Positions 1-64,000 of a DNA stretch of 64,000 bases are shown here, one piece after another; the first letter of the stretch is position 1, and the number at the start of each line of letters is the position of its first letter. Position numbers and translations under genes: made by a program. The stretch covers positions 10,164 through 74,163 of the forward strand of contig JBAZEY010000005.1 of the NCBI GenBank assembly GCA_041653675.1, read 5' to 3'. The DNA comes from Patescibacteria group bacterium. GTDB lineage: Bacteria > Patescibacteriota > Patescibacteriia > XYB2-FULL-38-15. The notes under the pieces are model-generated. The model saw only the letters and a program-made list of their open reading frames with translations. It searched no databases and was not told the DNA's origin.

Positions 1-292
1 TACCGACCGGCAGAACTTGGCCAACTAAAATCACTTCAATTTTTTCCCGCCGAACCGTTCGCCACAAATGCCAAACAAGCGGCAACCACTTTGGCCAAAT
101 AAATTTAGAAAATAAATTTCGCCGGTAAATTTTATAAGATTGATGATTATCAAAAATTTCCACCCCACCGTGCCTCTCCGCCAAAACCACAACTCTATCC
201 ACCGGTAACGCTCCGGCCAGACCCGCCAAATAATTCGCTATCCCGCCTTTCTGCGGCGGAAATTCAATTGTCGCGATTAATAACTTTTTCAT
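1..292 (-). CDS. Glycosyltransferase (GT4/GT1-type), N-terminal fragment. The gene continues beyond the window start.
   Basis: Reverse-complement translation gives MKKLLIATIEFPPQKGGIANYLAGLAGALPVDRVVVLAE..., a typical GT4 N-terminus. Its ATG overlaps the stop of the upstream flippase as ATGA. It runs off the window at position 1. Confidence 0.55.
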   Translation of the reverse strand, partial: MKKLLIATIEFPPQKGGIANYLAGLAGALPVDRVVVLAERHGGVEIFDNHQSYKIYRRNLFSKFIWPKWLPLVWHLWRTVRREKIEVILVGQVLPVG

Positions 293-1770
293 ATTTCTTC
301 TCCCTTACCATCAATCATTTCTACTGCCTCTTCTTTTTTTAGGGCTTTAAAAATATTTAAAACGTCGCGCCACTCCATGCCACGAATTAAAAATAACAAT
401 CCAAAATAAGCCGCCGCGCCGATCGGAACTAAAAATATCCAATAAACATACGGCCGCAAATAAATTATTGCCGCGCTCATCACTCCGGCCGAGAGAACAA
501 TTTTAAACAGCGCACTGAAAATAAATTTTTTATTATAATCCACAATCCGTCCGGCAAAAATCAGGCCGATCGCGAAAAGCAGGGCGTGTGAGATAACCGC
601 GGAAATCGCCGCGCCGAGAAATGAGTACCGCGGTATCAAAATTACGTTTAAAACGACGTTTAAACCCATACAAACACCCATAATGGCAGTATTAGTCATC
701 TGGCGATCCGTAGCGTTTAAAAGCGAACCTACCGGGTAATTTAAGAAAATAAAAATCACGGTAAAAATAGCGACCTGAAGCGGTAAAACCGACGCGGCGT
801 AAGAAGCACCGTAAAGTTTTAAAATTAATGGTTCGGCCAAAGAAAAAATTCCGAAAGCAATCGGCACGGCTAAAATCGCAAGATAAAATAAGACGCGCTC
901 AAAAGTTTTCCGGAGCATGATTTTGTCAGAGACGAAATACGCGCTCATTGCCGGAAAAGCCGCCGCGGCAAAAGCCATGGGAATAAATTGAAAAGCGTAA
1001 GTCAGTTTATACGCCACACTCCAAAAACCGACTGCCGCGTCTCCCACCATTTTTGAAAGCAGAACAGAATCAAGATAAGAATAAACTTTTACAAAAATTC
1101 CGGCTAAGGCAAAGGGGTAAGCAATTTTAAAAAGGGAAATCAAAAGAGTTTTATCAAAACACAAACACGGCCGAACTTCGGTTTTTTTCCAAAGTAAAAT
1201 TGATGAAAAGAAAAAATTAAAAATACTGCCCGACATTAAGGCGAGCAATAAATAATATAGTGGCGCATGAAGTATCAAACTTACTCCGCCGACCGCAATT
1301 ATCAAAATTTCGCTCACCACCACGCCCATTGATTCGTAACGTAAATTTTGCTGGCCGCGAAAAACCGCGTAAAAAGTGACATTAAAGGAATCCAAAAGCA
1401 TCACAATCCCGGAAAGATAAACCATCAATTTCGTTGCCGGCGGATAACCCATCACGTTGATGGCGACAATCACCGCGAGATATGTCAAAACACCCAAAAC
1501 AACTTTTGCTCCCAAAATATTTCCCAAATATTTTCCCGCCATTTCGCGCTTCTTGGCCGTTTCACGAATTAGAACCGAGGAAAGTCCGAGGTCAACAAAA
1601 ATGGAAAAAATTGTTGTAAAAGAAACAACAAAAAAATACTTGCCCGTGCCTTCCACTCCGGCAAGCCGAGCGATTAAAATAAAATACAAAAAAGCCAGGG
1701 CTTTTTGCCCGACCGTGGCAATGGTTAAATAGATAGTATTTCTCGCGATTTTTCCCGATTCTTGAGCCAT
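289..1770 (-). CDS. Polysaccharide/oligosaccharide flippase (Wzx/PST family, MOP superfamily)
   Basis: 493-aa polytopic membrane protein. N-terminus (...LAFLYFILIARLAGVEGTGKYFFVVSF...) and 12+ hydrophobic segments match the PST-family flippase pattern. Adjacent to a glycosyltransferase. Confidence 0.7.
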   Translation of the reverse strand: MAQESGKIARNTIYLTIATVGQKALAFLYFILIARLAGVEGTGKYFFVVSFTTIFSIFVDLGLSSVLIRETAKKREMAGKYLGNILGAKVVLGVLTYLAVIVAINVMGYPPATKLMVYLSGIVMLLDSFNVTFYAVFRGQQNLRYESMGVVVSEILIIAVGGVSLILHAPLYYLLLALMSGSIFNFFFSSILLWKKTEVRPCLCFDKTLLISLFKIAYPFALAGIFVKVYSYLDSVLLSKMVGDAAVGFWSVAYKLTYAFQFIPMAFAAAAFPAMSAYFVSDKIMLRKTFERVLFYLAILAVPIAFGIFSLAEPLILKLYGASYAASVLPLQVAIFTVIFIFLNYPVGSLLNATDRQMTNTAIMGVCMGLNVVLNVILIPRYSFLGAAISAVISHALLFAIGLIFAGRIVDYNKKFIFSALFKIVLSAGVMSAAIIYLRPYVYWIFLVPIGAAAYFGLLFLIRGMEWRDVLNIFKALKKEEAVEMIDGKGEEI

Positions 1771-1804
1771 AAGTATTATCCAATTTTACCGCGATTTGGC
1801 AATC

Positions 1805-1836
1805 TTGACAATCGATTAAGATTATGATATTATAAT
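1805..1836 (+). promoter_or_regulatory. Sigma70-type promoter for GC island 1: TTGACA, 17-nt spacer, TATTAT(AAT)
   Basis: TTGACAatcgattaagattatgaTATTATaat read directly. It lies ~65 nt upstream of an AGGAGG RBS and a GTG start. Confidence 0.45.
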
Positions 1837-1899
1837 TTGTTGTACGCCGAAGTAGCGTTCCAGCCTGGCCACGAAAGAGTGGCTTAGAAGGAGGAAGTT

Positions 1900-2358
1900 G
1901 TGAAGAGGATTCGTAGGGAAACCGCCCGCGTCGCCCGTCAGATGAGCGACGACATGGACGAACCGAGCATCCGGACCTGCTACCTAACTCTCTGGCCGCC
2001 CATTCCCATTTTCCCGGACTGCGAAGAGTGCCTCCAGGAAGCGCATATGTGCGGCGAATGCTGCGTGGGGTACCCGGTCGTCCATCGGGTTGATCTCAAC
2101 GACGACTACGACGCCACGATCGACGAGCCGTGCGAGTGCTACCCGGGCGTCCAGGCCTGCGTCTCGACGCCGTTGATGCCGCTCCCGCTCGACGAGATCG
2201 ACGGCGATGGCGATGGCTTCCTGGGCTGCGAGGAGTGCAACCCGGGGACGTGCACCTTCGAGTGCGGCACGGGCGTCCAGGCCCTCTCGGCCAGCGACGC
2301 CGACTGGATCTTGGACAAACACGAGCCGTACGAGATCGACGACGAATTCCCCAGCTGA
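1900..2358 (+). CDS. Hypothetical acidic Cys-rich protein (GC island 1), ~152 aa
   Basis: AGGAGG RBS 5 nt upstream of a GTG start. Strongly acidic with multiple CxxC/CEEC/CEC motifs. Coding GC is far above the flanking AT-rich DNA. I recognise no domain. Confidence 0.5.
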   Translation: MKRIRRETARVARQMSDDMDEPSIRTCYLTLWPPIPIFPDCEECLQEAHMCGECCVGYPVVHRVDLNDDYDATIDEPCECYPGVQACVSTPLMPLPLDEIDGDGDGFLGCEECNPGTCTFECGTGVQALSASDADWILDKHEPYEIDDEFPS

Positions 2359-2386
2359 CGACTACCGCAACTCCGATGAGTTGCGT

Positions 2387-2424
2387 GACGGGCGAAACCT
2401 GCAGAGGTTGCCCGTCTTTTTTTA
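2387..2424 (+). terminator. Intrinsic terminator: GACGGGC-N16-GCCCGTC hairpin followed by T8
   Basis: Inverted repeat plus T-run directly after the island 1 ORF. It abuts the queA stop on the opposite strand. Confidence 0.6.
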
Positions 2425-3441
2425 TTATAAAATCAACATTGCATCACCAAACGAATAAAACCGATAACGTTTTTTAATTGCAATTTGATAGGCCTTATCT
2501 ATAAATTTCTTGCCAGCGAAAGCCGCGACGAGCATTATCAAAGTTGACTTTGGAACATGAAAATTAGTAATCAAAGCGTCAATAAATTTGAATCTGTAAC
2601 CGGGATAGATAAAGATATTTGTTTCGCCGCTTTTGGCGCGGACTTTCCCATCGCTGGCGCAGTGTTCCAAAACTCGCACTGTGGTTGTCCCGCAAGCAAT
2701 AATTCTTCGGCCATCTTGTTTCGCCCCATTCAATCGCAGAGCGGTTTTTTTATCCAATTCAAAATATTCGCTATGGATTTTGTGTTTTGTAATATCATTT
2801 TCTTTTACCGGCTGAAAAGTGCCGAGGCCGACGTGGAGCGTGATATATTCAATTCGCACACCCATCTTTTTTAATTTTGCCAATAATTTTTTTGTAAAAT
2901 GCATTCCGGCGGTTGGCGCGGCAACCGATCCCAATTTTTCCGCGAAGACAGTTTGATATTCCGTGCTTTTTGCCAGTCGCTTGATGTACGGCGGCGTGGG
3001 CGGCTGGCCAATTTTTAAAATTTTCTCCATCAGTTTCACACCACTTAAATTAAATTTTATAACCGCCGTGTCCCCTGCTCTTTTTACGATCTCTCCACCC
3101 AATCCGCGGCTAAATTTTATTTTCAAACCAATTTGTTTTACGACCGGAACAAAACCCACAAGACATTGCCACGATGCCGCTGAAATTTGTTTTAAAAGTA
3201 AAATTTCCACCTTGCCGCCGGTTTCCTTTTTTCCTATCAATCTCGCCGGCAAAACTTTGGAATTATTTAAAACCAAAACGTCGCCGGGACGTAAATATTT
3301 TCCGAGATTATAAAAGCTATCGTGAGCCATGGATTGCTCTCCACAATTAAGCACCATTAACCGGCAGGCGTCGCGCGGGTTGGCCGGTTTTTGGGCGATT
3401 AAATTTTTCGGAAGATTAAAATCAAATTCAGATAATTTCAT
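2425..3441 (-). CDS. queA: S-adenosylmethionine:tRNA ribosyltransferase-isomerase
   Basis: 338 aa. MKLSEFDFNLPKNLIAQKPANPRDACRLMVL... matches QueA over its full length. Confidence 0.9.
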   Translation of the reverse strand: MKLSEFDFNLPKNLIAQKPANPRDACRLMVLNCGEQSMAHDSFYNLGKYLRPGDVLVLNNSKVLPARLIGKKETGGKVEILLLKQISAASWQCLVGFVPVVKQIGLKIKFSRGLGGEIVKRAGDTAVIKFNLSGVKLMEKILKIGQPPTPPYIKRLAKSTEYQTVFAEKLGSVAAPTAGMHFTKKLLAKLKKMGVRIEYITLHVGLGTFQPVKENDITKHKIHSEYFELDKKTALRLNGAKQDGRRIIACGTTTVRVLEHCASDGKVRAKSGETNIFIYPGYRFKFIDALITNFHVPKSTLIMLVAAFAGKKFIDKAYQIAIKKRYRFYSFGDAMLIL

Positions 3442-3470
3442 ACGAAAAAGGGACGAATCAACGTCCCTTT
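3442..3470 (-). terminator. Hairpin AAAGGGACG-N7-CGTCCCTTT followed (minus strand) by T5, just upstream of the queA ATG
   Basis: 9-bp stem read directly. Probable terminator of the rplM-rpsI transcript. Confidence 0.45.
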
Positions 3471-3502
3471 TATTATAACATGTTTTATTTTTAACGTTTT
3501 TG

Positions 3503-3606
3503 CCAATGCGGCGTCGACGCTTCGCGTCTCCTTAAAACCCTTCGGTTTTAATATTTCCGCCACGGGAAAACTATCGTTTTCCCGACCCCTTTCCAGTCCT
3601 CGCGTC
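3503..3606. repeat. Structured repeat element, copy A (~105 nt; three hairpins). Second copy at ~35300-35415 in opposite orientation.
   Basis: Core TTAAAACCCtTCGGTTTTAATATTTCCGCcACGGGAAAACTatCGTTTTCCCGACCCCTTTCC is >90% identical to the reverse complement of 35335-35396. Hairpins are AAAACC/GGTTTT, GGGAAAAC/GTTTTCCC and GACGC/GCGTC. Confidence 0.6.
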
Positions 3607-3612
3607 AAAAGC

Positions 3613-4164
3613 TTAGCGCTTTTGCCACTGCGGTGCTCTTCTCGCGCGCTTGAGGCCCGGTTTCTTTCTTTCCTTTACTCTAGGATCGCGAGTTAAAAAT
3701 CCAGCCTTGCGTAAATTCTTTTTAAAATTAACATTTAAAAGAACCAGTGCGCGAGAAATACCAAGGCGCACCGCCTCAGCCTGGCCGCGTAAACCGCCGC
3801 CAGATGATTTCGCTTCAATATCAACTTTATCCGCTTGGCCGACTGATTTTAATGGTCCGGAAACAATTTGTTCCATCTCTTCGGTCGGAAAACATTCTGT
3901 GTATAATTTTCCGTTAACCGTAATTTTGCCCTTGCCATTTTTATGAAGTCTCACGGTGGCAACAGCTTCTTTGCGCCGACCAATAGCATAAATATATCCC
4001 GATTTTTTATCTTCGGATATTTTTTCTTCGGCAACCGCCACTGTTTCTTTCTTTTCTTCCAGCTCCGGTTTTTCTTCCACCACTTTCTTTTTAGCAACTC
4101 TTTTCGCGGCCGGTTTGGTAGTCGCAGTTTTTGTCTTTTTAGGTTTTTTTATTTCCTCAGTCAT
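3613..4164 (-). CDS. rpsI: 30S ribosomal protein S9 with ~55-aa K/E-rich N-terminal extension
   Basis: C-terminal ...GYIYAIGRRKEAVATVRL...RDPRVKERKKPGLKRARRAPQWQKR is canonical S9. Confidence 0.9.
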   Translation of the reverse strand: MTEEIKKPKKTKTATTKPAAKRVAKKKVVEEKPELEEKKETVAVAEEKISEDKKSGYIYAIGRRKEAVATVRLHKNGKGKITVNGKLYTECFPTEEMEQIVSGPLKSVGQADKVDIEAKSSGGGLRGQAEAVRLGISRALVLLNVNFKKNLRKAGFLTRDPRVKERKKPGLKRARRAPQWQKR

Positions 4165-4170
4165 AAATTA

Positions 4171-4536
4171 TTACTTGCTGATTTTTAACCTTTTGATTAT
4201 TTTTTTCCTTGTTCTGTTCGTCGGCAACATTCCCCAAACAGCTTTCCAAACAACTTTTTGCGGGCTTTTCTCGAACAATTCTTTAATCGTCGGCTGCTTG
4301 GCTCCGCCCGGATAGAAAGTGTGCCAGAAATATTTTTTATCAGTAAATTTCTTACCAGTGAATTTAACTTTAGTGGCGTTTATAACATTAACAAAATCTC
4401 CGCCGTCCACATCAAACCTAAAAGAGGGACTTCCTTTCCCGCGTAAAAGTAGAGCAACCTTTGTTGCGAGTCTCCCGAGCGGTACACCCGCCGCATCAAC
4501 TGTATGTGTTTGTCTTTTTATTATTTCTTTTGGCAT
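4171..4536 (-). CDS. rplM: 50S ribosomal protein L13
   Basis: 121 aa. MPKEIIKRQTHTVDAAGVPLGRLATKVALLLRGK... matches L13. Confidence 0.9.
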   Translation of the reverse strand: MPKEIIKRQTHTVDAAGVPLGRLATKVALLLRGKGSPSFRFDVDGGDFVNVINATKVKFTGKKFTDKKYFWHTFYPGGAKQPTIKELFEKSPQKVVWKAVWGMLPTNRTRKKIIKRLKISK

Positions 4537-4540
4537 AAAT

Positions 4541-4891
4541 TTACACTAATTCAATTTGAACAATTTCTGCCGCGTCTCCCTGCCGGCGGCCGACATTTAT
4601 AATTCTTGTATAACCACCTTTGCGATCTTTGTATCTTGGACCAATCTCTTCCAAAATCTTTTTAACCGCTGCTTCTTTGTACAAATATTTTAAGAGATAT
4701 CGTCTCGTCGCCAAAGTATTAATTTTACCGCGAGTAATTAATCTCTCAACAATCGGCTTTACGGTTTTTGCCTTAGCTTTCGTTGTCTGCATTTTTTCAT
4801 ACAAAATCAAACTTACCGCCAATCCTCGAAGCAAGGCAGTTCTTGGTCCCACTTTTCTATCTAAAATTTTTCCCTTTTTTCTGTGACGCAT
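4541..4891 (-). CDS. rplQ: 50S ribosomal protein L17
   Basis: 116 aa. MRHRKKGKILDRKVGPRTALLRGLAVSLI... matches L17. Confidence 0.9.
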   Translation of the reverse strand: MRHRKKGKILDRKVGPRTALLRGLAVSLILYEKMQTTKAKAKTVKPIVERLITRGKINTLATRRYLLKYLYKEAAVKKILEEIGPRYKDRKGGYTRIINVGRRQGDAAEIVQIELV

Positions 4892-4953
4892 AATGAATTT
4901 TACTATGACGTGTAATAAGTTTTAACAATTAAATTTTGCCAGTCAACAGCAAA

Positions 4954-5778
4954 CTATTTAGCCTTTTTAGGTCTTCCTCTTTTTTTCTTCTCTTTTTCTT
5001 CGGCTGGGGCTTCCCCCATTTCTTCTTCCGCGACTTCTTCTTTCACTTCCTCTTTTTCCTCAACTTTTTCCGGAACTTCTGCCCTTGAACCAACGCCATC
5101 CAAAAATAAATTAAAATGATCAATCAAAATCTGCGCGCTATGCTTTAATGCTTCTTCCGGAGTAGTTGTTCCGTCAGTTTCAATATCCAAAATCAAACGA
5201 TCGTAGTTTGTAATATCGCCAACGCGGACATTTTCTACTTTATACCCGATATTTTTAATCGGAGCAAAAATTGAATCAACGGCAATAGCTCCTAATTCCA
5301 ATTTTTCTTTTTCTCGCGCCTCAACCGGTAAAAATCCTCTACCCTGGCTTACAAAAATTTCCATTTCTAAATCGGCATTTTTGTTAGTCAAAGTAGCGAT
5401 GTGTAAATCTTTATTTATAATTTCTACATCAGATGATTCCAGAATATCCGCAGCAGTCGCTTCTTTTTCTCCCTTAGCTTTGAGGACTAGACGAACTGGT
5501 TCGGCTGAAAAAACTTTCAATCTAAGCTGTTTGATGTTTAAGAGAACTTCCACCACATCTTCTTTTACGTGTGGAATCGTGGAAAATTCATGCTGGACGC
5601 CTTTTATTTTAATAGCTGTCGCTGCCGCCCCCGGCAAAGAAGAAAGCATTACGCGCCGGATAGCGTTGCCCAAAGTCGTACCATAACCATAATAGCAAGG
5701 TTCAACTATAACCGTTGCTTCGTTTTTGTTTTTTCCTTTTTTGATTTCGATTTTGGACGGTAAAATAATTGGTTCCAT
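4954..5778 (-). CDS. rpoA: DNA-directed RNA polymerase subunit alpha, NTD only, with acidic/AT-hook-like tail
   Basis: The alpha-NTD (...GYGTTLGNAIRRVMLSSLPGAA...) is present. 274 aa. The C-terminus is EKVEEKEEVKEEVAEEEMGEAPAEEKEKKKRGRPKKAK instead of an alpha-CTD. Confidence 0.85.
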   Translation of the reverse strand: MEPIILPSKIEIKKGKNKNEATVIVEPCYYGYGTTLGNAIRRVMLSSLPGAAATAIKIKGVQHEFSTIPHVKEDVVEVLLNIKQLRLKVFSAEPVRLVLKAKGEKEATAADILESSDVEIINKDLHIATLTNKNADLEMEIFVSQGRGFLPVEAREKEKLELGAIAVDSIFAPIKNIGYKVENVRVGDITNYDRLILDIETDGTTTPEEALKHSAQILIDHFNLFLDGVGSRAEVPEKVEEKEEVKEEVAEEEMGEAPAEEKEKKKRGRPKKAK

Positions 5779-5805
5779 AAGACTTTATTAAACTCGTTTA
5801 AATTA

Positions 5806-6435
5806 TTAACGAGAATAAAATTCGATAATCATTTTAAGATCAAACTGCGTTTTCACGTCATTCTTGGTCGGTTTTCTTATGACTTTTCCTTCCATTTTTG
5901 CCGCATCAAGCGCAAGCCATGCCGGAGGTTCTAATTTTGCGAGCGTCTGCGGCAAATTCTCAAAAACTTTTTTAGCGGCGGCGTTTAATTTTATAGAAAC
6001 AATATCGCCGACTTTAACTTGATAAGAAGGAATCGTAACCTTTTTTCCATTTACGAAGAGCAAACCATGGCCGACAAGCTGTCTCGCCTGTTGACGTGAT
6101 TTTCCAATTCCAAGGCGATAAACAACATTATCAAAGCGCATTTCCAAAAGTTGGAGCAAGAATTCGCTCGTATCGCCGGTTTTTTTAATGGCTTTTTCAA
6201 AATAATTTCTAAACTGTCTTTCTAAAATTCCGTAAATACGTTTAGATTTTTGTTTTTCTCTAAGCTGTGTTCCGTAACCAGTTAATCTGATTTTTCCTTT
6301 CGGACCATGAACACCCGGCGGGTAACCCCTTCTGACCATGGCGCACTTGGTCAAATTACAACGATCCCCTTTTAAAAAAAGTTTTTCTCCCTCTCGACGA
6401 CATTGCGCGCATCTAGATTTTAAATATCTTCCCAT
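5806..6435 (-). CDS. rpsD: 30S ribosomal protein S4
   Basis: MGRYLKSRCAQCRREGEKLFLKGDRC... is the S4 zinc-ribbon N-terminus, followed by the S4 domain. Confidence 0.9.
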   Translation of the reverse strand: MGRYLKSRCAQCRREGEKLFLKGDRCNLTKCAMVRRGYPPGVHGPKGKIRLTGYGTQLREKQKSKRIYGILERQFRNYFEKAIKKTGDTSEFLLQLLEMRFDNVVYRLGIGKSRQQARQLVGHGLLFVNGKKVTIPSYQVKVGDIVSIKLNAAAKKVFENLPQTLAKLEPPAWLALDAAKMEGKVIRKPTKNDVKTQFDLKMIIEFYSR

Positions 6436-6442
6436 ATTTCAA

Positions 6443-6919
6443 TTACACTCTCCTTGGTTTTGGCGCCCGGCAACCGTTGTGCGGAATCGGGGTCATATCC
6501 TTAATTGATAAAACATTTAATCCATTGGCGTTTAGGGCGCGAACTGCCGCCTCCCGTCCGGAACCAACGCCTTTAACCAAAACATTCACTTCTTGCAAAC
6601 CATAATCAACGGCTTTTTCCGCTGCGTCTTTTACGACAAGACCCGCCGCGTAAGGCGTAGCTTTCTTCGGACCCTTAAAGCCGCAAAGTCCGGATGAAGA
6701 CCACGACAAAACATTACCATTCGGATCGGTTAAAGTAACTATAGTATTATTATAAGTAGCCTGAACATAAGCTCGGCCGCTCGGCACATGCCTCACGACT
6801 CTTTTCTTTTTCGCTTTTGCTTTTGGAGCTGCCTCGGTTTTTTCCGCATTTTTTTCCGTAGTCTTTTTTTCTTCTGGCCCGACGGCTGCCTCGGTTTTTA
6901 CAATTTGTTCTTCTGCCAT
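6443..6919 (-). CDS. rpsK: 30S ribosomal protein S11 with K/E/A-rich N-terminal extension
   Basis: ...[38 protein letters not shown]... matches the S11 core. Confidence 0.9.
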
Positions 6920-6946
6920 AAATTATTTTATTTTTGACTTTTTATA

Positions 6947-7339
6947 TTAAGTTTTTTGTCCCGCTGCCTTACGGCCGCTACCCATTGTTCTTCGAGTGTT
7001 GCCGCGAACGGTGCGAGAATTTGTCTTTGTTCGTTGTCCACGCGCTGGAAGGCCTCTTGCGTGCCGTGTTCCCCGATATGCTCCTATTTCTTTCAATCTT
7101 TTAATATTGCTAAATACATCTCTTTTCAAATCACCTTCAACTTTATAATTTTTTTCAATAAATTCTCTTAATTTGTTAACTTCTTCGTCAGTCAAAGCAT
7201 TAGTTCTTGTATCCGGACTAATTTTCGTGGCCACCAAAATTTTATTCGCCTGTGCCCGGCCAATACCATATAAATAACCCAATGCGATTTCTATTCTTTT
7301 GTTTTGTGGGAGGACTAAACCTGCAATTCTAACTACCAT
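6947..7339 (-). CDS. rpsM: 30S ribosomal protein S13
   Basis: [35 protein letters not shown]... matches S13. Confidence 0.9.
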
Positions 7340-7422
7340 ATATTGTTAAATTTGTTAAATTAATCTCTATCGATTTGTTGCGTGATAACAGCCCAAGCAG
7401 TTTTTACCACACACCGCGTCGG

Positions 7423-7536
7423 TTATCCTTGTCTTTGTTTATGTTTAGCTGTTTTACAAATTACAAAAATCCGCTTACCGCGTTTTATAACTTTGCATGA
7501 CGGACAAATTTTTTTAACCGAAGCCCTGACTTTCAT
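7423..7536 (-). CDS. rpmJ: 50S ribosomal protein L36 (37 aa; absent from the supplied ORF track)
   Basis: Reverse-complement translation gives [37 protein letters not shown], the canonical L36 zinc ribbon. It sits between infA and rpsM as in the alpha operon. Confidence 0.8.
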
Positions 7537-7542
7537 AATTTT

Positions 7543-7767
7543 TTAAAATCTATAAACAACTCTTCCCTTGGTTAAATCGTACGGCGTCATTTCCACTTTG
7601 ACCTTATCACCAGGAAGCAATCTGATTTTATTTAAACGCATCTTGCCGGAAAGATGGCCCATAATAACATGGCCGTCCTCCAGCTTGATTTTGAAAGTAG
7701 CCGCCGGCAAAAGTTCGAGAACCTGGCCAGTCACTTCAATAAAGTCTTTACTCGTGTCTTGCACCAT
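7543..7767 (-). CDS. infA: Translation initiation factor IF-1
   Basis: 74 aa. ...[38 protein letters not shown] matches IF-1. Confidence 0.9.
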
Positions 7768-7898
7768 AAGGTGTAGAATTTTTAATTTTCTCTTTGATAA
7801 CTAAAATAAAAACCGCAGAACCCGGAATCTCATACCCGAGTCCCCAGTCCTAAAATTTTGATTTCGTTATCGCTGGAATTATTGACAAGCGAGTGAGA

Positions 7899-7920
7899 GA
7901 AATGAAATTCATTTCATTTC
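7899..7920. promoter_or_regulatory. 22-bp perfect palindrome GAAATGAAAT-tc-ATTTCATTTC in the alpha-operon leader
   Basis: 10-bp arms read directly. Located ~90 nt downstream of the promoter at 7992-8020 and ~130 nt upstream of infA. Confidence 0.5.
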
Positions 7921-7991
7921 CGAGCGAGCGCAGTCAACACAGGGTTGATGCCCTTTATTATATTATTCCCCTTAAAAGGTGTCAAGTAGTA

Positions 7992-8020
7992 TTATACAGA
8001 ATCCCCTATTTTATGTCAAA
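7992..8020 (-). promoter_or_regulatory. Consensus sigma70 promoter (TTGACA-N17-TATAAT) for the infA/alpha operon
   Basis: The minus strand reads TTGACAtaaaataggggattctgTATAATac. This implies a ~220-nt 5' leader before infA. Confidence 0.55.
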
Positions 8021-8032
8021 TCAAAGGTCTTA

Positions 8033-9790
8033 TTACTCTAAAACCGCTTTAATTCGGCGAATTCCCGCGCTTGAAGCCTCTTCCTTTATAATCTTAAAAG
8101 TCCCTAGTTCTCCGATATTATCCACATGCGGCCCGCCACAAATTTCTTTGCTAAAGTCGCCAATCGTGTAAACCTTAACCTTATCGCCGTATTTATGCTC
8201 AAAAACTCCGGTTGCGCCAGCTGTTTTAGCTTCATCAACCGTCATTTCTTCCATTTGCACCGGCGTTTTTTTGCTGATTTCATTATTAACTATTTCTTCC
8301 ACTTTTTTAATTTCTTCCGGCGTTACCTTTTGCGGATGCGAAAAATCAAAACGCAATCGCTCGGCGGTGATATTACTCCCGCGCTGCACCACATGCTCGC
8401 CCAAAACTTTTCGCAGGGCCGCGAGCATCAAATGTGCCGCGGTGTGCAGCCGAGTTGTTTCCACTCCGGCATCAGCCAAGCCGCCCTTAAACTGCCCGGC
8501 CGAAGCGGTTCGAGAAAGTTCTTGATGTTTTTTAAATTCTTCTTCAAATTCTTTGACGTCAACTTTCACGCCTTTGTCTTGTGCTAATTCCATCGTAAGT
8601 TCCAAGGGAAAGCCGTAAGTAGTAAAAAGGTTAAACGCATCTTTTCCCGTTACATTTTCTAATTTTTCAAATTCTTTCAATCCTCTTTCCAAAGTTTTAT
8701 CAAATTTTTTTTCTTCTTTATCTAATTCTTGAGCTATAAATTCGCTATTTTCTTCTAATTCATGATATTCCTGCCCGTAATAACTAGCAATTACTTTACT
8801 AAGACCGTACATAAAAGTCCCCTCAATGCCGATCTTTCTTGCATGCCGAATAGCTCGGCGAATCAAACGACGTAAAATATAACCCTGACCGACGTTTGAC
8901 GGAACAATCCCAATCGGATCGCCCAAAATAAAAGTCGCGGCACGAATGTGATCGGCGATAATTCTAACTGATTTTTCCTCCGGATCGGCGTCCGCCATTT
9001 CTTTTATCTTGGCCACGAGCGGCGCGAACATTTCTGTTTCATAAACACTATTACAACCGTTCAAAACTCCGATTGTCCGCTCAAGCCCCATGCCAGTATC
9101 AATATTTTTCTGCGCAAGCGGTTCATATTTCCCGTCGGCGGTTTTATTATATTGCATAAAAACATCGTTCCATATTTCTACCCATTTTTCCGTTGAACTC
9201 TTTGTTGAATCTTCGGGATCAAATTTTTCAGGAGGTTTTCCTTCGCCTTTCCAATAAAACATTTCTGTATCTGGTCCACATGGTCCGGTTGTACCAGCTG
9301 GTCCCCACCAATTATCTTTCTTCGGCAGTTTGGCAATTCGTTCCGGAGCAACTCCGAGAGAGATCCAAATATCATAAGCTTCTTTGTCAAAAGGAGCATC
9401 TTCGTCTCCGGCAAAAACGGTAACAGCTAAATATTTTTTATCAAGTCCGAGCCTTTTTTTATCCGTTAAAAATTCCCAAGACATTTTTATGGCGTCTTCT
9501 TTAAAATAATCGCCAAGCGACCAATTTCCTAACATTTCAAAAAAGGTATTATGCCAATTATCGCCAACCTCATCAATATCTCCCGTGCGAATGCATTTTT
9601 GTACGCTCGTTAAACGTTTTCCGGCCGGATGCTTTTCGCCAAGCAAAAACGGAACGAGCGGATGCATCCCGGCGGTCGTAAACAAAACCGTCGGGTCATT
9701 TTCCGGGATTAAAGAAGCCGAAGGAAGAACTGCGTGGCCGCGCTCCTCAAAAAATTCCAAATATTTTTCTCTCAATTCTTTAGCTGTCAT
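8033..9790 (-). CDS. alaS: Alanine--tRNA ligase, compact form (catalytic plus editing domains; no C-Ala/DHHA1 region)
   Basis: The class II AlaRS N-terminus is present (MTAKELREKYLEFFEERGHAVLPSASLIPENDPTVLFTTAGMHP...). The editing-site HxxxH...CxxxH block is present (TAAHLM...CGGPHV). Only 585 aa. Confidence 0.85.
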   Translation of the reverse strand: MTAKELREKYLEFFEERGHAVLPSASLIPENDPTVLFTTAGMHPLVPFLLGEKHPAGKRLTSVQKCIRTGDIDEVGDNWHNTFFEMLGNWSLGDYFKEDAIKMSWEFLTDKKRLGLDKKYLAVTVFAGDEDAPFDKEAYDIWISLGVAPERIAKLPKKDNWWGPAGTTGPCGPDTEMFYWKGEGKPPEKFDPEDSTKSSTEKWVEIWNDVFMQYNKTADGKYEPLAQKNIDTGMGLERTIGVLNGCNSVYETEMFAPLVAKIKEMADADPEEKSVRIIADHIRAATFILGDPIGIVPSNVGQGYILRRLIRRAIRHARKIGIEGTFMYGLSKVIASYYGQEYHELEENSEFIAQELDKEEKKFDKTLERGLKEFEKLENVTGKDAFNLFTTYGFPLELTMELAQDKGVKVDVKEFEEEFKKHQELSRTASAGQFKGGLADAGVETTRLHTAAHLMLAALRKVLGEHVVQRGSNITAERLRFDFSHPQKVTPEEIKKVEEIVNNEISKKTPVQMEEMTVDEAKTAGATGVFEHKYGDKVKVYTIGDFSKEICGGPHVDNIGELGTFKIIKEEASSAGIRRIKAVLE

Positions 9791-9794
9791 AATT

Positions 9795-10853
9795 TTATTT
9801 TATAACTCCCCCGCCGAGCACTTCGTCTCCTTTGTAAAAAACCACCGACTGCCCCGCCGTAATAGCTCTCTGCGGCTTATCAAAAATTATTTTAAAATTA
9901 TTTTTTATTTTTTTAATCACGCACGGCGCTTCTTTATGTTTATATCGTATTTTTGCTTTGGCGCGCATCGGCAACTTTGGCGCGTGCCCGGCGATCCAGC
10001 TCACTCTTCCGGCTATTAATTCTTTTGATAATAATTTCTTTTGATCGCGGCTAACATATAAAACATTTTTTCCAGTATCAATTTTCACAACATACCACGG
10101 CCCGCCGCCGAGCGCCAATCCCCTTCTCTGGCCAATTGTATAGAATGGCAAACCGTCGTGCCCACCCAATTTCTTTCCACTTTCTAATTCTACAATTTTT
10201 CCACTTTTAACTTTCAAATATTTTTTCAAAAAACTTTTTAAACTTGCTCCCACAAAACAAACTTCCTGGCTGTCTTTTTTCGCGTGAACCGGCAAGCCGA
10301 ATTTTTTGGCCATCGCTCGCACTCGCGGTTTTACATAATCGCCTACCGGAAACAAAATCTGCTTTAATTTATCTTGCGTCAAAGTATAAAGAAAATACGA
10401 TTGATCTTTTTCTGGATCTTTTCCTTTTAATAATTTACCATTGATAACTCGCGCGTAATGTCCGGTCGCAACATATTCTGCACCCATTGCCCGCGCCTTC
10501 TTTAACAATTCTCCAAATTTTATAAACCTATTACACTCCACGCAAGGATTCGGCGTCCGTCCGGCCCGATATTCTTTCAAAAAATAATCTACCACCAATT
10601 TCTTAAACGGAACTTTCATGTTCAGCGTATAGATCGGAATTCCCAATTTTTGCGCCACGCGTCGCGCGTCGCTGTATGCCTCAAATGAACAACATTTATT
10701 CATCGCGCAACCTGCGCCGCTGGCCGACTCCGACCAAAACCGCATAAAAACGCCGACGACATCAAACCCCTGCTTTTTCAAAAGTGCGGCCGCGACCGAA
10801 GAATCAATTCCGCCCGACATTGCTACCATTACTTTTTCCTTTTTCTTCATCAT
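9795..10853 (-). CDS. mnmA: tRNA-specific 2-thiouridylase
   Basis: MVAMSGGIDSSVAAALLKKQGFDVVGVFM... has the PP-loop (SGGxDS) and MnmA-like length and body. Confidence 0.9.
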   Translation of the reverse strand: MMKKKEKVMVAMSGGIDSSVAAALLKKQGFDVVGVFMRFWSESASGAGCAMNKCCSFEAYSDARRVAQKLGIPIYTLNMKVPFKKLVVDYFLKEYRAGRTPNPCVECNRFIKFGELLKKARAMGAEYVATGHYARVINGKLLKGKDPEKDQSYFLYTLTQDKLKQILFPVGDYVKPRVRAMAKKFGLPVHAKKDSQEVCFVGASLKSFLKKYLKVKSGKIVELESGKKLGGHDGLPFYTIGQRRGLALGGGPWYVVKIDTGKNVLYVSRDQKKLLSKELIAGRVSWIAGHAPKLPMRAKAKIRYKHKEAPCVIKKIKNNFKIIFDKPQRAITAGQSVVFYKGDEVLGGGVIK

Positions 10854-10894
10854 AATAATTATCTAATCTTACAATAAATTATCTATAAAAACAA

Positions 10895-10940
10895 GAGATA
10901 AAAAACGCTGGCCATCGCGCCGTAACGCAATTTGGCCAGC
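10895..10940 (-). terminator. Intrinsic terminator after the GC island 2 ORF: CGCTGGCCA...TGGCCAGCG hairpin followed by T6 on the minus strand
   Basis: Inverted repeat and T-run read directly, downstream of the 10955 stop. Confidence 0.5.
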
Positions 10941-10954
10941 ACTTCGCCCTCCTC

Positions 10955-11785
10955 CTACTCGCCTTCCGCGATCTCCACGAGCCTGCGCTCGAAGGATCGC
11001 CGCTTCGGCTCCCGTTCGAGGTAACCGCACACGACCTTCTTGACGTTGAACATGTCGGGCAAATCGCCGACAAACCCGAAGAGCCCGCGGAGTCTTTCGA
11101 GCTGCACCTGCAGGGCGCGAGCGTAAACCAAGCCGTGCGAACGGCCCATGGTGAGAATCGTTGCCTCCGAGAAGCCGGGCCCCTTTTCCGGCATCTGCCT
11201 GGCCTCTGCGAGAATCAGGAGCGCCGCCCTTTCGGGATCCCCCGCCGACCCCCTCGGTGCGTAGCAGAAATTGATTGTGGCCGCACACTGGGCGTCGAAC
11301 CAATTTCCCGCCCGTGCTGCTTCCAGACAGTCCTCGCGTACTTGGGTCGCCCACTTCCCGAAAAACGTCTGCCGGTTCACCTTGGAGGTGTCGATCACCC
11401 ATTGCCAAGCGAAGACGGTCGGCGAGTTTGGGATGTCATAGACATGAATCAGGGCGTCACCCAACTCAGCCTTCATCGCCTCGAGGCGCGAATACGGCGA
11501 CAATCTCCAATAGTCCACCTTCTCGCAGCCTGCGATCTTGGCCTGGATTGCCGCCTCTTCCGGTGTAGCCCGCCGAAGCTTGGCCGACAGGTGGCCGTTT
11601 CCGGCGTCATGGCTCTCCACTTCCACTACAGGAAACCCCAGAGCTTTTCCCATGGCTTGGAGAACCTTGTGTTGATCGGCCGTGTACCATTCGAACCACG
11701 CGGCGGAGATCTCCTCTCCGACCGCACGGATCTCCCCGGAAATGTATTCACCTAGCGCGAACTTCACTTCACGATTTTCCGCCAT
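10955..11785 (-). CDS. Hypothetical protein (GC island 2), 276 aa
   Basis: AGGAGG RBS 8 nt upstream of the ATG (MAENREVKFALGEY...). ~60+% GC. The region is open in several frames, and this is the longest ORF with an RBS. No known domain recognised. Confidence 0.5.
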   Translation of the reverse strand: MAENREVKFALGEYISGEIRAVGEEISAAWFEWYTADQHKVLQAMGKALGFPVVEVESHDAGNGHLSAKLRRATPEEAAIQAKIAGCEKVDYWRLSPYSRLEAMKAELGDALIHVYDIPNSPTVFAWQWVIDTSKVNRQTFFGKWATQVREDCLEAARAGNWFDAQCAATINFCYAPRGSAGDPERAALLILAEARQMPEKGPGFSEATILTMGRSHGLVYARALQVQLERLRGLFGFVGDLPDMFNVKKVVCGYLEREPKRRSFERRLVEIAEGE

Positions 11786-11841
11786 TTTCTTTCCTCCTAA
11801 TGCTACTTTAATCTAAACAAACTTAAATTACAAATTTATTA

Positions 11842-11872
11842 AATAAAAAACAGCGGCGAAATGCCACCGCTA
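11842..11872 (-). terminator. Probable terminator after queH: AGCGGyG...CGCCGCT hairpin followed by T6ATTT on the minus strand
   Basis: Read directly. Stem is imperfect. Confidence 0.4.
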
Positions 11873-11883
11873 TATGAACCGGT

Positions 11884-12423
11884 CTATCTCATCGAATAAA
11901 TGCACCCGCAATAATTTTGCCGGTACAAACCCAAACGACGCGACTCTTTATCAGTTTCCACTTGCCCGCCGCCTTTTTTAAAATCTTCCGCCAAAAATTT
12001 TAGGCCAAATTGTTTTGCCCATTTTTCTCCGAGTGGATTTATTACCGCCGCTTTTTTATTCCGACCAACCGTCAGCGTTGAAGCAAAATACTCAAAATTA
12101 TTCTCTTTGGCATATTTTGCCGTTTCACCAAGCCGCAAACTAAAACACATCTCACATCTCTCGGAGCTTTCCGGATCGGCCTCATGGCCATGGACAAGCG
12201 CCAGCCACTCTTCCGGCTGATATTTTCCCTCGACCAATTCCACTTTCGCCTCGCCCGCCACCCGCCGCGCCGCTTCCAATCTTTTTTTATATTCTTCTTC
12301 CGGAGCGATATTTGGATTAAAAAAATATAACGTCACGTCAAAGTCAGCGGATAACTTTTTCGGTATCCACGCCCCGCAAACGCCGCAACATATATGTAAT
12401 AGTAATTTTGGCTTATCTTTCAT
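11884..12423 (-). CDS. queH: Epoxyqueuosine reductase QueH (DUF208 family)
   Basis: MKDKPKLLLHICCGVCGAWIPKK... has the N-terminal CCGxC cluster and C-terminal CGC, with QueH-like length. Confidence 0.75.
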   Translation of the reverse strand: MKDKPKLLLHICCGVCGAWIPKKLSADFDVTLYFFNPNIAPEEEYKKRLEAARRVAGEAKVELVEGKYQPEEWLALVHGHEADPESSERCEMCFSLRLGETAKYAKENNFEYFASTLTVGRNKKAAVINPLGEKWAKQFGLKFLAEDFKKGGGQVETDKESRRLGLYRQNYCGCIYSMR

Positions 12424-12473
12424 AACAAAAACATCTTAGCATAACAAAACAAGTCCTTCCAGGGGACTTGTTT

Positions 12474-14639
12474 TTATTTAAAACCGTTATTCTTCTGATT
12501 CTGGCCGCCCGTTTTCGGCGGAAAATTTTGTTTACCTCCGCCCCCGCCCCCATTTTTCTTTTTTGCCTGACGCTCTTTTTCTTTTTCAGTCTTAAGGCAG
12601 GCCTTACAATAAACCGGGCGATTCGGATCGGGGTTGAAAGAAACCCGGTCCGACTTCCCGCAGGCAGAACAAGTTATTTCATAAGGAAATTTTTCCTCGA
12701 ATGTTCTTTTATCATCGCCCTTTCCCTTTTCTTTTTCTTTTTTTCCCTCTTCTTTTTTGATGGACAGGGCGGGAGGAACGGGCAACGCGGCCGGAGCTGA
12801 TTTTTTTTCTTCAAGAACAGCGGGCAGATTTTGCGGAATAGGCGCAATTTTCTTCTCGTCCGGTTCATCCAGATTTAAGGGCGACGGGACGTCTTCTTCT
12901 ACGATTGATTTTTGAGGGATATTTTCTTCTTGTTTTTTAACCAACACTCTTTTTTCTTCTCTTACGGGCTTTGGAACAAGCGGCGGCTGCTTTATTTTGA
13001 TATCTATATCAATTTTTTCCTTTGGTTTAATCACAACTTTCGGTGGACGAACAATTACGGTAGGCACAATAACTTCTTTTTGCACCTCTCGCTCTTCATT
13101 AAATTTTTCTCTTTTTTCCGGCTCTGATTCAAAAATTTTTAAGAAATTAACAGCTTGTACTTTTGATTTTTCCAAAATTGCTTCACGAGCGGTGATGGCG
13201 CGCTCTTCAAGCTCGACTTGCGACATTTCTGGTTTTTTCTTTTCTTCTACCTCTACTGCTACCGCCCCGCTTTTTATGCCTTCCGCTTCTTGTTTTTTTT
13301 CTTCAATTAATTTTTTAATCTCCGCCTCCAGTTCTTCGTCGGATTTTTCTTCAGTGCCGATAACCTGCATTCCGCTCCAGCGAATAATCTTTTCCTCAAC
13401 GATTTCCTTCGGCTTGGCGTAACGTTCCCGGGAAACGCGAATGACTTTATCTCTATTATCAGTCGGTCCCGTAACCGGTGGGAGACCCGACGCAGAAAAA
13501 GGCGTTGATGATACGCCATCAATCATCAATTTCATGTACGTATCGTATTTGGTCAAATTTACTAAATCTTCGGCCGTGAAAGTCGGCAAAAATTCTTTTT
13601 CCAAAACCTCGGCATCGGCCGCGCCAATCCGGAAAGCAACAATTGTTCCGACGTTACCAAAAACGGCGGCGGCAACTTCTTCGGCCAACTGTTCAATATA
13701 TTGATGGGCTAAAACTAAATTCAAACGATATTTTCTGGCTTCAGACAAAATATTGGCAAAACTCAAAGTAGCAAAATTTTGAAATTCATCGACATAAAGA
13801 TAAAAATCTTTTCTTTGGGGTTCTGGAATGTCCACCCGGCCCATGGCCGCCAACTGAATTCTTGTAACAAGCATATTTCCCAAAAGGGCGCTCGCGTCCT
13901 CACCAATCCGGCCTTTAGCCAAATTCATTATAAAAATCTTCTGGCTGTCCATAATTTCGCGCATATCAATTGTGGATTTCACCTGGCCGACAATATTTCT
14001 AACAATTGATGCCGATAAAAATTGACCAACCTTATTTTGGATAGGCGCGATCGCTTCCGTGGCGAACCTTTCATTATATTTGGCAAATTCATCAACCCAA
14101 AAAGCTTTGACAACCGGGTCTTTCAGTTTAAGAATAACTTTTTTCCGATAATCCCGGTCGGCTAACATTCTGTTAATTCCAAGCATGGTCGATCCCGGAC
14201 AATCCAAAAGCGCGAGAATTGTGTTATTCAAAATATATTCCATTCTGGCTGACCAAACATCAGGCCATATTTTTTTGAAAACTCCCATCATGCCCGAAGC
14301 AACAAGGTGTTTATATCTTGGATCAATAGATTCCAAAATATTAAAAGCAATCGGCCAGTCCAAATCAGCCGGATTAAAATAAACCACGTCGTTGATTCTA
14401 TCCGCCGGGATAAAATCAAGAATTTTTTCCGCCAAATCGCCGTGTGGATCAACCACGCCTACGCCGCGTCCCGCCCGGATATCGGAGATAATTAAATTCT
14501 CCAGCGTGGTCGTTTTGCCCATGCCGGTTTTACCGATGATGTACATGTGCCGACGGCGATCGTCGGTTTTAATGCCGAAACGTTTTCGAGCTCCTCGAAA
14601 ATTTGTTTCAGCAAATAATGCTACCTCCTCGTTTTGCAT
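12474..14639 (-). CDS. TraD/TraG/VirD4-like coupling-protein-type P-loop ATPase, with a ~330-aa K/E/P-rich tail, C4 zinc ribbon and Gly6 C-terminus
   Basis: Walker A HMYIIGKTGMGKTT, VVDPHGDL, Walker B-like FYLYVDEFQNF. Tail has ...CSACGKSDRVSFNPDPNRPVYCKACL...GGGGGGK. Paralogous to the C-terminal half of 56533-59199. Confidence 0.6.
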   Translation of the reverse strand: MQNEEVALFAETNFRGARKRFGIKTDDRRRHMYIIGKTGMGKTTTLENLIISDIRAGRGVGVVDPHGDLAEKILDFIPADRINDVVYFNPADLDWPIAFNILESIDPRYKHLVASGMMGVFKKIWPDVWSARMEYILNNTILALLDCPGSTMLGINRMLADRDYRKKVILKLKDPVVKAFWVDEFAKYNERFATEAIAPIQNKVGQFLSASIVRNIVGQVKSTIDMREIMDSQKIFIMNLAKGRIGEDASALLGNMLVTRIQLAAMGRVDIPEPQRKDFYLYVDEFQNFATLSFANILSEARKYRLNLVLAHQYIEQLAEEVAAAVFGNVGTIVAFRIGAADAEVLEKEFLPTFTAEDLVNLTKYDTYMKLMIDGVSSTPFSASGLPPVTGPTDNRDKVIRVSRERYAKPKEIVEEKIIRWSGMQVIGTEEKSDEELEAEIKKLIEEKKQEAEGIKSGAVAVEVEEKKKPEMSQVELEERAITAREAILEKSKVQAVNFLKIFESEPEKREKFNEEREVQKEVIVPTVIVRPPKVVIKPKEKIDIDIKIKQPPLVPKPVREEKRVLVKKQEENIPQKSIVEEDVPSPLNLDEPDEKKIAPIPQNLPAVLEEKKSAPAALPVPPALSIKKEEGKKEKEKGKGDDKRTFEEKFPYEITCSACGKSDRVSFNPDPNRPVYCKACLKTEKEKERQAKKKNGGGGGGKQNFPPKTGGQNQKNNGFK

Positions 14640-14645
14640 ATTTGT

Positions 14646-16073
14646 TTATACTGTTGGTAATTTTTCCGGTGGTAATCCTTCTTTTTCTTCCTTTGACAAC
14701 TCCTCTTCCCCTCCGGTTTCCTTCATCGCTTTCATATAGTTCGGATATTCAAACGGCAAATTAATAGGCGGCACGCCACGTTTACTTTCCACGGTCTTAA
14801 CGGGCGGCGCCTTAATCCAAGCCGCTGGGAAGTGCCACATCGTAGCCAGCTCTTCAATATTTAAAACAAAGCCCTTTCCAATTCCCCTCGTTTGGCTGCG
14901 CCCCTTATAGGCCCGCAAAATTTTTTCTTTTTTCCACTTTAATCTTGTTTTTATAAAAATATAATGGGCGGCGGTGCCAACTTTTTTATATTCCGGCTTA
15001 ATACTCTGGCCATCCATAGTACTAAATTGTTTGATCGCGCCAACCATAGGATGCGCCGCGCGTGCTTTTTTGAAAATTTCCTTTTTCCCAAGATAAATCA
15101 TTCTTATCTTTGTTTGAAAACCGATCTTGGAAATTTTTCTTTCAATCGCCTCAACCAGGGTTTTTACTCCGGGCGAAAGATATTGCATCATGGACGCCTC
15201 TTTCTTTTCTTCTTTTTTCTTCACCGGCGCGTCTTCTCCACTGCTTAAAATCTGAGTCAAGGCCGTGTCCGCGACTTTTCCAGGCAGATCAACAATTTTA
15301 CTCAGCCAGGTCTCTTTCGCTTCAATCTTCGCACCAATTAATTTTTTAACCAAATTTACACCTTTCGTGGTCCATTCTTTCTGGCTAATCGGAGTGATAA
15401 TTATCTGAAACCAAATATGTTCGCCCTTTCCCATTTTGGACATCGTCTCAAGCATGGCCGCCAAAGGATCTTTAAACTCCTTAGTCGTTGGATCTTCAAA
15501 ATCATGATAAGTCCGTAAGGGATACGCGTCTTCTTTTTTAACCTTAACCCATTCCGTGCCAAATAACTCCCATTCGGCGTCTGGAAAAATTTTCGGCGCC
15601 CACTTTGTATAATCAACAACTTCCGTAATTTCTGCGGCGGGATATTGGGCGTAAACCGCTGCCTCAACTAAATCACGAAATTTATCGCGAGTGCGAATGA
15701 CAAACTGGATATACCCTTCAGTGCTTACAATTTCTAAGCTAAACCAATCCTGGGTTTTCCCTTCCCAATACTTTTCCCAAAGAGTATCTGTGCCGTGCGC
15801 GCCGTCCAGATGGGAAAAAATATTTTCTACGGCTAGGGGCGACTGTCCTGGTTCATCCAAAACAGCTTTCGGAATATCTATTGCTAAAAAAATCCAGCGG
15901 CGCTTTGCTTCGTAAAGATTCTGCCGCCAATTAACCCAAATTTCCCATGATCCCCAAAGAAAAACCCAAAGGATTATGGCCCATCCTCCGTCGGCGAAAA
16001 GCCGCCACATTATAGCAGGAGGCGACATTGTCGCTAATTTATCAAAATAACTCAAATCAATAGTGATCATCAC
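14646..16073 (-). CDS. Membrane-anchored partner protein: N-terminal TM segments plus large soluble domain. Paralog of the N-terminal half of 56533-59199.
   Basis: Shared motifs are FSLEIVSTEGYIQF vs LSFEIIADKGLISF, and ATMWHFPAAW...PPINLP vs ASLFHFPSPW...PPINMP. Stop lies 6 nt before the ATG of the ATPase ORF. Confidence 0.55.
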   Translation of the reverse strand: MMITIDLSYFDKLATMSPPAIMWRLFADGGWAIILWVFLWGSWEIWVNWRQNLYEAKRRWIFLAIDIPKAVLDEPGQSPLAVENIFSHLDGAHGTDTLWEKYWEGKTQDWFSLEIVSTEGYIQFVIRTRDKFRDLVEAAVYAQYPAAEITEVVDYTKWAPKIFPDAEWELFGTEWVKVKKEDAYPLRTYHDFEDPTTKEFKDPLAAMLETMSKMGKGEHIWFQIIITPISQKEWTTKGVNLVKKLIGAKIEAKETWLSKIVDLPGKVADTALTQILSSGEDAPVKKKEEKKEASMMQYLSPGVKTLVEAIERKISKIGFQTKIRMIYLGKKEIFKKARAAHPMVGAIKQFSTMDGQSIKPEYKKVGTAAHYIFIKTRLKWKKEKILRAYKGRSQTRGIGKGFVLNIEELATMWHFPAAWIKAPPVKTVESKRGVPPINLPFEYPNYMKAMKETGGEEELSKEEKEGLPPEKLPTV

Positions 16074-16123
16074 TACGCAAATTACTATTTTTAACTAATT
16101 TACAAATTTCCTTCCTCTGATAT

Positions 16124-16138
16124 TTATTATAGCACAAA
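16124..16138 (-). promoter_or_regulatory. Extended -10 promoter TTTTGTGCTATAATAAA (minus strand)
   Basis: Identical motif recurs at 33151-33165 and 34770-34784. TGn plus TATAAT. Confidence 0.45.
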
Positions 16139-16227
16139 AAATGAGTCAAGTTAATAACAAAAATAACCCTATTGCGGGTTCATTTTTAAAATTAAAATAA
16201 AAATCATCTTTTTTGCAAAATATGAGG

Positions 16228-17091
16228 TTATTTTCTGTATTGTTCGGGAAAATTAAGCCGGCTGACCAGAAATCTTACAACCATAATGCAGGCAAAAGGA
16301 AACATTCCCGTAAAAGCAATTAAAGCAAAAATTGGCTTATTAATATTTATGGCTGTTAAAATTGTAAAAAAACAAATCATGGCATATCCGATAACTGGAG
16401 CGTAATCAAATAAAGTCGCTTCTTCCGGCCGCTCGCGCTCGAAGAAAATTTTGTAAAGAAAAACTACTGAAAAAGAAATTGTCATCCAACCAAAAAAATT
16501 ATTAATTGGCACGCCAAAATATTCTCCGGGATGAAGCCATGACCACCATCCCATTTCTACCGCAAGCGGCTCAAGAGAAAAATCCCAAGCCACAACCACA
16601 AGCGAAGTTAAAAGCGCGCACCAAAAACTGACCCAAAATTTTTGCAAAAAAGGCGTATGCTTTGTAAACCTGAAATTCGTAATGTGCTCCGAAACTTGGT
16701 AAGAAAGATAAATAATCGCCGCCCACATCAAAATTATAAGCACCGGAATATTCAAAAATTTCCATCCTAAAAATTCAGAATATTTATAATACCCCTCAAA
16801 ATTATTGGCCAAATTCGCGCCGATAAATTCCGCCCCCAGACTGACCGACAAAACTAAAATGAGAAAAAGTATCGCGTTTCGCGCGCCAAATTTTCTAAAC
16901 GCGTGCCAGAGAGTAAAAATAAAAACCGATAAAGTAAAAAACGCCGTCAGAAAAAATCCCCCGATTTTTTGCCCTTGCCACAAGATAAAAATATAAAAAA
17001 GTATAATCGCGGCAAAAAATAAATTGGCGAGAAAAAAATTTAAATTTTTTGACTGCATAAATTTAAAATTATAACGCGCCCAATTCTTCAA
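16228..17091 (-). CDS. Polytopic integral membrane protein, unknown function
   Basis: 287 aa with ~8 hydrophobic segments. No motif I can name with confidence. Confidence 0.45.
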   Translation of the reverse strand: MKNWARYNFKFMQSKNLNFFLANLFFAAIILFYIFILWQGQKIGGFFLTAFFTLSVFIFTLWHAFRKFGARNAILFLILVLSVSLGAEFIGANLANNFEGYYKYSEFLGWKFLNIPVLIILMWAAIIYLSYQVSEHITNFRFTKHTPFLQKFWVSFWCALLTSLVVVAWDFSLEPLAVEMGWWSWLHPGEYFGVPINNFFGWMTISFSVVFLYKIFFERERPEEATLFDYAPVIGYAMICFFTILTAININKPIFALIAFTGMFPFACIMVVRFLVSRLNFPEQYRK

Positions 17092-17524
17092 GAGCGCGCC
17101 TGAATGTTTTTATGGCTCTTTGGGCCATGCCGTGGTCCAAAACAAAAGTTGCCTCGTGCACAAGCTGATTTCGAAGGACATGCGCCCACCAAACTTTGCG
17201 CAAGCGGCCATATTTAAAACTCGCGAAGCGGATTCTCTCGCCCATATCTTTTCCGGACATAGACATTGATTTCAAAACATAATCAAGCATTTTGTCCGCT
17301 TCCATTACGGCCAATTTATAATTCATCTCGCCGGGTCCATCCAACATTTTTTCTATCTCTTGCCAGCGTTTTTTTATACCAGTTTTATCAAGATCGTATT
17401 CTCTACTTTTAAAAAATACCGCGATAGCTTTGTACGCGCGATAAATTAAAAAAATAAAAGCAATGGCGGCCAGCGCCCCGCCGATAAATTTTAGTAAAGT
17501 AAAAATATCAATTTCAACTGTCAT
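17069..17524 (-). CDS. Hypothetical membrane-anchored protein
   Basis: 151 aa with a single N-terminal TM segment (FIGGALAAIAFIFLIY). Confidence 0.4.
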   Translation of the reverse strand: MTVEIDIFTLLKFIGGALAAIAFIFLIYRAYKAIAVFFKSREYDLDKTGIKKRWQEIEKMLDGPGEMNYKLAVMEADKMLDYVLKSMSMSGKDMGERIRFASFKYGRLRKVWWAHVLRNQLVHEATFVLDHGMAQRAIKTFRRALEELGAL

Positions 17525-17533
17525 ATTTTACGT

Positions 17534-17884
17534 TTATTCTAATTCAAAAACTAGAACCCCATATTTTTTGATCCGTTGTTCATATCCAGGAAACTCAGCA
17601 TACCTTTTCTTGAGCTCTTCGTACGAAGAAATCTCCGGATTGATTTCCTGAAACTTATACGCGGCGAATAAATCATCCAAATTTTTGTAGTGAGATATTT
17701 TTTTAACCCGTTTTATAATTTTTTCATCGCCGCAAGAAAACTCAATACTATCGTCTTTACGGATCTGAAAATATTCCGGATTTCCCGCCCGCGTTTCAAT
17801 CTTTTTCTTCCCCCGCCGTATCAACTCAAAATTTTTTCTGTCCGCCTCAAGAAATGGCAGCTTGTGGATAGTATTATTCCCCAT
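17534..17884 (-). CDS. ASCH-domain protein (PUA-like fold). The track ORF extends to 17947; the start at MGNNTIHKL is preferred.
   Basis: GxKxxExR signature IRRGKKKIETR and ~115-aa size. The upstream gene ends at 17893, so an internal start avoids a 55-nt overlap. Confidence 0.45.
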   Translation of the reverse strand: MGNNTIHKLPFLEADRKNFELIRRGKKKIETRAGNPEYFQIRKDDSIEFSCGDEKIIKRVKKISHYKNLDDLFAAYKFQEINPEISSYEELKKRYAEFPGYEQRIKKYGVLVFELE

Positions 17885-17892
17885 GGCACTTT

Positions 17893-18483
17893 TTATATTT
17901 CTTTCCTCGTCCACCGAACTCTCGCCGGCGCGTCTTCGGCCGACCATTTTATTTCCAATTTCCCGCCCTTGAAAGCGCTCGCTACTTGTTTGCCGATAGA
18001 AACGGCCAGCTGATTTTCCGTGGTCGTGACGCGCACCTTGCGGCCCATATCTTCAATTTTTATAATCTGATCTTCCGGATCGCGGACAAATGCGCGCTTA
18101 CCGACATTCCTCGCCAAATTTATAATTTCACTTTTTTCTTCAGGTACTAAATTTTCTAAAATCAACTCCCCTTCCCATCCGGTTTTTCCTTTGCCGCCCG
18201 TAATCCACTTGCATTCGGCGCAAAGTTCTTTCACGACCGGTTTTTTCGGCAACATTTTTTTATACATCGCCAAAAAATTTGGAATAGTGTGCCAATGCTC
18301 ATCAAAATAAACCGCGCCACAACGGGAACAAATACACAACGGTTTCTTCCCTTTCACTTCATACTCCCACCAACTCGGCGCGATGCGCGGCGTATGGCCG
18401 GCAGTCAGCTTATCTTTTTTTAACCCCGTAAGAACAGTCTGGCTCGTGAATTTCTTTCCTTTTTTGATATTAATTTTTCTCAT
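17893..18483 (-). CDS. Hypothetical zinc-ribbon protein (CxCxxC...CxxC)
   Basis: ...PLCICSRCGAVYFDEHWH...CAECKW... 196 aa. No confident family assignment. Confidence 0.4.
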   Translation of the reverse strand: MRKINIKKGKKFTSQTVLTGLKKDKLTAGHTPRIAPSWWEYEVKGKKPLCICSRCGAVYFDEHWHTIPNFLAMYKKMLPKKPVVKELCAECKWITGGKGKTGWEGELILENLVPEEKSEIINLARNVGKRAFVRDPEDQIIKIEDMGRKVRVTTTENQLAVSIGKQVASAFKGGKLEIKWSAEDAPARVRWTRKEI

Positions 18484-18489
18484 TGTATT

Positions 18490-19905
18490 TTAAATTAATT
18501 TTGCTAATTCTAATATTGTTTTTTCATCAAACCATTTCCCCATAATTTGTAGACCGACCGGCATTTTTTTTACTTCGCCGCAGGGCACGGAAATTGCTGG
18601 GAGACCAGCGATGTTTGCTGAAACCGTGAAAACATCAGATAAATACATTGTGAGCGGATCATCAATTTTTTCTCCAATCTTAAATGCCGTAGTCGGCGCA
18701 GTTGGCATTACTAAACAATCAACTTCTTTAAAAACATTTTCAAAGTCCTCGCGGATTAAAGTTCGCATTTTCTGCGCTTGTAAATAATACGCGTCATAAT
18801 ATCCAGCCGATAGAGTGTATGTTCCAAGCATTATCCGCCGCTTAACTTCATCGCCCAAACCTTCGGCTCGAGTTTTTAAATAAGTTTCCAAAAGAGTTTT
18901 AGATTTTTTTGTTTGATAACCATATCTCACGCCATCATACCTCGCTAAATTTGCCGAAACTTCGGCTGGCACGATTAAATAATAAACGGCGAGAGTGTAT
19001 TCGGCGTGCGGTAAACTTACATCTACAATCTTTGCCCCCATTTTTTTTAATTTATCCACTGTATCGCGCACACATTTCTCTACTTTCGGATCCATTCCAG
19101 AGACAAAATATTCTTTTGGAATCCCTATCTTTAATTTTTTGATATCAATTTTCCCTTTTTTATTTTTATTTTCGACCGTAGTTGAATCCATTTCGTCTTT
19201 CCCTCGAATAGTTTCAAAAACAATTTCCGCGTCTTCTGCAGTTTTTGTAATCGGTCCGATCTGATCCAAGCTTGAAGCCATGGCCATCAAACCATAGCGC
19301 GAAACCGCGCCATAAGTCGGCTTTAAACCAGTCACGCCACAAAATGACGCCGGCTGGCGCACTGAACCGCCGGTATCAGAGCCAAGCGCGTAAATACACA
19401 TATTTGCCGCGACTGCCGCCGCTGAACCGCCGGAAGAGCCGCCCGGCACGCGAGCCGTATCATGTGGATTTTTTGTCGGACCAAAATAGGAAGTTTCGGT
19501 TGAAGCACCCATGGCGAATTCATCCAAATTCGTTTTCCCTAAAATAACCGCACCGGCGATGCGCAATTTTTCCACCGCAGTCGCGTCGTATGAGGCGACG
19601 TAATTTTCTAAAATTTTTGAACCTGAAGTCGCGCGAATATCTTTAACTAAAATATTGTCTTTTAGCGCCATCGGCACGCCCTCCAAAATTCCTATTTCTT
19701 TTCCCGCGGAAATTTTTTTATCAACCGCCTTCGCCTGCTCCAGGGCTTCTTTTTCAGTGACAGTAATAAAAGCATTCAATTTTTTATTCGACTTTTTTAT
19801 CTCCGCCAAACATGCCTTAGTCAAATCAACCGAAGTAAATTTCTTGGCCACTAATCCTTCGTGCGCTTGTTTAATTGTCAATTCATTCAATTTCATATTA
19901 TTCAA
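18490..19905 (-). CDS. gatA: Glutamyl-tRNA(Gln)/Aspartyl-tRNA(Asn) amidotransferase subunit A
   Basis: Amidase signature GGSSGGSAAAVA. N-terminus is MNNMKLNELTIKQAHEGLVAKKF... 471 aa. Confidence 0.9.
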   Translation of the reverse strand: MNNMKLNELTIKQAHEGLVAKKFTSVDLTKACLAEIKKSNKKLNAFITVTEKEALEQAKAVDKKISAGKEIGILEGVPMALKDNILVKDIRATSGSKILENYVASYDATAVEKLRIAGAVILGKTNLDEFAMGASTETSYFGPTKNPHDTARVPGGSSGGSAAAVAANMCIYALGSDTGGSVRQPASFCGVTGLKPTYGAVSRYGLMAMASSLDQIGPITKTAEDAEIVFETIRGKDEMDSTTVENKNKKGKIDIKKLKIGIPKEYFVSGMDPKVEKCVRDTVDKLKKMGAKIVDVSLPHAEYTLAVYYLIVPAEVSANLARYDGVRYGYQTKKSKTLLETYLKTRAEGLGDEVKRRIMLGTYTLSAGYYDAYYLQAQKMRTLIREDFENVFKEVDCLVMPTAPTTAFKIGEKIDDPLTMYLSDVFTVSANIAGLPAISVPCGEVKKMPVGLQIMGKWFDEKTILELAKLI

Positions 19906-20191
19906 AAACCGCTTTTACTTTTACTAAATTATCAATTTTCTCCGGCGCCGCCGCAACCAATTTTTTCATTGTCTCTTCGTCGCATTTTTTGACCTCGTCT
20001 GGCCGCGCCACGTTTTCTAATCCCGTCACCTGCGCCGTGGGTTCCACTTTTTTCAAATCAACTTTCTGCAGTTCTTTAAAGTATCCCAAAATCGCGGACA
20101 ATTGTCCGCCAAATTTCTCCTTTTCTTTTTCGGTTAATTCTAACCGCGCCAAAGTGGCGATGTGCTCAACTTCTTGTTTCGTTAATTTCAT
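19898..20191 (-). CDS. gatC: Glu/Asp-tRNA amidotransferase subunit C
   Basis: 97 aa. MKLTKQEVEHIATLARLELTEKEKEKF... Overlaps the gatA start by 8 nt. Confidence 0.85.
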   Translation of the reverse strand: MKLTKQEVEHIATLARLELTEKEKEKFGGQLSAILGYFKELQKVDLKKVEPTAQVTGLENVARPDEVKKCDEETMKKLVAAAPEKIDNLVKVKAVFE

Positions 20192-20221
20192 ACTTAGTTA
20201 TTATACTGCGCCAGCCACAAA

Positions 20222-22433
<2,212 letters not shown>

Positions 22434-23291
22434 TTACGGACAAACAGCCTCGTCCCCTTTCACGAGCGAACGCTCGCTGAAAAGAACATAATCATAAAGT
22501 CCCGACATCGGCGATCTGCGAGGCATTGTTACTCTAATCGCCTGGCGCACCGTGCTATATTTACCAGTTGAACTTAAAACAATTCTCGCAGGAATTGCTA
22601 CCTGCGGCAAAGCGGCATTATCGGCTCCCCAAGCTGTAATTATAACATTATTAATGTCACAATAAAGTGCTTTGACGCGAAGCCGATAAGATTTGACGCT
22701 AGAAAATCCGTTATTAATCGCCGGACTCGCGAGTGCCGAATATTTAAATTTTTGTTCCACCGCGTCCGACCAACCAACTACCGGATCCCATGCAATGTAG
22801 CCAACTTCAATCATCGAAACTGCCGGCGCGATACAATTTGGTGTCCATTCGATTTTAACGGATTCTATCCCCGCGGCAACGGCATTTTCCGGATCAAAAA
22901 GATCAATTTGCATTGAATTATCTTTATCAATTTTTCCGTAGATTTGTTGTTCTCGATCAACGATTGTTCTTGCCCAAGAGGATTGATTATCTAAATTTCC
23001 CTCCGTCGTAAGGCACGCCTCCTTTTCTCCGCCCGAACAAAATCCGTTCTCCTCGCAAGTTCCCACCGGGCAAACCAAAACCGCGTTTTCTTTTCTTAAT
23101 TTATAAATCGCCTGTTCAACGCCCGCCTCGGCGGCATAATAAGCCACGGCGGAAAAATCAATATTCCTCGCTTGTTTAATTTCACTTAAAATAATCGCGC
23201 CAATACCAAGCCCAGCCGTCATAATCACAGCCATTACAAGGAGCGCCAAAAGCAGCACATTACCTTCTTCATTTTTAAAACATTTAAACAT
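22434..23291 (-). CDS. Type IV pilus minor pilin/assembly protein, PilX-like N-terminal domain
   Basis: N-terminus NVLLLALLVMAVIMTAGLGIGAIILSEIKQARN...AYYAAEAGVEQAIY resembles the PilX_N domain. Confidence 0.5.
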   Translation of the reverse strand: MFKCFKNEEGNVLLLALLVMAVIMTAGLGIGAIILSEIKQARNIDFSAVAYYAAEAGVEQAIYKLRKENAVLVCPVGTCEENGFCSGGEKEACLTTEGNLDNQSSWARTIVDREQQIYGKIDKDNSMQIDLFDPENAVAAGIESVKIEWTPNCIAPAVSMIEVGYIAWDPVVGWSDAVEQKFKYSALASPAINNGFSSVKSYRLRVKALYCDINNVIITAWGADNAALPQVAIPARIVLSSTGKYSTVRQAIRVTMPRRSPMSGLYDYVLFSERSLVKGDEAVCP

Positions 23292-23292
23292 T

Positions 23293-23880
23293 TTATCTTC
23301 TATAAATTCTGCTTGACACAGTTGTTTCTAAATAAATTGTTTGTTGTTCTTCCACCCGACCACCGATGCCTTTAGTCGCCAAAACAATCGTCACTCTCGG
23401 CTGATTATCGGAATCATAAGTATTTCCCGCATTCATTAAAAACGGATCAACTGCCGGATCGATATAAAATTTTAAATCTTCCACATTATTTCCCTTTGAA
23501 GTAATACTTGCCCAGGTTACTCCCCCGTCGATACTAACCGTGAGACATTTAGCCGTTCCCGCCGGACAATTATCCGCACTTTTTTTAAAAATAATTGAAT
23601 TATTATCCGCGTCCAAAAGCGCCAGCTCGTCTTCGGGCAAAGTTATTCCGGCGGCGTAACCAGCCCAACCATAATCAATCATATCCATTTTTATTTCTTT
23701 AGACATTGCCTCCATGGAGTAACGCGCGTCAGATTGAATTTTTTCTATCGCCAAGGTTCGGCGCTGTGCCTTGCCCGCCATCATAAAAATATCAATAATA
23801 ACAACCGTTGCCACGGAAAAAATTGCGAGTACAACCATCATTTCAACTAATGTAAAACCTTTTTTATTCATAAGAGACAT
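23293..23880 (-). CDS. Type IV minor (pseudo)pilin with prepilin leader
   Basis: MSLMNKKGFTLVEMMVVLAIFSV... is a class III signal (G/FTLVE). Confidence 0.55.
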   Translation of the reverse strand: MSLMNKKGFTLVEMMVVLAIFSVATVVIIDIFMMAGKAQRRTLAIEKIQSDARYSMEAMSKEIKMDMIDYGWAGYAAGITLPEDELALLDADNNSIIFKKSADNCPAGTAKCLTVSIDGGVTWASITSKGNNVEDLKFYIDPAVDPFLMNAGNTYDSDNQPRVTIVLATKGIGGRVEEQQTIYLETTVSSRIYRR

Positions 23881-24041
23881 TTTGGAGAATAATTTTTCGT
23901 TGCGAAACGAAGCAGTTTTGAGCGAAAAAGGCGAACAAACTACGACGTTTAATAAATTTAAATTAAGCGGAGAAGTTTTGAGCCTTTTGCAGCCAAAAAT
24001 GTGAGTTGCAGTAGAAAAGATTATTCTTCAAAGGGTCTCAA

Positions 24042-24644
24042 CTACCGCCAATTATAAATTTTGTCTTCTAGCGTCACATCTCGCGGACGGCCGGAAATAG
24101 TCCATCTTACTTCCGACCTAACCCTGATGCCAATTTTTTCTTCTCCCCCGCCGCAAGGATTTCCAGTAATCGTTTCCGTCTCTGTCGCCGCGTTAAAACA
24201 AATCGGATCAAGGGTGATGATTCGTGAATAAAGAGTTGCCGTGCCAGCCGGCGGCGCTACGTCTTGTAAATATAAATTTTCCGGACTGCGATATAATTTT
24301 GCCGCGGGATCGGAAACGACGTTCGGCGTAAAATCAAGGCTCCATTTATTCGTTGCCGGTTTAAAAACCGCAATTGCCGTAAAATCGTTTCCCAAAAAAA
24401 GTCCCGAATCCCAAACTAAATTTTTCAACCAATTAGCGTCTCGAAAATTGCGAACAACTTCCGCGCCTTCTTTCGCAAGATTTGAAGCCACCACTCTTGT
24501 CCCAGCTTCGTCTACTCCTTTCAGATTAGAAATGGTAAGTGAAAGGGCCCCCACCAAACCGGTTAAAATTATAGAGATGGCAACAATCATCTCCACCAAA
24601 CTTTGACCCTTTTCCGATTTTAAATTTTGAAAATTAAAAAGCAT
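24042..24644 (-). CDS. Type IV minor pilin (PilV-like)
   Basis: ...KGQSLVEMIVAISIILTGLVGAL... prepilin-type N-terminus. Confidence 0.5.
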   Translation of the reverse strand: MLFNFQNLKSEKGQSLVEMIVAISIILTGLVGALSLTISNLKGVDEAGTRVVASNLAKEGAEVVRNFRDANWLKNLVWDSGLFLGNDFTAIAVFKPATNKWSLDFTPNVVSDPAAKLYRSPENLYLQDVAPPAGTATLYSRIITLDPICFNAATETETITGNPCGGGEEKIGIRVRSEVRWTISGRPRDVTLEDKIYNWR

Positions 24645-24656
24645 AACTCAAATTTT

Positions 24657-25172
24657 TTATTCAACATCAATTCTCCCCGAAACCCGATTGACTAAAATTT
24701 TTCTGATCTTGCCGCTAATATTGTGCTTCAAATCTACTTCTAAAACATTGTCGGCTGTGCCGCCATTAATATAAGCTGTCGGCTTTGGTGGTTTAAAAAC
24801 CACACTGGAATTAGCAAGCGGCTGCACTCCCGTGATGACAACATTCTTTGCGAGAATAATTTTTCCATCCAATAAATCTTCACCCAAATCATATTTTTGA
24901 TTGCCGTTAAAATCAGCAAAAACAATATATTGAAGCGGCGTACCAAGAGTAAAATAAACTCCATATCCTCCTGGGGGCGTTATCCCACCTACCTGCTCTC
25001 CAGCCAAAGCCATATTCTGTGCTTTGCGTAAATTGGAAACAAGGGTATCGGCCGCGATTTTTAATTCATCGCTCTGACTTCCTCCCCGAAAATTTGTAAC
25101 AACCATGGCCGTCACAACGACAAAAATTCCCAAAGAAACAAGAAGTTCAATTATCGTAAAACCTTTTTTCAT
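24657..25172 (-). CDS. Type IV pilin / GspH-FimT-like pseudopilin
   Basis: MKKGFTIIELLVSLGIFVVVTAMVV... prepilin N-terminal methylation motif. Confidence 0.55.
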   Translation of the reverse strand: MKKGFTIIELLVSLGIFVVVTAMVVTNFRGGSQSDELKIAADTLVSNLRKAQNMALAGEQVGGITPPGGYGVYFTLGTPLQYIVFADFNGNQKYDLGEDLLDGKIILAKNVVITGVQPLANSSVVFKPPKPTAYINGGTADNVLEVDLKHNISGKIRKILVNRVSGRIDVE

Positions 25173-25173
25173 T

Positions 25174-25950
25174 TTAAAAATTTAAATACCAACTTAAAAC
25201 CGACGTACCAAAAAACATAGCAAAAATCGTTCCGGCAGCAAGAAATGTTCCAAATGGTACTTGGCTTTTCATTGTTTTCTTTTTGGAAACTACTAAAGCC
25301 AGACCGACAATCGCGCCCACTACGTAAGCAAAAAATAATGCCACGCCAAGTCCGCCCAACCCCAAAATCAATCCCATCAACGCTCCCAATTTTATATCTC
25401 CTCCACCAATCCATTTTCCTTTTGAAATTATATATTGCAAAAGAAAAAATCCGCCGCCGAGTACGCCCGCGATAAGTGGATCAAAAAGTCCGGCCCAGGA
25501 AATTTCTCCGCCATAAATTAACGGCAGCGTCACGAGAACAACGGCCGCCGCGGGATAAATAATTTTATCTGGAATTAAATAATATTTTAAATCTGAAACA
25601 AAAATCACGATTAGGGTAGCAATGATAAACCAGGTTCTTGCCAAAAGAAAAAAATCATAAGTTGTAAACCGCAGATCGTGAGGCAAATACGCGAATAAAA
25701 ATAAAATCGCCGTAGAAAGTTCCACGAGCGGATATTGCCAAGAAATTGGCTTCCCACAGTGCCGACATTTCCCTTTCTGAATTAAAAAACTCAAAACTGG
25801 AATGAGTTCAAATGGCCCCAAAACGTGGCGGCATTTTGGGCAATGGGACCGGCCGGTTAAAATTGATTCTCCGGCGTGTAGCCGCCAAATTACAACATTC
25901 AAAAAACTGCCGAAAATTAAGCCAAAAATAAAAACAATAACGTGTGCCAT
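25174..25950 (-). CDS. pilD: Prepilin peptidase (A24 family)
   Basis: N-terminal CPKCRH...CRHCGKPISWQYPLVEL zinc motif and multi-TM peptidase body. 258 aa. Confidence 0.85.
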   Translation of the reverse strand: MAHVIVFIFGLIFGSFLNVVIWRLHAGESILTGRSHCPKCRHVLGPFELIPVLSFLIQKGKCRHCGKPISWQYPLVELSTAILFLFAYLPHDLRFTTYDFFLLARTWFIIATLIVIFVSDLKYYLIPDKIIYPAAAVVLVTLPLIYGGEISWAGLFDPLIAGVLGGGFFLLQYIISKGKWIGGGDIKLGALMGLILGLGGLGVALFFAYVVGAIVGLALVVSKKKTMKSQVPFGTFLAAGTIFAMFFGTSVLSWYLNF

Positions 25951-25956
25951 ATTCGA

Positions 25957-25970
25957 GAATTATAACACGA
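25957..25970 (-). promoter_or_regulatory. Extended -10 (cGTGTTATAAT) only ~8 nt upstream of the pilD ATG: leaderless configuration
   Basis: The minus strand reads TTTCGTGTTATAATTCTCGAATATG. Confidence 0.4.
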
Positions 25971-25989
25971 AAACTAACAAAAACCAAAC

Positions 25990-26016
25990 AAAAAACTCCC
26001 GCGCGGGAGTTTTTTG
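25990..26016 (-). terminator. Palindromic intrinsic terminator CTCCCGCGCGGGAG flanked by A6/T7 (bidirectional), after pilA
   Basis: Perfect 14-nt GC-rich palindrome with U-runs on both strands. Confidence 0.7.
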
Positions 26017-26042
26017 ATCTCTCAAAATTTTGAGACTAAATT

Positions 26043-26522
26043 TTACTGCAGGCCTGCCGGAGTAACTTTGTGAGCTCCCTTTAGCAAATCTCCAGTATTT
26101 CCTTCCAAGTAAAAACAGAATTCGTAAGTAGTAGCCGTCGGGACTACTTTGACGGAATAATTACAAGGAGCTTGGACTGTCGCGTCACAAGCGGCGGCGC
26201 AAGCGGCTGCACCATTCGGATCTTTCAAATTAAGTATCCCTGGCAAAAATTCCGTAATTGGAGTCGCAGGAAGGACTGGACCATTACAAGAGCTAAGCAA
26301 AGCGCCCGGAGCGGCACAACCCGCCATCACGTAAGAATTATTGGCGCTAAACATCAATTCCATGGCTGTCTGAACCTGCTTCATATCTGAAACTCTCTTT
26401 GAGTCTCTTGATTTCTGTCTGGCTGAACTCAAAGCAACGACCGCCAAAGTTGAAAGCAAGCCGATAATGGCGATAACCACCAACAATTCAATCAAAGTGA
26501 AACCTTTTTTATTTTTAAACAT
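26043..26522 (-). CDS. pilA: Type IV major pilin
   Basis: MFKNKKGFTLIELLVVIAIIGLLSTLAVVALSSARQKSRDSKRVSDMKQ... is a classic type IVa pilin N-terminus. 159 aa with C-terminal Cys pairs. Confidence 0.8.
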   Translation of the reverse strand: MFKNKKGFTLIELLVVIAIIGLLSTLAVVALSSARQKSRDSKRVSDMKQVQTAMELMFSANNSYVMAGCAAPGALLSSCNGPVLPATPITEFLPGILNLKDPNGAAACAAACDATVQAPCNYSVKVVPTATTYEFCFYLEGNTGDLLKGAHKVTPAGLQ

Positions 26523-26580
26523 TATTTCACCCCCTTCCAGAAGCCGCGGGGAAACCGCGACTCAAAAGATTAATTTTATT

Positions 26581-26594
26581 TATTATAACACATT
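26581..26594 (-). promoter_or_regulatory. pilA promoter: extended -10 TGTGTTATAAT, then a GC hairpin and GGAAGGGGGTGA RBS
   Basis: The minus strand reads TTTTAAATGTGTTATAATAAATAAAATT...GTCGCGGtttccCCGCGGC...GGAAGGGGGTGAAATAATG. Confidence 0.55.
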
Positions 26595-27679
26595 TAAAAC
26601 TGCGTCGCCATGCTATACATTGGCAAAATAACTGCCGCAACCATAATACCAACGCCTATACCCATCAAAAGCATAATGAGCGGTTCCATAATCGTGGTTA
26701 AATTTCTCACCATGTTTTCCGTTTCCCGCGTGTAGAAATCCGTAATGCGCTCTAAGATGACGTCGATTTTTCCGGTTTGCTCGCCAATACCCAACATCTG
26801 CGTCACCATTACGGGAATTTCTTTACTCTTCGCGAAAACTGTCGTAATTGGATTTCCATCTTCCACCTCCCGCATGGTTTCCAAAATCAGATCTTTATAA
26901 ACCGCGTTACCGGTAATTTCCGCAACAATCTTTAAACTCCCGACGGTTTCCACCCCGCCGGTAAGAAGCGTTGTCAGGCCGCGAGTAAAACGAACTATAT
27001 AAATCCTTTTAAACAATTGTCCAAAAATTGGTAATTTTAATTTTAAAGTATCCCAATATTTTCTACCCAAGGGATATGAAATAAGATATCTTATTCCCAT
27101 AACAATTCCAATGATGAGAATCGCGAGCGCCCACCAATAATTTGTCATTACATCCGAAGTTCCAATAAGAATTCTCGTAGAAAGCGGCAATGTCCCTCCC
27201 GTCTCCTGTAAAATATCTGTCAGTTTAGGAATAACAAAAATCATCATTACCACACCGACAGCTACTAAGCTTAATAAAATAAACGCCGGGTAAATCATGG
27301 CGCCTTTTATTTTGCTTTGCAGGTCATAATCTTTTTCTCTTTGTGTCGCGAGATAATCCAAAACTTCATCCAGCTTCCCTGTCGTTTCTCCGGAGCGGAT
27401 TATATTAACAAAAAAATCATCAAAAATATGGGGGTACCGGCCAAGCGCGATAGAAAGTTTTGTTCCCCCTTCTACGTCAGCAGCGAGATTGGCCACAACT
27501 GTCCGTAAACTTTTATTAGTTGTTTGCCGGATTAAAACCTTTAAAGACTGAACAACCGGCACGTCGGCGGAAATCATCACGGAAAGCTGACGAGCAAAAA
27601 TAACCAAGTCCTTCGCCGGAACTCGGTTTAAAAAAGGTATTTTCGCAATATATTTGTCGAGGTTTATATCCATTGCCAT
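26594..27679 (-). CDS. pilC: Type IV pilus inner-membrane platform protein (GspF/PilC family)
   Basis: 361 aa with two GspF-type repeats and three TM segments. ...IIRSGETTGKLDEVLDYLATQ... Confidence 0.85.
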   Translation of the reverse strand: MAMDINLDKYIAKIPFLNRVPAKDLVIFARQLSVMISADVPVVQSLKVLIRQTTNKSLRTVVANLAADVEGGTKLSIALGRYPHIFDDFFVNIIRSGETTGKLDEVLDYLATQREKDYDLQSKIKGAMIYPAFILLSLVAVGVVMMIFVIPKLTDILQETGGTLPLSTRILIGTSDVMTNYWWALAILIIGIVMGIRYLISYPLGRKYWDTLKLKLPIFGQLFKRIYIVRFTRGLTTLLTGGVETVGSLKIVAEITGNAVYKDLILETMREVEDGNPITTVFAKSKEIPVMVTQMLGIGEQTGKIDVILERITDFYTRETENMVRNLTTIMEPLIMLLMGIGVGIMVAAVILPMYSMATQF

Positions 27680-27741
27680 AATTTTTCATCTATCACAACT
27701 GGGTAAAAACACAGAGTGTATTCAATATTTCTTAAATAAAA

Positions 27742-28302
27742 TCATCCTTCATCTTCAAATTTAACAACATTTTTTCCCCGCCGCTGGTTTTCTGATTCAA
27801 GTGTTTTAAGCATGCCGAATAAATCTGAGGAGTGTTTAATTTTGTTGAATGTGCCCTCATCTACGAAAAATACTTGCACACCATTTTCTATCATCGCCTC
27901 AAGAGCCGAAGGGACTTCAGTTTTTTCAACCGGAGCAACCGGCTTTTTACTAACCCACTCGTCCTCGCCCATGCCTTTGTGCGGGTCAAAAGAAAAACTG
28001 TCGCTATTAAATTTATAAATTGAACCGCCCTTGTCACACTTTAAAAAACGTTCTTTATCTTTGATTACTACATAAGGAATATCATTTATCTTTCCAATTA
28101 GAGACCATCTATCATCTGTTTCGCTAACTAAAAATGCTGTGGCAAGCGCTAAATCGGGAGTAGCGAAAATTACAGGCCCTTCTTTTGGATCACGGGTGCT
28201 TTTTGCCCGAGGTTCAAATTTCTTAATGTCCCTATTTGATGAAGCATGATATAAAAATGGCGGTTTTTTCTTTTCGGGAGAAAAATGTTGTTCACCTTCC
28301 AT
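27742..28302 (-). CDS. Hypothetical protein embedded between pilB and pilC
   Basis: 186 aa, soluble, no motif I recognise (…PPFLYHASSNRDIKKFEPR…). Co-oriented and tightly spaced within the pilus operon. Confidence 0.4.
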   Translation of the reverse strand: MEGEQHFSPEKKKPPFLYHASSNRDIKKFEPRAKSTRDPKEGPVIFATPDLALATAFLVSETDDRWSLIGKINDIPYVVIKDKERFLKCDKGGSIYKFNSDSFSFDPHKGMGEDEWVSKKPVAPVEKTEVPSALEAMIENGVQVFFVDEGTFNKIKHSSDLFGMLKTLESENQRRGKNVVKFEDEG

Positions 28303-28347
28303 AAAAATAAATTTTATTTGAACGAACTTTCGTCAAATACTGTACCG

Positions 28348-30081
28348 CTACTCCTGCGTCGCGCGCAAAACTTCTTCTACCGTCGTCAATCCTTCAAGCA
28401 CCTTTAAAAATCCATCTTGCTTCATATTGACCATGCCCTGATTTTTTCTTTCCTCATTAAAATTTTTGATATTAAATCCCTCGGCGATAATTCTTTTTAA
28501 ATTATCCGTAACTTCCAGAACTTCCGAAATTACAACTCGGCCAATATAACCTTCATTATTACAACGAGTGCAGCCTGCTCCGTGCCAAAGCTTAAGAGAA
28601 GAATCTAAATCAACTCCTGGCGGAAAAAATTTCTTCGGCATAGAAGCTAATTCTTTTTTGATATTTTCCGTGACCTCGGCGGGTACAGTAATCTCTTCCT
28701 TGCAATAAGAACAAATTTTTCTAACTAATCGCTGCGCGATGACTACGTTTAAAGTCGATGACAACAAAAATGGTTCTACTTTCATATCAATCAAACGCGG
28801 AATAGATCCAGCGGCGTCATTTGTATGCAGAGTAGAAAAAATTAAATGGCCAGTAAGCGCCGCGTGAATCGCGAGTTCAGCTGTTTCATTATCGCGAATT
28901 TCACCAACCATAATTATATTTGGATCCTGGCGCAAAAGAGAACGAAGCCCGGCCGCAAAAGAAAATCCAATTTCTGGCCTAATTTGCGATTGGTTTATCC
29001 CGCTAATATAATATTCTATCGGGTCTTCTAGGGTAACAATATTAATTCCCTCGCGGTTCACCATAGAAAGCGCCGTATAGAGGGTCGTTGATTTACCAGA
29101 ACCAGTCGGACCAGTAACGAGCAACAATCCATGCGGCCTTTTTATTTCTCGGCTGATAATTTCCACCGCCTGCCCACGAAACCCAAGATCTTCAAGAGAA
29201 ATAGCTTTTGTTGCTGTCTCCAAAACTCTCATCACAACTTTTTCTTGATCCATTAAGGGCAAAGTAGAAATACGAAAATCAACATTGCGGCCATTTATTA
29301 CCTGCCTGATTCTGCCGTCCTGCGGAATTCTCGTCTCGTCCAATTTTAAATTCGCCAAAACTTTGATTCTCGCAATCACGGCCGCGTGAATATAAGCCGG
29401 CAACGCGAGGCGAGGCCGAAGAACACCGTCAATTCTATAGCGAACTCTTGATTCTTTAAACGCGGGTTCAATATGAATATCTGAAGCCTTATTATCAACC
29501 GCATATTTCATAATCATCGCGACCATTTTGGAAACAGGCGCTTTTTTAATCGCTTCCGCCACCTCACCCACCGGAATCTCTTCAATTTCCTTTTCCTCCT
29601 CCCTAAATCTTTCTTCTGCTATTTCCAAAACCTTTTCTACCTCTTTTTTCAAAATCTCATATTTTTTTACGGCGTCCCGGAAACTAGCTGGGGAAATTAT
29701 AAAATATTTAACGGAGAAATTTTTTTCTTTAGCCAAAAAATTAATCGATTCCATGGCTGCAATATTTCCAGGATTTATCATGCCAACATTTACCGTACCA
29801 TCGAGTTTTTCAAAAGCAACGACATGGTTATTCTCCGCGACATCTTTCGAAATAATATTTAAATCTTCATATTTTATTTCTTTGCCAACCAAATTAACAT
29901 AAGGCAAATTAAAAACACGGCCCTTCATTTCGGCCAGCTTTTCTTCCTCAATCTGGCCAGATTCATCAATAAGGGCTTCTATGCTTTTTCCTGTTTTTTG
30001 GCTCTCCTCCATTAATACACCCGCTTTTGCGCCATCAATTAACTTCTCTTGGAGCAGAACACTGAGCAAGGGACTGTCCAT
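28348..30081 (-). CDS. pilB: Type IV pilus assembly ATPase (GspE/PilB family)
   Basis: N-terminal T2SSE_N-like domain. Walker A LLVTGPTGSGKSTT. C-terminal tetracysteine CSYCKEE...CTRCNNEGY. 577 aa. Confidence 0.9.
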   Translation of the reverse strand: MDSPLLSVLLQEKLIDGAKAGVLMEESQKTGKSIEALIDESGQIEEEKLAEMKGRVFNLPYVNLVGKEIKYEDLNIISKDVAENNHVVAFEKLDGTVNVGMINPGNIAAMESINFLAKEKNFSVKYFIISPASFRDAVKKYEILKKEVEKVLEIAEERFREEEKEIEEIPVGEVAEAIKKAPVSKMVAMIMKYAVDNKASDIHIEPAFKESRVRYRIDGVLRPRLALPAYIHAAVIARIKVLANLKLDETRIPQDGRIRQVINGRNVDFRISTLPLMDQEKVVMRVLETATKAISLEDLGFRGQAVEIISREIKRPHGLLLVTGPTGSGKSTTLYTALSMVNREGINIVTLEDPIEYYISGINQSQIRPEIGFSFAAGLRSLLRQDPNIIMVGEIRDNETAELAIHAALTGHLIFSTLHTNDAAGSIPRLIDMKVEPFLLSSTLNVVIAQRLVRKICSYCKEEITVPAEVTENIKKELASMPKKFFPPGVDLDSSLKLWHGAGCTRCNNEGYIGRVVISEVLEVTDNLKRIIAEGFNIKNFNEERKNQGMVNMKQDGFLKVLEGLTTVEEVLRATQE

Positions 30082-30082
30082 A

Positions 30083-30325
30083 TTAAAACTTCATAAAAGG
30101 ATCAATTTTTCCTTTTTGGCCAACTTCAATTGGCAATGTGATATTTTGTTTTAGATCGTTAAATTTTTCTTCAGAAAAAATTTTGGTATCAAAACTAGTA
30201 TCGATAGTTTTTCCGGCGCTCAAAACACTTTCCGTCTCGCCGATTATTAGCATGCTATACAAAAAATATCCGCCTCCGGCAATAATGAACAATATAACTA
30301 TTAAAATAAGTGCTCTCTTTTTCAT
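30083..30325 (-). CDS. Small single-TM protein in the pilus operon
   Basis: 80 aa. MKKRALILIVILFIIAGGGYFLY... Confidence 0.4.
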   Translation of the reverse strand: MKKRALILIVILFIIAGGGYFLYSMLIIGETESVLSAGKTIDTSFDTKIFSEEKFNDLKQNITLPIEVGQKGKIDPFMKF

Positions 30326-30336
30326 AAAATTAATTT

Positions 30337-30966
30337 TTAAAAACTAACCGCCGCAGAACTGCTTTGTGCCGGCACCACCCGATAAGTTTTTAAATTTAAA
30401 GTATAAGAAGTTGTTTCTGGCGTATAATTTATCGATATTAGGTCTATCAATCTTAAATTTTCTTCCAGGTCGGCTAAAAAATTTTTAAAATCTCCGTATG
30501 CATTTTCCGAATCAGGGCTCGCAGTTAAATTCAAAGAAACCTGGACTTCACTGACCCCTAAATTTTTTAAATCCCCCGCCGCTTCTTTTTCACTTATATC
30601 AACTGCCAAAACAATAATTTTGTTTTTTTGAGCCAAGGATTCAAACAAGGAAAATAACCCCGCCTCATCAACTTCACTGGGCAGCATCGTTTCTATTTTT
30701 TCCCTTTTTTCAGAAGAAATATCAGCGTAATTTTCTAATAATTTATTTGTGCCGCGAAAAAAATTAGACTCATCTTCCAATGCCTTCTTTTGCGAAATAA
30801 TTTTTTCTTGAGCGTCAACTAATCGGCCATATTCCGGCCAAACTAAAATATATCCCGCAACCGCGAAAATTACTATCAATAAAATTAAGAGCAACGACGA
30901 AGATGTTTTTTTCTTCATCTCCGGCTCTTCCTTTGGTTTGGGCTTTGTTTCTTCTACCTTCGCCAT
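30337..30966 (-). CDS. PilO-like pilus assembly protein (N-terminal TM plus coiled-coil plus periplasmic domain)
   Basis: Architecture and position between the PilN-like gene and pilB. 209 aa. Confidence 0.45.
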   Translation of the reverse strand: MAKVEETKPKPKEEPEMKKKTSSSLLLILLIVIFAVAGYILVWPEYGRLVDAQEKIISQKKALEDESNFFRGTNKLLENYADISSEKREKIETMLPSEVDEAGLFSLFESLAQKNKIIVLAVDISEKEAAGDLKNLGVSEVQVSLNLTASPDSENAYGDFKNFLADLEENLRLIDLISINYTPETTSYTLNLKTYRVVPAQSSSAAVSF

Positions 30967-30984
30967 AACTATTTTATTCTACAA

Positions 30985-32016
30985 TTATTTCAAAAAAATT
31001 TCCGAACTAAGCTGCAGTTTCGCATCAAAATTAACCTCCACCACGTTCCCCTCGGTATCAACGCTTGCCGAGGCAGACATAATAGAAACTTTAGAAACTC
31101 GGTCGTCGGCCCGGAAGGAAACGATCTGTCTTGCCATTGCTCTATAACTTTTCGCCACGCCCGACAGAACAACCTGTCCATCGCTTCCTCCAATTAAATT
31201 AACAAAATAAACATCTGCCACGGTATTTTTTTCCAAAAAGGAGAAAAAGTTTGTCCAATAAATATGGCTTCCTAAAAGTTTATCCGCTGTTTTTAATTTT
31301 TTTTGAAAAAATTGCGCCTGATCTTTTTCCAGGGCTAGTTCCCTATTTTTTTTATCCATCACTTCCAAATCTGCTTCAACTTTTTGTAAAACTAACTCTG
31401 TTTTATTTTCATACCATTTCAATGCCAAATATGCTCCCACTCCGATAAATGCCAAAATAACTGCCACGACGACAAGGAGAATTATCTGCCTTGATTTTCC
31501 CCTTTTTTCTTTTACGGCTACTTCCTCCACTGGAATTAAAGTAATATCAGTTTTTTTATCAGTGGAAATTTTTTCCCCGGACGGCTTTGATAAATTTGTC
31601 TTTGGGGCGGAGTTTTGCGGCCGCTTCATTTCAATTTTCTGCGGCGGTCTTTGTTCTATAATTGGTCTTGGTGGAGGCAAAATTGGTTTTAGCGGGAGCG
31701 GCGGAGAAAACCGAGTTGGCGGAGGGGGAGAAACCGGAGCAGCTTTTGGAACCTCTTTTTGCATCTTAAAAACAGAAAGGTCTGATTCTTCAGCCTGACC
31801 TGTTTGTTTTGGCGGAGGAGAAATTGGCTTTAGTGTTTGTTTTGAACTAAAAAATTTCCCCATGAAAGTTGATTTTTGGGGCTTCTCCTCCGTTTCGGGA
31901 ACGAATAATTTTACTTCTGGCCGCTCTTCCTTTTTTCTTTTTTCTTCCGGCCTCTGAAGTTCTAGAGGCAGCAACTCAATATCATCGTTCCCGTTGTTTT
32001 TGTTGCCGTTTGGCAT
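30985..32016 (-). CDS. PilN-like pilus assembly protein with Pro-rich N-terminal region
   Basis: Single TM (IILLVVVAVILAFIGVGAYLAL) followed by a PilN-like domain. Lies immediately downstream of pilM. Confidence 0.45.
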   Translation of the reverse strand: MPNGNKNNGNDDIELLPLELQRPEEKRKKEERPEVKLFVPETEEKPQKSTFMGKFFSSKQTLKPISPPPKQTGQAEESDLSVFKMQKEVPKAAPVSPPPPTRFSPPLPLKPILPPPRPIIEQRPPQKIEMKRPQNSAPKTNLSKPSGEKISTDKKTDITLIPVEEVAVKEKRGKSRQIILLVVVAVILAFIGVGAYLALKWYENKTELVLQKVEADLEVMDKKNRELALEKDQAQFFQKKLKTADKLLGSHIYWTNFFSFLEKNTVADVYFVNLIGGSDGQVVLSGVAKSYRAMARQIVSFRADDRVSKVSIMSASASVDTEGNVVEVNFDAKLQLSSEIFLK

Positions 32017-32068
32017 AACTTCAAAAATACCAGCGCAAAAACTAAGTATTTAATTTTTTATCTTTAAT

Positions 32069-33121
32069 TTATTCTAATTCACGCATTGCGAGTCCTATCG
32101 CCACGGAAAATTTTGGTCCGACTTGGTCTAAAATGGGACGTAATTCTTCGGGATAAATTATTCTCGCCCAAGGATTTCCAGCATAAACTCTCATACTAAG
32201 CGCGCCCGAAAGATATTCAACAAAATTCGGAAGAAGCGCTCCCCCGCCGGTCAAAATAACTTTTTCAATTTTTTTGCCCGACCCACCCTCTTGATTTTGA
32301 TAAATATTCGCGCAATATTTAATTTCATTCAAAAGCATCGAGAGTGCTCTTTCTACGATTTTAGAAACCCCTCCGCCCGCGCCCGGCGACATTCCAGCGT
32401 CGTATTTCATCTGCTCAGCCTGATTAAAATCAATTCCAAGGCTCGCGGCAATTTCTTTAGTAATATTTATTCCACCGACATTTAAAGAACGATTTAAAAA
32501 TGGAACTCCATTTTCAATAATAGAAATCGCAGTGCTCGCCGCGCCCATATCCACTACAATTACCGTAGATTTATCAACGCCCACCAGCGCGCGGACCAAA
32601 GCAAAAGTTTCCGTTTCCAAACTCACAAGATTCAACCCGGCGCCTTTAAAAATATCCAAATATTTTTTGACCAAATTTTTAGCCGCCGCAGTAAGAAGAA
32701 CTCTTGTCGTTTTTTGTGGCACAGCGGGCGTTACGGCGCCGACTGCAGCTTCGGCAGTCAAAACCTTCCAGTCTAAAATCATCTCTTCTAAGGGCAAAGG
32801 GATAATTTTTTTCGCCTCCCACCGCACTGCTTCAGCTAAATCTTTTCCCGGCGCGGATGGAATGTTTATTACTGAACTAAAAACCGACGCGGAAGGCAAT
32901 GCCGCTACTGCTTGTTTTGAAACCGTTCTCGCCTTAGCACAAATTTTTTTAATCAAATCAATTGACCGTTCCGGGGTTTCCGTAAATTCTTTCTCTGGAT
33001 AACCAACACTTTGTTCCGTGTAACCGTAAGTCAAAAGCCTCGCCCTCCCGGCTTCTTCTTTTAATTCTACAATTTTGATGCTCGTCGCGCCCAAATCAAC
33101 GCCCAAAAAACTTTTGGTCAT
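32069..33121 (-). CDS. pilM: Type IV pilus assembly protein PilM (actin-like ATPase fold)
   Basis: MTKSFLGVDLGATSIKIVELKEEAGRARLL... plus the downstream ...ILTGGGALLPN... match PilM/FtsA-like motifs. 350 aa. Confidence 0.8.
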   Translation of the reverse strand: MTKSFLGVDLGATSIKIVELKEEAGRARLLTYGYTEQSVGYPEKEFTETPERSIDLIKKICAKARTVSKQAVAALPSASVFSSVINIPSAPGKDLAEAVRWEAKKIIPLPLEEMILDWKVLTAEAAVGAVTPAVPQKTTRVLLTAAAKNLVKKYLDIFKGAGLNLVSLETETFALVRALVGVDKSTVIVVDMGAASTAISIIENGVPFLNRSLNVGGINITKEIAASLGIDFNQAEQMKYDAGMSPGAGGGVSKIVERALSMLLNEIKYCANIYQNQEGGSGKKIEKVILTGGGALLPNFVEYLSGALSMRVYAGNPWARIIYPEELRPILDQVGPKFSVAIGLAMRELE

Positions 33122-33150
33122 ATTTTAACAATTAACTCTTAACAATTATT

Positions 33151-33165
33151 TTATTATAGCACAAA
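33151..33165 (-). promoter_or_regulatory. Extended -10 promoter TTTTTGTGCTATAATAAA upstream of pilM
   Basis: Same 17-mer as at 16124 and 34770. Confidence 0.45.
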
Positions 33166-33184
33166 AATAAACCCATAACCAATT

Positions 33185-34765
33185 CTACGGCGCCGCCTCC
33201 CGCCAAATAGGCAAAGCACTCATTAAATCAGCCATTCCTGGCGGCGTATTGGCAATTACTCGGCCGTCATAAATAACTTGTTCTGAACCTCGTTCCGCTG
33301 ACTGCCAAAGCCTTTCAAATCTAAACATTTTAGTCAGCATCAGCCCACGCACCGTAAGAGGTTCATCTGTCCGGCGGTTATTGGTTGTTCCAGTACTAAT
33401 TTCTTGCTCCGCGTAAAATGCTCCCACCATCTTTTTAACCGCGGGATTTACTATAATTTTCCCCTTTGTGCCGGAACCATCATCAACTACAAGCCATCCG
33501 ACCGAAGCTAAATTTTTTAAATTGGAAACCGCACCGACTTGATAGGAAAGATCGCCCGTGATAGTTAAATTTCCCTTAACAACAATTAAACCCGAACCGT
33601 CCTGCCTTCCTGAACCATTACTAAAAGTTTTGGCGCCAACTGTTAAATCGCCATTTTTATAATAAACCTTTCCGGCGAGTAAATTCGGGATGTCTGCTTC
33701 ATTATTAATATTTTGCACGGTTCCATATTTTCCAGCTAAAATTCCCGCCAAATCAATTTTCCCGAAAACATTTGTGTAGAGATTCCCCGTCTTGGGAAAA
33801 TTAAAATTTTCAAAAGGAGTTCTGACGCATCCTTCGCCGCTTCTGAAATTAGTAATCGCGCCAGTAGATAAAATACAATAAGTCGCGTTATATTTTCCAA
33901 TCAATTCCACAAAAGCGCTTGGCGATTCAACTGAAAGTTTGCCATAAATTTCTCCGTATTTTGTTTCAAGCCAAGGTGAGGCTAAACCAAGCCCGCCCGG
34001 CGTAGGAGAAAAATTAATCCATCCGGCTCCGACAGCCGGATCATTATTTCCATTCCACGCCCAACCAACAATTCTCCCATTTTGCCGATCAACCGAAACG
34101 CCGTATTTATCGCAAAAAGTACAAGAGTTACAGGTGTCTTCCGATGCCCCGCGCACGCAGTCAAAACACATGTCACAAATATTTCCGATTCCTGTTTCTG
34201 ACGGATCGGGAAATTTATCAGTAAAACAAATATTACATTGATAATCAATAACTGGCGGATCTCCAGGAATTTCCACGTCTTGGCAATCAGTGCAAGCCCG
34301 ATATGGACCGCCCGGCATTCCGGCATCCGGCCCACGGAGTTTTAACCATCCCTCATCGCCCAACGCTAAAACTTTTGCCCAACCCGTAATTCTGCCGCGC
34401 ACTTTATCATAAATCGCGCGCGCCACGTCTCCGCCCGGCGCGAGTTCTCCGTCGGGATTTCCAAAACGCACCCAACCAATATTTTCTGACCAAAGATAAC
34501 CATCAACTGTTCCGTCATCTTCCACATTCATGCCATAATCAATTCTCCCGGCATCAGGACATAATCCTAAATTAGAACAATTCGCCGAAAACCAACCAAA
34601 ATTATCCGACGACCACGCCCAACCAGCTACGTTGTCTTCCTCCCCGGCTTGAGCTTCCTTGTTTTTTTCTTTTACTAACAAAAAAGCACTGATTAAAAAA
34701 AGAAAAACAAAAATCAGCGCCAATTTAAAAATTTTGCTGCCAAGGATTTTTCTTGCCTTTTCCAT
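33185..34765 (-). CDS. Secreted/anchored Cys-rich protein with repeated GWxW motifs. First gene of the pilus cluster and a candidate pilus-associated adhesin.
   Basis: N-terminal signal/anchor (IFKLALIFVFLFLISAFLLV). Central region has >20 Cys (CTDCQD, CNICF, CDMCFDCV, CNSCTFC). Repeated GWAWSS/IGWVRF/VGWAWNG motifs. Confidence 0.5.
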   Translation of the reverse strand: MEKARKILGSKIFKLALIFVFLFLISAFLLVKEKNKEAQAGEEDNVAGWAWSSDNFGWFSANCSNLGLCPDAGRIDYGMNVEDDGTVDGYLWSENIGWVRFGNPDGELAPGGDVARAIYDKVRGRITGWAKVLALGDEGWLKLRGPDAGMPGGPYRACTDCQDVEIPGDPPVIDYQCNICFTDKFPDPSETGIGNICDMCFDCVRGASEDTCNSCTFCDKYGVSVDRQNGRIVGWAWNGNNDPAVGAGWINFSPTPGGLGLASPWLETKYGEIYGKLSVESPSAFVELIGKYNATYCILSTGAITNFRSGEGCVRTPFENFNFPKTGNLYTNVFGKIDLAGILAGKYGTVQNINNEADIPNLLAGKVYYKNGDLTVGAKTFSNGSGRQDGSGLIVVKGNLTITGDLSYQVGAVSNLKNLASVGWLVVDDGSGTKGKIIVNPAVKKMVGAFYAEQEISTGTTNNRRTDEPLTVRGLMLTKMFRFERLWQSAERGSEQVIYDGRVIANTPPGMADLMSALPIWREAAP

Positions 34766-34769
34766 GCTT

Positions 34770-34784
34770 TAATTATAGCACAAA
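34770..34784 (-). promoter_or_regulatory. Extended -10 TTTTGTGCTATAATTAAAGC directly abutting the ATG (leaderless) of the 526-aa gene
   Basis: The -10 hexamer ends 6 nt before the ATG at 34765. Confidence 0.45.
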
Positions 34785-34885
34785 ATTACCGATCCGTATG
34801 CTGACCTGCCACGTACGAATTAAAGATTTTTGATGTTTTCAATGACAATTAATTTTACCTCCGTTGCTCCGCCGGAAACATTAAT

Positions 34886-35302
34886 TTATTTAAACTTCGT
34901 ACTGTGGTCAATCGCCTCATTAACCAATTTATCCGCTTCTTTATTTTTTTCCCGCGGCACATGAGTAAAAGTCGCTTTTTTAAAACCCATGCTCAAATTC
35001 CAAACCTGAACAAAAAGCGCCGCTAAATCTTTATCCTTAACTTTATATTCGCGATTTATTTGTTTCACAACCAGCTCGCTATCCAGAAAAAAATTTAATT
35101 CCTCTGCGCCAATTTTTTTTACCTCTTCAAGCGCCAAAATCACGGCTTTGTACTCTGCTTGATTATTTGTCGCCTCGCCAATATATTTTTTGTGCTGCCC
35201 AACCAACTCGTTGCCATTCCAAATCACAACGCCAATTCCCGCCGGTCCGGGATTTCCCCGCGCCCCACCATCGGTAAAAATTTGAAGTTTGTTATAAATC
35301 AT
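34886..35302 (-). CDS. rnhA: Ribonuclease HI
   Basis: MIYNKLQIFTDGGARGNPGPAGIGVV...EYKAVILALEE... is an RNase H fold. The track ORF extends to a TTG at 35332. An alternative duplicated start exists 170 bp upstream. Confidence 0.85.
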   Translation of the reverse strand: MIYNKLQIFTDGGARGNPGPAGIGVVIWNGNELVGQHKKYIGEATNNQAEYKAVILALEEVKKIGAEELNFFLDSELVVKQINREYKVKDKDLAALFVQVWNLSMGFKKATFTHVPREKNKEADKLVNEAIDHSTKFK

Positions 35303-35460
35303 AATGTTAAATAAAATTAACGCCCGGACCAAGGAAAGGGGTCGGGAAAACGCAGTTTTCCCGTAGCGGAAATATTAAAACCGAGGGGTTTTAAAGAGGC
35401 GTGAAGCGCCGATGGTCTGGGATTTCCCCGCGCCCCACCATCGGTAAAAATTTGAAGTTT
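35244..35460. repeat. 42-47-bp direct repeat (35244-35290 and 35414-35460), each containing codons ~4-18 of rnhA, flanking repeat element copy B
   Basis: AAACTTCAAATTTTTACCGATGGTGGGGCGCGGGGAAATCCC(A/G)GACC occurs twice, 170 bp apart. The upstream copy follows its own ATG (MAYQKLQIFTDGGARGNP...). Confidence 0.6.
35300..35415. repeat. Structured repeat element, copy B (reverse complement matches 3503-3606)
   Basis: Reverse-complement core is TTAAAACCCcTCGGTTTTAATATTTCCGCtACGGGAAAACTgcGTTTTCCCGACCCCTTTCC. Stems are conserved and loops differ. Flank hairpin GGCG/CGCC vs GACGC/GCGTC in copy A. Confidence 0.6.
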
Positions 35461-35473
35461 TTGATATGCCATA

Positions 35474-37198
35474 TTATTCACTCATTTTTAAATCAATAAT
35501 TTTCATCTGCAACTCCCTATTTCCATTCCACTCATTGACATCTACTTCAAAAACTACGTCAACTTTATCTCCCACTTTTAATTTCTGGCACCACTCACCA
35601 AAACAAAAACCGATAAATTTTTTCCGAACACCATTCCCCTGACTTAAACTTATTCTTAAATGATTTCCGTTTGTGCCCACACTCTCAAAACTTTCCACCG
35701 CAAAACCTCTCCCCAAATACTTTGGCCGCTCATTTGCCCTACCAAACGGAGCGAATTTTTCTAAAAGTTCAAACAACTCCCAATTTATTTTTTCCAAACG
35801 CACTTCTGCGTCAATATTCAACGTCCGTACAAGTTCCATGCCGGCTAATTTTTTTTCCGCGATTTTTTTTAATATTTTTTCAAATTTTTTTAAATCTTTT
35901 TTATTCTTTAAAGTAAACCCGCAGGCTCCGGCGTGTCCGCCATAATGGGATAAAAGTTCTCTTGTCTCGTGGAGGCTTTCGGTAATATCAAATTCAGGAA
36001 TACTTCTGCCTGAACCCATAATATCTTCTTCCCTTTCGGTCATGATAAAAGTCGGCCGCCAAAAATTTTCGGCAATTTTCCCAGCAACTAAACCCACAAT
36101 CCCGACTGGCCATCCTTCTCCCTTGGCAAATAAAATTTTCTGTTCACCAATGTCTTCTCCAATTTGCGCCTTTGCCTCGGCCATAACCCGCTCGCTCAAA
36201 CTCTGCCGTCCTTCATTAGTCTTATTTAGAGAACTAACCAATTCATCAACTTCATTTGCGTCATCCGTTTTTAAAAGTTCGTAAGCTTGATTCGCGTGGT
36301 CAATTCTGCCAGCGGCATTCAGGCGCGGCCCGATTTGAAAAGCTACATTCTTTGCGTCAAGATCTTTATTTTTATTTAATCCCAAGGACTCAATTAACTT
36401 TTTTAAACCAATCCGTTGTGTTTTATTCAAAACTAAAAGACCGTATTTTACCAAAGTGCGATTCTCTCCCAAAAGCGGCATAATATCAGTAATCGTTGCG
36501 ATTGCTACTAAATCCAACAGCCATTTTTCAAATCCTTCGGGATCAATTTTAAAATCCAAAGTTTTAAATTTGGGGCTTCGAAGAATTGCTTGCACCAATT
36601 TAAAAGCCACTCCCGCCCCAGCTAATTCGCGAAATGGGTATTTTTCGCGAGCAAGATGCGGATCAATAATCGCGAAAGCAGCTTCTGGTAAATTTGGCGG
36701 CTCGGCGTGATGGTCGGTAATAATCACATCCATACCAAGTTCCGTGGCTCTTTTTATTTCCAGCCGGTTACTAATTCCGCAGTCCGTTGTGATTATTAAA
36801 TTTACTCCATTTTTCCCAAGTTCTTCCACGGTTTGCATATTAAGTCCATAACCTTCAAGCTCGCGATGAGGCAAATAAACCTGGGCGTCAGCACCCATTG
36901 CCGAAAGAGTAGCTACCATAACCAACGCCGAACAAACTCCATCGGCGTCGTAATCACCATGAACTGTAATTTTTTCCTTTTTCTCTATGGCTAGAAAAAC
37001 CCGATCCACTGCTTTTTCCATATCTAAAAATAAAAACGGATCGTGAATATCCTGGCTATAATCGGGATATAAAAATTCATCAATCTTTTCCTGAGTCTTA
37101 ACACCCCGGTTAGCAAGCAATTGCAAAATTACCGGATCAATCTCCGGAAATTTATTTTTAAATTCTTCGCTGATTGTTTCGGCTACCCGCCACTTCAT
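35474..37198 (-). CDS. recJ: Single-stranded-DNA-specific exonuclease RecJ
   Basis: DHH motifs (...TVHGDYDADGVCS..., ...ITTDCGIS..., ...IITDHH...) and a DHHA1 C-terminal domain. 574 aa. Confidence 0.9.
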   Translation of the reverse strand: MKWRVAETISEEFKNKFPEIDPVILQLLANRGVKTQEKIDEFLYPDYSQDIHDPFLFLDMEKAVDRVFLAIEKKEKITVHGDYDADGVCSALVMVATLSAMGADAQVYLPHRELEGYGLNMQTVEELGKNGVNLIITTDCGISNRLEIKRATELGMDVIITDHHAEPPNLPEAAFAIIDPHLAREKYPFRELAGAGVAFKLVQAILRSPKFKTLDFKIDPEGFEKWLLDLVAIATITDIMPLLGENRTLVKYGLLVLNKTQRIGLKKLIESLGLNKNKDLDAKNVAFQIGPRLNAAGRIDHANQAYELLKTDDANEVDELVSSLNKTNEGRQSLSERVMAEAKAQIGEDIGEQKILFAKGEGWPVGIVGLVAGKIAENFWRPTFIMTEREEDIMGSGRSIPEFDITESLHETRELLSHYGGHAGACGFTLKNKKDLKKFEKILKKIAEKKLAGMELVRTLNIDAEVRLEKINWELFELLEKFAPFGRANERPKYLGRGFAVESFESVGTNGNHLRISLSQGNGVRKKFIGFCFGEWCQKLKVGDKVDVVFEVDVNEWNGNRELQMKIIDLKMSE

Positions 37199-37335
37199 AA
37201 AAATATTATTCTACTAAAACATTGGCGCTACCGTCCAAATAACCATGGATAAAACAATCATGGCGCTTAAAATTATCCAAACGATTTTTAATAAATTTCT
37301 TTTTTTCATAAATAAATTAAAAAATAAATATTGGA

Positions 37336-37350
37336 CTATTATAACACATC
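37336..37350 (-). promoter_or_regulatory. Extended -10 promoter AGATGTGTTATAATAG upstream of a 32-aa hydrophobic mini-ORF and recJ
   Basis: Same TGTGTTATAAT as the pilA promoter. A possible 32-aa ORF (MKKRNLLKIVWIILSAMIVLSMVIWTVAPMF) lies at ~37217-37312. Confidence 0.4.
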
Positions 37351-37353
37351 TTT

Positions 37354-37380
37354 TAAAACAAAAACACCGCCAGAAGGCGG
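37354..37380 (-). terminator. Intrinsic terminator CCGCC-AGAA-GGCGG followed by TGTTTTTGTTTT on the minus strand, terminating the island 3 transcript
   Basis: Read directly. Confidence 0.6.
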
Positions 37381-37589
37381 AGTTCTTGTGTGGGATTTAA
37401 AGATAGTCAAAAATGACTAAAATTTTGTTTTTGTTATTAATCCCTTTTCTCTAAACCATTTCGCTGATTTAGAGGAAAGGGACTTGGAGCAAGATCCTGT
37501 CACGCCTCGATTTCTCGATTTGTGAACAGTGTCTGCATTGCACAGACTACTTGCTCCAAGAAAATGTTGGAAGGAACGAACTGGCAGAA

Positions 37590-38522
37590 CTAGCGCTTCT
37601 TGCCGCCGCCGTTCGAGCCCTTCTGGCCGCCCTTGTGGCGCTTGCCGGCACCGAAGCGCGTGTTGCCCACGGCCAGGGCGAGTTTCCGGCGACGGTCCCA
37701 ACGCCGCGCTTCCCGCTCGGCGCGGCTGAGCTGCGGCTTCACCTCGGTCGCGACCGCCGGCTTCTTCGGCTCGGGCTGCTTCGGGGGCGAAACGACCTGG
37801 TCCGCGTCCTTCTTGTTCCGCCGCTCGATCTCCATCTGGGCGCCGCGGTAGTCGAAGAGTTGGATGCTCCTCAACGCCCCGGCCTTGATCAGGACGGCGT
37901 ACTGCTCGCGACAGATCCCGGCGACCGCGCGCTTGCCGTCCTTGTCCTTCACGATCGCGTAGCGCGTTACGAACTCGTCGTCGCGGTGGAGTAGGCAGTT
38001 CGGCACGCCGCAAACCACCCTACCCTTCTCGTCCCGGAGCGCCTGGAGCGGCTCGGCCGTGCCGACCACGACCGCCTTCCAGTAGTCCACGGCGGCGGCC
38101 TCGGCGCGGATCGCGGCGTTCCTCACGCCGACGATCCCGTAGAGCGCCCCGATCTTCATCAGGTGGCGGCGCTCTTCGGGCGACATCCGCCCCTCGGCGC
38201 AGGGGTTGCAGATCGGCTCGAAGCCCCAGAGCTTCAGACCGTCCCGCTCGATCTGGACGAGGAGAGCGAGCTTGATCTTGCCGACGGAGTTCCCGTCGGC
38301 GTGCCCGCACTTCGAGCAGACCCGCTTCGGCTTCGGCGCTTCGGTCACGACGATCGGGTCGTCGACCGGCTTCTCCGGCTCGACCGCGACCGGCTCCGCC
38401 ACCTCCGTCGTCATGGACGGCATGGCGGCGAGGACCATCTCTTCGTACTCTTCATCGGTCAGGTTCCCGAGGCCCGCCGACACCGGCACCACGATTCCCA
38501 TCGTCGTCTCCGCCATGTTCAT
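37590..38522 (-). CDS. Hypothetical zinc-finger protein with basic C-terminal tail (GC island 3), 310 aa
   Basis: AAGGAGA RBS 1-2 nt before the ATG (MNMAETTMG...). CSKCGH...CNPC and CGVPNC motifs. C-terminal ...RRWDRRRKLALAVGNTRFGAGKRHKGGQKGSNGGGKKR. ~65-70% GC by eye. Confidence 0.5.
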   Translation of the reverse strand: MNMAETTMGIVVPVSAGLGNLTDEEYEEMVLAAMPSMTTEVAEPVAVEPEKPVDDPIVVTEAPKPKRVCSKCGHADGNSVGKIKLALLVQIERDGLKLWGFEPICNPCAEGRMSPEERRHLMKIGALYGIVGVRNAAIRAEAAAVDYWKAVVVGTAEPLQALRDEKGRVVCGVPNCLLHRDDEFVTRYAIVKDKDGKRAVAGICREQYAVLIKAGALRSIQLFDYRGAQMEIERRNKKDADQVVSPPKQPEPKKPAVATEVKPQLSRAEREARRWDRRRKLALAVGNTRFGAGKRHKGGQKGSNGGGKKR

Positions 38523-38547
38523 TCTCCTTATTCTCTTGGCAGTTACG

Positions 38548-38572
38548 AAAAATCAGACCGGAAACCGATCTG
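38548..38572 (-). terminator. Attenuator-like hairpin CAGATCGG-TTT-CCGGTCTG followed by T5, ~25 nt upstream of the island 3 RBS
   Basis: Read directly on the minus strand. An intrinsic-terminator shape placed inside the 5' leader. Confidence 0.4.
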
Positions 38573-38853
38573 ACCTTGGCTTCCCGAAACTGTCGGGATG
38601 TGCCAGAGGAATTTGGAGGCGAGTTGGCCTGTTCTGATAGCACAGAACTGGCCGGTGGCATTTTGGTCAATTTACTTTTAGTAATCCAAGGCGGACAACC
38701 GAAAGTTAATTGAACCTCATGCCGGATCCCGCGGTCACCAATTAATGGTCCGCGAAGATTTTCCTCCTCCAAGTTTCTCTGGCACTATTTTGTAAGGAAC
38801 TAGCACGACAAGCACTTTTTTTAATCTTTAAGCCTATTTCAGCTTAACAAATA

Positions 38854-38882
38854 AGTATAACATATATTCCGTATTTTGTCAA
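38854..38882 (-). promoter_or_regulatory. Promoter TTGACA-N17-TATACT with TG extension, driving the island 3 gene through a ~320-nt leader
   Basis: The minus strand reads CCCCTTGACAaaatacggaatatatgtTATACTtatttg. Confidence 0.45.
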
Positions 38883-38956
38883 GGGGTTTTGACACTATTT
38901 CTTAAATAATTCAATATTTTGCTTTATTTTAGCCAAAATAAATTGTCATAAATAAA

Positions 38957-38986
38957 CAAAAAATCACCACTTTAAGGTGATTTTTC
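38957..38986. terminator. Bidirectional terminator ATCACC-ACTTTA-GGTGAT flanked by A6 and T5 (lepA terminator)
   Basis: Read directly, 20 nt downstream of the lepA stop. Confidence 0.6.
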
Positions 38987-39005
38987 CTGTTTATCTATTT
39001 ATTCT

Positions 39006-40790
39006 CTATTTCTTCAAAACTGCTAAAAATGCCGCTGGAGGAATATCAACTTTGCCCAAAGCCTTCATTTTTTTCTTGCCTTTTTTCTGTTTTTCCAAAA
39101 GTTTATTTTTTCTAGTCACGTCTCCCCCGTAAAGTTTGGCTGTCACATCTTTTTTCATGGCCGGCAGGTGTTCTGAAGCAATAATTTTTCCGCCGAGCGC
39201 CGCCTGAATTTTAACTTCAAACATTTGCCGCGGTAAAACTTTTTTTAATGACGAAACAATCCTCCGCCCGACATCCTGCGCCGTGTCGCGATAAACAATT
39301 GTGGCCAAGGCTTCAACCGGCTCGCTCGCGACCAAAATATCCATCTTCAAAACATCGGCTTCCCTATATCCAAAAAATTCATAGTTCAACGAAGCATAAC
39401 CAGAACTCACACTTTTTAACTTATCATAAAAATCCACAAGAATCGCCGAGAGCGGAATTTCATAATGTAAAATTACGCGGTCAGCGTCGAGATATTCCGT
39501 ATTAAAATATATTCCTCTTTTTTCCTGAACCATCTGCATAATACCGCCGATGTAGTTACTCGGAGATACTACATCAATTTTAATCCATGGTTCTTCAATC
39601 ATTTTTATGCGCGAGAGATCTGGCAATTCCGACGGACTTTTAATAATCGCTACTTCATTTTTTTGATTTGTAATCCGGTAAGCCACGGAAGGAACCGTGA
39701 CAATAACATCGAGATTGTGTTCCCGCCGCAATCGTTCTTCTACAATTTCAAGATGGAGTAATCCCAAAAGCCCGCAACGAAAACCAAACCCGAGCGCCTT
39801 GGATTGCTCTGTTTCAAAAGTGAGCGAGGCGTCGTTTAATTTTAATTTTAAAATCGCATCGCGGAGTTTTGGAAAATCGTCCCCCTCTTTGCAAAAAATT
39901 CCCGCAAAAACCATTGGCTTAACTTCTTTATATCCAGGCAAGCTTCGCACCATAGATTCTGAATTCTTGCTTGTTACCGTATCGCCAACGCGGCATTTTT
40001 CAATTTCCTTAAGACCGGTAACAATATAACCAATTTCTCCAGCCAGTAATTTTTCCGCCGTCTGAAATTTTGGTTTAAAATATCCAACCTCCAGAACTTC
40101 GCTTTCAGTTTTTGTCGCCATCAAGAACATTTTATCACCGCGACGCACTTCACCGTCAACAACTCTAACGTAAGCCACCACCCCTTTATAATCATCGTAT
40201 TTGGAATCAAAAATAAGAGCGCGAAGAGGTTCGTCTATTTTTCCGCGCGGCGAAGGGACTTTTTCTACTACCGCTTCCAAAATTTCCGGCACGCCGACAC
40301 CGGTTTTCCCTGAGGCAAGAATTACTTCTTCTTTTTTGCAACCAACAAGAGCTACAATTTCCTGAACCGTTTTTTCCACTTCCGCATTTTTTAAATCAAC
40401 TTTATTAACAACTGGAATAATCGTAAGATTTTGTTCTAATGCTAAATATAAATTTCCTAAAGTTTGCGCCTGGACTCCCTGAGTCGCGTCGACCAAAAGA
40501 AGCGCGCCTTCAACGGCGGCGAGCGACCGCGAAACTTCATAATTAAAATCAACGTGGCCGGGAGTATCAATTAAATTCAAAATAAAATCTTTATAATTCA
40601 TTCTGACCGGCTGTAATTTTATCGTAATCCCCCGCTCCCGTTCCAAATCCATCATATCAAGCAGTTGATCTTTCATTTCTCTTTTTGAAACCGTTCCGGT
40701 AAATTCCAAAAGCCTATCGGCGAGCGTCGACTTTCCGTGGTCAATGTGAGCGATGATACAAAAATTTCTGATTTTATTTTGAATTTCCAT
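39006..40790 (-). CDS. lepA: Elongation factor 4
   Basis: MEIQNKIRNFCIIAHIDHGKSTLADRLLEFTG... GTPase plus LepA C-terminal domain. 594 aa. Confidence 0.9.
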   Translation of the reverse strand: MEIQNKIRNFCIIAHIDHGKSTLADRLLEFTGTVSKREMKDQLLDMMDLERERGITIKLQPVRMNYKDFILNLIDTPGHVDFNYEVSRSLAAVEGALLLVDATQGVQAQTLGNLYLALEQNLTIIPVVNKVDLKNAEVEKTVQEIVALVGCKKEEVILASGKTGVGVPEILEAVVEKVPSPRGKIDEPLRALIFDSKYDDYKGVVAYVRVVDGEVRRGDKMFLMATKTESEVLEVGYFKPKFQTAEKLLAGEIGYIVTGLKEIEKCRVGDTVTSKNSESMVRSLPGYKEVKPMVFAGIFCKEGDDFPKLRDAILKLKLNDASLTFETEQSKALGFGFRCGLLGLLHLEIVEERLRREHNLDVIVTVPSVAYRITNQKNEVAIIKSPSELPDLSRIKMIEEPWIKIDVVSPSNYIGGIMQMVQEKRGIYFNTEYLDADRVILHYEIPLSAILVDFYDKLKSVSSGYASLNYEFFGYREADVLKMDILVASEPVEALATIVYRDTAQDVGRRIVSSLKKVLPRQMFEVKIQAALGGKIIASEHLPAMKKDVTAKLYGGDVTRKNKLLEKQKKGKKKMKALGKVDIPPAAFLAVLKK

Positions 40791-40792
40791 AA

Positions 40793-42424
40793 TTATCTCG
40801 GTCCTTCTTCGACATTAATAATCGGCCGTTTTATTTTGAACAATTTATATTTTACGGCGTCCCGCACGGCATTCATCTCGCGCGAGCCAAGCGCCAAAGC
40901 AACAACGGAAAAAATAAAAATCCCGACCGATCCGGCGCCAAGCCCTTGTCCAAACACCCCTAAAAAAGTCTGCATATCAACATAAGGCGCGAGAATTGCT
41001 TTCATTGTCTGAACAGCAAAGGCCATGAGCGATGCCGCCGCGGAAATTTTAAAAGTAGATCTTAGAATATTTCCTTCATCAAGCGGCCCAAATTTTATTC
41101 GAAGCATTATCCAAAGCAAACAAAAATTCAAAACGGAGGCAAGCGAAAATGCCATTGCAAGGCCCACAACTCCCCACGATTTTACCAAAAAAACCGCGGC
41201 TAAAATATTTACTACTGCCGAAACCAAACCAATAAGAAACGGCGTCTTAGTATCCTGAAGAGCGTAAAAAAATCTAGCCAGAAGCGGAATCAACGCTTGG
41301 GCAAATAAACTCAAAACAAAATAAGCGAGCGTGTCAGCGGTCAAAATTGTGTCTTCCCAATTAAAATAACCTGATCCGAAAACAACACGAACAATCTGGG
41401 CGCGGAGGACCAAAAGCAAAACAGAGGCAGGCACAATAAAAAAAATAATCTGCCGCGTGGTATGAGAAAAACTTTTTACCATTTCTTCTTTTTTCCCGGC
41501 GGCGGAAAATTCTCCCAAAAGAGGAAAAGCGGCCACGGCGAAAGAAATGCCAATGATACCAACTGGAAAATATTGTAAATTATTTGCTAAGCTAAAAATA
41601 GCTAAACTCCCCGGGATCAAAGTTGAGGCAATTATCGTCATCACGACAAGATTAATTTGAGAAACTGCAAGACCAAGCGTTCTTGGGATCATCATTTTCC
41701 CAATCGCTCTGACTTTTTTATTTGCTAAATCAAAAATCCATCGATAGCGGTAACCAAGTTGCCAGGCGGCCGGCGCCTGAATCAACATATGCGCCACGGC
41801 ACCCAAAACCACACCGCCGGCCAACCCATAAATCCCCCACCATTTTGTAAAAAATAAAGCGCCGACGATTATACCGATGTTGTAAAAAATCGGGGCCAGG
41901 GAATAAATAAAAAATCTTTTGAATGATTGAAGAACGCTGCCCAAAATATTAGAAAGTCCCAAAAATATCGGGGAGAGCATCATAATTTGCGTCATCGTGA
42001 CAGTCATAGACATTTTTTCCGGGCCAAACCCTGGCGTAATCAAAGGAACGATCCAGGGAGCAAGAATAATAAATAAGCCACAAAGCACAACTAGCGCTAC
42101 GCCCATAATATTCATTGCGCTATTCACTATTCCCCAGGCTTCTTTCGGTTCTTCTTTTTTTTCTCGGGCTCCACAAAGTGCGGCGGTAAAAATTGGAATG
42201 AAACCGGCGGAAAGCGCTCCCAAAATTAATAAATTAAAAACCAAATCCGGAATCCGGAAAGCGGCATAATAAACATCGAGTATGTCGCCCGCGCCAAACT
42301 CACCGGCCAAAACACGATCTCTAAGTACGCCCAAAAAACGAGACGCCAAAGAAGCTGCTCCCAAAAGAAGAGCAGCTCCGGTAATCGTTTTAGATTCTCC
42401 GTTTAAAATATTCCCGAGTGCCAT
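40793..42424 (-). CDS. murJ: Lipid II flippase MurJ (MviN)
   Basis: ...LASRFLGVLRDRVLAGEFGAGDILDVYYAAFRIPDL... with 14 TM segments. 543 aa. Confidence 0.85.
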   Translation of the reverse strand: MALGNILNGESKTITGAALLLGAASLASRFLGVLRDRVLAGEFGAGDILDVYYAAFRIPDLVFNLLILGALSAGFIPIFTAALCGAREKKEEPKEAWGIVNSAMNIMGVALVVLCGLFIILAPWIVPLITPGFGPEKMSMTVTMTQIMMLSPIFLGLSNILGSVLQSFKRFFIYSLAPIFYNIGIIVGALFFTKWWGIYGLAGGVVLGAVAHMLIQAPAAWQLGYRYRWIFDLANKKVRAIGKMMIPRTLGLAVSQINLVVMTIIASTLIPGSLAIFSLANNLQYFPVGIIGISFAVAAFPLLGEFSAAGKKEEMVKSFSHTTRQIIFFIVPASVLLLVLRAQIVRVVFGSGYFNWEDTILTADTLAYFVLSLFAQALIPLLARFFYALQDTKTPFLIGLVSAVVNILAAVFLVKSWGVVGLAMAFSLASVLNFCLLWIMLRIKFGPLDEGNILRSTFKISAAASLMAFAVQTMKAILAPYVDMQTFLGVFGQGLGAGSVGIFIFSVVALALGSREMNAVRDAVKYKLFKIKRPIINVEEGPR

Positions 42425-42681
42425 TATTTTTCTCCAACCTTCTCCTTTAATTTATTGACCACCTGGCCGAATTTGATAGTAATGCAAACAACCAAAACCG
42501 TCACGATCACTGCGTAAAGAATTTTAGCCACTAACGTCCCCTGCTCACCGAAAATCTTTTTAAATACTTCCAAAATCGCTTCGTTCCAAGCCAGCGCCGC
42601 AATCAATCCTAAACTGGCCGTGGCTAAGCTCGAAATTTTTTCAACGACTTCCAATTTTAAAGATGTCTTTTTGTCTTCCAT
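42424..42681 (-). CDS. Small hydrophobic protein (two predicted TM segments)
   Basis: 85 aa. Start overlaps the murJ stop. Confidence 0.4.
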   Translation of the reverse strand: MEDKKTSLKLEVVEKISSLATASLGLIAALAWNEAILEVFKKIFGEQGTLVAKILYAVIVTVLVVCITIKFGQVVNKLKEKVGEK

Positions 42682-42685
42682 AATT

Positions 42686-43834
42686 TTATCTTAAATTTTT
42701 TAGCTTACGCGCGATCATTAATTCTTCGTTAGTCGGAATGGCTAAAATTTTCGGCTGGGCGGAAATTTTTATATCTTTCATTATCAAGTCTCTGACTGTT
42801 TTGTTTCTCTCGCCAATACCGGCCGTAAAAACTATGGCGTCAACTTTTCCCAAAACTGCGGCATATGCTCCGAGATATTTTTTAATACGATAGACAAAAA
42901 CCTGTAACGCAAGTTTTGCTAATTTCTTTTTTTCCGCGCTGACTTTTTTACCTTTAAATCCCAGAACACTATAACCCGCGGCCGTAAGTACTTCGCGCAT
43001 ATCGGAAAATCCCGAAAGACCGAGCAGACCAGATTTCTTATTTAAAATATTATCAACTTCTTCTGGCTTGATTTTTAATTCCCGAATTAAATAAAGTGGA
43101 ATAGCCGGATCAAGATCTCCTGAACGAGTTGACATCGCGAGCCCTTCAAGCGGCGTAAAACCCATGCTCGTGTCCACTGCCCGACCGCCGCGGATTGCCG
43201 TGATGCTCGCGCCACTCCCCAGGTGACAAGTTATCAAATTTAATTTCGCGAGCGGTTTTTTCAAAATTCTTGCCGCTTCATTCGCCACATATTCGTGTGA
43301 GATTCCGTGAAAACCGTAACGCCGAATTCCGTGTTTTTTATAAAAATCAATCGGAATGGCGTAAGTGTAGGCGTAATCAGGTAGAGTTTTATAAAAACCT
43401 GTATCAAAGACTGCGACATTTTTTGCGCCCGGTAAAAGCTTCTGGCAAGCCCTAATCCCCATTAAATTCGCCGGGTTATGTAACGGCGATAACTTATCAT
43501 ATTTTGCCAATTTTTTCAAGGTTTCCGGCGTGACGAGCGTCGGCTTTGTAAACTCTTCGCCGCCATGGACCACGCGATGTCCGACAAGATAAATTTCAGA
43601 TTTTAGATTTGAGATTTTTGATAATTGATTTAAAACTAATTTAAAAGCTTCCTCGTGATTATGAACCGCGTGATTTATTTTCAATTCCCGTTTTGAAATT
43701 TTAAATTCCAAAAAACTTCCGGCCAAACCGATGCGTTCAACAATCCCGCTTGCCACACTTTTCAAACTTTTCGATTCAAACAATTTAAATTTCAAAGTTG
43801 CGCTGCCGGAATTGATAACTAAAATATATTTCAT
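42686..43834 (-). CDS. ackA: Acetate kinase
   Basis: MKYILVINSGSATLKFKLF...VGHRVVHGG... The track ORF starts 11 codons earlier at 43867; the MKYILVIN start is preferred. Confidence 0.85.
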   Translation of the reverse strand: MKYILVINSGSATLKFKLFESKSLKSVASGIVERIGLAGSFLEFKISKRELKINHAVHNHEEAFKLVLNQLSKISNLKSEIYLVGHRVVHGGEEFTKPTLVTPETLKKLAKYDKLSPLHNPANLMGIRACQKLLPGAKNVAVFDTGFYKTLPDYAYTYAIPIDFYKKHGIRRYGFHGISHEYVANEAARILKKPLAKLNLITCHLGSGASITAIRGGRAVDTSMGFTPLEGLAMSTRSGDLDPAIPLYLIRELKIKPEEVDNILNKKSGLLGLSGFSDMREVLTAAGYSVLGFKGKKVSAEKKKLAKLALQVFVYRIKKYLGAYAAVLGKVDAIVFTAGIGERNKTVRDLIMKDIKISAQPKILAIPTNEELMIARKLKNLR

Positions 43835-43836
43835 AA

Positions 43837-44418
43837 TTATTCCAAAATCAATTCGCCAAAACCGCAAACTTTTCCGCAGCCCGAGGCGTTGGCTTCGTCA
43901 GTATCAATATGAATTGAGGCGTGAAAACTTGGTTTGATGCGAACGACAACATTTTCAAAAATCAATCCCCGCTCGCCCGCGACTTTCACTTTTACCAAAT
44001 CATCGTTTTTAATCCCGAGTTCGTCGGCTTCTTTTTGATTAATATGTAAATGGCGTTTGGCGATAATAATTCCTTCAGCTAAATCAACTTCGCCCGCCGG
44101 ACCGATAATTTTCGCGCCAGCTGAACCAGCTACATCTCCGGAAATCCGAAGCGGCGCGTCAAAGCCGAGCGAGAAAGCATCGGTATAAGCTAACTCAATT
44201 TGCGTCGCCGGTCGAACCGGTCCAACTACTCTTAAATTTTCCAATTTTCTTTTCGGTCCAACGAGTGTTACCGTTTCCTCCGCCGCGAACTCCCCTTCTT
44301 GCGATAAATCTTTTAGTTTTTTCAACTCATATCCCGCGCCAAAAAGTTTTTCCAAATCAGATTGATTTAGATGAATGTGTCGCGCGGAAATTTCTACTTT
44401 TACTTTTATAGTTTTCAT
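43837..44418 (-). CDS. PduL/EutD-type phosphate acyltransferase (phosphotransacetylase)
   Basis: Two PduL repeats with ISARHIHL and IAKRHLHI motifs. 193 aa. Adjacent to ackA. Confidence 0.65.
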   Translation of the reverse strand: MKTIKVKVEISARHIHLNQSDLEKLFGAGYELKKLKDLSQEGEFAAEETVTLVGPKRKLENLRVVGPVRPATQIELAYTDAFSLGFDAPLRISGDVAGSAGAKIIGPAGEVDLAEGIIIAKRHLHINQKEADELGIKNDDLVKVKVAGERGLIFENVVVRIKPSFHASIHIDTDEANASGCGKVCGFGELILE

Positions 44419-44419
44419 A

Positions 44420-45421
44420 TTATTTCCCTATTAATTTTGTGGCCGTTGTCCAAGCTAAAAGCGGCTCTTGGGCTCCGATGCCGGTCAAATTATACGCGCT
44501 GTTTAAGGCGGCGAGTTTCGCGGCTTTCAAAACATTTCCGCAATAGCGAATATAGCCGGCAAGAAAACTTGAACAAAATGCGTCTCCCGCGCCGGTCGTG
44601 TCCACAACTCTTTTGCTTAAAGAAGCTTGATGATAAATTTTTCCGCGAAGATAAATGTACGCGCCTTTCGCGCCGTCAGTAATTACTAAAATTCCCAGAC
44701 AAAATTCCGCCAAAACTCCAAAAAGATTTTTGGGCTGATTTAGCCACGCCGTGCCAGCTTTTTTATATTTTGGCAGAGACATAACAAGTTCAATCGCTTC
44801 ATCTTTATTTACAAAAAATATCGCCGTCTTTGCCATGTATTTTTTTAAACCAAAAAGACCCGTCGCGAGCTGTTTATTTCCTGGATTCCAAGCCAGCCGC
44901 GTTTCTTTTTTCGCAACCACAGAATCCAACACGCTTCGCCATCCTTCACCCGAAAGCGACGCGACATAAAACCAATCCGTTTTAAATTTCAAATCGCGCG
45001 CCGCAAGTCTTAAATTATTATTCGCTCCGCGAAATAAAAATGCCGTATGCTCAACTTCCGGACCAAAAGTTACAATAAAAGAAAAACCTGTCTTTAGAGC
45101 CGGATCAGTTTGAATAAATTTTATGTCAATTTTATTTTTTACTAAATTCGCGATGACCGCCCGACCGTCTTCGTCTTTTCCAACTCGCGCGATTGTTGCG
45201 GTCTTTAAACCTAAACGCGCTAAAGCCACGGCCGCGTTCGCCGCTCCGCCGCCAAAAGTTTGAAATGATTTTTCAATATTAATTTTCGCGCCGTATTCAA
45301 ATCCCAAAAGTTTCTGCCGCAACGGATCTTTCATTTGGGCAACTAATTTTCCTTCTTTAGTATAAAAAGTTATATCCCGCGCCGCTCCGCCAATCGTCAC
45401 GACGTCAAAATTTTTTGCCAT
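44420..45421 (-). CDS. PfkB-family carbohydrate/nucleoside kinase
   Basis: N-terminal VVTIGGAARD and C-terminal VVDTTGAGDAF motifs. 333 aa. Confidence 0.75.
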   Translation of the reverse strand: MAKNFDVVTIGGAARDITFYTKEGKLVAQMKDPLRQKLLGFEYGAKINIEKSFQTFGGGAANAAVALARLGLKTATIARVGKDEDGRAVIANLVKNKIDIKFIQTDPALKTGFSFIVTFGPEVEHTAFLFRGANNNLRLAARDLKFKTDWFYVASLSGEGWRSVLDSVVAKKETRLAWNPGNKQLATGLFGLKKYMAKTAIFFVNKDEAIELVMSLPKYKKAGTAWLNQPKNLFGVLAEFCLGILVITDGAKGAYIYLRGKIYHQASLSKRVVDTTGAGDAFCSSFLAGYIRYCGNVLKAAKLAALNSAYNLTGIGAQEPLLAWTTATKLIGK

Positions 45422-45423
45422 AG

Positions 45424-45720
45424 TTATCTTTTTAATTTCTTTAATTGCGTAATCAATTTGTCTTTTGCCAAATCAATTGCCTCAACAATCGTGTGATCGT
45501 CTTCACTTACGAGAAAACTTTGTTTTGGCAATTTTAAATCAAAAGTAATTTTGTAAGCGCTTTTGCTGGCAAACTTTTCTGCCTTAATCCGGAGCGAGAC
45601 TGAATCTTCCGCCTGCCGGTGAATTAATTTCTCCAATTGCGGAATTTTTGTCTCCACATATTCTTCGCACCATTTCTTTTCATTCGGAGTTAAATTTTTG
45701 AAAAAATAATCAATTTGCAT
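45424..45720 (-). CDS. hpf: Ribosome hibernation promoting factor / RaiA family
   Basis: 98 aa. ...VSLRIKAEKFASKSAYKITFDLKLP... matches the YfiA/HPF fold. Confidence 0.75.
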   Translation of the reverse strand: MQIDYFFKNLTPNEKKWCEEYVETKIPQLEKLIHRQAEDSVSLRIKAEKFASKSAYKITFDLKLPKQSFLVSEDDHTIVEAIDLAKDKLITQLKKLKR

Positions 45721-45746
45721 ATGTAAAAAATTAATGATTAATTGTT

Positions 45747-45762
45747 AAATTATAACATAAAA
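45747..45762 (-). promoter_or_regulatory. Extended -10 (TATGTTATAAT) promoter for hpf
   Basis: The minus strand reads TTTTATGTTATAATTTAAC, ~30 nt upstream of the ATG. Confidence 0.35.
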
Positions 45763-45787
45763 CTAAGAGAAAGCGAAACCGTTTCTA

Positions 45788-45837
45788 TTGACAAGTTACT
45801 AAATATATTCTATTATTAAAAGTCCACAATTTTGTGG
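45788..45837 (+). promoter_or_regulatory. Island 4 cassette 1 promoter TTGACA-N17-TATTAT plus operator-like palindrome CCACAA-tt-TTGTGG (45824-45837)
   Basis: TTGACAagttactaaatatattcTATTATtaaaagtCCACAATTTTGTGG read directly. Followed by AGGAGA RBS and an ATG at 45862. Confidence 0.55.
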
Positions 45838-45861
45838 GATGGGATAGAGGAGAAAGAGTCC

Positions 45862-46194
45862 ATGAAACTCAAGCCGACCGTCTTAGAATTGCAGGTGTTG
45901 GAGCTGACTGAGTACATGAGACTCAAGCCGACCAACATCACCTTGGGCGCGGGTTGCGTGATCGGTTTCTACCGGAACGAACGTTGCATCGTGGTTATGC
46001 CCGAATCGGGCAGCGGAGTTCGGATCGACTGGCCGGGCACAAACGACGACAAGCGGATCGCGCCTCCGTGCATCAAGACGGAGAAGGATTTTCTCGACGT
46101 CGTCAATCTCTTCGCCGCGATGCTCGGTCTCCAGGCCGTCCCCGACAGCTTCGAGCGGCCGTACGGGATCGCCCTTCGCCTCGTCAAGCGGTAG
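45862..46194 (+). CDS. Hypothetical protein (GC island 4, cassette 1), ~110 aa, with duplicated N-terminal MKLKPT/MRLKPT
   Basis: RBS GAGGAGAaagagtccATG. 21-nt repeat ATGAAACTCAAGCCGACC / ATGAGACTCAAGCCGACC in frame 54 nt apart. GC-rich. No domain recognised. Confidence 0.45.
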   Translation: MKLKPTVLELQVLELTEYMRLKPTNITLGAGCVIGFYRNERCIVVMPESGSGVRIDWPGTNDDKRIAPPCIKTEKDFLDVVNLFAAMLGLQAVPDSFERPYGIALRLVKR

Positions 46195-46240
46195 CGGACA
46201 GAACAAGTCGTAAAACGGTTTGCAAACATGCGAACTGACC

Positions 46241-46268
46241 GAGAGCCTTCGACAAGCTCTCTTTTTTA
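46241..46268 (+). terminator. Terminator GAGAGC-CTTCGACAA-GCTCTC followed by T6. Identical copy at 46890-46919.
   Basis: Read directly. Preceded by the shared 15-mer AACAAGTCGTAAAAC. Confidence 0.65.
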
Positions 46269-46281
46269 TTTAAAGCCGATC

Positions 46282-46331
46282 TTGACAATTTGCTAAATAT
46301 CTGATATTATTCAATGTCACAATTTCGTGAC
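46282..46331 (+). promoter_or_regulatory. Island 4 cassette 2 promoter TTGACA-N17-TATTAT plus operator-like palindrome GTCAC-aatttc-GTGAC (46316-46331)
   Basis: TTGACAatttgctaaatatctgaTATTATtcaatGTCACAATTTCGTGAC read directly. Near-identical in layout to 45788-45837. Confidence 0.55.
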
Positions 46332-46869
46332 TAGAAAGAAGGAGGCCGTGCGCTACTTGTTCATTCCGAGTTGCGAAGTGGCGATGAAGAATGTGCTGAC
46401 TGGCACGACTACCGAAAAGCGCCTCATCCGCGGCCTCGATCTTTGGCGGGCAGGCGGCTACGACGCCATCATCGTGACGGGCGGCATCTATTTGCCGCCA
46501 GAACAACAGACGATCCCCTCGGGAATCTTGATGGAATACTGGCTCATCGAGCACGGTGTGCCAGAGAAGGCCATCATCTGCGAAGATCACTCACGCGATA
46601 CCTTCGAAAACATTTCTGGCGCCCTGACACTCATCGCCGACGACCCCGCGCCAGAATTCACGGTCGTGACCCACTGGCAGCACGCGCTGCGGTTCTGGGT
46701 AACCTTCCACCTCGCGCACCGGCGCAAGATTCGCCTCGTGCCGATGTGGTACTGGACCGATCTCAAGGGTTTTGTGTTGGAGTGGGCATTCCTGCTCGTA
46801 CATCTTCTCGATCGAAACGGAACCGGCCGGATCGCCACTCGGAACCGCGACAGTCACAACAAGTCGTAA
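46327..46869 (+). CDS. DUF218 (YdcF/ElyC/SanA-like) domain protein (GC island 4, cassette 2). True start probably downstream of the AAGGAGG at 46339-46345 (TTG 46356 or ATG 46384).
   Basis: DUF218 hallmarks ...YDAIIVTGGI... and ...CEDHSRDTFEN... GC-rich. The coordinates given are the track ORF. Confidence 0.5.
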   Translation: MTRKKEAVRYLFIPSCEVAMKNVLTGTTTEKRLIRGLDLWRAGGYDAIIVTGGIYLPPEQQTIPSGILMEYWLIEHGVPEKAIICEDHSRDTFENISGALTLIADDPAPEFTVVTHWQHALRFWVTFHLAHRRKIRLVPMWYWTDLKGFVLEWAFLLVHLLDRNGTGRIATRNRDSHNKS

Positions 46870-46889
46870 AACAATTCGGCCACGGCCGG

Positions 46890-46919
46890 ATAGAGCCTTC
46901 GACAAGCTCTCTTTTTTTA
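46890..46919 (+). terminator. Second copy of the AGAGCCTTCGACAAGCTCTC plus T7 terminator
   Basis: 19/19 identity of the stem-loop with 46241-46261. Confidence 0.65.
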
Positions 46920-47519
46920 TTTTAATTTTTTAAAAAAATCATCTATCGGAGGCTTAAAATATTCTTTGAATAACGGATCAATAAATTTATATTTTTCTCC
47001 CCTCTTTTGCATTTTGTATTTTTTCGGCCCGACTATGTCGGCCATAATTGAATCAACGATTCTTTCTTTTTCATTTTGATTTATTTTGTATTTTTGAATA
47101 TATGACTCAATCGCGAGGTGGACAATCTCGTGCAAAAGTGTGTTCAGCGGCGACACCGCGTTTATATTAAGAATGATTTTGTCTGGCGGAACATAAGATC
47201 CACCGACTCCGTATTTCGTGAGAATTAATTGATAACTTTTTCTTATTTTTTTACCGCATATTTTTCCTAGTCGGCCGTAGAAATCTTTTTCTATTTTTGA
47301 AAAATTTTTCTTGGCCGCGTCCGCGGCTTTTTTATAATCTCTTTCTTTGTATTCTTTTCTGAGTGCGGTGTATATTTTTTCCAAACTATCAATTTTTGGA
47401 TTAATATTTTTTGGAAAACAGGGAATATATCCAAATTTTTTATACCAGGAAAATTTTTTTACGGCACTTTGAATCCGTTGTTTCTCCGTATTAATGTTGT
47501 ATTTTATCTCTAGCGGCAT
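46917..47519 (-). CDS. Hypothetical protein with HExxH motif (possible metallopeptidase-like)
   Basis: ...NTLLHEIVHLAIESY... 200 aa, K-rich. No confident family. Confidence 0.35.
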   Translation of the reverse strand: MPLEIKYNINTEKQRIQSAVKKFSWYKKFGYIPCFPKNINPKIDSLEKIYTALRKEYKERDYKKAADAAKKNFSKIEKDFYGRLGKICGKKIRKSYQLILTKYGVGGSYVPPDKIILNINAVSPLNTLLHEIVHLAIESYIQKYKINQNEKERIVDSIMADIVGPKKYKMQKRGEKYKFIDPLFKEYFKPPIDDFFKKLK

Positions 47520-47527
47520 GCTATTTT

Positions 47528-48094
47528 TTATCTAAATTTAATCGGCACAATTAGCGAATCGGCGTGTTCCGGAAGGCCGGAGGGATTGTCTTTTTCCAAA
47601 ACTAAAGTACCGGTCGCTGTCGTCGGCGCGGCAAATTCCAAAGTTGCTTTGAATGGCACAAAATTTTCTGTCATCCATTCGCCTTGCGCTTGGGCCGGAA
47701 TAGCAGCAAGTTGCACGCCATTTGCGTCAAAAAGTTTGACCGGAAAACTGGCTTCAAAATACCAAGTGCCGCGTGCCTCGCCGGTAATTTCTAATGGGCT
47801 CGTGATAATTGCATTCGGTCGCGGCGCGTCAATCCTGATTAAATCTGTTTTTTCTAATTCATTTCCAATGTATTCTACAAAATTTTTGTCGCCTGCCCGG
47901 CATTGGCGCGGATAAGATTCCATAACCGGATTTCCGGCGGCAACGCATTCTTCAAAGTTTGTGACTGTGATAACTGGCGTATTTTGATTTTCATTTCCAA
48001 CCGGCGGAGTTGTTTTATAAAAATTGTAGTAATAAAATACTCCGCCCAAAAGTAGAATGAGAACGATTAATAAAAGCGCGATTCTTGTTTTCAT
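47528..48094 (-). CDS. Secreted protein with N-terminal TM/signal and Ig-like (Gmad2-type?) domain
   Basis: MKTRIALLLIVLILLLGGVFYYY... then a beta-rich domain. The family guess is weak. Confidence 0.35.
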   Translation of the reverse strand: MKTRIALLLIVLILLLGGVFYYYNFYKTTPPVGNENQNTPVITVTNFEECVAAGNPVMESYPRQCRAGDKNFVEYIGNELEKTDLIRIDAPRPNAIITSPLEITGEARGTWYFEASFPVKLFDANGVQLAAIPAQAQGEWMTENFVPFKATLEFAAPTTATGTLVLEKDNPSGLPEHADSLIVPIKFR

Positions 48095-48100
48095 AGTTTT

Positions 48101-48319
48101 TTAAATTATTTCTAAAACCTTTTGTCGTGAAGTAAATCCAGAGACAATTCTAACGCGCGACGGCGCGATTTTAAAATATTCAGCGACAGCTTTAATAATC
48201 GCTTGATTTGCCAAACCCTTAACTGGCGGCGCGGTAACTGAAACATTAAAATTGTTTTCGCGAACGCGCTCCACCAAATCCTCATGCGCTCTCGGTTTTG
48301 CATTTATAAAAATTTTCAT
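48101..48319 (-). CDS. DUF167 (YggU) family protein
   Basis: 72 aa. MKIFINAKPRA...VSVTAPPVKGLANQAIIKAVAEYFKIAPSRVRIVSG... Confidence 0.65.
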   Translation of the reverse strand: MKIFINAKPRAHEDLVERVRENNFNVSVTAPPVKGLANQAIIKAVAEYFKIAPSRVRIVSGFTSRQKVLEII

Positions 48320-49033
48320 TTAATTTTTTGCCGAGGCGGCGAGATAACTCGCGACAATCGCCGCGGTCTCGGCCCGCAAGGTTAATTTTCCTAAACTTAC
48401 AATCTGAAAATTTTTCTCTTGAACTAATTTAACTTCTTCCTCATCCCAGCCGCCTTCCGGACCAATCCAAATTCCCACTCGCCGACCGACATCAACTGTT
48501 AATTTTCTTTGTTCAAACTTTGGCGCGTGAATTTCAAAAAATAAATTGGAATCATTTTCTTCGGCGTGATGAATTGCTTCACTAAATTTTAAAATCTTTC
48601 CCACGACTGGCAAAATTCCACGGCCAGACTGTTCAGCCGCTTCACGGACAATTTTTTCCAACCGGTCCGTCCGTAAATTTGTTTTTATGGTTTTCGCGGT
48701 TATAACCGGAATAATTTCCGCCACTCCGGCTTCTACTGCTTTTTCTGCCACAAATTCAAAATTTTCTTTTTTTAAAATTGCCGCGTAAAGAATTGGTTTC
48801 ATTTCCGGCTCGGCGACATTTGCTTCCACTTTTAAAATATTTACTCCCACGCTTTGTTTTCCAAAACTCATAATTTCCGCGCGAGCCTCTCTCCCCTTTC
48901 CGTCACCCAAAATTATTTCTTCGCCCGCCCGAAGCCGCAAAACATTTTTTATTTGGTTATAAATTTCTTTATTGGCAATTGATGATATTTTTTTATCAAA
49001 ATCAAAATTACCGATAAATCTGTGCACTTTCAT
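48320..49033 (-). CDS. rsmE: 16S rRNA (uracil1498-N3)-methyltransferase
   Basis: N-terminal PUA-like region followed by a SPOUT domain. Length and profile fit RsmE. 237 aa. Confidence 0.75.
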   Translation of the reverse strand: MKVHRFIGNFDFDKKISSIANKEIYNQIKNVLRLRAGEEIILGDGKGREARAEIMSFGKQSVGVNILKVEANVAEPEMKPILYAAILKKENFEFVAEKAVEAGVAEIIPVITAKTIKTNLRTDRLEKIVREAAEQSGRGILPVVGKILKFSEAIHHAEENDSNLFFEIHAPKFEQRKLTVDVGRRVGIWIGPEGGWDEEEVKLVQEKNFQIVSLGKLTLRAETAAIVASYLAASAKN

Positions 49034-49036
49034 AAA

Positions 49037-49510
49037 TTATTTATTGATTAGATTAAAGGCCACGATCCCGAATGCCACGGCGACATTTAGGGATTCCTTT
49101 TTGCCGCGCATGGGAATTTCCAAAATTTTATCAGCCCGACGTAAAATTACCGGCGGCAAACCTTTTATTTCATTACCGGCGATAAGTGCCGTTTTTACCA
49201 AATCTTTTTTAGTTAATTTTATTTTTTGATATGGCACAGAGCGGCGTGATTGTTCAATGGCCAAAATTTTATATCCCTCTTTTTTTATTTTATCAATCAA
49301 CCTTGTCGTTTGACCAACCTTTTCCCACGCGATCCAGTTTTCCGCGCCCAGGGCTACTTTACTAATTTTTTCATTCGCCCGGCCAAAACGATCAACTGGC
49401 GCCGGCGTTATGCCGCATAAATAAATTTTCTCACACCCTGCCGCGTCGGCCGTTCGGAAAATTGAACCGACATTATGCGTACTTCTGACGTTGTGAAGAA
49501 TAACTATCAT
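49037..49510 (-). CDS. SpoU/TrmH-family RNA 2'-O-methyltransferase
   Basis: MIVILHNVRSTHNVGSIFRTADAAGCEKIYLCG...LIAGNEIKGLP...LNVAVAFGIVAFNL SPOUT motifs. Confidence 0.75.
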   Translation of the reverse strand: MIVILHNVRSTHNVGSIFRTADAAGCEKIYLCGITPAPVDRFGRANEKISKVALGAENWIAWEKVGQTTRLIDKIKKEGYKILAIEQSRRSVPYQKIKLTKKDLVKTALIAGNEIKGLPPVILRRADKILEIPMRGKKESLNVAVAFGIVAFNLINK

Positions 49511-49977
49511 CTATTCAAGCTCCAAATCACGTAAGTTAAATAAGTAGCGAAAGTCGTCCAGGCGGCGTACGGCATTATAAGTGTTGATGCTAAACGAGAA
49601 ACTGGCCAGATTAAAATAATCAAAACAATGACACTCGCGCCTAAAAATCCGGCTTCCCAGACCGCGGCGCCAAGCCAATGGCGATTAAAAAATAAGTAAC
49701 TCCAAAAAATATTGAACGCGCCGTTCAAAATAAAAAATGTCGCGGTCCAGGAGAAACGTTTATCGCGCGGCGCCTTTTGCCAAAAAATAAGCGCGGAAAT
49801 CGCCGTCAAAATAAAAATAATCGTCCAAACCGTACCGATTACCGAGCCTGGTGGCGTAAAACTAGGAAGGTTGATAGTTTTATACCAATCCATTCCTCCG
49901 CCCGTGAGCCAAGAGCCGAACGCGGCGACTCCAAAAACCGCAAGCGGAATAAAAATGAAACTCATTTTCATTCTCAT
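49507..49977 (-). CDS. tspO: TspO/MBR tryptophan-rich sensory protein
   Basis: Five TM segments and W-rich segments (…GSWLTGGGMDWYKTINLPSFTPPG…). 156 aa. Confidence 0.7.
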   Translation of the reverse strand: MRMKMSFIFIPLAVFGVAAFGSWLTGGGMDWYKTINLPSFTPPGSVIGTVWTIIFILTAISALIFWQKAPRDKRFSWTATFFILNGAFNIFWSYLFFNRHWLGAAVWEAGFLGASVIVLIILIWPVSRLASTLIMPYAAWTTFATYLTYVIWSLNR

Positions 49978-49987
49978 CTTTTTAAAT

Positions 49988-50992
49988 TTAATAATTTTTT
50001 CCGGCTAACTGTCCGCAAGCGCCTTTTACTCCTCGACCGAAGCGATATCTCTCGGTTGTGGAAATTCCCGCGCGGCGCAAAGTTTCTTTAAATTTAATAA
50101 CGTCTTCTTTTTTTGACGGCAGAAAATCACCCGTCGGATTATATAAAATTAAATTAACAAAAATTAAATGGCGCGGAAGCTGGCTCAAGAGCGCAATCAG
50201 TTCTCTCGCGTACTCCGGCTTATCATTAAAATTTTTAATCATCAAATATTCAAACATCACCTTGCGGCTTGTCGCCTCAAGATATTCTCCAACCGCCGCC
50301 ATAATTTTTTTAATACTATATTTTTTTCCAACCGGCATAATTTCATTTCTCAATTTGTCGTTTGGCGCGTGAAGAGAAATTGCCAAATTAATCTGCATTG
50401 ACTCTTTGGTAAGTTTTCTTATTCCTTCCACTACTCCGGCCGTGGAAATAGAGATGTGCCGAGCGCCAATTCCAAAACCGCTCGGATCATTCAAAATTTT
50501 TATCGCAGACAAGACATTTTCATAATTCAAAAACGGTTCACCCATTCCCATAAAAACAACGCTATCTACTTTTTGTTTTTCCCTTTTCAAAAATCTCGCC
50601 GAGCATATTATTTGCTCAATAATTTCTCCCGGCAAAAGATTCCTTTTAAACCCCATCTTCCCCGTGGCGCAAAAAGCGCAAGCCAAGGGACAACCGACTT
50701 CTGATGAAACGCAAACTGTATTCCGTTCTTCATGGCGCATTAGGACAGATTCAATTTTAAAACCATCAGCGAGTGTAATCAAAAATTTTATCGTCGCGCC
50801 GTCGTTAGAAATAAATTTTTTAAAATCAATCTGGAGCGAACATTCTTTATTTAATTTTTCGCGCAACGCTGCCGGCAAATTCGTCGCCTCATTCCAATTT
50901 TCAATCAACTTAGAAAAAACCGCCTCCCGCGCCTGTTTTAAGCGATAAGCCGGTTCATCCGCAAAAATTTTTTCTAGTTTTTCTAAATTCAT
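49988..50992 (-). CDS. rlmN: 23S rRNA (adenine2503-C2)-methyltransferase (radical SAM)
   Basis: Radical SAM CPLACAFCATG motif, the RlmN N-terminal domain, and C-terminal ...GACGQL... 334 aa. Confidence 0.9.
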   Translation of the reverse strand: MNLEKLEKIFADEPAYRLKQAREAVFSKLIENWNEATNLPAALREKLNKECSLQIDFKKFISNDGATIKFLITLADGFKIESVLMRHEERNTVCVSSEVGCPLACAFCATGKMGFKRNLLPGEIIEQIICSARFLKREKQKVDSVVFMGMGEPFLNYENVLSAIKILNDPSGFGIGARHISISTAGVVEGIRKLTKESMQINLAISLHAPNDKLRNEIMPVGKKYSIKKIMAAVGEYLEATSRKVMFEYLMIKNFNDKPEYARELIALLSQLPRHLIFVNLILYNPTGDFLPSKKEDVIKFKETLRRAGISTTERYRFGRGVKGACGQLAGKNY

Positions 50993-51630
50993 ATTTTAAT
51001 AGCGTTACTCTTTTTAAACTTCCCAACTCTTGTCCTCTCAAGTTCCGTCAAATATCCTCCGACTTTTAATTTTTTCCCTAAATCGCGAGCGAGCGAGCGA
51101 ACATAAAATCCCGGACCGCACACAATTTTTATTTTTAAATCCGGCCAACGATATTTTAAAATTTTTATTTTTTTCACTTCGACCGGACGCTTTGTTAATT
51201 TTGGCGTTTCTCCGCGCCTCGCCATTTTATAAGCTCGCACGCCGTGAATTTTAATCGCGCTGAAATTCGGCGGCAATTGCATAATTTTTCCGCTAAATTT
51301 GACTAATGCTTTTTCAACATTTTGACGCGACGGTTTTTTTGTAAATTTCACGACTGATTTTTCTCCGCCTTCGTCATCGGTTGTACTTTCCGCTCCAAAT
51401 CGCACCGTAGCTAAATATTCTTTTTCCGTTTCCACAATTTCACGCAATTTTCTTGTCGCGTCACGACCAATTCCGACCACCAGAACTCCGCTAGCCAATG
51501 GATCGAGTGTTCCGGCGTGGCCGATTTTTTTAACACCCGTAAGTTGCCGCAATTTATGGATTATATCAAAAGATGTCGGGCCTTTTGGCTTCCAGACCGC
51601 GACGATCCCATTTTTTATTTTATTTTCCAT
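50989..51630 (-). CDS. truB: tRNA pseudouridine(55) synthase
   Basis: GIVAVWKPKGPTSFDIIHKLRQLTGVKKIGHAGTLDPLASGVLVVGIG catalytic-Asp motif. Confidence 0.85.
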   Translation of the reverse strand: MENKIKNGIVAVWKPKGPTSFDIIHKLRQLTGVKKIGHAGTLDPLASGVLVVGIGRDATRKLREIVETEKEYLATVRFGAESTTDDEGGEKSVVKFTKKPSRQNVEKALVKFSGKIMQLPPNFSAIKIHGVRAYKMARRGETPKLTKRPVEVKKIKILKYRWPDLKIKIVCGPGFYVRSLARDLGKKLKVGGYLTELERTRVGKFKKSNAIKI

Positions 51631-51632
51631 TT

Positions 51633-52214
51633 TTATGGTTGCAAAATATCTTCAGTTCGCCCATTGATAGAAATTATCACGTCCGTCACGGTCGGAAATT
51701 GTTTTAGTGTTTCCCTAATTTGCGAAGCAATCGCCGCCACCCGGCAAGAACCTCCAACTTGGAATTCCAACTGTTCGTCAAAATCAACATTAGCTATTCC
51801 GCCGGCGACAACTAAACTTTGAACCTTTACTCCCGGATTAATGCTCGTAAAATATCCTTCTGTTTTTTCGGCGTCAGTCGGCCCGGCGAGCAATTGTTCT
51901 AGTGCTGCCCGTCCCACTGCTTCAGTTTTCGGAATTATTCTTTCCACTGCAAAATTTTTCTGGCAATCTAAAACTTCCGGATCAAAAATACTATTGCCGA
52001 AAAAGACTTTAACGGTCATCGTTTCTTCTGTGTTTGTATTTATATTCGCCCCACCACATGGCTCGGTTGGTTTTGCCGCGCTCGGATTTCCGTGTTTTAC
52101 CCATTCGCCATCATCACAAATCCAATCGTCTTCGCCGCTCAAAAAACGCACACCTAAAACCACCGCACCAATCGCCATGACTACTACCAAAATAGTTAAA
52201 ATTGTTTTGTTCAT
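51633..52214 (-). CDS. GerMN-like secreted/lipoprotein
   Basis: Signal/anchor followed by a GerMN-type domain (…VKVFFGN…FDPEVLDC…). Weak call. Confidence 0.4.
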   Translation of the reverse strand: MNKTILTILVVVMAIGAVVLGVRFLSGEDDWICDDGEWVKHGNPSAAKPTEPCGGANINTNTEETMTVKVFFGNSIFDPEVLDCQKNFAVERIIPKTEAVGRAALEQLLAGPTDAEKTEGYFTSINPGVKVQSLVVAGGIANVDFDEQLEFQVGGSCRVAAIASQIRETLKQFPTVTDVIISINGRTEDILQP

Positions 52215-52225
52215 AATTTTTAAAG

Positions 52226-52918
52226 TTAAATATTTTTCATTTTATAAATTACGTCTTTTCTTTCCACCACAATTTCCCATCCAGCCTGCCGCGCATGATC
52301 GTATAATTTTTTATTCGGATTAAAACAAATCGGCCGGTCCACCATTTTTAAAAATCTAATATCGCTTTCCGTATCGCCAACCCCGACTGAACCGCGAAGC
52401 GTCAAATTTTCTTTTTCTACCGCCCGTGATAAAACTTTTGCCTTATCGGAAATCAAATCAAGATAAAGCATTTCGCCGGTAAATTTTCCGCGCTTATCCA
52501 CGTTATAAATCCGGCCGTAAACTTTGCTGAAACCAAGTTTCTTAGCAAACGCTTCCACAATTTCCCGCGGCGAGTGCGATATCGCGAGTAAATAATAATT
52601 CTTCTTTTTTAAATCGCGGACCAAATCACGGGTAAAACGATAAACGCGGTTATGATGGAAAGCGATAACTTTTTTTGCGACTTTTAAAAATTTATCGCGA
52701 CTAACGCCTTTAATATTTTTATTGTAAGCCAAAACTACTCCGTTAATATATTTATCATAAATATCTTTTCTATCCAGCCAATTTTTATAATCCCGCGCGT
52801 AAATTTTTCGTAAATGCTGGGGAAATAAACCTTCAGCAATCATTGCTTCAACTAATTCAATTAATAAACTTGATCTAAAAATTGTCCCATCAATATCAAA
52901 TATCGCGACTTTTTTCAT
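52226..52918 (-). CDS. HAD-superfamily hydrolase (subfamily IB-like)
   Basis: MKKVAIFDIDGTIF DxDGT motif and later HAD motifs (…GVGDTESD…). Confidence 0.7.
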   Translation of the reverse strand: MKKVAIFDIDGTIFRSSLLIELVEAMIAEGLFPQHLRKIYARDYKNWLDRKDIYDKYINGVVLAYNKNIKGVSRDKFLKVAKKVIAFHHNRVYRFTRDLVRDLKKKNYYLLAISHSPREIVEAFAKKLGFSKVYGRIYNVDKRGKFTGEMLYLDLISDKAKVLSRAVEKENLTLRGSVGVGDTESDIRFLKMVDRPICFNPNKKLYDHARQAGWEIVVERKDVIYKMKNI

Positions 52919-52930
52919 ATATTTTAAATT

Positions 52931-53686
52931 TTATTTTTCCACGCCCCGCGCCGCCCGCCGATAATTGCAATAATCACAATCGGCCGCTGGCTCAGGAATT
53001 TTTTCGCCGGACAAACATTTATGGGCATCGCTGATTGCTTGCTCAATCCATGAGTCATCTCCGGTATAAGAAATCAACCTGACATCAAACTCCAATTTAC
53101 CGTCAAAAGCTTCTTTGTCAGTGTCGCCGTTGCAATAAACAAAATATCCCGTGTCGGAAACTTGAAATCCATTTTTGCGAAACAACCATTGATAAATTTC
53201 CATTTGACGCTTATATCCAATCTGCCAGTCGGCATCAAGACTGACTTCTCCGTTTTTGGACGTTGCCTTATAATCCACAATAATTAATTCCCCGCTTGGA
53301 TTTACCCAAACATCATCAACTCCGCCGGTAATCAGCAGATTTGTTTTTTTATGCAAAAATTGAATCCCGCGGCGAAGTGAGTCGCGCCATTCTTCCATTT
53401 TCTCGTGTTCGAACGGGACAGCGTCAATGCCATATTTTTCCATCAATGGATGCGCGGTTTTTGCCGTGCGGTGAATATCAAATTCTTTTTTCAAAAGAGT
53501 ATCCACGGCCGAGTTTAAACTAAAAGGAAATCCCGGAGGACGCCCGATTCCCAACCGGCGATCCAGATAAAAACATCTCTCGCAATTCAAAAATAAATCA
53601 ATTTTCGATCGGCTGACCCTGAACGGTTCGCTTGATTTTGGATCAAAGATGTTTCGTGTTCGTATTGCTTTGTAATATTCTGACAT
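52931..53686 (-). CDS. PD-(D/E)XK nuclease-superfamily protein with 4-Cys cluster (Cas4/RecB-nuclease-like)
   Basis: N-terminal CERC, core ...VDDVWVN...GELIIVDYK..., C-terminal CDYCNY. 251 aa. Confidence 0.45.
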   Translation of the reverse strand: MSEYYKAIRTRNIFDPKSSEPFRVSRSKIDLFLNCERCFYLDRRLGIGRPPGFPFSLNSAVDTLLKKEFDIHRTAKTAHPLMEKYGIDAVPFEHEKMEEWRDSLRRGIQFLHKKTNLLITGGVDDVWVNPSGELIIVDYKATSKNGEVSLDADWQIGYKRQMEIYQWLFRKNGFQVSDTGYFVYCNGDTDKEAFDGKLEFDVRLISYTGDDSWIEQAISDAHKCLSGEKIPEPAADCDYCNYRRAARGVEK

Positions 53687-53785
53687 ATAAAAAATAATTC
53701 AAACTTGAATTAGTATTTGCTCCTTAAATTTAACATAAAAACAATAAATAAGAAAGACTCAATAAATTAAAAAGCAGCTTCACTT

Positions 53786-53806
53786 CTCGGGGACTTGGAT
53801 TTGAAG
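53786..53806. repeat. Partial direct copy (20/21 nt) of the tRNA-Gln 3' region, 127 bp from the tRNA
   Basis: CTCGGGGACTTGGATTTGAA vs CTCGGGGACTTGGATTCGAA in the tRNA. Confidence 0.5.
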
Positions 53807-53909
53807 ACTCCTCGGCGCAAAATTGGCAAGAACGGCCTTACAGGGCGTTGGTTCTTTCCTAATTCCCAAACAGAACAAAAAACTCAACGCAAAGTTGAAT
53901 TTTTTGTTT

Positions 53910-53983
53910 TGGCTCGGGGACTTGGATTCGAACCAAGATTACCAGGGCCAGAACCTGGCGTCCTGCCATTAGACGATCCCCGA
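53910..53983 (-). tRNA. tRNA-Gln (anticodon CUG), 74 nt, CCA encoded
   Basis: Manual fold: acceptor TCGGGGA/TCCCCGA, D-arm CGTC-TAATGGCAG-GACG, anticodon arm CCAGG-TTCTGGC-CCTGG, T-arm CTTGG-TTCGAAT-CCAAG, discriminator G plus CCA. Confidence 0.8.
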
Positions 53984-53994
53984 ATAATTATTTT

Positions 53995-55578
53995 TTAACT
54001 TACCACCGTGCCCCCAAATTCTTCCAAAACTTTCCCCACTTCAAGCGGCGGCGGGCCCGGCGGCTCCGGCAAGTCAGCCACAATCCCGCTCACCCTAACA
54101 TCGCCTCCCATTATCTCTTTAATCAAATTTCTTAAAACCAAATTATTTTTGCTTTCATTAATTCTCTCTTTGTGAAAACGATATTTAAATCCAATCTGCA
54201 ATGTTCCATTTTCAACCGCCACCGGCTGACCAACTCGAAGAACGAAAACTAATGCCGGGCTTCGGTCTGCCACAACCCGCAAAAGATCAAACCATTTTTC
54301 TTTTATCTGCTCTAAAGTTAAAGTCGTGGTAATCGGCGCGGCGTCCGTTAAAGCTTCGTCATTTTTTTTTACGATTTCTTTTCCGGGCAGAGGTTTAATT
54401 TTTGGCCTTTCTTCGGTCGCTCTTGGCGTGGGCGGAATTTTAGATGTTGAAATTGTCGCCGGCGAGCTAACCGCGGAAAATCCTCCAACAATTTCCACGA
54501 CTGCCATTTCAAGCGGCAGCTGGGCAATATCGGAAAATCTTAATTCTTGTTTTTTCTCTATAAAAAGTTCAAGCCAATCAATCAATTTTCGCGGTTCAAT
54601 GTCTTTCGCGAACTGAATAATTTTTTTCTCGGAATCTTCATCTAGGTCAAAAGAAAATTCCGCCAAACTTCCGCTTACGCTGGCAAGTAAAATTTTTCTT
54701 AAAAATTCCACGAGATCCGCGGTAAATTGCGACAAATCAATCCCCTCTTCAACTAGCTTATTCACGAGCCGCAAAGCTTTTTCCGCGTCGCGCATGGCGA
54801 GATGCCCGACGAAATCTCCGACCAAATTAAAATCTGATTTTGGAATAACAAGTTCCGCCTGTTCGCGGCTGATTTTATTTTTCGCATCACGGAGCGCGAG
54901 TACTTGGCCGAGCAGACTTTCCGAATCGCGAACGCAGCCTTCCGAAGCGCGGGCAATACTTTCCAAAATACTTTCATCAACTTCAACCCGCTCCAAACCC
55001 AGAACATACTTCAATCTTTCCACGATTTCCCGGCGGGAAATTTTTTTAAAATCAAATCGCTGGCAGCGGGAAATTATAGTAGCCGGAACTTTGTGAATCT
55101 CGGTCGTGGCCATGATAAAAATTACTCTCGGCGGCGGTTCTTCAATAGTTTTCAAAAGCGCGTTAAAAGCCGACGTAGAAAGCATGTGCACTTCATCAAT
55201 GATGAAAACTTTGTATTTCCGGCGGCTCGGAGAAAACTTGGCGTTCGTCACGATATTTTCGCGGACATTATCAACTCCAGTGTGGCTCGCGGCGTCAATT
55301 TCCACAATATCCAAATCTCGACCAGAGGTAATTTCCTCGCACGAACTGCATTTATTGCACGGCTCTGATTCGCCTTCTTTTCTCTTTTCGCAATTTATGG
55401 CTTTAGCCAAAAGCCGGGCGGCAGTAGTTTTTCCAATCCCGCGCGGTCCGCAAAATAGATATGCATGAGCGACCTTGTCGGTTTCAATTTCATTTTGGAT
55501 GGCAATCTTAATATGATTCTGACCGGTCATCTCGCCCCATTTCTGCGGCCGATATTTTCTATATAATGTTGTAGACAT
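53995..55578 (-). CDS. dnaX: DNA polymerase III subunit gamma/tau
   Basis: MSTTLYRKYRPQKWGEMTGQNHI...AHAYLFCGPRGIGKTT..., Zn module CEKRKEGESEPCNKCSSCEE, SRC arginine finger (IISRCQRF). 527 aa. Confidence 0.9.
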   Translation of the reverse strand: MSTTLYRKYRPQKWGEMTGQNHIKIAIQNEIETDKVAHAYLFCGPRGIGKTTAARLLAKAINCEKRKEGESEPCNKCSSCEEITSGRDLDIVEIDAASHTGVDNVRENIVTNAKFSPSRRKYKVFIIDEVHMLSTSAFNALLKTIEEPPPRVIFIMATTEIHKVPATIISRCQRFDFKKISRREIVERLKYVLGLERVEVDESILESIARASEGCVRDSESLLGQVLALRDAKNKISREQAELVIPKSDFNLVGDFVGHLAMRDAEKALRLVNKLVEEGIDLSQFTADLVEFLRKILLASVSGSLAEFSFDLDEDSEKKIIQFAKDIEPRKLIDWLELFIEKKQELRFSDIAQLPLEMAVVEIVGGFSAVSSPATISTSKIPPTPRATEERPKIKPLPGKEIVKKNDEALTDAAPITTTLTLEQIKEKWFDLLRVVADRSPALVFVLRVGQPVAVENGTLQIGFKYRFHKERINESKNNLVLRNLIKEIMGGDVRVSGIVADLPEPPGPPPLEVGKVLEEFGGTVVS

Positions 55579-55706
55579 AAAAAAATATTATTACTTGCCA
55601 TATCTTATACCATTTTCCTGATTTTGGCAAATAGTACTTTTTCTTATTATTTCAAAAGGCTGCTCATTTAGAACAGCCCTAGAATTAATTTATTTTTTAA
55701 AAAATT

Positions 55707-56501
55707 CTATACCTCGTTTCTCTTAATCACATTCTCCACCGCTGCCCATTTTGACGGCGTATTTTTAGGAATCAAAATTACTGCCTCATCACCCATTTCA
55801 CCTTTAAAGTATGTCACCGGCGCCGCGAGGACTCTCCATTTTTTCCCGCCGGAAGCAACTGTCCAGCCGCCAGATTCTGCTTCTTCAAGCATTCCGACTA
55901 CCCGATTTCGTTCCATTGGTCCGATTTGTTTAAAAAGAAAATTGCCGCGGGCATTAATCGTAAGTTTTAAAATATCTCCTTCGACCAATTTTGATTTTGA
56001 AGCGTAGTTCGACGGCACAAGATATTCTTTGCCATCGGCGCCAATCATATTCTGGCCGTTAAAAACCCCTTCCATAATTCTCTCGCCCGATTCGCCATAG
56101 GCCACATCCGGCTGGGAAACGGTTTTTAATCCTGAAAACATCGGGGCAATTGAAGGCGCGGTGGCGATAATATCGGAATCAAGAAAACTTTGTTTAATTT
56201 TTTCTTCAAACTTTGGCGCGTCCTCACCCAAAAGACAATTTATCCGCCGCAAATTATCCTGCGTTTCTTTAACTATTTTTTTAATCAATTCTATTTTTTC
56301 AAAATTGAAAGAAATTTCCAAATCTTTGAGTTCAGTCTTCGCCGGCGCGTCATAAATTTTCGGCGTCACCTCAAACGGCACGGCTTCAGCGGGCATAGCC
56401 ATTGGTTCCGCCGACTCCATCATTTCTTGTCTTGAATCTGTCTGATTTTCTACCGGTCCATCAATATTTTGAAAAAGATCGTTTTGATTTTGTCCCAACA
56501 T
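55707..56501 (-). CDS. Hypothetical protein (downstream of the fused coupling-protein-like ATPase)
   Basis: 264 aa, no recognised motif. Preceded upstream by a probable terminator hairpin at ~55655-55685. Confidence 0.4.
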   Translation of the reverse strand: MLGQNQNDLFQNIDGPVENQTDSRQEMMESAEPMAMPAEAVPFEVTPKIYDAPAKTELKDLEISFNFEKIELIKKIVKETQDNLRRINCLLGEDAPKFEEKIKQSFLDSDIIATAPSIAPMFSGLKTVSQPDVAYGESGERIMEGVFNGQNMIGADGKEYLVPSNYASKSKLVEGDILKLTINARGNFLFKQIGPMERNRVVGMLEEAESGGWTVASGGKKWRVLAAPVTYFKGEMGDEAVILIPKNTPSKWAAVENVIKRNEV

Positions 56502-56532
56502 AACTTTTTTATTTTAATTATTTGTTATCTTT

Positions 56533-59199
56533 TTATAATGACCTTTCCCCCACCATTGGCCCGGCAACTCCCTCTGGCACGCCGAGCTGCGTTCTCTCGG
56601 AAATTTCCGCTTCCACGATACTTTTATCGCGGCCGTATTTTAATCTGGCAAGTTGTTTCAAGGCTTGGGCTAATTCCGCGTCACCTTTTTGCGGCGCAAG
56701 AGTTTGCATATTAAACGCTTTGGAAGCCGCGTTATCAATTAAAAGTTTAATGTAGGCTGTGTATTTTTCCACATTCAACAAATCGTATTCGTTAACGGTC
56801 GGCGCGAATTCTTTGGCAATTGTTTCCACGTCATCCACGCCAATTCTGAAAGATATCATCGTCCCGGCATTGCCGAAAACCGCGTCGCGAATTTTTGTGT
56901 CATTATTTTTTACCAACTGCCCGACATACTGATGGGCAATCGTAAGGCACAGCCGATATTTTCGAGCTTCAGATAAAATTGTGGCGATGCTGTCGGTAAT
57001 AAAATTTTGGAACTCATCAATATAAAGATAAAAATCATGGCGCTCGGCTTCGGGCAATTCGGCCCGGCTCATCGCAGCCATCTGAAGTTTTGAAACAATA
57101 ATCAAGCCCAAAAGTTCGCTGTTCACTTCACCGGTTTTGCCTTTTGCCAGATTCACAAGCAAAATTTTCTTCTTATCCATTATTTCCCTAAAATCAAAAC
57201 CTGAACGGGATTGTCCAATAATATTTCTTATCATTTCGTTTTCCACAAATCGGCCGACTTTGGAAATCAAGTAACCCAACATTTCTGATTTATGAAAATC
57301 CGAAGTCTTGGCCATTTCTTTTTCCCAAAAAGAGCGGACAACCGGATCTTTGACTTTCGCCACCCAAGATTTTTGAAATTCATTATCGGAAAACATTCTT
57401 GGAATTTCCGCGATTGTGCCGGGATTTGCCAAATCCGACATCAAAGTCAACATCACATTTCTCATGTTATGCTCAAACATCGGACCGATCATTTCTGGCG
57501 GGAAAAGTTTATAAAAAATAGCGATCATTTCCTGGACGGCAAAATCTTTTTGCGATTCATCTTTGGCCTCAAGCATATTTAGACCAATCGGCCGGTCCGC
57601 GTCTGACGGATCAAAAATAATTACGTCGTCCAACCGTTCTTTCGGTATGCCAGTCAAAATTTCTTCAATCAAATCGCCGTGCGGATCAACTACGGCTACG
57701 CCTTCGCCATTAGCAATATCCTGCTTAACCATATTGGCAAGCAAGACAGATTTACCAACGCCGGATTTACCAATGACATAAACATGGCGGCGGCGGTCTT
57801 CTCTTTTAATTTTAACCATTACTTCCGTTCCGCGGAAAGTGGATTTCCCAAGCGTCACTCCTTCTTTTGGCATATTAATCGGCGGCGCGGCTTTTTTTGC
57901 CAAAAGCCACTGGATATTGGGCGCTTCGGTCCAGGGCGAAGGAAAATGAAAGAGACTTGCCATTTCTTCCGAGTTCAAAACAACTTTTTTCTTTTCATGA
58001 AAACCTCTATGGATAAAATCTCTAATCAATTTTTTCAAATGACGGCCGCCCGGTGCCGTACGCGCGAAACTATTTCCGTATTGATAAATATTATACTGGG
58101 AAAAAGCGTTCGAAATATTATCCAAATTCATTTTTGCCCGCGCGCTATTTGGTGATGATGAGATGATTCTAACATTGACATCAACTCCAGCCTTACTCGC
58201 CTTTTCTTCAAGACCCTTTACCATTTCCTCTTCCATCGGCGAAAGACGATAAATTTCCGGTTGAGGCTTTAATTGATCTTCTGGTTTCTTTTTCGTTCCG
58301 CCGGCAAACATTTTTCCCAATTCTCCCAATATTTTCATGAAGATATTTCCGCTAACCGATGACATTGCTTCGCCAAGCTTCTTTCCTTGTTGCATTTCCT
58401 GGGCAATTTTTATGCCTGGCCGGCGCCATTCTTTACGCGCTGAGCGTATTACAAATTGAATAGCCGCGCCTTCATTTTTTTCCAACTTTGAGAGGACGTT
58501 TGTCAGACCGTTCATCGGGTCTGTCTCCATTTTTTTATAAGTTTTTATCGGGAAAAAATGCGGGCGCTTGAAAGTTAAATAAGCGCCGCGGATATCTCCG
58601 GTCGGCGTAAAAATATTATAATCTTTGATTTCTTCAATAAAAGCCTCGTGATAATTCGCTCTGATTTGCTGTTCAATATATTCCTGCAAATATTTTGGCA
58701 CGGCTACATAAAAAGAAATTAACCCTTTGTCGGCGATAATTTCAAAAGAAAGATAATCTGTCCGTCCGGTAAGCCAGGCGCCAATTCCTTTTTGCGCTTT
58801 TAATCCGCCAATCGACGCGAAAAGAGCTTCGGCCGTGGCAACACCCTCTTGAATAGTTTGGACGGTAATCTCTCTTTTTTCCTGAGCTTGGGCCCTTTCC
58901 GCTGATTCTTTGGGAACCGTAACGAGCAAAACTATATTTTTAAAAGAGGTGGACATCTTTGTCCGATGATGCAAAAATTTTCTAAGCAGAGAAATTAAAA
59001 ACCACGATCCTAAAAAAATCGCGGCAAGCGTAAAAATCATTATGCCAATCGGACTCTCCGCAAAACTTCCGACTTCTTCAGGAATTTCCGGAGTCGGCAG
59101 GGTAATTTGATAAAAGGAAAAAACGAAAAGCGCGGCGAGCGCAGTGCTCGGTAGCCATCTTTTTATTTTATGCCAATTTTTTTTCTCTACATCCTCCAT
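56533..59199 (-). CDS. Fused membrane-anchored TraD/VirD4-like coupling-protein-type ATPase (888 aa). N-half resembles 14646-16073 and C-half resembles 12474-14639.
   Basis: Two N-terminal TM segments. Walker A HVYVIGKSGVGKSV, VVDPHGDL, FYLYIDEFQNF. Linker ...APPINMPKEGVTLGKSTFRG... is continuous where the other locus is split. Confidence 0.6.
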   Translation of the reverse strand: MEDVEKKNWHKIKRWLPSTALAALFVFSFYQITLPTPEIPEEVGSFAESPIGIMIFTLAAIFLGSWFLISLLRKFLHHRTKMSTSFKNIVLLVTVPKESAERAQAQEKREITVQTIQEGVATAEALFASIGGLKAQKGIGAWLTGRTDYLSFEIIADKGLISFYVAVPKYLQEYIEQQIRANYHEAFIEEIKDYNIFTPTGDIRGAYLTFKRPHFFPIKTYKKMETDPMNGLTNVLSKLEKNEGAAIQFVIRSARKEWRRPGIKIAQEMQQGKKLGEAMSSVSGNIFMKILGELGKMFAGGTKKKPEDQLKPQPEIYRLSPMEEEMVKGLEEKASKAGVDVNVRIISSSPNSARAKMNLDNISNAFSQYNIYQYGNSFARTAPGGRHLKKLIRDFIHRGFHEKKKVVLNSEEMASLFHFPSPWTEAPNIQWLLAKKAAPPINMPKEGVTLGKSTFRGTEVMVKIKREDRRRHVYVIGKSGVGKSVLLANMVKQDIANGEGVAVVDPHGDLIEEILTGIPKERLDDVIIFDPSDADRPIGLNMLEAKDESQKDFAVQEMIAIFYKLFPPEMIGPMFEHNMRNVMLTLMSDLANPGTIAEIPRMFSDNEFQKSWVAKVKDPVVRSFWEKEMAKTSDFHKSEMLGYLISKVGRFVENEMIRNIIGQSRSGFDFREIMDKKKILLVNLAKGKTGEVNSELLGLIIVSKLQMAAMSRAELPEAERHDFYLYIDEFQNFITDSIATILSEARKYRLCLTIAHQYVGQLVKNNDTKIRDAVFGNAGTMISFRIGVDDVETIAKEFAPTVNEYDLLNVEKYTAYIKLLIDNAASKAFNMQTLAPQKGDAELAQALKQLARLKYGRDKSIVEAEISERTQLGVPEGVAGPMVGERSL

Positions 59200-59205
59200 A
59201 AAATT

Positions 59206-59727
59206 CTATTCTATTTTTTGTTTTTCTTTTTCCGCCATCGCCATCACCTTGTCTGTTTTAATTTTTGCTTCCTGCTCCAGAAAAAATTTATTAACTCCGG
59301 GAATAATTTTGAGCCAACTACGTATTAATTTTAAAATTTTTCGGGCAACATTCCTCCCCGTCTCCACCATTTTTTCTATTTTTGAAGCCGTTTCTTCTCC
59401 CTTTTCTTTAAATGCCTGCTGACGCGCCGGCGGCATGGAAAAATAAAATGACTCCAGGTCTTCCTCCAGAATTTTTTCTATTTTAATCAACGTCCCGCTT
59501 TTTTCCGGCTTCTCCGTGATCGGATGGACCACGGCCGAAACAAGCGGTTTTTTTCCGTTTTTTTCTTCGGCCGGAATGACTTTTTCCCATTCTGGCTTCG
59601 GCGCCGCCTCCGCTTCAACTTTTTTTTCAGGAACAATCGCCTGCTCCTTCTCCGGAACCATTTTTTCTAAGCCGCCGATTTTTTCTGTTTTATCTTTTAT
59701 ATCCATGTATACAAAAATTACGCTCAA
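59206..59727 (-). CDS. Hypothetical K/E-rich protein upstream of the fused ATPase
   Basis: 173 aa. Stop is 6 nt before the ATPase ATG. Confidence 0.35.
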   Translation of the reverse strand: MSVIFVYMDIKDKTEKIGGLEKMVPEKEQAIVPEKKVEAEAAPKPEWEKVIPAEEKNGKKPLVSAVVHPITEKPEKSGTLIKIEKILEEDLESFYFSMPPARQQAFKEKGEETASKIEKMVETGRNVARKILKLIRSWLKIIPGVNKFFLEQEAKIKTDKVMAMAEKEKQKIE

Positions 59728-59764
59728 TCCGTTGTTAATTTCTCAATTGTATCATAATTTATAA

Positions 59765-59778
59765 ATTTGTGCTAAAAT
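59765..59778 (+). promoter_or_regulatory. Extended -10 promoter TTTGTGCTAAAAT for corA, followed by AGGAGGAG RBS
   Basis: Plus strand reads aaaTTTGTGCTAAAATgaag...tctAGGAGGAGtATG. Confidence 0.45.
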
Positions 59779-59822
59779 GAAGTTGTTGATAACTTTTACA
59801 TTACACAATATCTAGGAGGAGT

Positions 59823-60734
59823 ATGATAAAAAACGTTCTAGAATTTCGAGGTTCAAAGTTTTCTTGGACAAATGTAACAAAAAATAGCAAAAAGGAAATT
59901 GAATATCTCGGAAAAAAATTCGGTTTTCACGAAATTGATTTGAAAGATTGTCTGCCGCCTCTTCAGCGGCCAAAATTGGTGGTCCGGCCGGATTACCTCT
60001 TCATGATTTTGCTTTTTCCTGTTTTTGACAGAAAAACCAGAATTCTCCACGCTTCGGAAGTGGATTTTTTTATTACCCGCGGAACGCTTGTTACCGTGAA
60101 TTCAGATAATATTGCCCCGCTTCAAGAAATTTTTGACAAATGCCGCGCGAAAAAAAATAAATGTTCCAATATCCCCGATCTTTTGCATGAAATTCTCCAC
60201 GAACTTCTTCTTTCCTGTTTTCCCATGCTTGTCCATATTTCCACTGATATTGATAATGTGGAAAATCAGCTGCGTTCCGAATTTGAAAAAGGAACTATCA
60301 CGGAAATTCTGCGCATCAAAACCAATATCGTAAATTTCCGCAAAGCGATGCAGCCCCACAAGCAAGTCATCAGGGCTCTTGTTTCTGAAGCGCCGAAATT
60401 TTTCCCGACGCAAAAAATGAAAATTTATTTTGAAAATCTTGTCAACAATACAAAAGAAATTTGGGATCTTCTGGATAACTATAAAGACACGATCGACGCC
60501 CTTCATGAAACAAATGTTTCCTTGATTGACTTCCGCATCAATGAAATCATGAAGACTCTAACTATTTTTTCTGTGATTGTTTTTCCGTTGACGCTCTTGG
60601 CTGCGATTTTTGGCATGGACACCCCCGGCATGCCGCTCGCCAACCATCCTTATGGATTTTGGATAATTCTTACCTCTATGCTTTTTAGCGCCCTTGGACT
60701 GCTCTGGTTTTTTGAAAAGAAAAAGTGGCTGTAA
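59823..60734 (+). CDS. corA: CorA-family divalent cation transporter with GMD in place of the canonical GMN motif
   Basis: C-terminal ...AIFGMDTPGMPLANHPYGFWIILTSMLFSALGLLWFFEKKKWL parallels the CorA YGMNFxxMPEL...KKKWL two-TM C-terminus. 303 aa. Confidence 0.75.
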   Translation: MIKNVLEFRGSKFSWTNVTKNSKKEIEYLGKKFGFHEIDLKDCLPPLQRPKLVVRPDYLFMILLFPVFDRKTRILHASEVDFFITRGTLVTVNSDNIAPLQEIFDKCRAKKNKCSNIPDLLHEILHELLLSCFPMLVHISTDIDNVENQLRSEFEKGTITEILRIKTNIVNFRKAMQPHKQVIRALVSEAPKFFPTQKMKIYFENLVNNTKEIWDLLDNYKDTIDALHETNVSLIDFRINEIMKTLTIFSVIVFPLTLLAAIFGMDTPGMPLANHPYGFWIILTSMLFSALGLLWFFEKKKWL

Positions 60735-60735
60735 A

Positions 60736-62172
60736 TTAATTCTTGCTTTTTACTTTCTGCCCTTCGGCCGTGTCTTCTACCGTAAACCCGAGTTTCTCAA
60801 TTTCTCCACGCACCTCGTCCGCCCGTTTCCAATCCTTCGCGCCTCTTGCCTGCTCGCGTTCTGTGAGCAGCTTTTTTATTTCTTCCGGAATTTTCTCCGC
60901 TTTAATTTTTTCTAAACCAAAACCAAGTACGTCGTCCATTTCCCGCAAGACTTTTTTTGCCGCGGCTAATTCTTTTTTTGAAACGCCGGCCGCCAAACCG
61001 ACGTTAATCTGCCGGATAAAATTAAATAAAACCGCGAGTGCTCCGGAAATATTTAAATCATCGTCAAGCGCCGCCTCAAATTCTTTTTTCGCCATCTCCG
61101 CCGCGGCGACGAGATTTCCGCTTCCCCCACTTTTGGGCGCGGTCTCATTAATTTTTGTCCAAACTTCATCAATTTTCGCAATATTTTTTTCCGCCACCCC
61201 TAGCCCATCAAAAGTAAAATTCAACGAATCGCGATAATGCGAAGTCAAAAGTAGATAGCGCAACGCTCGCGGCGAATAACCTTTTTCTGTAATTTGTGCC
61301 AAAGTATAAAAATTATTTTTTGACTTGCTCATTTTCTCGCCGTCCACCATCAAATGCTTTACGTGCAGCCAAAAACGGACAAATTGTTTGCCGGTCGCGC
61401 CTTCGGATTGGGCAATCTCTGATTCGTGATGCGGAAATTTGTTATCTTCACCGCCGGTATGAATATCAATCGTCTCGCCCAAATATTTCGTGGACATCGC
61501 GGAACATTCAATATGCCAACCCGGGTAGCCCTTTCCCCAAGGAGAATTCCATTGCATAATATGCGACGGATTTTTTATCCATAAAGCAAAATCGTAAGGA
61601 TTTTTTTTCTCGGAAATTACTTCCACCCGCGCGCCCGCGATTAAATCTTCGAGTTTGTTTCCGGAAAGTTTTCCCCAACCGGAAAATTTTGACAAATCAA
61701 AATAAACCGAACCGTTTACCTCGTAGGCGTAACCGTTTTTTATCAACTTCAGAATTATTTTTATCATCTCTTTCACGTGATCGGTTGCTTTGGGATATTT
61801 CCACGCTTTTTCAAAATTCATTTTCTTTATATCCGCGAAAAATGCTTTAGTAAAAAAATCGGCAATCTGCCAGGGATCTTTTTTCTCGCGACGCGCCGCG
61901 GCTTCCATTTTATCTTCCCCAATATCGGCATCAGCCACCATATGCCCGACATCAGTAATATTCATCACCTGCTTCACTTTATATTTTTTAAATTCTAAAA
62001 AACGCCGCAGCAAATCGGCAACTAAAAAAGACCGAAGGTTTCCGATATGGACATAATCATAAACCGTCGGTCCGCAAGTGTACATTGTCACCAACTTTTT
62101 TTTATTTTTTTCCTCAACTAGAGACTGAAAATTTTCTTTTTGTTTTGTAAGAGAATTGTAGAGTTTTAGCAT
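60736..62172 (-). CDS. cysS: Cysteine--tRNA ligase
   Basis: HIGN (VHIGNLRSF), KMSKS, and Zn ligands (CGPT, ...HIEC...). 478 aa. Confidence 0.9.
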   Translation of the reverse strand: MLKLYNSLTKQKENFQSLVEEKNKKKLVTMYTCGPTVYDYVHIGNLRSFLVADLLRRFLEFKKYKVKQVMNITDVGHMVADADIGEDKMEAAARREKKDPWQIADFFTKAFFADIKKMNFEKAWKYPKATDHVKEMIKIILKLIKNGYAYEVNGSVYFDLSKFSGWGKLSGNKLEDLIAGARVEVISEKKNPYDFALWIKNPSHIMQWNSPWGKGYPGWHIECSAMSTKYLGETIDIHTGGEDNKFPHHESEIAQSEGATGKQFVRFWLHVKHLMVDGEKMSKSKNNFYTLAQITEKGYSPRALRYLLLTSHYRDSLNFTFDGLGVAEKNIAKIDEVWTKINETAPKSGGSGNLVAAAEMAKKEFEAALDDDLNISGALAVLFNFIRQINVGLAAGVSKKELAAAKKVLREMDDVLGFGLEKIKAEKIPEEIKKLLTEREQARGAKDWKRADEVRGEIEKLGFTVEDTAEGQKVKSKN

Positions 62173-62232
62173 TTTGTTTTAATAACTTTTTTTATTTTGA
62201 TTACTCCGCACGATGACACTTTTTTATTTTAA

Positions 62233-64000
62233 TTAGTTTGCCCGCAATCCAGTGTCGGAAAAAGTTCCGGCCCCGCCACAAAAAGCTTTTGCTTCACCGC
62301 CGCCGTAGTCAGCAATCAACCTTCCTTCGTTCGCCGCGCCGTCATTACACCTATAAACAATAAATACCCCGGCGCCAGCGGGACAATTTGTTCCATCTTG
62401 TAAACAAACATTCTTCCCGGAAACTGTAGCGTTGCCGACTACCGTCAATGAACCAGACACTTGCAGTTCATCATTCACATAAACGTAATTAGCCGGATAA
62501 TCAATATCTGCCCGGAGAGTAAGGTTCCCCGCGTTAACGCCCGGAATAGAAGAATCCGTGGACAGAAGCCCCGTTGTACCATCGTGTCTTAAAACTACTG
62601 CCTTTGTATTGCTTACATCGCTCGTCTGCAGGGTACCGCCTCCGTAAGCATTGACGCTGCTTCCACTTACTTGTCCATCACTAAAAAATGAACTGCTGGA
62701 ATAGAACCTTCCCATCATATCTTCCCATTTTATATATTTTGTCCCATCATCAAAATAAATATAATCATCATTTCCCGCCGCAGCCACTCCAACATTTAAA
62801 TTTCCACCGACCGTAAGCGCATCCGCAGCTTTATCAAAAGTTAAACCAGCATCACCCGTAAAAATTCCGCCGTCGTTAAACTGAATCTGTCCTGCCACGC
62901 CCCCGGGCGTAACTCCCGCCGGCCACGCGCCAAGACAATTTCCTTGAATACAAAGTTTCACGACATTTAATGTTCCAGCTCCTCGATATCCACCCGCTGC
63001 CGCGCCCACGACTTCAGCCTCAGCATAAACTCCTTTCCCGCCCAAAAAATATCCGCCCCAACCATCAGCCGCGCCAGCTTCTCCATAAACCGCCGTACTG
63101 CCCGCGCCAGATGCCTGAAAAAATCCGCCATAACTTGCCCCGTTGCCCTTGACTCCGACCCCCAAAGCGCCAGCTGCCGTAAAATAACCGCCATAATTTG
63201 CCACTGCTCCATTTGATGTCGCTTCACCATAAACGCCCATCACACTACCAGCACCAGACGCCTCACCGTAAACGCCACGGGCAAAATTAGTCGCGCTTAA
63301 AGTTTTTCCGTGAACGCCGTAATTAATTCCCGCGACGGCCGTCGCTTCGCCATAAATTCCTTTACCGTTGCCCGCCGAACTGGATCCCTGAATCGCCGGC
63401 GTTAAATTTGTATTCGCGTTTATTTGGCCAGCCACGTCAAGCTTGTAGGTTGGAATTATTGTGCCAATGCCTACGCTTCCGTCGCTTGTTACAATCAACC
63501 TGTTTGTTTCTCCCACTCCAGCTTTCCAAAAACGCAACTGATCAGTTCCCGTATCGCGGTAAATCGCCCAGTGCGTATCCATTGCCGGACTGCCAAAATC
63601 CAATTCTGGATTGCTGCCAGGCGTTGGGAGAAGATAAATTCTTGGCGCTACGCCACCAACCATTAAATTGAAGGCTGTATTTGTTGTCCCAATTCCCACA
63701 TTGCCGGCGGCGCCAATCATTATCCGACCAACTCCGTTTGTTTCAAAAGACATGGGTACATTATCATTGGTTCCTAAAACCGCGGTCGGACCAAAGCCAA
63801 TATTTCCTTCATCAACAAAAGCACTCACCGCTTCGGGCCAATTATTGCGACAATTTCCTTGAATACAAAGTTGCTCGGCATTCAATGTTCCCACACCCAT
63901 ATTTCCTCCGGCTGGCACGCCGACAATCTGCCCTTGACCCACGGAAAAATTTCCGCCGATAGTTAAATCGCCGGTTTTAATTTGCGCCCCGGCGCCAACA
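62233..64000 (-). CDS. Large Gly/Ala/Val-rich repeat surface protein (beta-helix/fibre-like), 5' end beyond the window
   Basis: Repeats GVYGEA(T/S), two LCIQGNC(x)WP modules, many GxG tracts. The reading frame stays open upstream of the M at 63942 to the window edge. Confidence 0.45.
   Translation of the reverse strand, partial: VGAGAQIKTGDLTIGGNFSVGQGQIVGVPAGGNMGVGTLNAEQLCIQGNCRNNWPEAVSAFVDEGNIGFGPTAVLGTNDNVPMSFETNGVGRIMIGAAGNVGIGTTNTAFNLMVGGVAPRIYLLPTPGSNPELDFGSPAMDTHWAIYRDTGTDQLRFWKAGVGETNRLIVTSDGSVGIGTIIPTYKLDVAGQINANTNLTPAIQGSSSAGNGKGIYGEATAVAGINYGVHGKTLSATNFARGVYGEASGAGSVMGVYGEATSNGAVANYGGYFTAAGALGVGVKGNGASYGGFFQASGAGSTAVYGEAGAADGWGGYFLGGKGVYAEAEVVGAAAGGYRGAGTLNVVKLCIQGNCLGAWPAGVTPGGVAGQIQFNDGGIFTGDAGLTFDKAADALTVGGNLNVGVAAAGNDDYIYFDDGTKYIKWEDMMGRFYSSSSFFSDGQVSGSSVNAYGGGTLQTSDVSNTKAVVLRHDGTTGLLSTDSSIPGVNAGNLTLRADIDYPANYVYVNDELQVSGSLTVVGNATVSGKNVCLQDGTNCPAGAGVFIVYRCNDGAANEGRLIADYGGGEAKAFCGGAGTFSDTGLRAN

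Follow-up and report, generated by a model that had tools for sequence, protein, structure and literature searches.

The window, meaning the whole 64-kb stretch of DNA analyzed here, carries a variable slot bounded by hpf, which is transcribed divergently, and by the next core gene, Gmad2, in a neighborhood that includes hpf, pfkB, ackA, rsmE and trmH. Type IV pilus genes are also present. The slot is occupied by two tandem units, at 45788-46268 and 46282-46919 (Table 1), which have in common a promoter and leader (81% identity across 37 nt), an 18-mer where the ORF ends, and an identical 26-nt hairpin followed by a T-run. Beyond the second unit lies an AT-rich gene for an HExxH protein with no Pfam family match, which also belongs to the variable islet: it is missing from all related loci, where similarity on the right flank begins at Gmad2, and the conserved core restarts with that gene at 47528. 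All of the parts described for this segment in an earlier note on the sequence were recovered at their positions.

Table 1. Features of the two-cassette segment and its borders, in window positions
Feature	Position	Strand	Description
Left boundary of variable slot, hpf-to-cassette intergenic region	45721..45787	.	ends GCGAAAC (45773-45779); conserved in relatives
Promoter 1, TTGACA-N17-TATTAT	45788..45816	+	11/12 consensus; homologous to promoters of 10 sister cassettes
Leader 1 GTCCACAATTT with palindrome CCACAATTTTGTGG (45824-45837)	45822..45837	+	conserved; palindrome at ~+1 of predicted transcript
Shine-Dalgarno GAGGAG	45847..45852	+	9 nt before ORF1 ATG
ORF1	45862..46194	+	110 aa; GC3 0.82; small uncharacterized family, motif WPxxDDKRxAPxCIxTxxDF
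3' module 1	46202..46268	+	15-mer AACAAGTCGTAAAAC (46202-46216), hairpin 1 (46216-46237), GACCGA, hairpin 2, T6; z = -2.4
Hairpin 2 of module 1	46241-46261	+	GAGAGC/CTTCGACAA/GCTCTC
Promoter 2, TTGACA-N17-TATTAT	46282..46310	+	11/12 consensus; TG just upstream
Leader 2 with palindrome GTCACAATTTCGTGAC	46316..46331	+	same in DUF218 cassettes of L007 and L009; loop differs in L020
Shine-Dalgarno AGGAGG	46340..46345	+	upstream of DUF218 ORF
DUF218/YdcF-like ORF	46348..46869	+	GC3 0.75; 173 aa from GTG 46348 or 170 aa from TTG 46357
3' module 2	46858..46919	+	15-mer (46858-46872), hairpin 1 variant AATTCGGCCACGGCCGGAT (46874-46891), hairpin 2 (46892-46910), T7; z = -2.0
HExxH protein	46917..47519	-	200 aa; AT-rich (0.32 GC); belongs to variable islet too

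The two ORFs depart from their surroundings in composition, as the note had seen: GC is 0.59 in ORF1 and 0.58 in the DUF218 ORF as against 0.32-0.34 in the genes that flank them (0.32-0.44 in the wider set of neighbors), the 5' modules being lower still at 0.21-0.33, and GC3 is 0.75-0.82 in both cassettes as against 0.28-0.50 in host genes (0.32-0.39 in the neighbors). The step in GC is sharp and coincides with the start and stop codons. The figure of about 38% GC previously given for the genome is too low for the window, which averages about 41-42%. The window holds three further GC-rich single-gene units, among them gene C.

Promoters 1 and 2 are the two best promoter matches within 44500-48500, and the exact string TTGACA-N17-TATTAT occurs three times in the window, every time upstream of a GC-rich ORF. 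RNA hairpins in the 5' modules are no more stable than those of shuffled sequence, and that of leader 1 is weak (-6.4 to -8.7 kcal/mol, z = -0.55). At the 3' end, the two copies of the terminator block AGAGCCTTCGACAAGCTCTCTTTTTT, at 46242-46267 and 46892-46917, show 100% identity, and with up to 3 mismatches allowed the block occurs only twice in the window (0.00 expected). The description of an identical terminator hairpin holds for these 26 nt, but not for the whole stem, which opens with TAGAGC in module 2 and has 5 bp, not 6. Hairpin 2, with its 5-6 bp stem and 9-nt loop before T6-7, is weak and was not called by a terminator scanner. The 15-mer was likewise said to follow both ORFs; both copies are present, but the second overlaps the end of its ORF, supplying the last three codons and the stop of the DUF218 ORF (AAC AAG TCG TAA; ..N K S *).

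Neither the modules nor the UTRs of gene C (37590-38522), treated below, matched a known RNA family at gathering score or at a relaxed E-value. A pseudoknot between GTCG in the 10-mer and CGAC in the loop of hairpin 2 is possible on paper; no covariation can speak for it because both elements are invariant, and the sole loop variant (L022) is uncompensated, so this candidate was set aside. The terminator and palindrome do not recur at dozens of host genes within the window; terminator, 10-mer and palindrome are found in the 64 kb at the cassette locus only, and a house-style or REP/MITE-like dispersed terminator is rejected for the window on its 2 copies.

ORF1 begins with a real duplication, more extensive than the repeated start first noticed: 54 nt including the RBS and start codon are repeated in tandem (45847-45879 versus 45901-45933, 82% identical), giving 18 extra N-terminal residues that are missing from an 82-85%-identical orthologue, with ATG 45916 as an alternative start. 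Its AlphaFold2 model has a pLDDT of 88.8, with no fold relative found for the predicted structure and no PDB relative found by sequence; ORF1 belongs to a small uncharacterized family whose fold is predicted with confidence. The assignment of the second ORF to the DUF218/YdcF-like proteins is upheld by a match to PF02698 above the gathering score (residues 26-140, 66.1 bits versus a cut-off of 27.6, E = 4e-18). Within the DUF218/YdcF-SanA-ElyC family, whose domain it shares, it differs in belonging to a short, Patescibacteria-restricted subfamily with 22 homologues, all with PF02698; no PDB sequence relative was detected.

We compared the locus with about twenty related environmental genomes, from which 16 loci with variants of the same architecture were fetched (L numbers below). 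An exact terminator scan of genome and metagenome collections returned 12 loci, 11 of them at the hpf slot; these were picked by exact match to the hairpin-2 sequence, so that its invariance among them is by construction and cassettes without it would be missed. Three loci found via protein homologues (L004, L006 and L007) have the same architecture. A covariance-model search of ~230 kb of related DNA placed copies of the module at the hpf slot and in L008 only, where the single copy elsewhere lies after clpP. The element GTCGTAAAAC, which was absent from any search pattern, does not vary in any of 18 modules, which come from at least 12 genomes, and lies next to a hairpin that varies freely; the two hairpins nevertheless fold in all 14 occupied 3' block variants that were folded, despite their differing hairpin-1 sequences. 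The loop of hairpin 2, CTTCGACAA, is fixed apart from one G-to-A variant.

The slot is polymorphic in both occupancy and content. It is empty in L011 and L021, holds one cassette in L004, L010, L017 and L023, and holds two in the window, L007, L019, L020, L022 and L024. The empty L021 has the flanks closest to the window (91% and 87% nucleotide identity). At the empty sites ...GACGAAAC is joined straight to C(T)GACCGA and the terminator hairpin, and occupied sites end ..GCGAACC|GACCGA, which leaves each end of the cassette with a CGAA(A)C repeat of 6-7 nt. The same modules enclose at least nine ORF families (ORF1, DUF218, X, Y, Z, W, V, a PQ-loop-like protein and a small TM protein); BLASTP shows no relationship between any of them, and all are GC-rich (GC3 0.60-0.83). 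A TTGACA-type promoter of its own precedes each of the 19 cassettes listed, the sole exception seen being the small TM ORF of L009, which is promoterless and inserted behind a truncated module.

Modules and ORFs are paired as a mosaic. The leader GTAGCGAAAGyTAC is common to Y (L017) and W (L019), and one promoter spacer to ORF1 in the window and Y in L020. Of the hairpin-1 variants, GGTTTGCAAACAyGCGAAC follows ORF1 in the window, DUF218 in L007 and Z in L023, and the variant AATTCGGCCACGGCCGrAT follows DUF218 in the window and L006, Z in L017 and V in L024. The DUF218, Z and PQ-loop proteins all terminate in ..KS*, encoded by the module.

These patterns lead us to read the segment, with a probability of roughly 60%, as an array of two cassettes occupying a natural hotspot for insertion and replacement in a groundwater clade of Patescibacteria. 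Each cassette would be an autonomous, moron-like transcription unit with a near-consensus sigma-70-type promoter, the conserved leader GTC(C)ACAATTT running from about +1, and then a strong Shine-Dalgarno sequence ahead of a GC-rich ORF of foreign composition; it would be closed by GTCGTAAAAC, a stable hairpin of variable sequence, a short hairpin with the fixed 9-nt loop, and a U-run at which the transcript would end. Transcription start and termination are in this scheme predictions at the level of consensus sequences. The resemblance of the two cassettes would come from the shared ancestry of their 5' and 3' modules, which may recombine among cassettes and among related genomes; crossovers at the leader and at the GTCGTAAAAC block would exchange unrelated ORFs with ORF precision and allow arrays to grow, shrink and empty. 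Such exchange probably proceeds by homologous recombination or gene conversion following DNA uptake. The earlier suggestion of a cassette array, with regulatory parts reused around compositionally foreign ORFs, finds support here.

The accompanying suggestion of a recent acquisition does not hold for the DUF218 gene. Its orthologues, at 76-85% amino-acid identity, occupy the same slot of four other genomes, and distances at 4-fold sites are 0.25-0.47, comparable to those of the neighboring hpf. Since these orthologues hold the same site in genomes with a silent-site divergence of 0.3-0.5, DUF218 is old at the slot. Homologues of greater divergence stand at other loci as GC-rich islands of one gene each, along which GC3 drops from 0.75 to 0.69 to 0.49, and one of them sits in a genome of 54.5% GC. 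The GC richness of DUF218 probably goes back to a source gene pool richer in GC, the gene having ameliorated slowly since. A GC-rich donor was not found: homologues of ORF1, DUF218 and gene C with readable context lie on Patescibacteria-like contigs only.

The genomes of Patescibacteria (CPR) are tiny, a dependence on host cells is assumed for these bacteria, and how they acquire and try out new genes is poorly known; our literature search found no description of such cassettes in this group. The locus presents a simple plug-in architecture of a fixed slot, reusable promoter-leader and terminator modules, and interchangeable small ORFs. It thereby offers a defined set of candidate host-interaction or defense genes and putative native, portable expression parts for organisms without genetic tools.

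Three known arrangements resemble this one in part. A phage moron is a single gene, inserted between conserved neighbors, that brings along a promoter and a factor-independent terminator of its own (PMC3594210). The cassettes are like the morons of HK97 and HK022 in having their own promoter, at 11/12 consensus on the level of sequence, a GC content that differs from that of their neighbors, and the status of extra DNA relative to related genomes, as the empty L011 and L021 make plain. Downstream stand a hairpin and T6-7, a candidate factor-independent terminator with the short stem and the missed scanner call noted above. The cassettes differ in lying in a cellular chromosome between the housekeeping genes hpf, pfkB and Gmad2, in having no PHROG match, phage record or relative on a viral contig, in that copies of one promoter-leader and one 3' block accompany many unrelated ORFs, and in their tandem stacking at a single slot. 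A phage or defense origin of the ORFs was rejected on the lack of PHROG and PADLOC matches and of viral-contig relatives. Flexible genomic islets, which vary by homologous recombination in flanking core genes, share the fixed position and strain-variable accessory genes, and here too the islet also holds an AT-rich gene; they normally lack, however, both unrelated ORFs set between identical short regulatory modules and a uniform compositional deviation of the cargo. Homologous recombination alone fails to explain how non-homologous ORFs come to lie exactly between the same leader and 3' block, nor does it account for so abrupt a change of GC at the start and stop codons.

Likeness to integron arrays is closer in layout than in parts. 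In both, tandem and co-oriented ORFs, mostly small and without assigned function, each carry a conserved structured 3' element, and number, order and content vary among close relatives, with empty sites. The attC consensus consists of R''/L''-L'/R' inverted repeats with a GTTRRRY core. At the present locus the 3' module consists instead of GTCGTAAAAC, two independent hairpins and a T-run, has no attI/attC architecture and no GTT core after it, and is terminator-like; nearly all cassettes have their own strong predicted promoter rather than a common Pc, and no intI recombinase was found in the scanned window ORFs or the annotated flanks of relatives.

An alternative account of composition is that GC richness is made or maintained in place, by GC-biased gene conversion at a recombination hotspot or by mRNA or codon selection, so that the cassettes would be resident fast-evolving genes and not foreign DNA. 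Gene C speaks for it. Five genomes, with core proteins at 83-94% identity, have this gene in the syntenic order lepA|C|recJ. It evolves fast (47-67% identical, dN/dS about 0.7-0.85 versus 0.05-0.08 in neighbors), and its GC3 stays at 0.91-0.94 in all five. Among its 41 shared 4-fold columns 26 vary, 15 of these between G and C only and none mostly A/T, and its pairwise silent distances do not track those of neighboring host genes. The placing of GC steps at ORF ends also fits, and a recombination-linked rise of GC3 is a proposal already made for bacteria (PMC4450053). On the other side stand the small counts, the AT-rich 200-aa gene within the same islet, and DUF218 itself, which resembles an ameliorating gene in its GC4 of about 0.8, the A/T found in 20 of its 23 variable columns, and its falling GC3 in distant homologues. 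Bacterial effects of this kind are reportedly far smaller than the shift seen here, from a GC3 of 0.38 to 0.75-0.94. We regard maintenance in place as possible, if on the unlikely side; were it true, it would mean an unusually strong compositional forcing at the scale of single genes in bacteria. An origin of the GC in A-to-G editing or retro-processing was rejected, as A is not depleted against T on the sense strand of gene C. Whichever account is preferred, the locus is a natural test case for what holds single genes at a GC3 of 0.75-0.94 within a genome of ~0.38 GC3.

The precision of ORF exchange raises a second alternative, a site-specific cassette system with integron-like logic, in which the invariant 3' element (GTCGTAAAAC through the CTTCGACAA hairpin) would be the recombination site, the related leader AAAAGTCCACAA perhaps part of it, and a putative recombinase encoded elsewhere would excise and insert promoter-bearing cassettes. 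The invariance of GTCGTAAAAC beside a freely varying hairpin, the fixed loop of hairpin 2, the ORF-precise junctions with in-frame ..KS* fusions in three unrelated proteins, the repeats that frame the cassettes and the joined empty sites are what such a system might produce, as are the copy after clpP and the insertion in L009. Against it, neither a recombinase of the tyrosine or serine type nor a transposase or HUH protein turned up among the 64-kb window ORFs scanned or in the annotated flanks of relatives; in the Pfam-scanned window ORFs (all but a few short ones) and the annotated fetched loci there was likewise no integrase, transposase or reverse transcriptase. The attC-like architecture and core are lacking, X and PQ-loop cassettes carry different leaders, and the model search returned no further copies. 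Single-cassette loci have one copy only of hairpin 2, which is unlike Campbell-type integration there. On balance we find this reading doubtful. The locus is in any case a natural test case for the precise swapping of unrelated ORFs without a visible recombinase.

A broader proposal, which we offer speculatively and with similar doubt, is a new kind of Patescibacteria cassette system. In it, cassettes fitted with a promoter and capped by a terminator would be swapped with ORF precision at a dedicated slot of the chromosome via the short invariant element GTCGTAAAAC ... CTTCGACAA, with no linked integrase, carrying a clade-restricted, fast-evolving small-protein cargo whose GC would be actively maintained against host mutation, for instance through GC-biased conversion at hotspots of recombination or mRNA selection, as gene C suggests.

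We consider it quite improbable that the palindromes are operators of one dimeric repressor co-regulating both cassettes, as the earlier note proposed. They do take the classic operator position, 7 and 5 nt past the -10 hexamer and over the expected transcription start, their 12-nt cores are 92% identical, and CACAA is invariant in all 11 class I and II leaders. However, the 12-nt core alone is not rarer than chance (2 found versus 1.0 expected in 64 kb), and in sister cassettes with the same leader GTC(C)ACAATTT alone is conserved, the right half-site being degenerate (CGTAG, CATGG). The Y, W and V cassettes keep CCACAATTTC with CGTAG, CATGG or CGTGG on the right side and a different adjoining hairpin, while the X and PQ-loop cassettes have leaders unrelated to the others although they stand in the same arrays. 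With no dyad conservation of the palindromes, the idea of a shared repressor lacks support, and Pfam found no HTH or repressor gene in the slot or in those ORFs of the window that were scanned; a cognate DNA-binding protein could have its gene anywhere in the genome.

An engineered construct, vector contamination or assembly chimera, which the resemblance of consensus promoter, operator-like palindrome, RBS, ORF and reused terminator to synthetic parts had suggested, has a negligible chance of being correct, given that the locus recurs across different runs and studies in three independent assemblies, that diverged natural variants occur in more than 12 environmental genomes, that the parts evolve (compensated hairpin variants, diverged DUF218 orthologues), and that plasmid and phage records gave no match. 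The locus occurs naturally in independent samples: a 14.3-kb contig in ENA ERZ27247358 carries both cassettes and spans both junctions with identical gene order, parts of the locus lie on two Logan contigs from other runs (SRR6484325 and SRR18595300), and it is also present in an NCBI MAG named Patescibacteria group bacterium.

Genome and metagenome collections scanned with the terminator pattern GAGCCTTCGACAAGCTCTCTTTT returned 4 + 8 loci, and 11 of these 12 lie in one place, beside the divergently transcribed hpf of related Patescibacteria. Matching architecture was found at loci reached independently, through protein homologues (L004 and L005 via ORF1, the 110-aa protein of cassette 1; L006 and L007 via the DUF218 protein of cassette 2). 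The slot between hpf and the Gmad2 gene is a cassette hotspot whose content varies among genomes. It is empty in L011 and L021, where ...GACGAAAC directly adjoins C(T)GACCGA, the second hairpin of the 3' module and T7, and it holds a single cassette in L004 (an ORF1 orthologue) and in L010 and L018 (ORF family X). Elsewhere two genes follow one another: X and DUF218 (L007), DUF218 and Y (L020), X' and V (L024), W and a PQ-loop-like protein (L019), X and a PQ-loop-like protein (L022), and, in L009, DUF218 and a small TM ORF that has no promoter and is inserted after a truncated module. The cassette ORF families are GC-rich throughout, and BLASTP among them found no relationship between families. 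The flanks closest to those of the window belong to the empty site L021 (91% and 87% nucleotide identity). An HExxH gene whose stop codon shares bases with the cassette 2 T-run is absent in every related locus, so the variable islet extends across it; this gene is an AT-rich variable member of the islet. One module copy lies outside the hpf slot, after clpP in L008, where it closes a promoter-equipped GC-rich ORF and another such ORF comes next.

In L018 (original coordinates 3138-3764), a 208-aa ORF of ordinary composition, in the same orientation as hpf, separates hpf from the X cassette, and thus the slot also takes opposite-strand genes. The first hpf codons and the hpf-promoter intergenic region recur between the X and DUF218 cassettes of L007 (2005-2100), so the array has grown through duplication or recombination of a unit including the left edge of the slot. 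A MITE-like palindromic element (GTCATTGCGAGGATCCGCC...GCTCGCAAAGAC) occurs between hpf and the first cassette promoter in L007 (1347-1432) and L020 (~3140-3225), with a related variant on the opposite side of hpf in L017 (~400-450). The records containing L009/L025 (OZ246416.1, an 886-kb chromosome) and L008 (CAYZNO010000029.1) carry the title 'uncultured Gammaproteobacteria'. Their gene order is that of the Patescibacteria window, at a protein identity of 85-93%, and the label is probably wrong.

Every element of the twin cassettes listed in the earlier note was found in its place on reading 45400-47300. Their promoters are the top two sigma-70-type matches in a 4-kb scan. With <=1 mismatch, the window contains 5 copies of TTGACA-N17-TATTAT (0.38 expected), and the three exact ones (the third at 1805) each lie upstream of a GC-rich ORF. 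According to a repeat finder, the two cassettes share promoter plus leader (81% identity over 37 nt), palindrome cores (92%, 12 nt), CA(G/C)AACAAGTCGTAAAAC (94%, 18 nt) and AGAGCCTTCGACAAGCTCTCTTTTTT (100%, 26 nt); the terminator sequence has 2 copies in 64 kb at <=3 mismatches, with 0.00 expected. The duplicated start of ORF1 is likewise real, being a 54-nt tandem duplication of RBS and start codon that adds 18 residues relative to the orthologue P0002. The ORFs also deviate in composition as had been claimed, with GC3 of 0.82 (ORF1) and 0.75 (DUF218) versus 0.28-0.50 for host genes. GC content rises from 0.21-0.33 in the 5' modules to 0.58-0.59 in the cassette ORFs and drops to 0.46-0.48 in the 3' modules; flanking genes have 0.32-0.34.

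Features of the cassette islet and of other loci in the window
Feature	Position	Strand	Description
Variable islet	~45780 to ~47520		
Promoter 1, TTGACA-N17-TATTAT	45788		11/12 consensus positions
ORF1 start duplication	45847-45879, 45901-45933		
Promoter 2, TTGACA-N17-TATTAT	46282		11/12 consensus positions
HExxH gene	46917-47519	-	200 aa, 32% GC
Cassette A	1805-2425	+	GC3 0.86; exact TTGACA-N17-TATTAT promoter as in slot cassettes
Cassette B	10870-11850	-	GC3 0.74; 276-aa ORF, own RBS, strong terminator
Gene C unit	37360-38870	-	ORF 37590-38522; GC 0.68, GC3 0.94
Gene C promoter	~38860		consensus TTGACA-N17-TATACT
TraG/TrwB-like coupling ATPases	12474-14639, 56533-59199	-	
Type IV pilus set	23293-33121	-	pilB, pilC, prepilin peptidase, pilins, pilM
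569-aa protein	62233-63942	-	0.50 GC; host-like GC3 (0.40)

Across 18 aligned copies, the 3' module runs GTCGTAAAAC, hairpin 1, GACCGA or a short variant, hairpin 2 and T6-7. The 10-mer GTCGTAAAAC is invariant and was absent from the search pattern. Hairpin 1 has at least 6 sequence variants and folds into a 6-9-bp stem with a ~4-nt loop in 14/14 occupied modules folded. Hairpin 2 consists of GAGAGC, the 9-nt loop CTTCGACAA and GCTCTC before the T-run; the 12 loci retrieved by the pattern agree in it by design of the search, unlike the window, L004, L006 and L007, where its identity is a finding in its own right. Among 5' modules aligned from -35 to ~+20 (11 cassettes, 6 ORF families), there is no variation in TTGACAA, the -10 hexamer or G(T)-CACAA; X and PQ-loop cassettes have different promoter-leader types. 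Matches to a 3'-module covariance model were confined to the hpf slot and L008, with none at the window's other GC-rich genes or at distant DUF218 loci. Modules and ORFs are paired in many ways. One hairpin-1 variant is common to the ORF1 (window), DUF218 (L007) and Z (L023) cassettes, and another to DUF218 (window, L006), Z (L017) and V (L024). The leader is identical in Y of L017 and W of L019, Y of L020 has another leader and shares its promoter spacer with ORF1 of the window, and both cassettes of L020 have identical 3' modules. The last codons and stop of DUF218, Z and the PQ-loop protein are module-encoded (AAC AAG TCG TAA, ..KS*), while ORF1, X, Y and V stop ahead of the module-supplied codons. 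Judged from these alignments, such mosaicism shows recombination at module boundaries, unrelated ORFs having been fitted between one leader and one 3' block with junctions at or adjoining the start and stop codons.

Each cassette is most likely an autonomous transcription unit, in which a strong promoter would yield an mRNA with the conserved leader at its 5' end, a strong Shine-Dalgarno sequence and the ORF; of the two 3' hairpins, the second with its U-run would, from its consensus, end transcription. The array would change by recombination, with the short conserved modules as internal crossover points. DNA uptake could plausibly be followed by replacement of the whole slot via the flanking core genes, because the window contains type IV pilus genes. 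CPR bacteria carry competence genes. Two TraG/TrwB-like coupling ATPases are also encoded; together with the pilus genes they make up DNA-transfer or uptake machinery that could feed cassette exchange. A possible alternative to recombination at modules is site-specific exchange via the invariant 10-mer and loop: a CGAA(A)C repeat stands at both cassette ends and the empty sites are precise. No integrase, transposase or reverse transcriptase was detected among scanned window ORFs or annotated relatives. Integron arrays resemble the slot in population behavior but are marked by intI, attC and promoterless cassettes, and the slot cassettes differ on all three counts; with no integrase among the scanned ORFs and no attC-like site at the cassettes, the array is not an integron. 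Phage morons are defined by their own promoter and terminator, deviant GC and status as extra DNA versus related genomes (PMC3594210), and the cassettes match this in architecture, their terminator being a putative one, but not in phage context. The locus behaves like a flexible genomic islet. The literature search yielded no account of cassettes like these from Patescibacteria. What could prove new in kind is how cassettes are swapped and how their GC is maintained.

The DUF218 assignment of ORF2 was borne out by a Pfam match (E = 4e-18). Its 22 homologues include named records that are all of Patescibacteria/Parcubacteria type. Orthologues in the slot are 76-85% identical, versus 92-97% for HPF, and their 4-fold-site distances (0.25-0.47) are comparable to those of hpf (0.42-0.81), so the gene is older than the split of these genomes and the recent acquisition proposed in the earlier note does not hold for it. 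GC at 4-fold sites is ~0.8. Distant homologues occupy other loci, each as a one-gene island with a promoter of its own; their GC3 is 0.69 in L012 (40% GC genome), 0.49 in L016 and 0.745 in L014 (54.5% GC genome), which fits descent from a GC-richer lineage with slow amelioration since. ORF1 has no Pfam match and appeared orphan-like in a word-indexed search, and full HMMER (1.84 billion representatives) retrieved 19 small proteins of 78-132 aa, apart from one probably spurious eukaryotic giant, with the motif WPxxDDKRxAPxCIxTxxDF. The giant, P0038 (5143 aa, Phytophthora infestans), matches ORF1 residues 19-52 in 16 stretches, probably a repeat or low-complexity artefact and not homology. An AlphaFold2 model of ORF1 from the HMMER alignment is a confident alpha/beta fold (pLDDT 88.8, pTM 0.80). 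Neither PHROGs nor PADLOC yielded a match to the cassette proteins.

Both palindromes occupy an operator-like position, and as RNA they would fold into a 5'-terminal stem-loop. Neither role is well supported: the RNA stems are weak, shuffled sequences folding equally well (z = -0.55 and -0.63), and in sister cassettes the right half-site has decayed, leaving the left half GTC(C)ACAATTT conserved. With the dyad not kept and no repressor candidate found in the slot or among the window ORFs scanned, the idea of a shared palindrome-binding repressor is unsupported. Engineered or chimeric DNA can be dismissed, given that the same locus recurs in independent assemblies and the window matches no plasmid or phage record. 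The exact ORF1 protein is also encoded on a 14.3-kb ENA contig, whose gene order matches to either side of it, and on a Logan contig of another run, the cassette DUF218 protein on a third contig, and the 3' modules are identical on all of these; the locus is natural DNA. The rest of the window is housekeeping (ribosomal protein operon, rpoA, alaS, cysS, ligA, lepA, recJ, queA, mnmA and the type IV pilus genes), nearly all on the minus strand.

Three further GC-rich units, each of a single gene, occur in the window. Cassette A, between a polysaccharide flippase gene and queA, encodes an acidic, Cys-rich 152-aa protein without family match, preceded by a structured leader and ending in a strong double hairpin (z = -5.4). 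Cassette B lies between mnmA and queH, and its ORF has no match in Pfam, PHROG or PADLOC. Gene C encodes a 310-aa protein with Zn-ribbon motifs and a basic tail; its 5' (~320 nt) and 3' (~230 nt) UTRs contain long-range complementary stems and have no Rfam match. Only 12 homologues were found, and the order lepA, C, recJ is kept in 5/5 genomes. Gene C is 47-67% identical versus 83-94% for neighboring proteins, with dN/dS of ~0.7-0.85 versus 0.05-0.08, and GC3 is 0.91-0.94 in 5/5 orthologues. Differences affect 23-44% of its 4-fold sites, mostly as G/C interchanges; 26/41 shared columns are variable, 15 of these only G versus C, and 0 are mostly A/T. Small as these numbers are, a foreign gene in decay under the host mutation pattern would not leave such a signature. 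On the same small numbers, the choice is between repeated import into a single locus of alleles that had diverged in an unsampled GC-rich pool and a fixation bias that holds the genes GC-rich, via biased gene conversion (compare PMC4450053) or selection. At the far end of the window, the 569-aa protein has a weak, sub-threshold match to domain 2 of Mtd (the tropism determinant of DGRs) and may be a variable surface protein.
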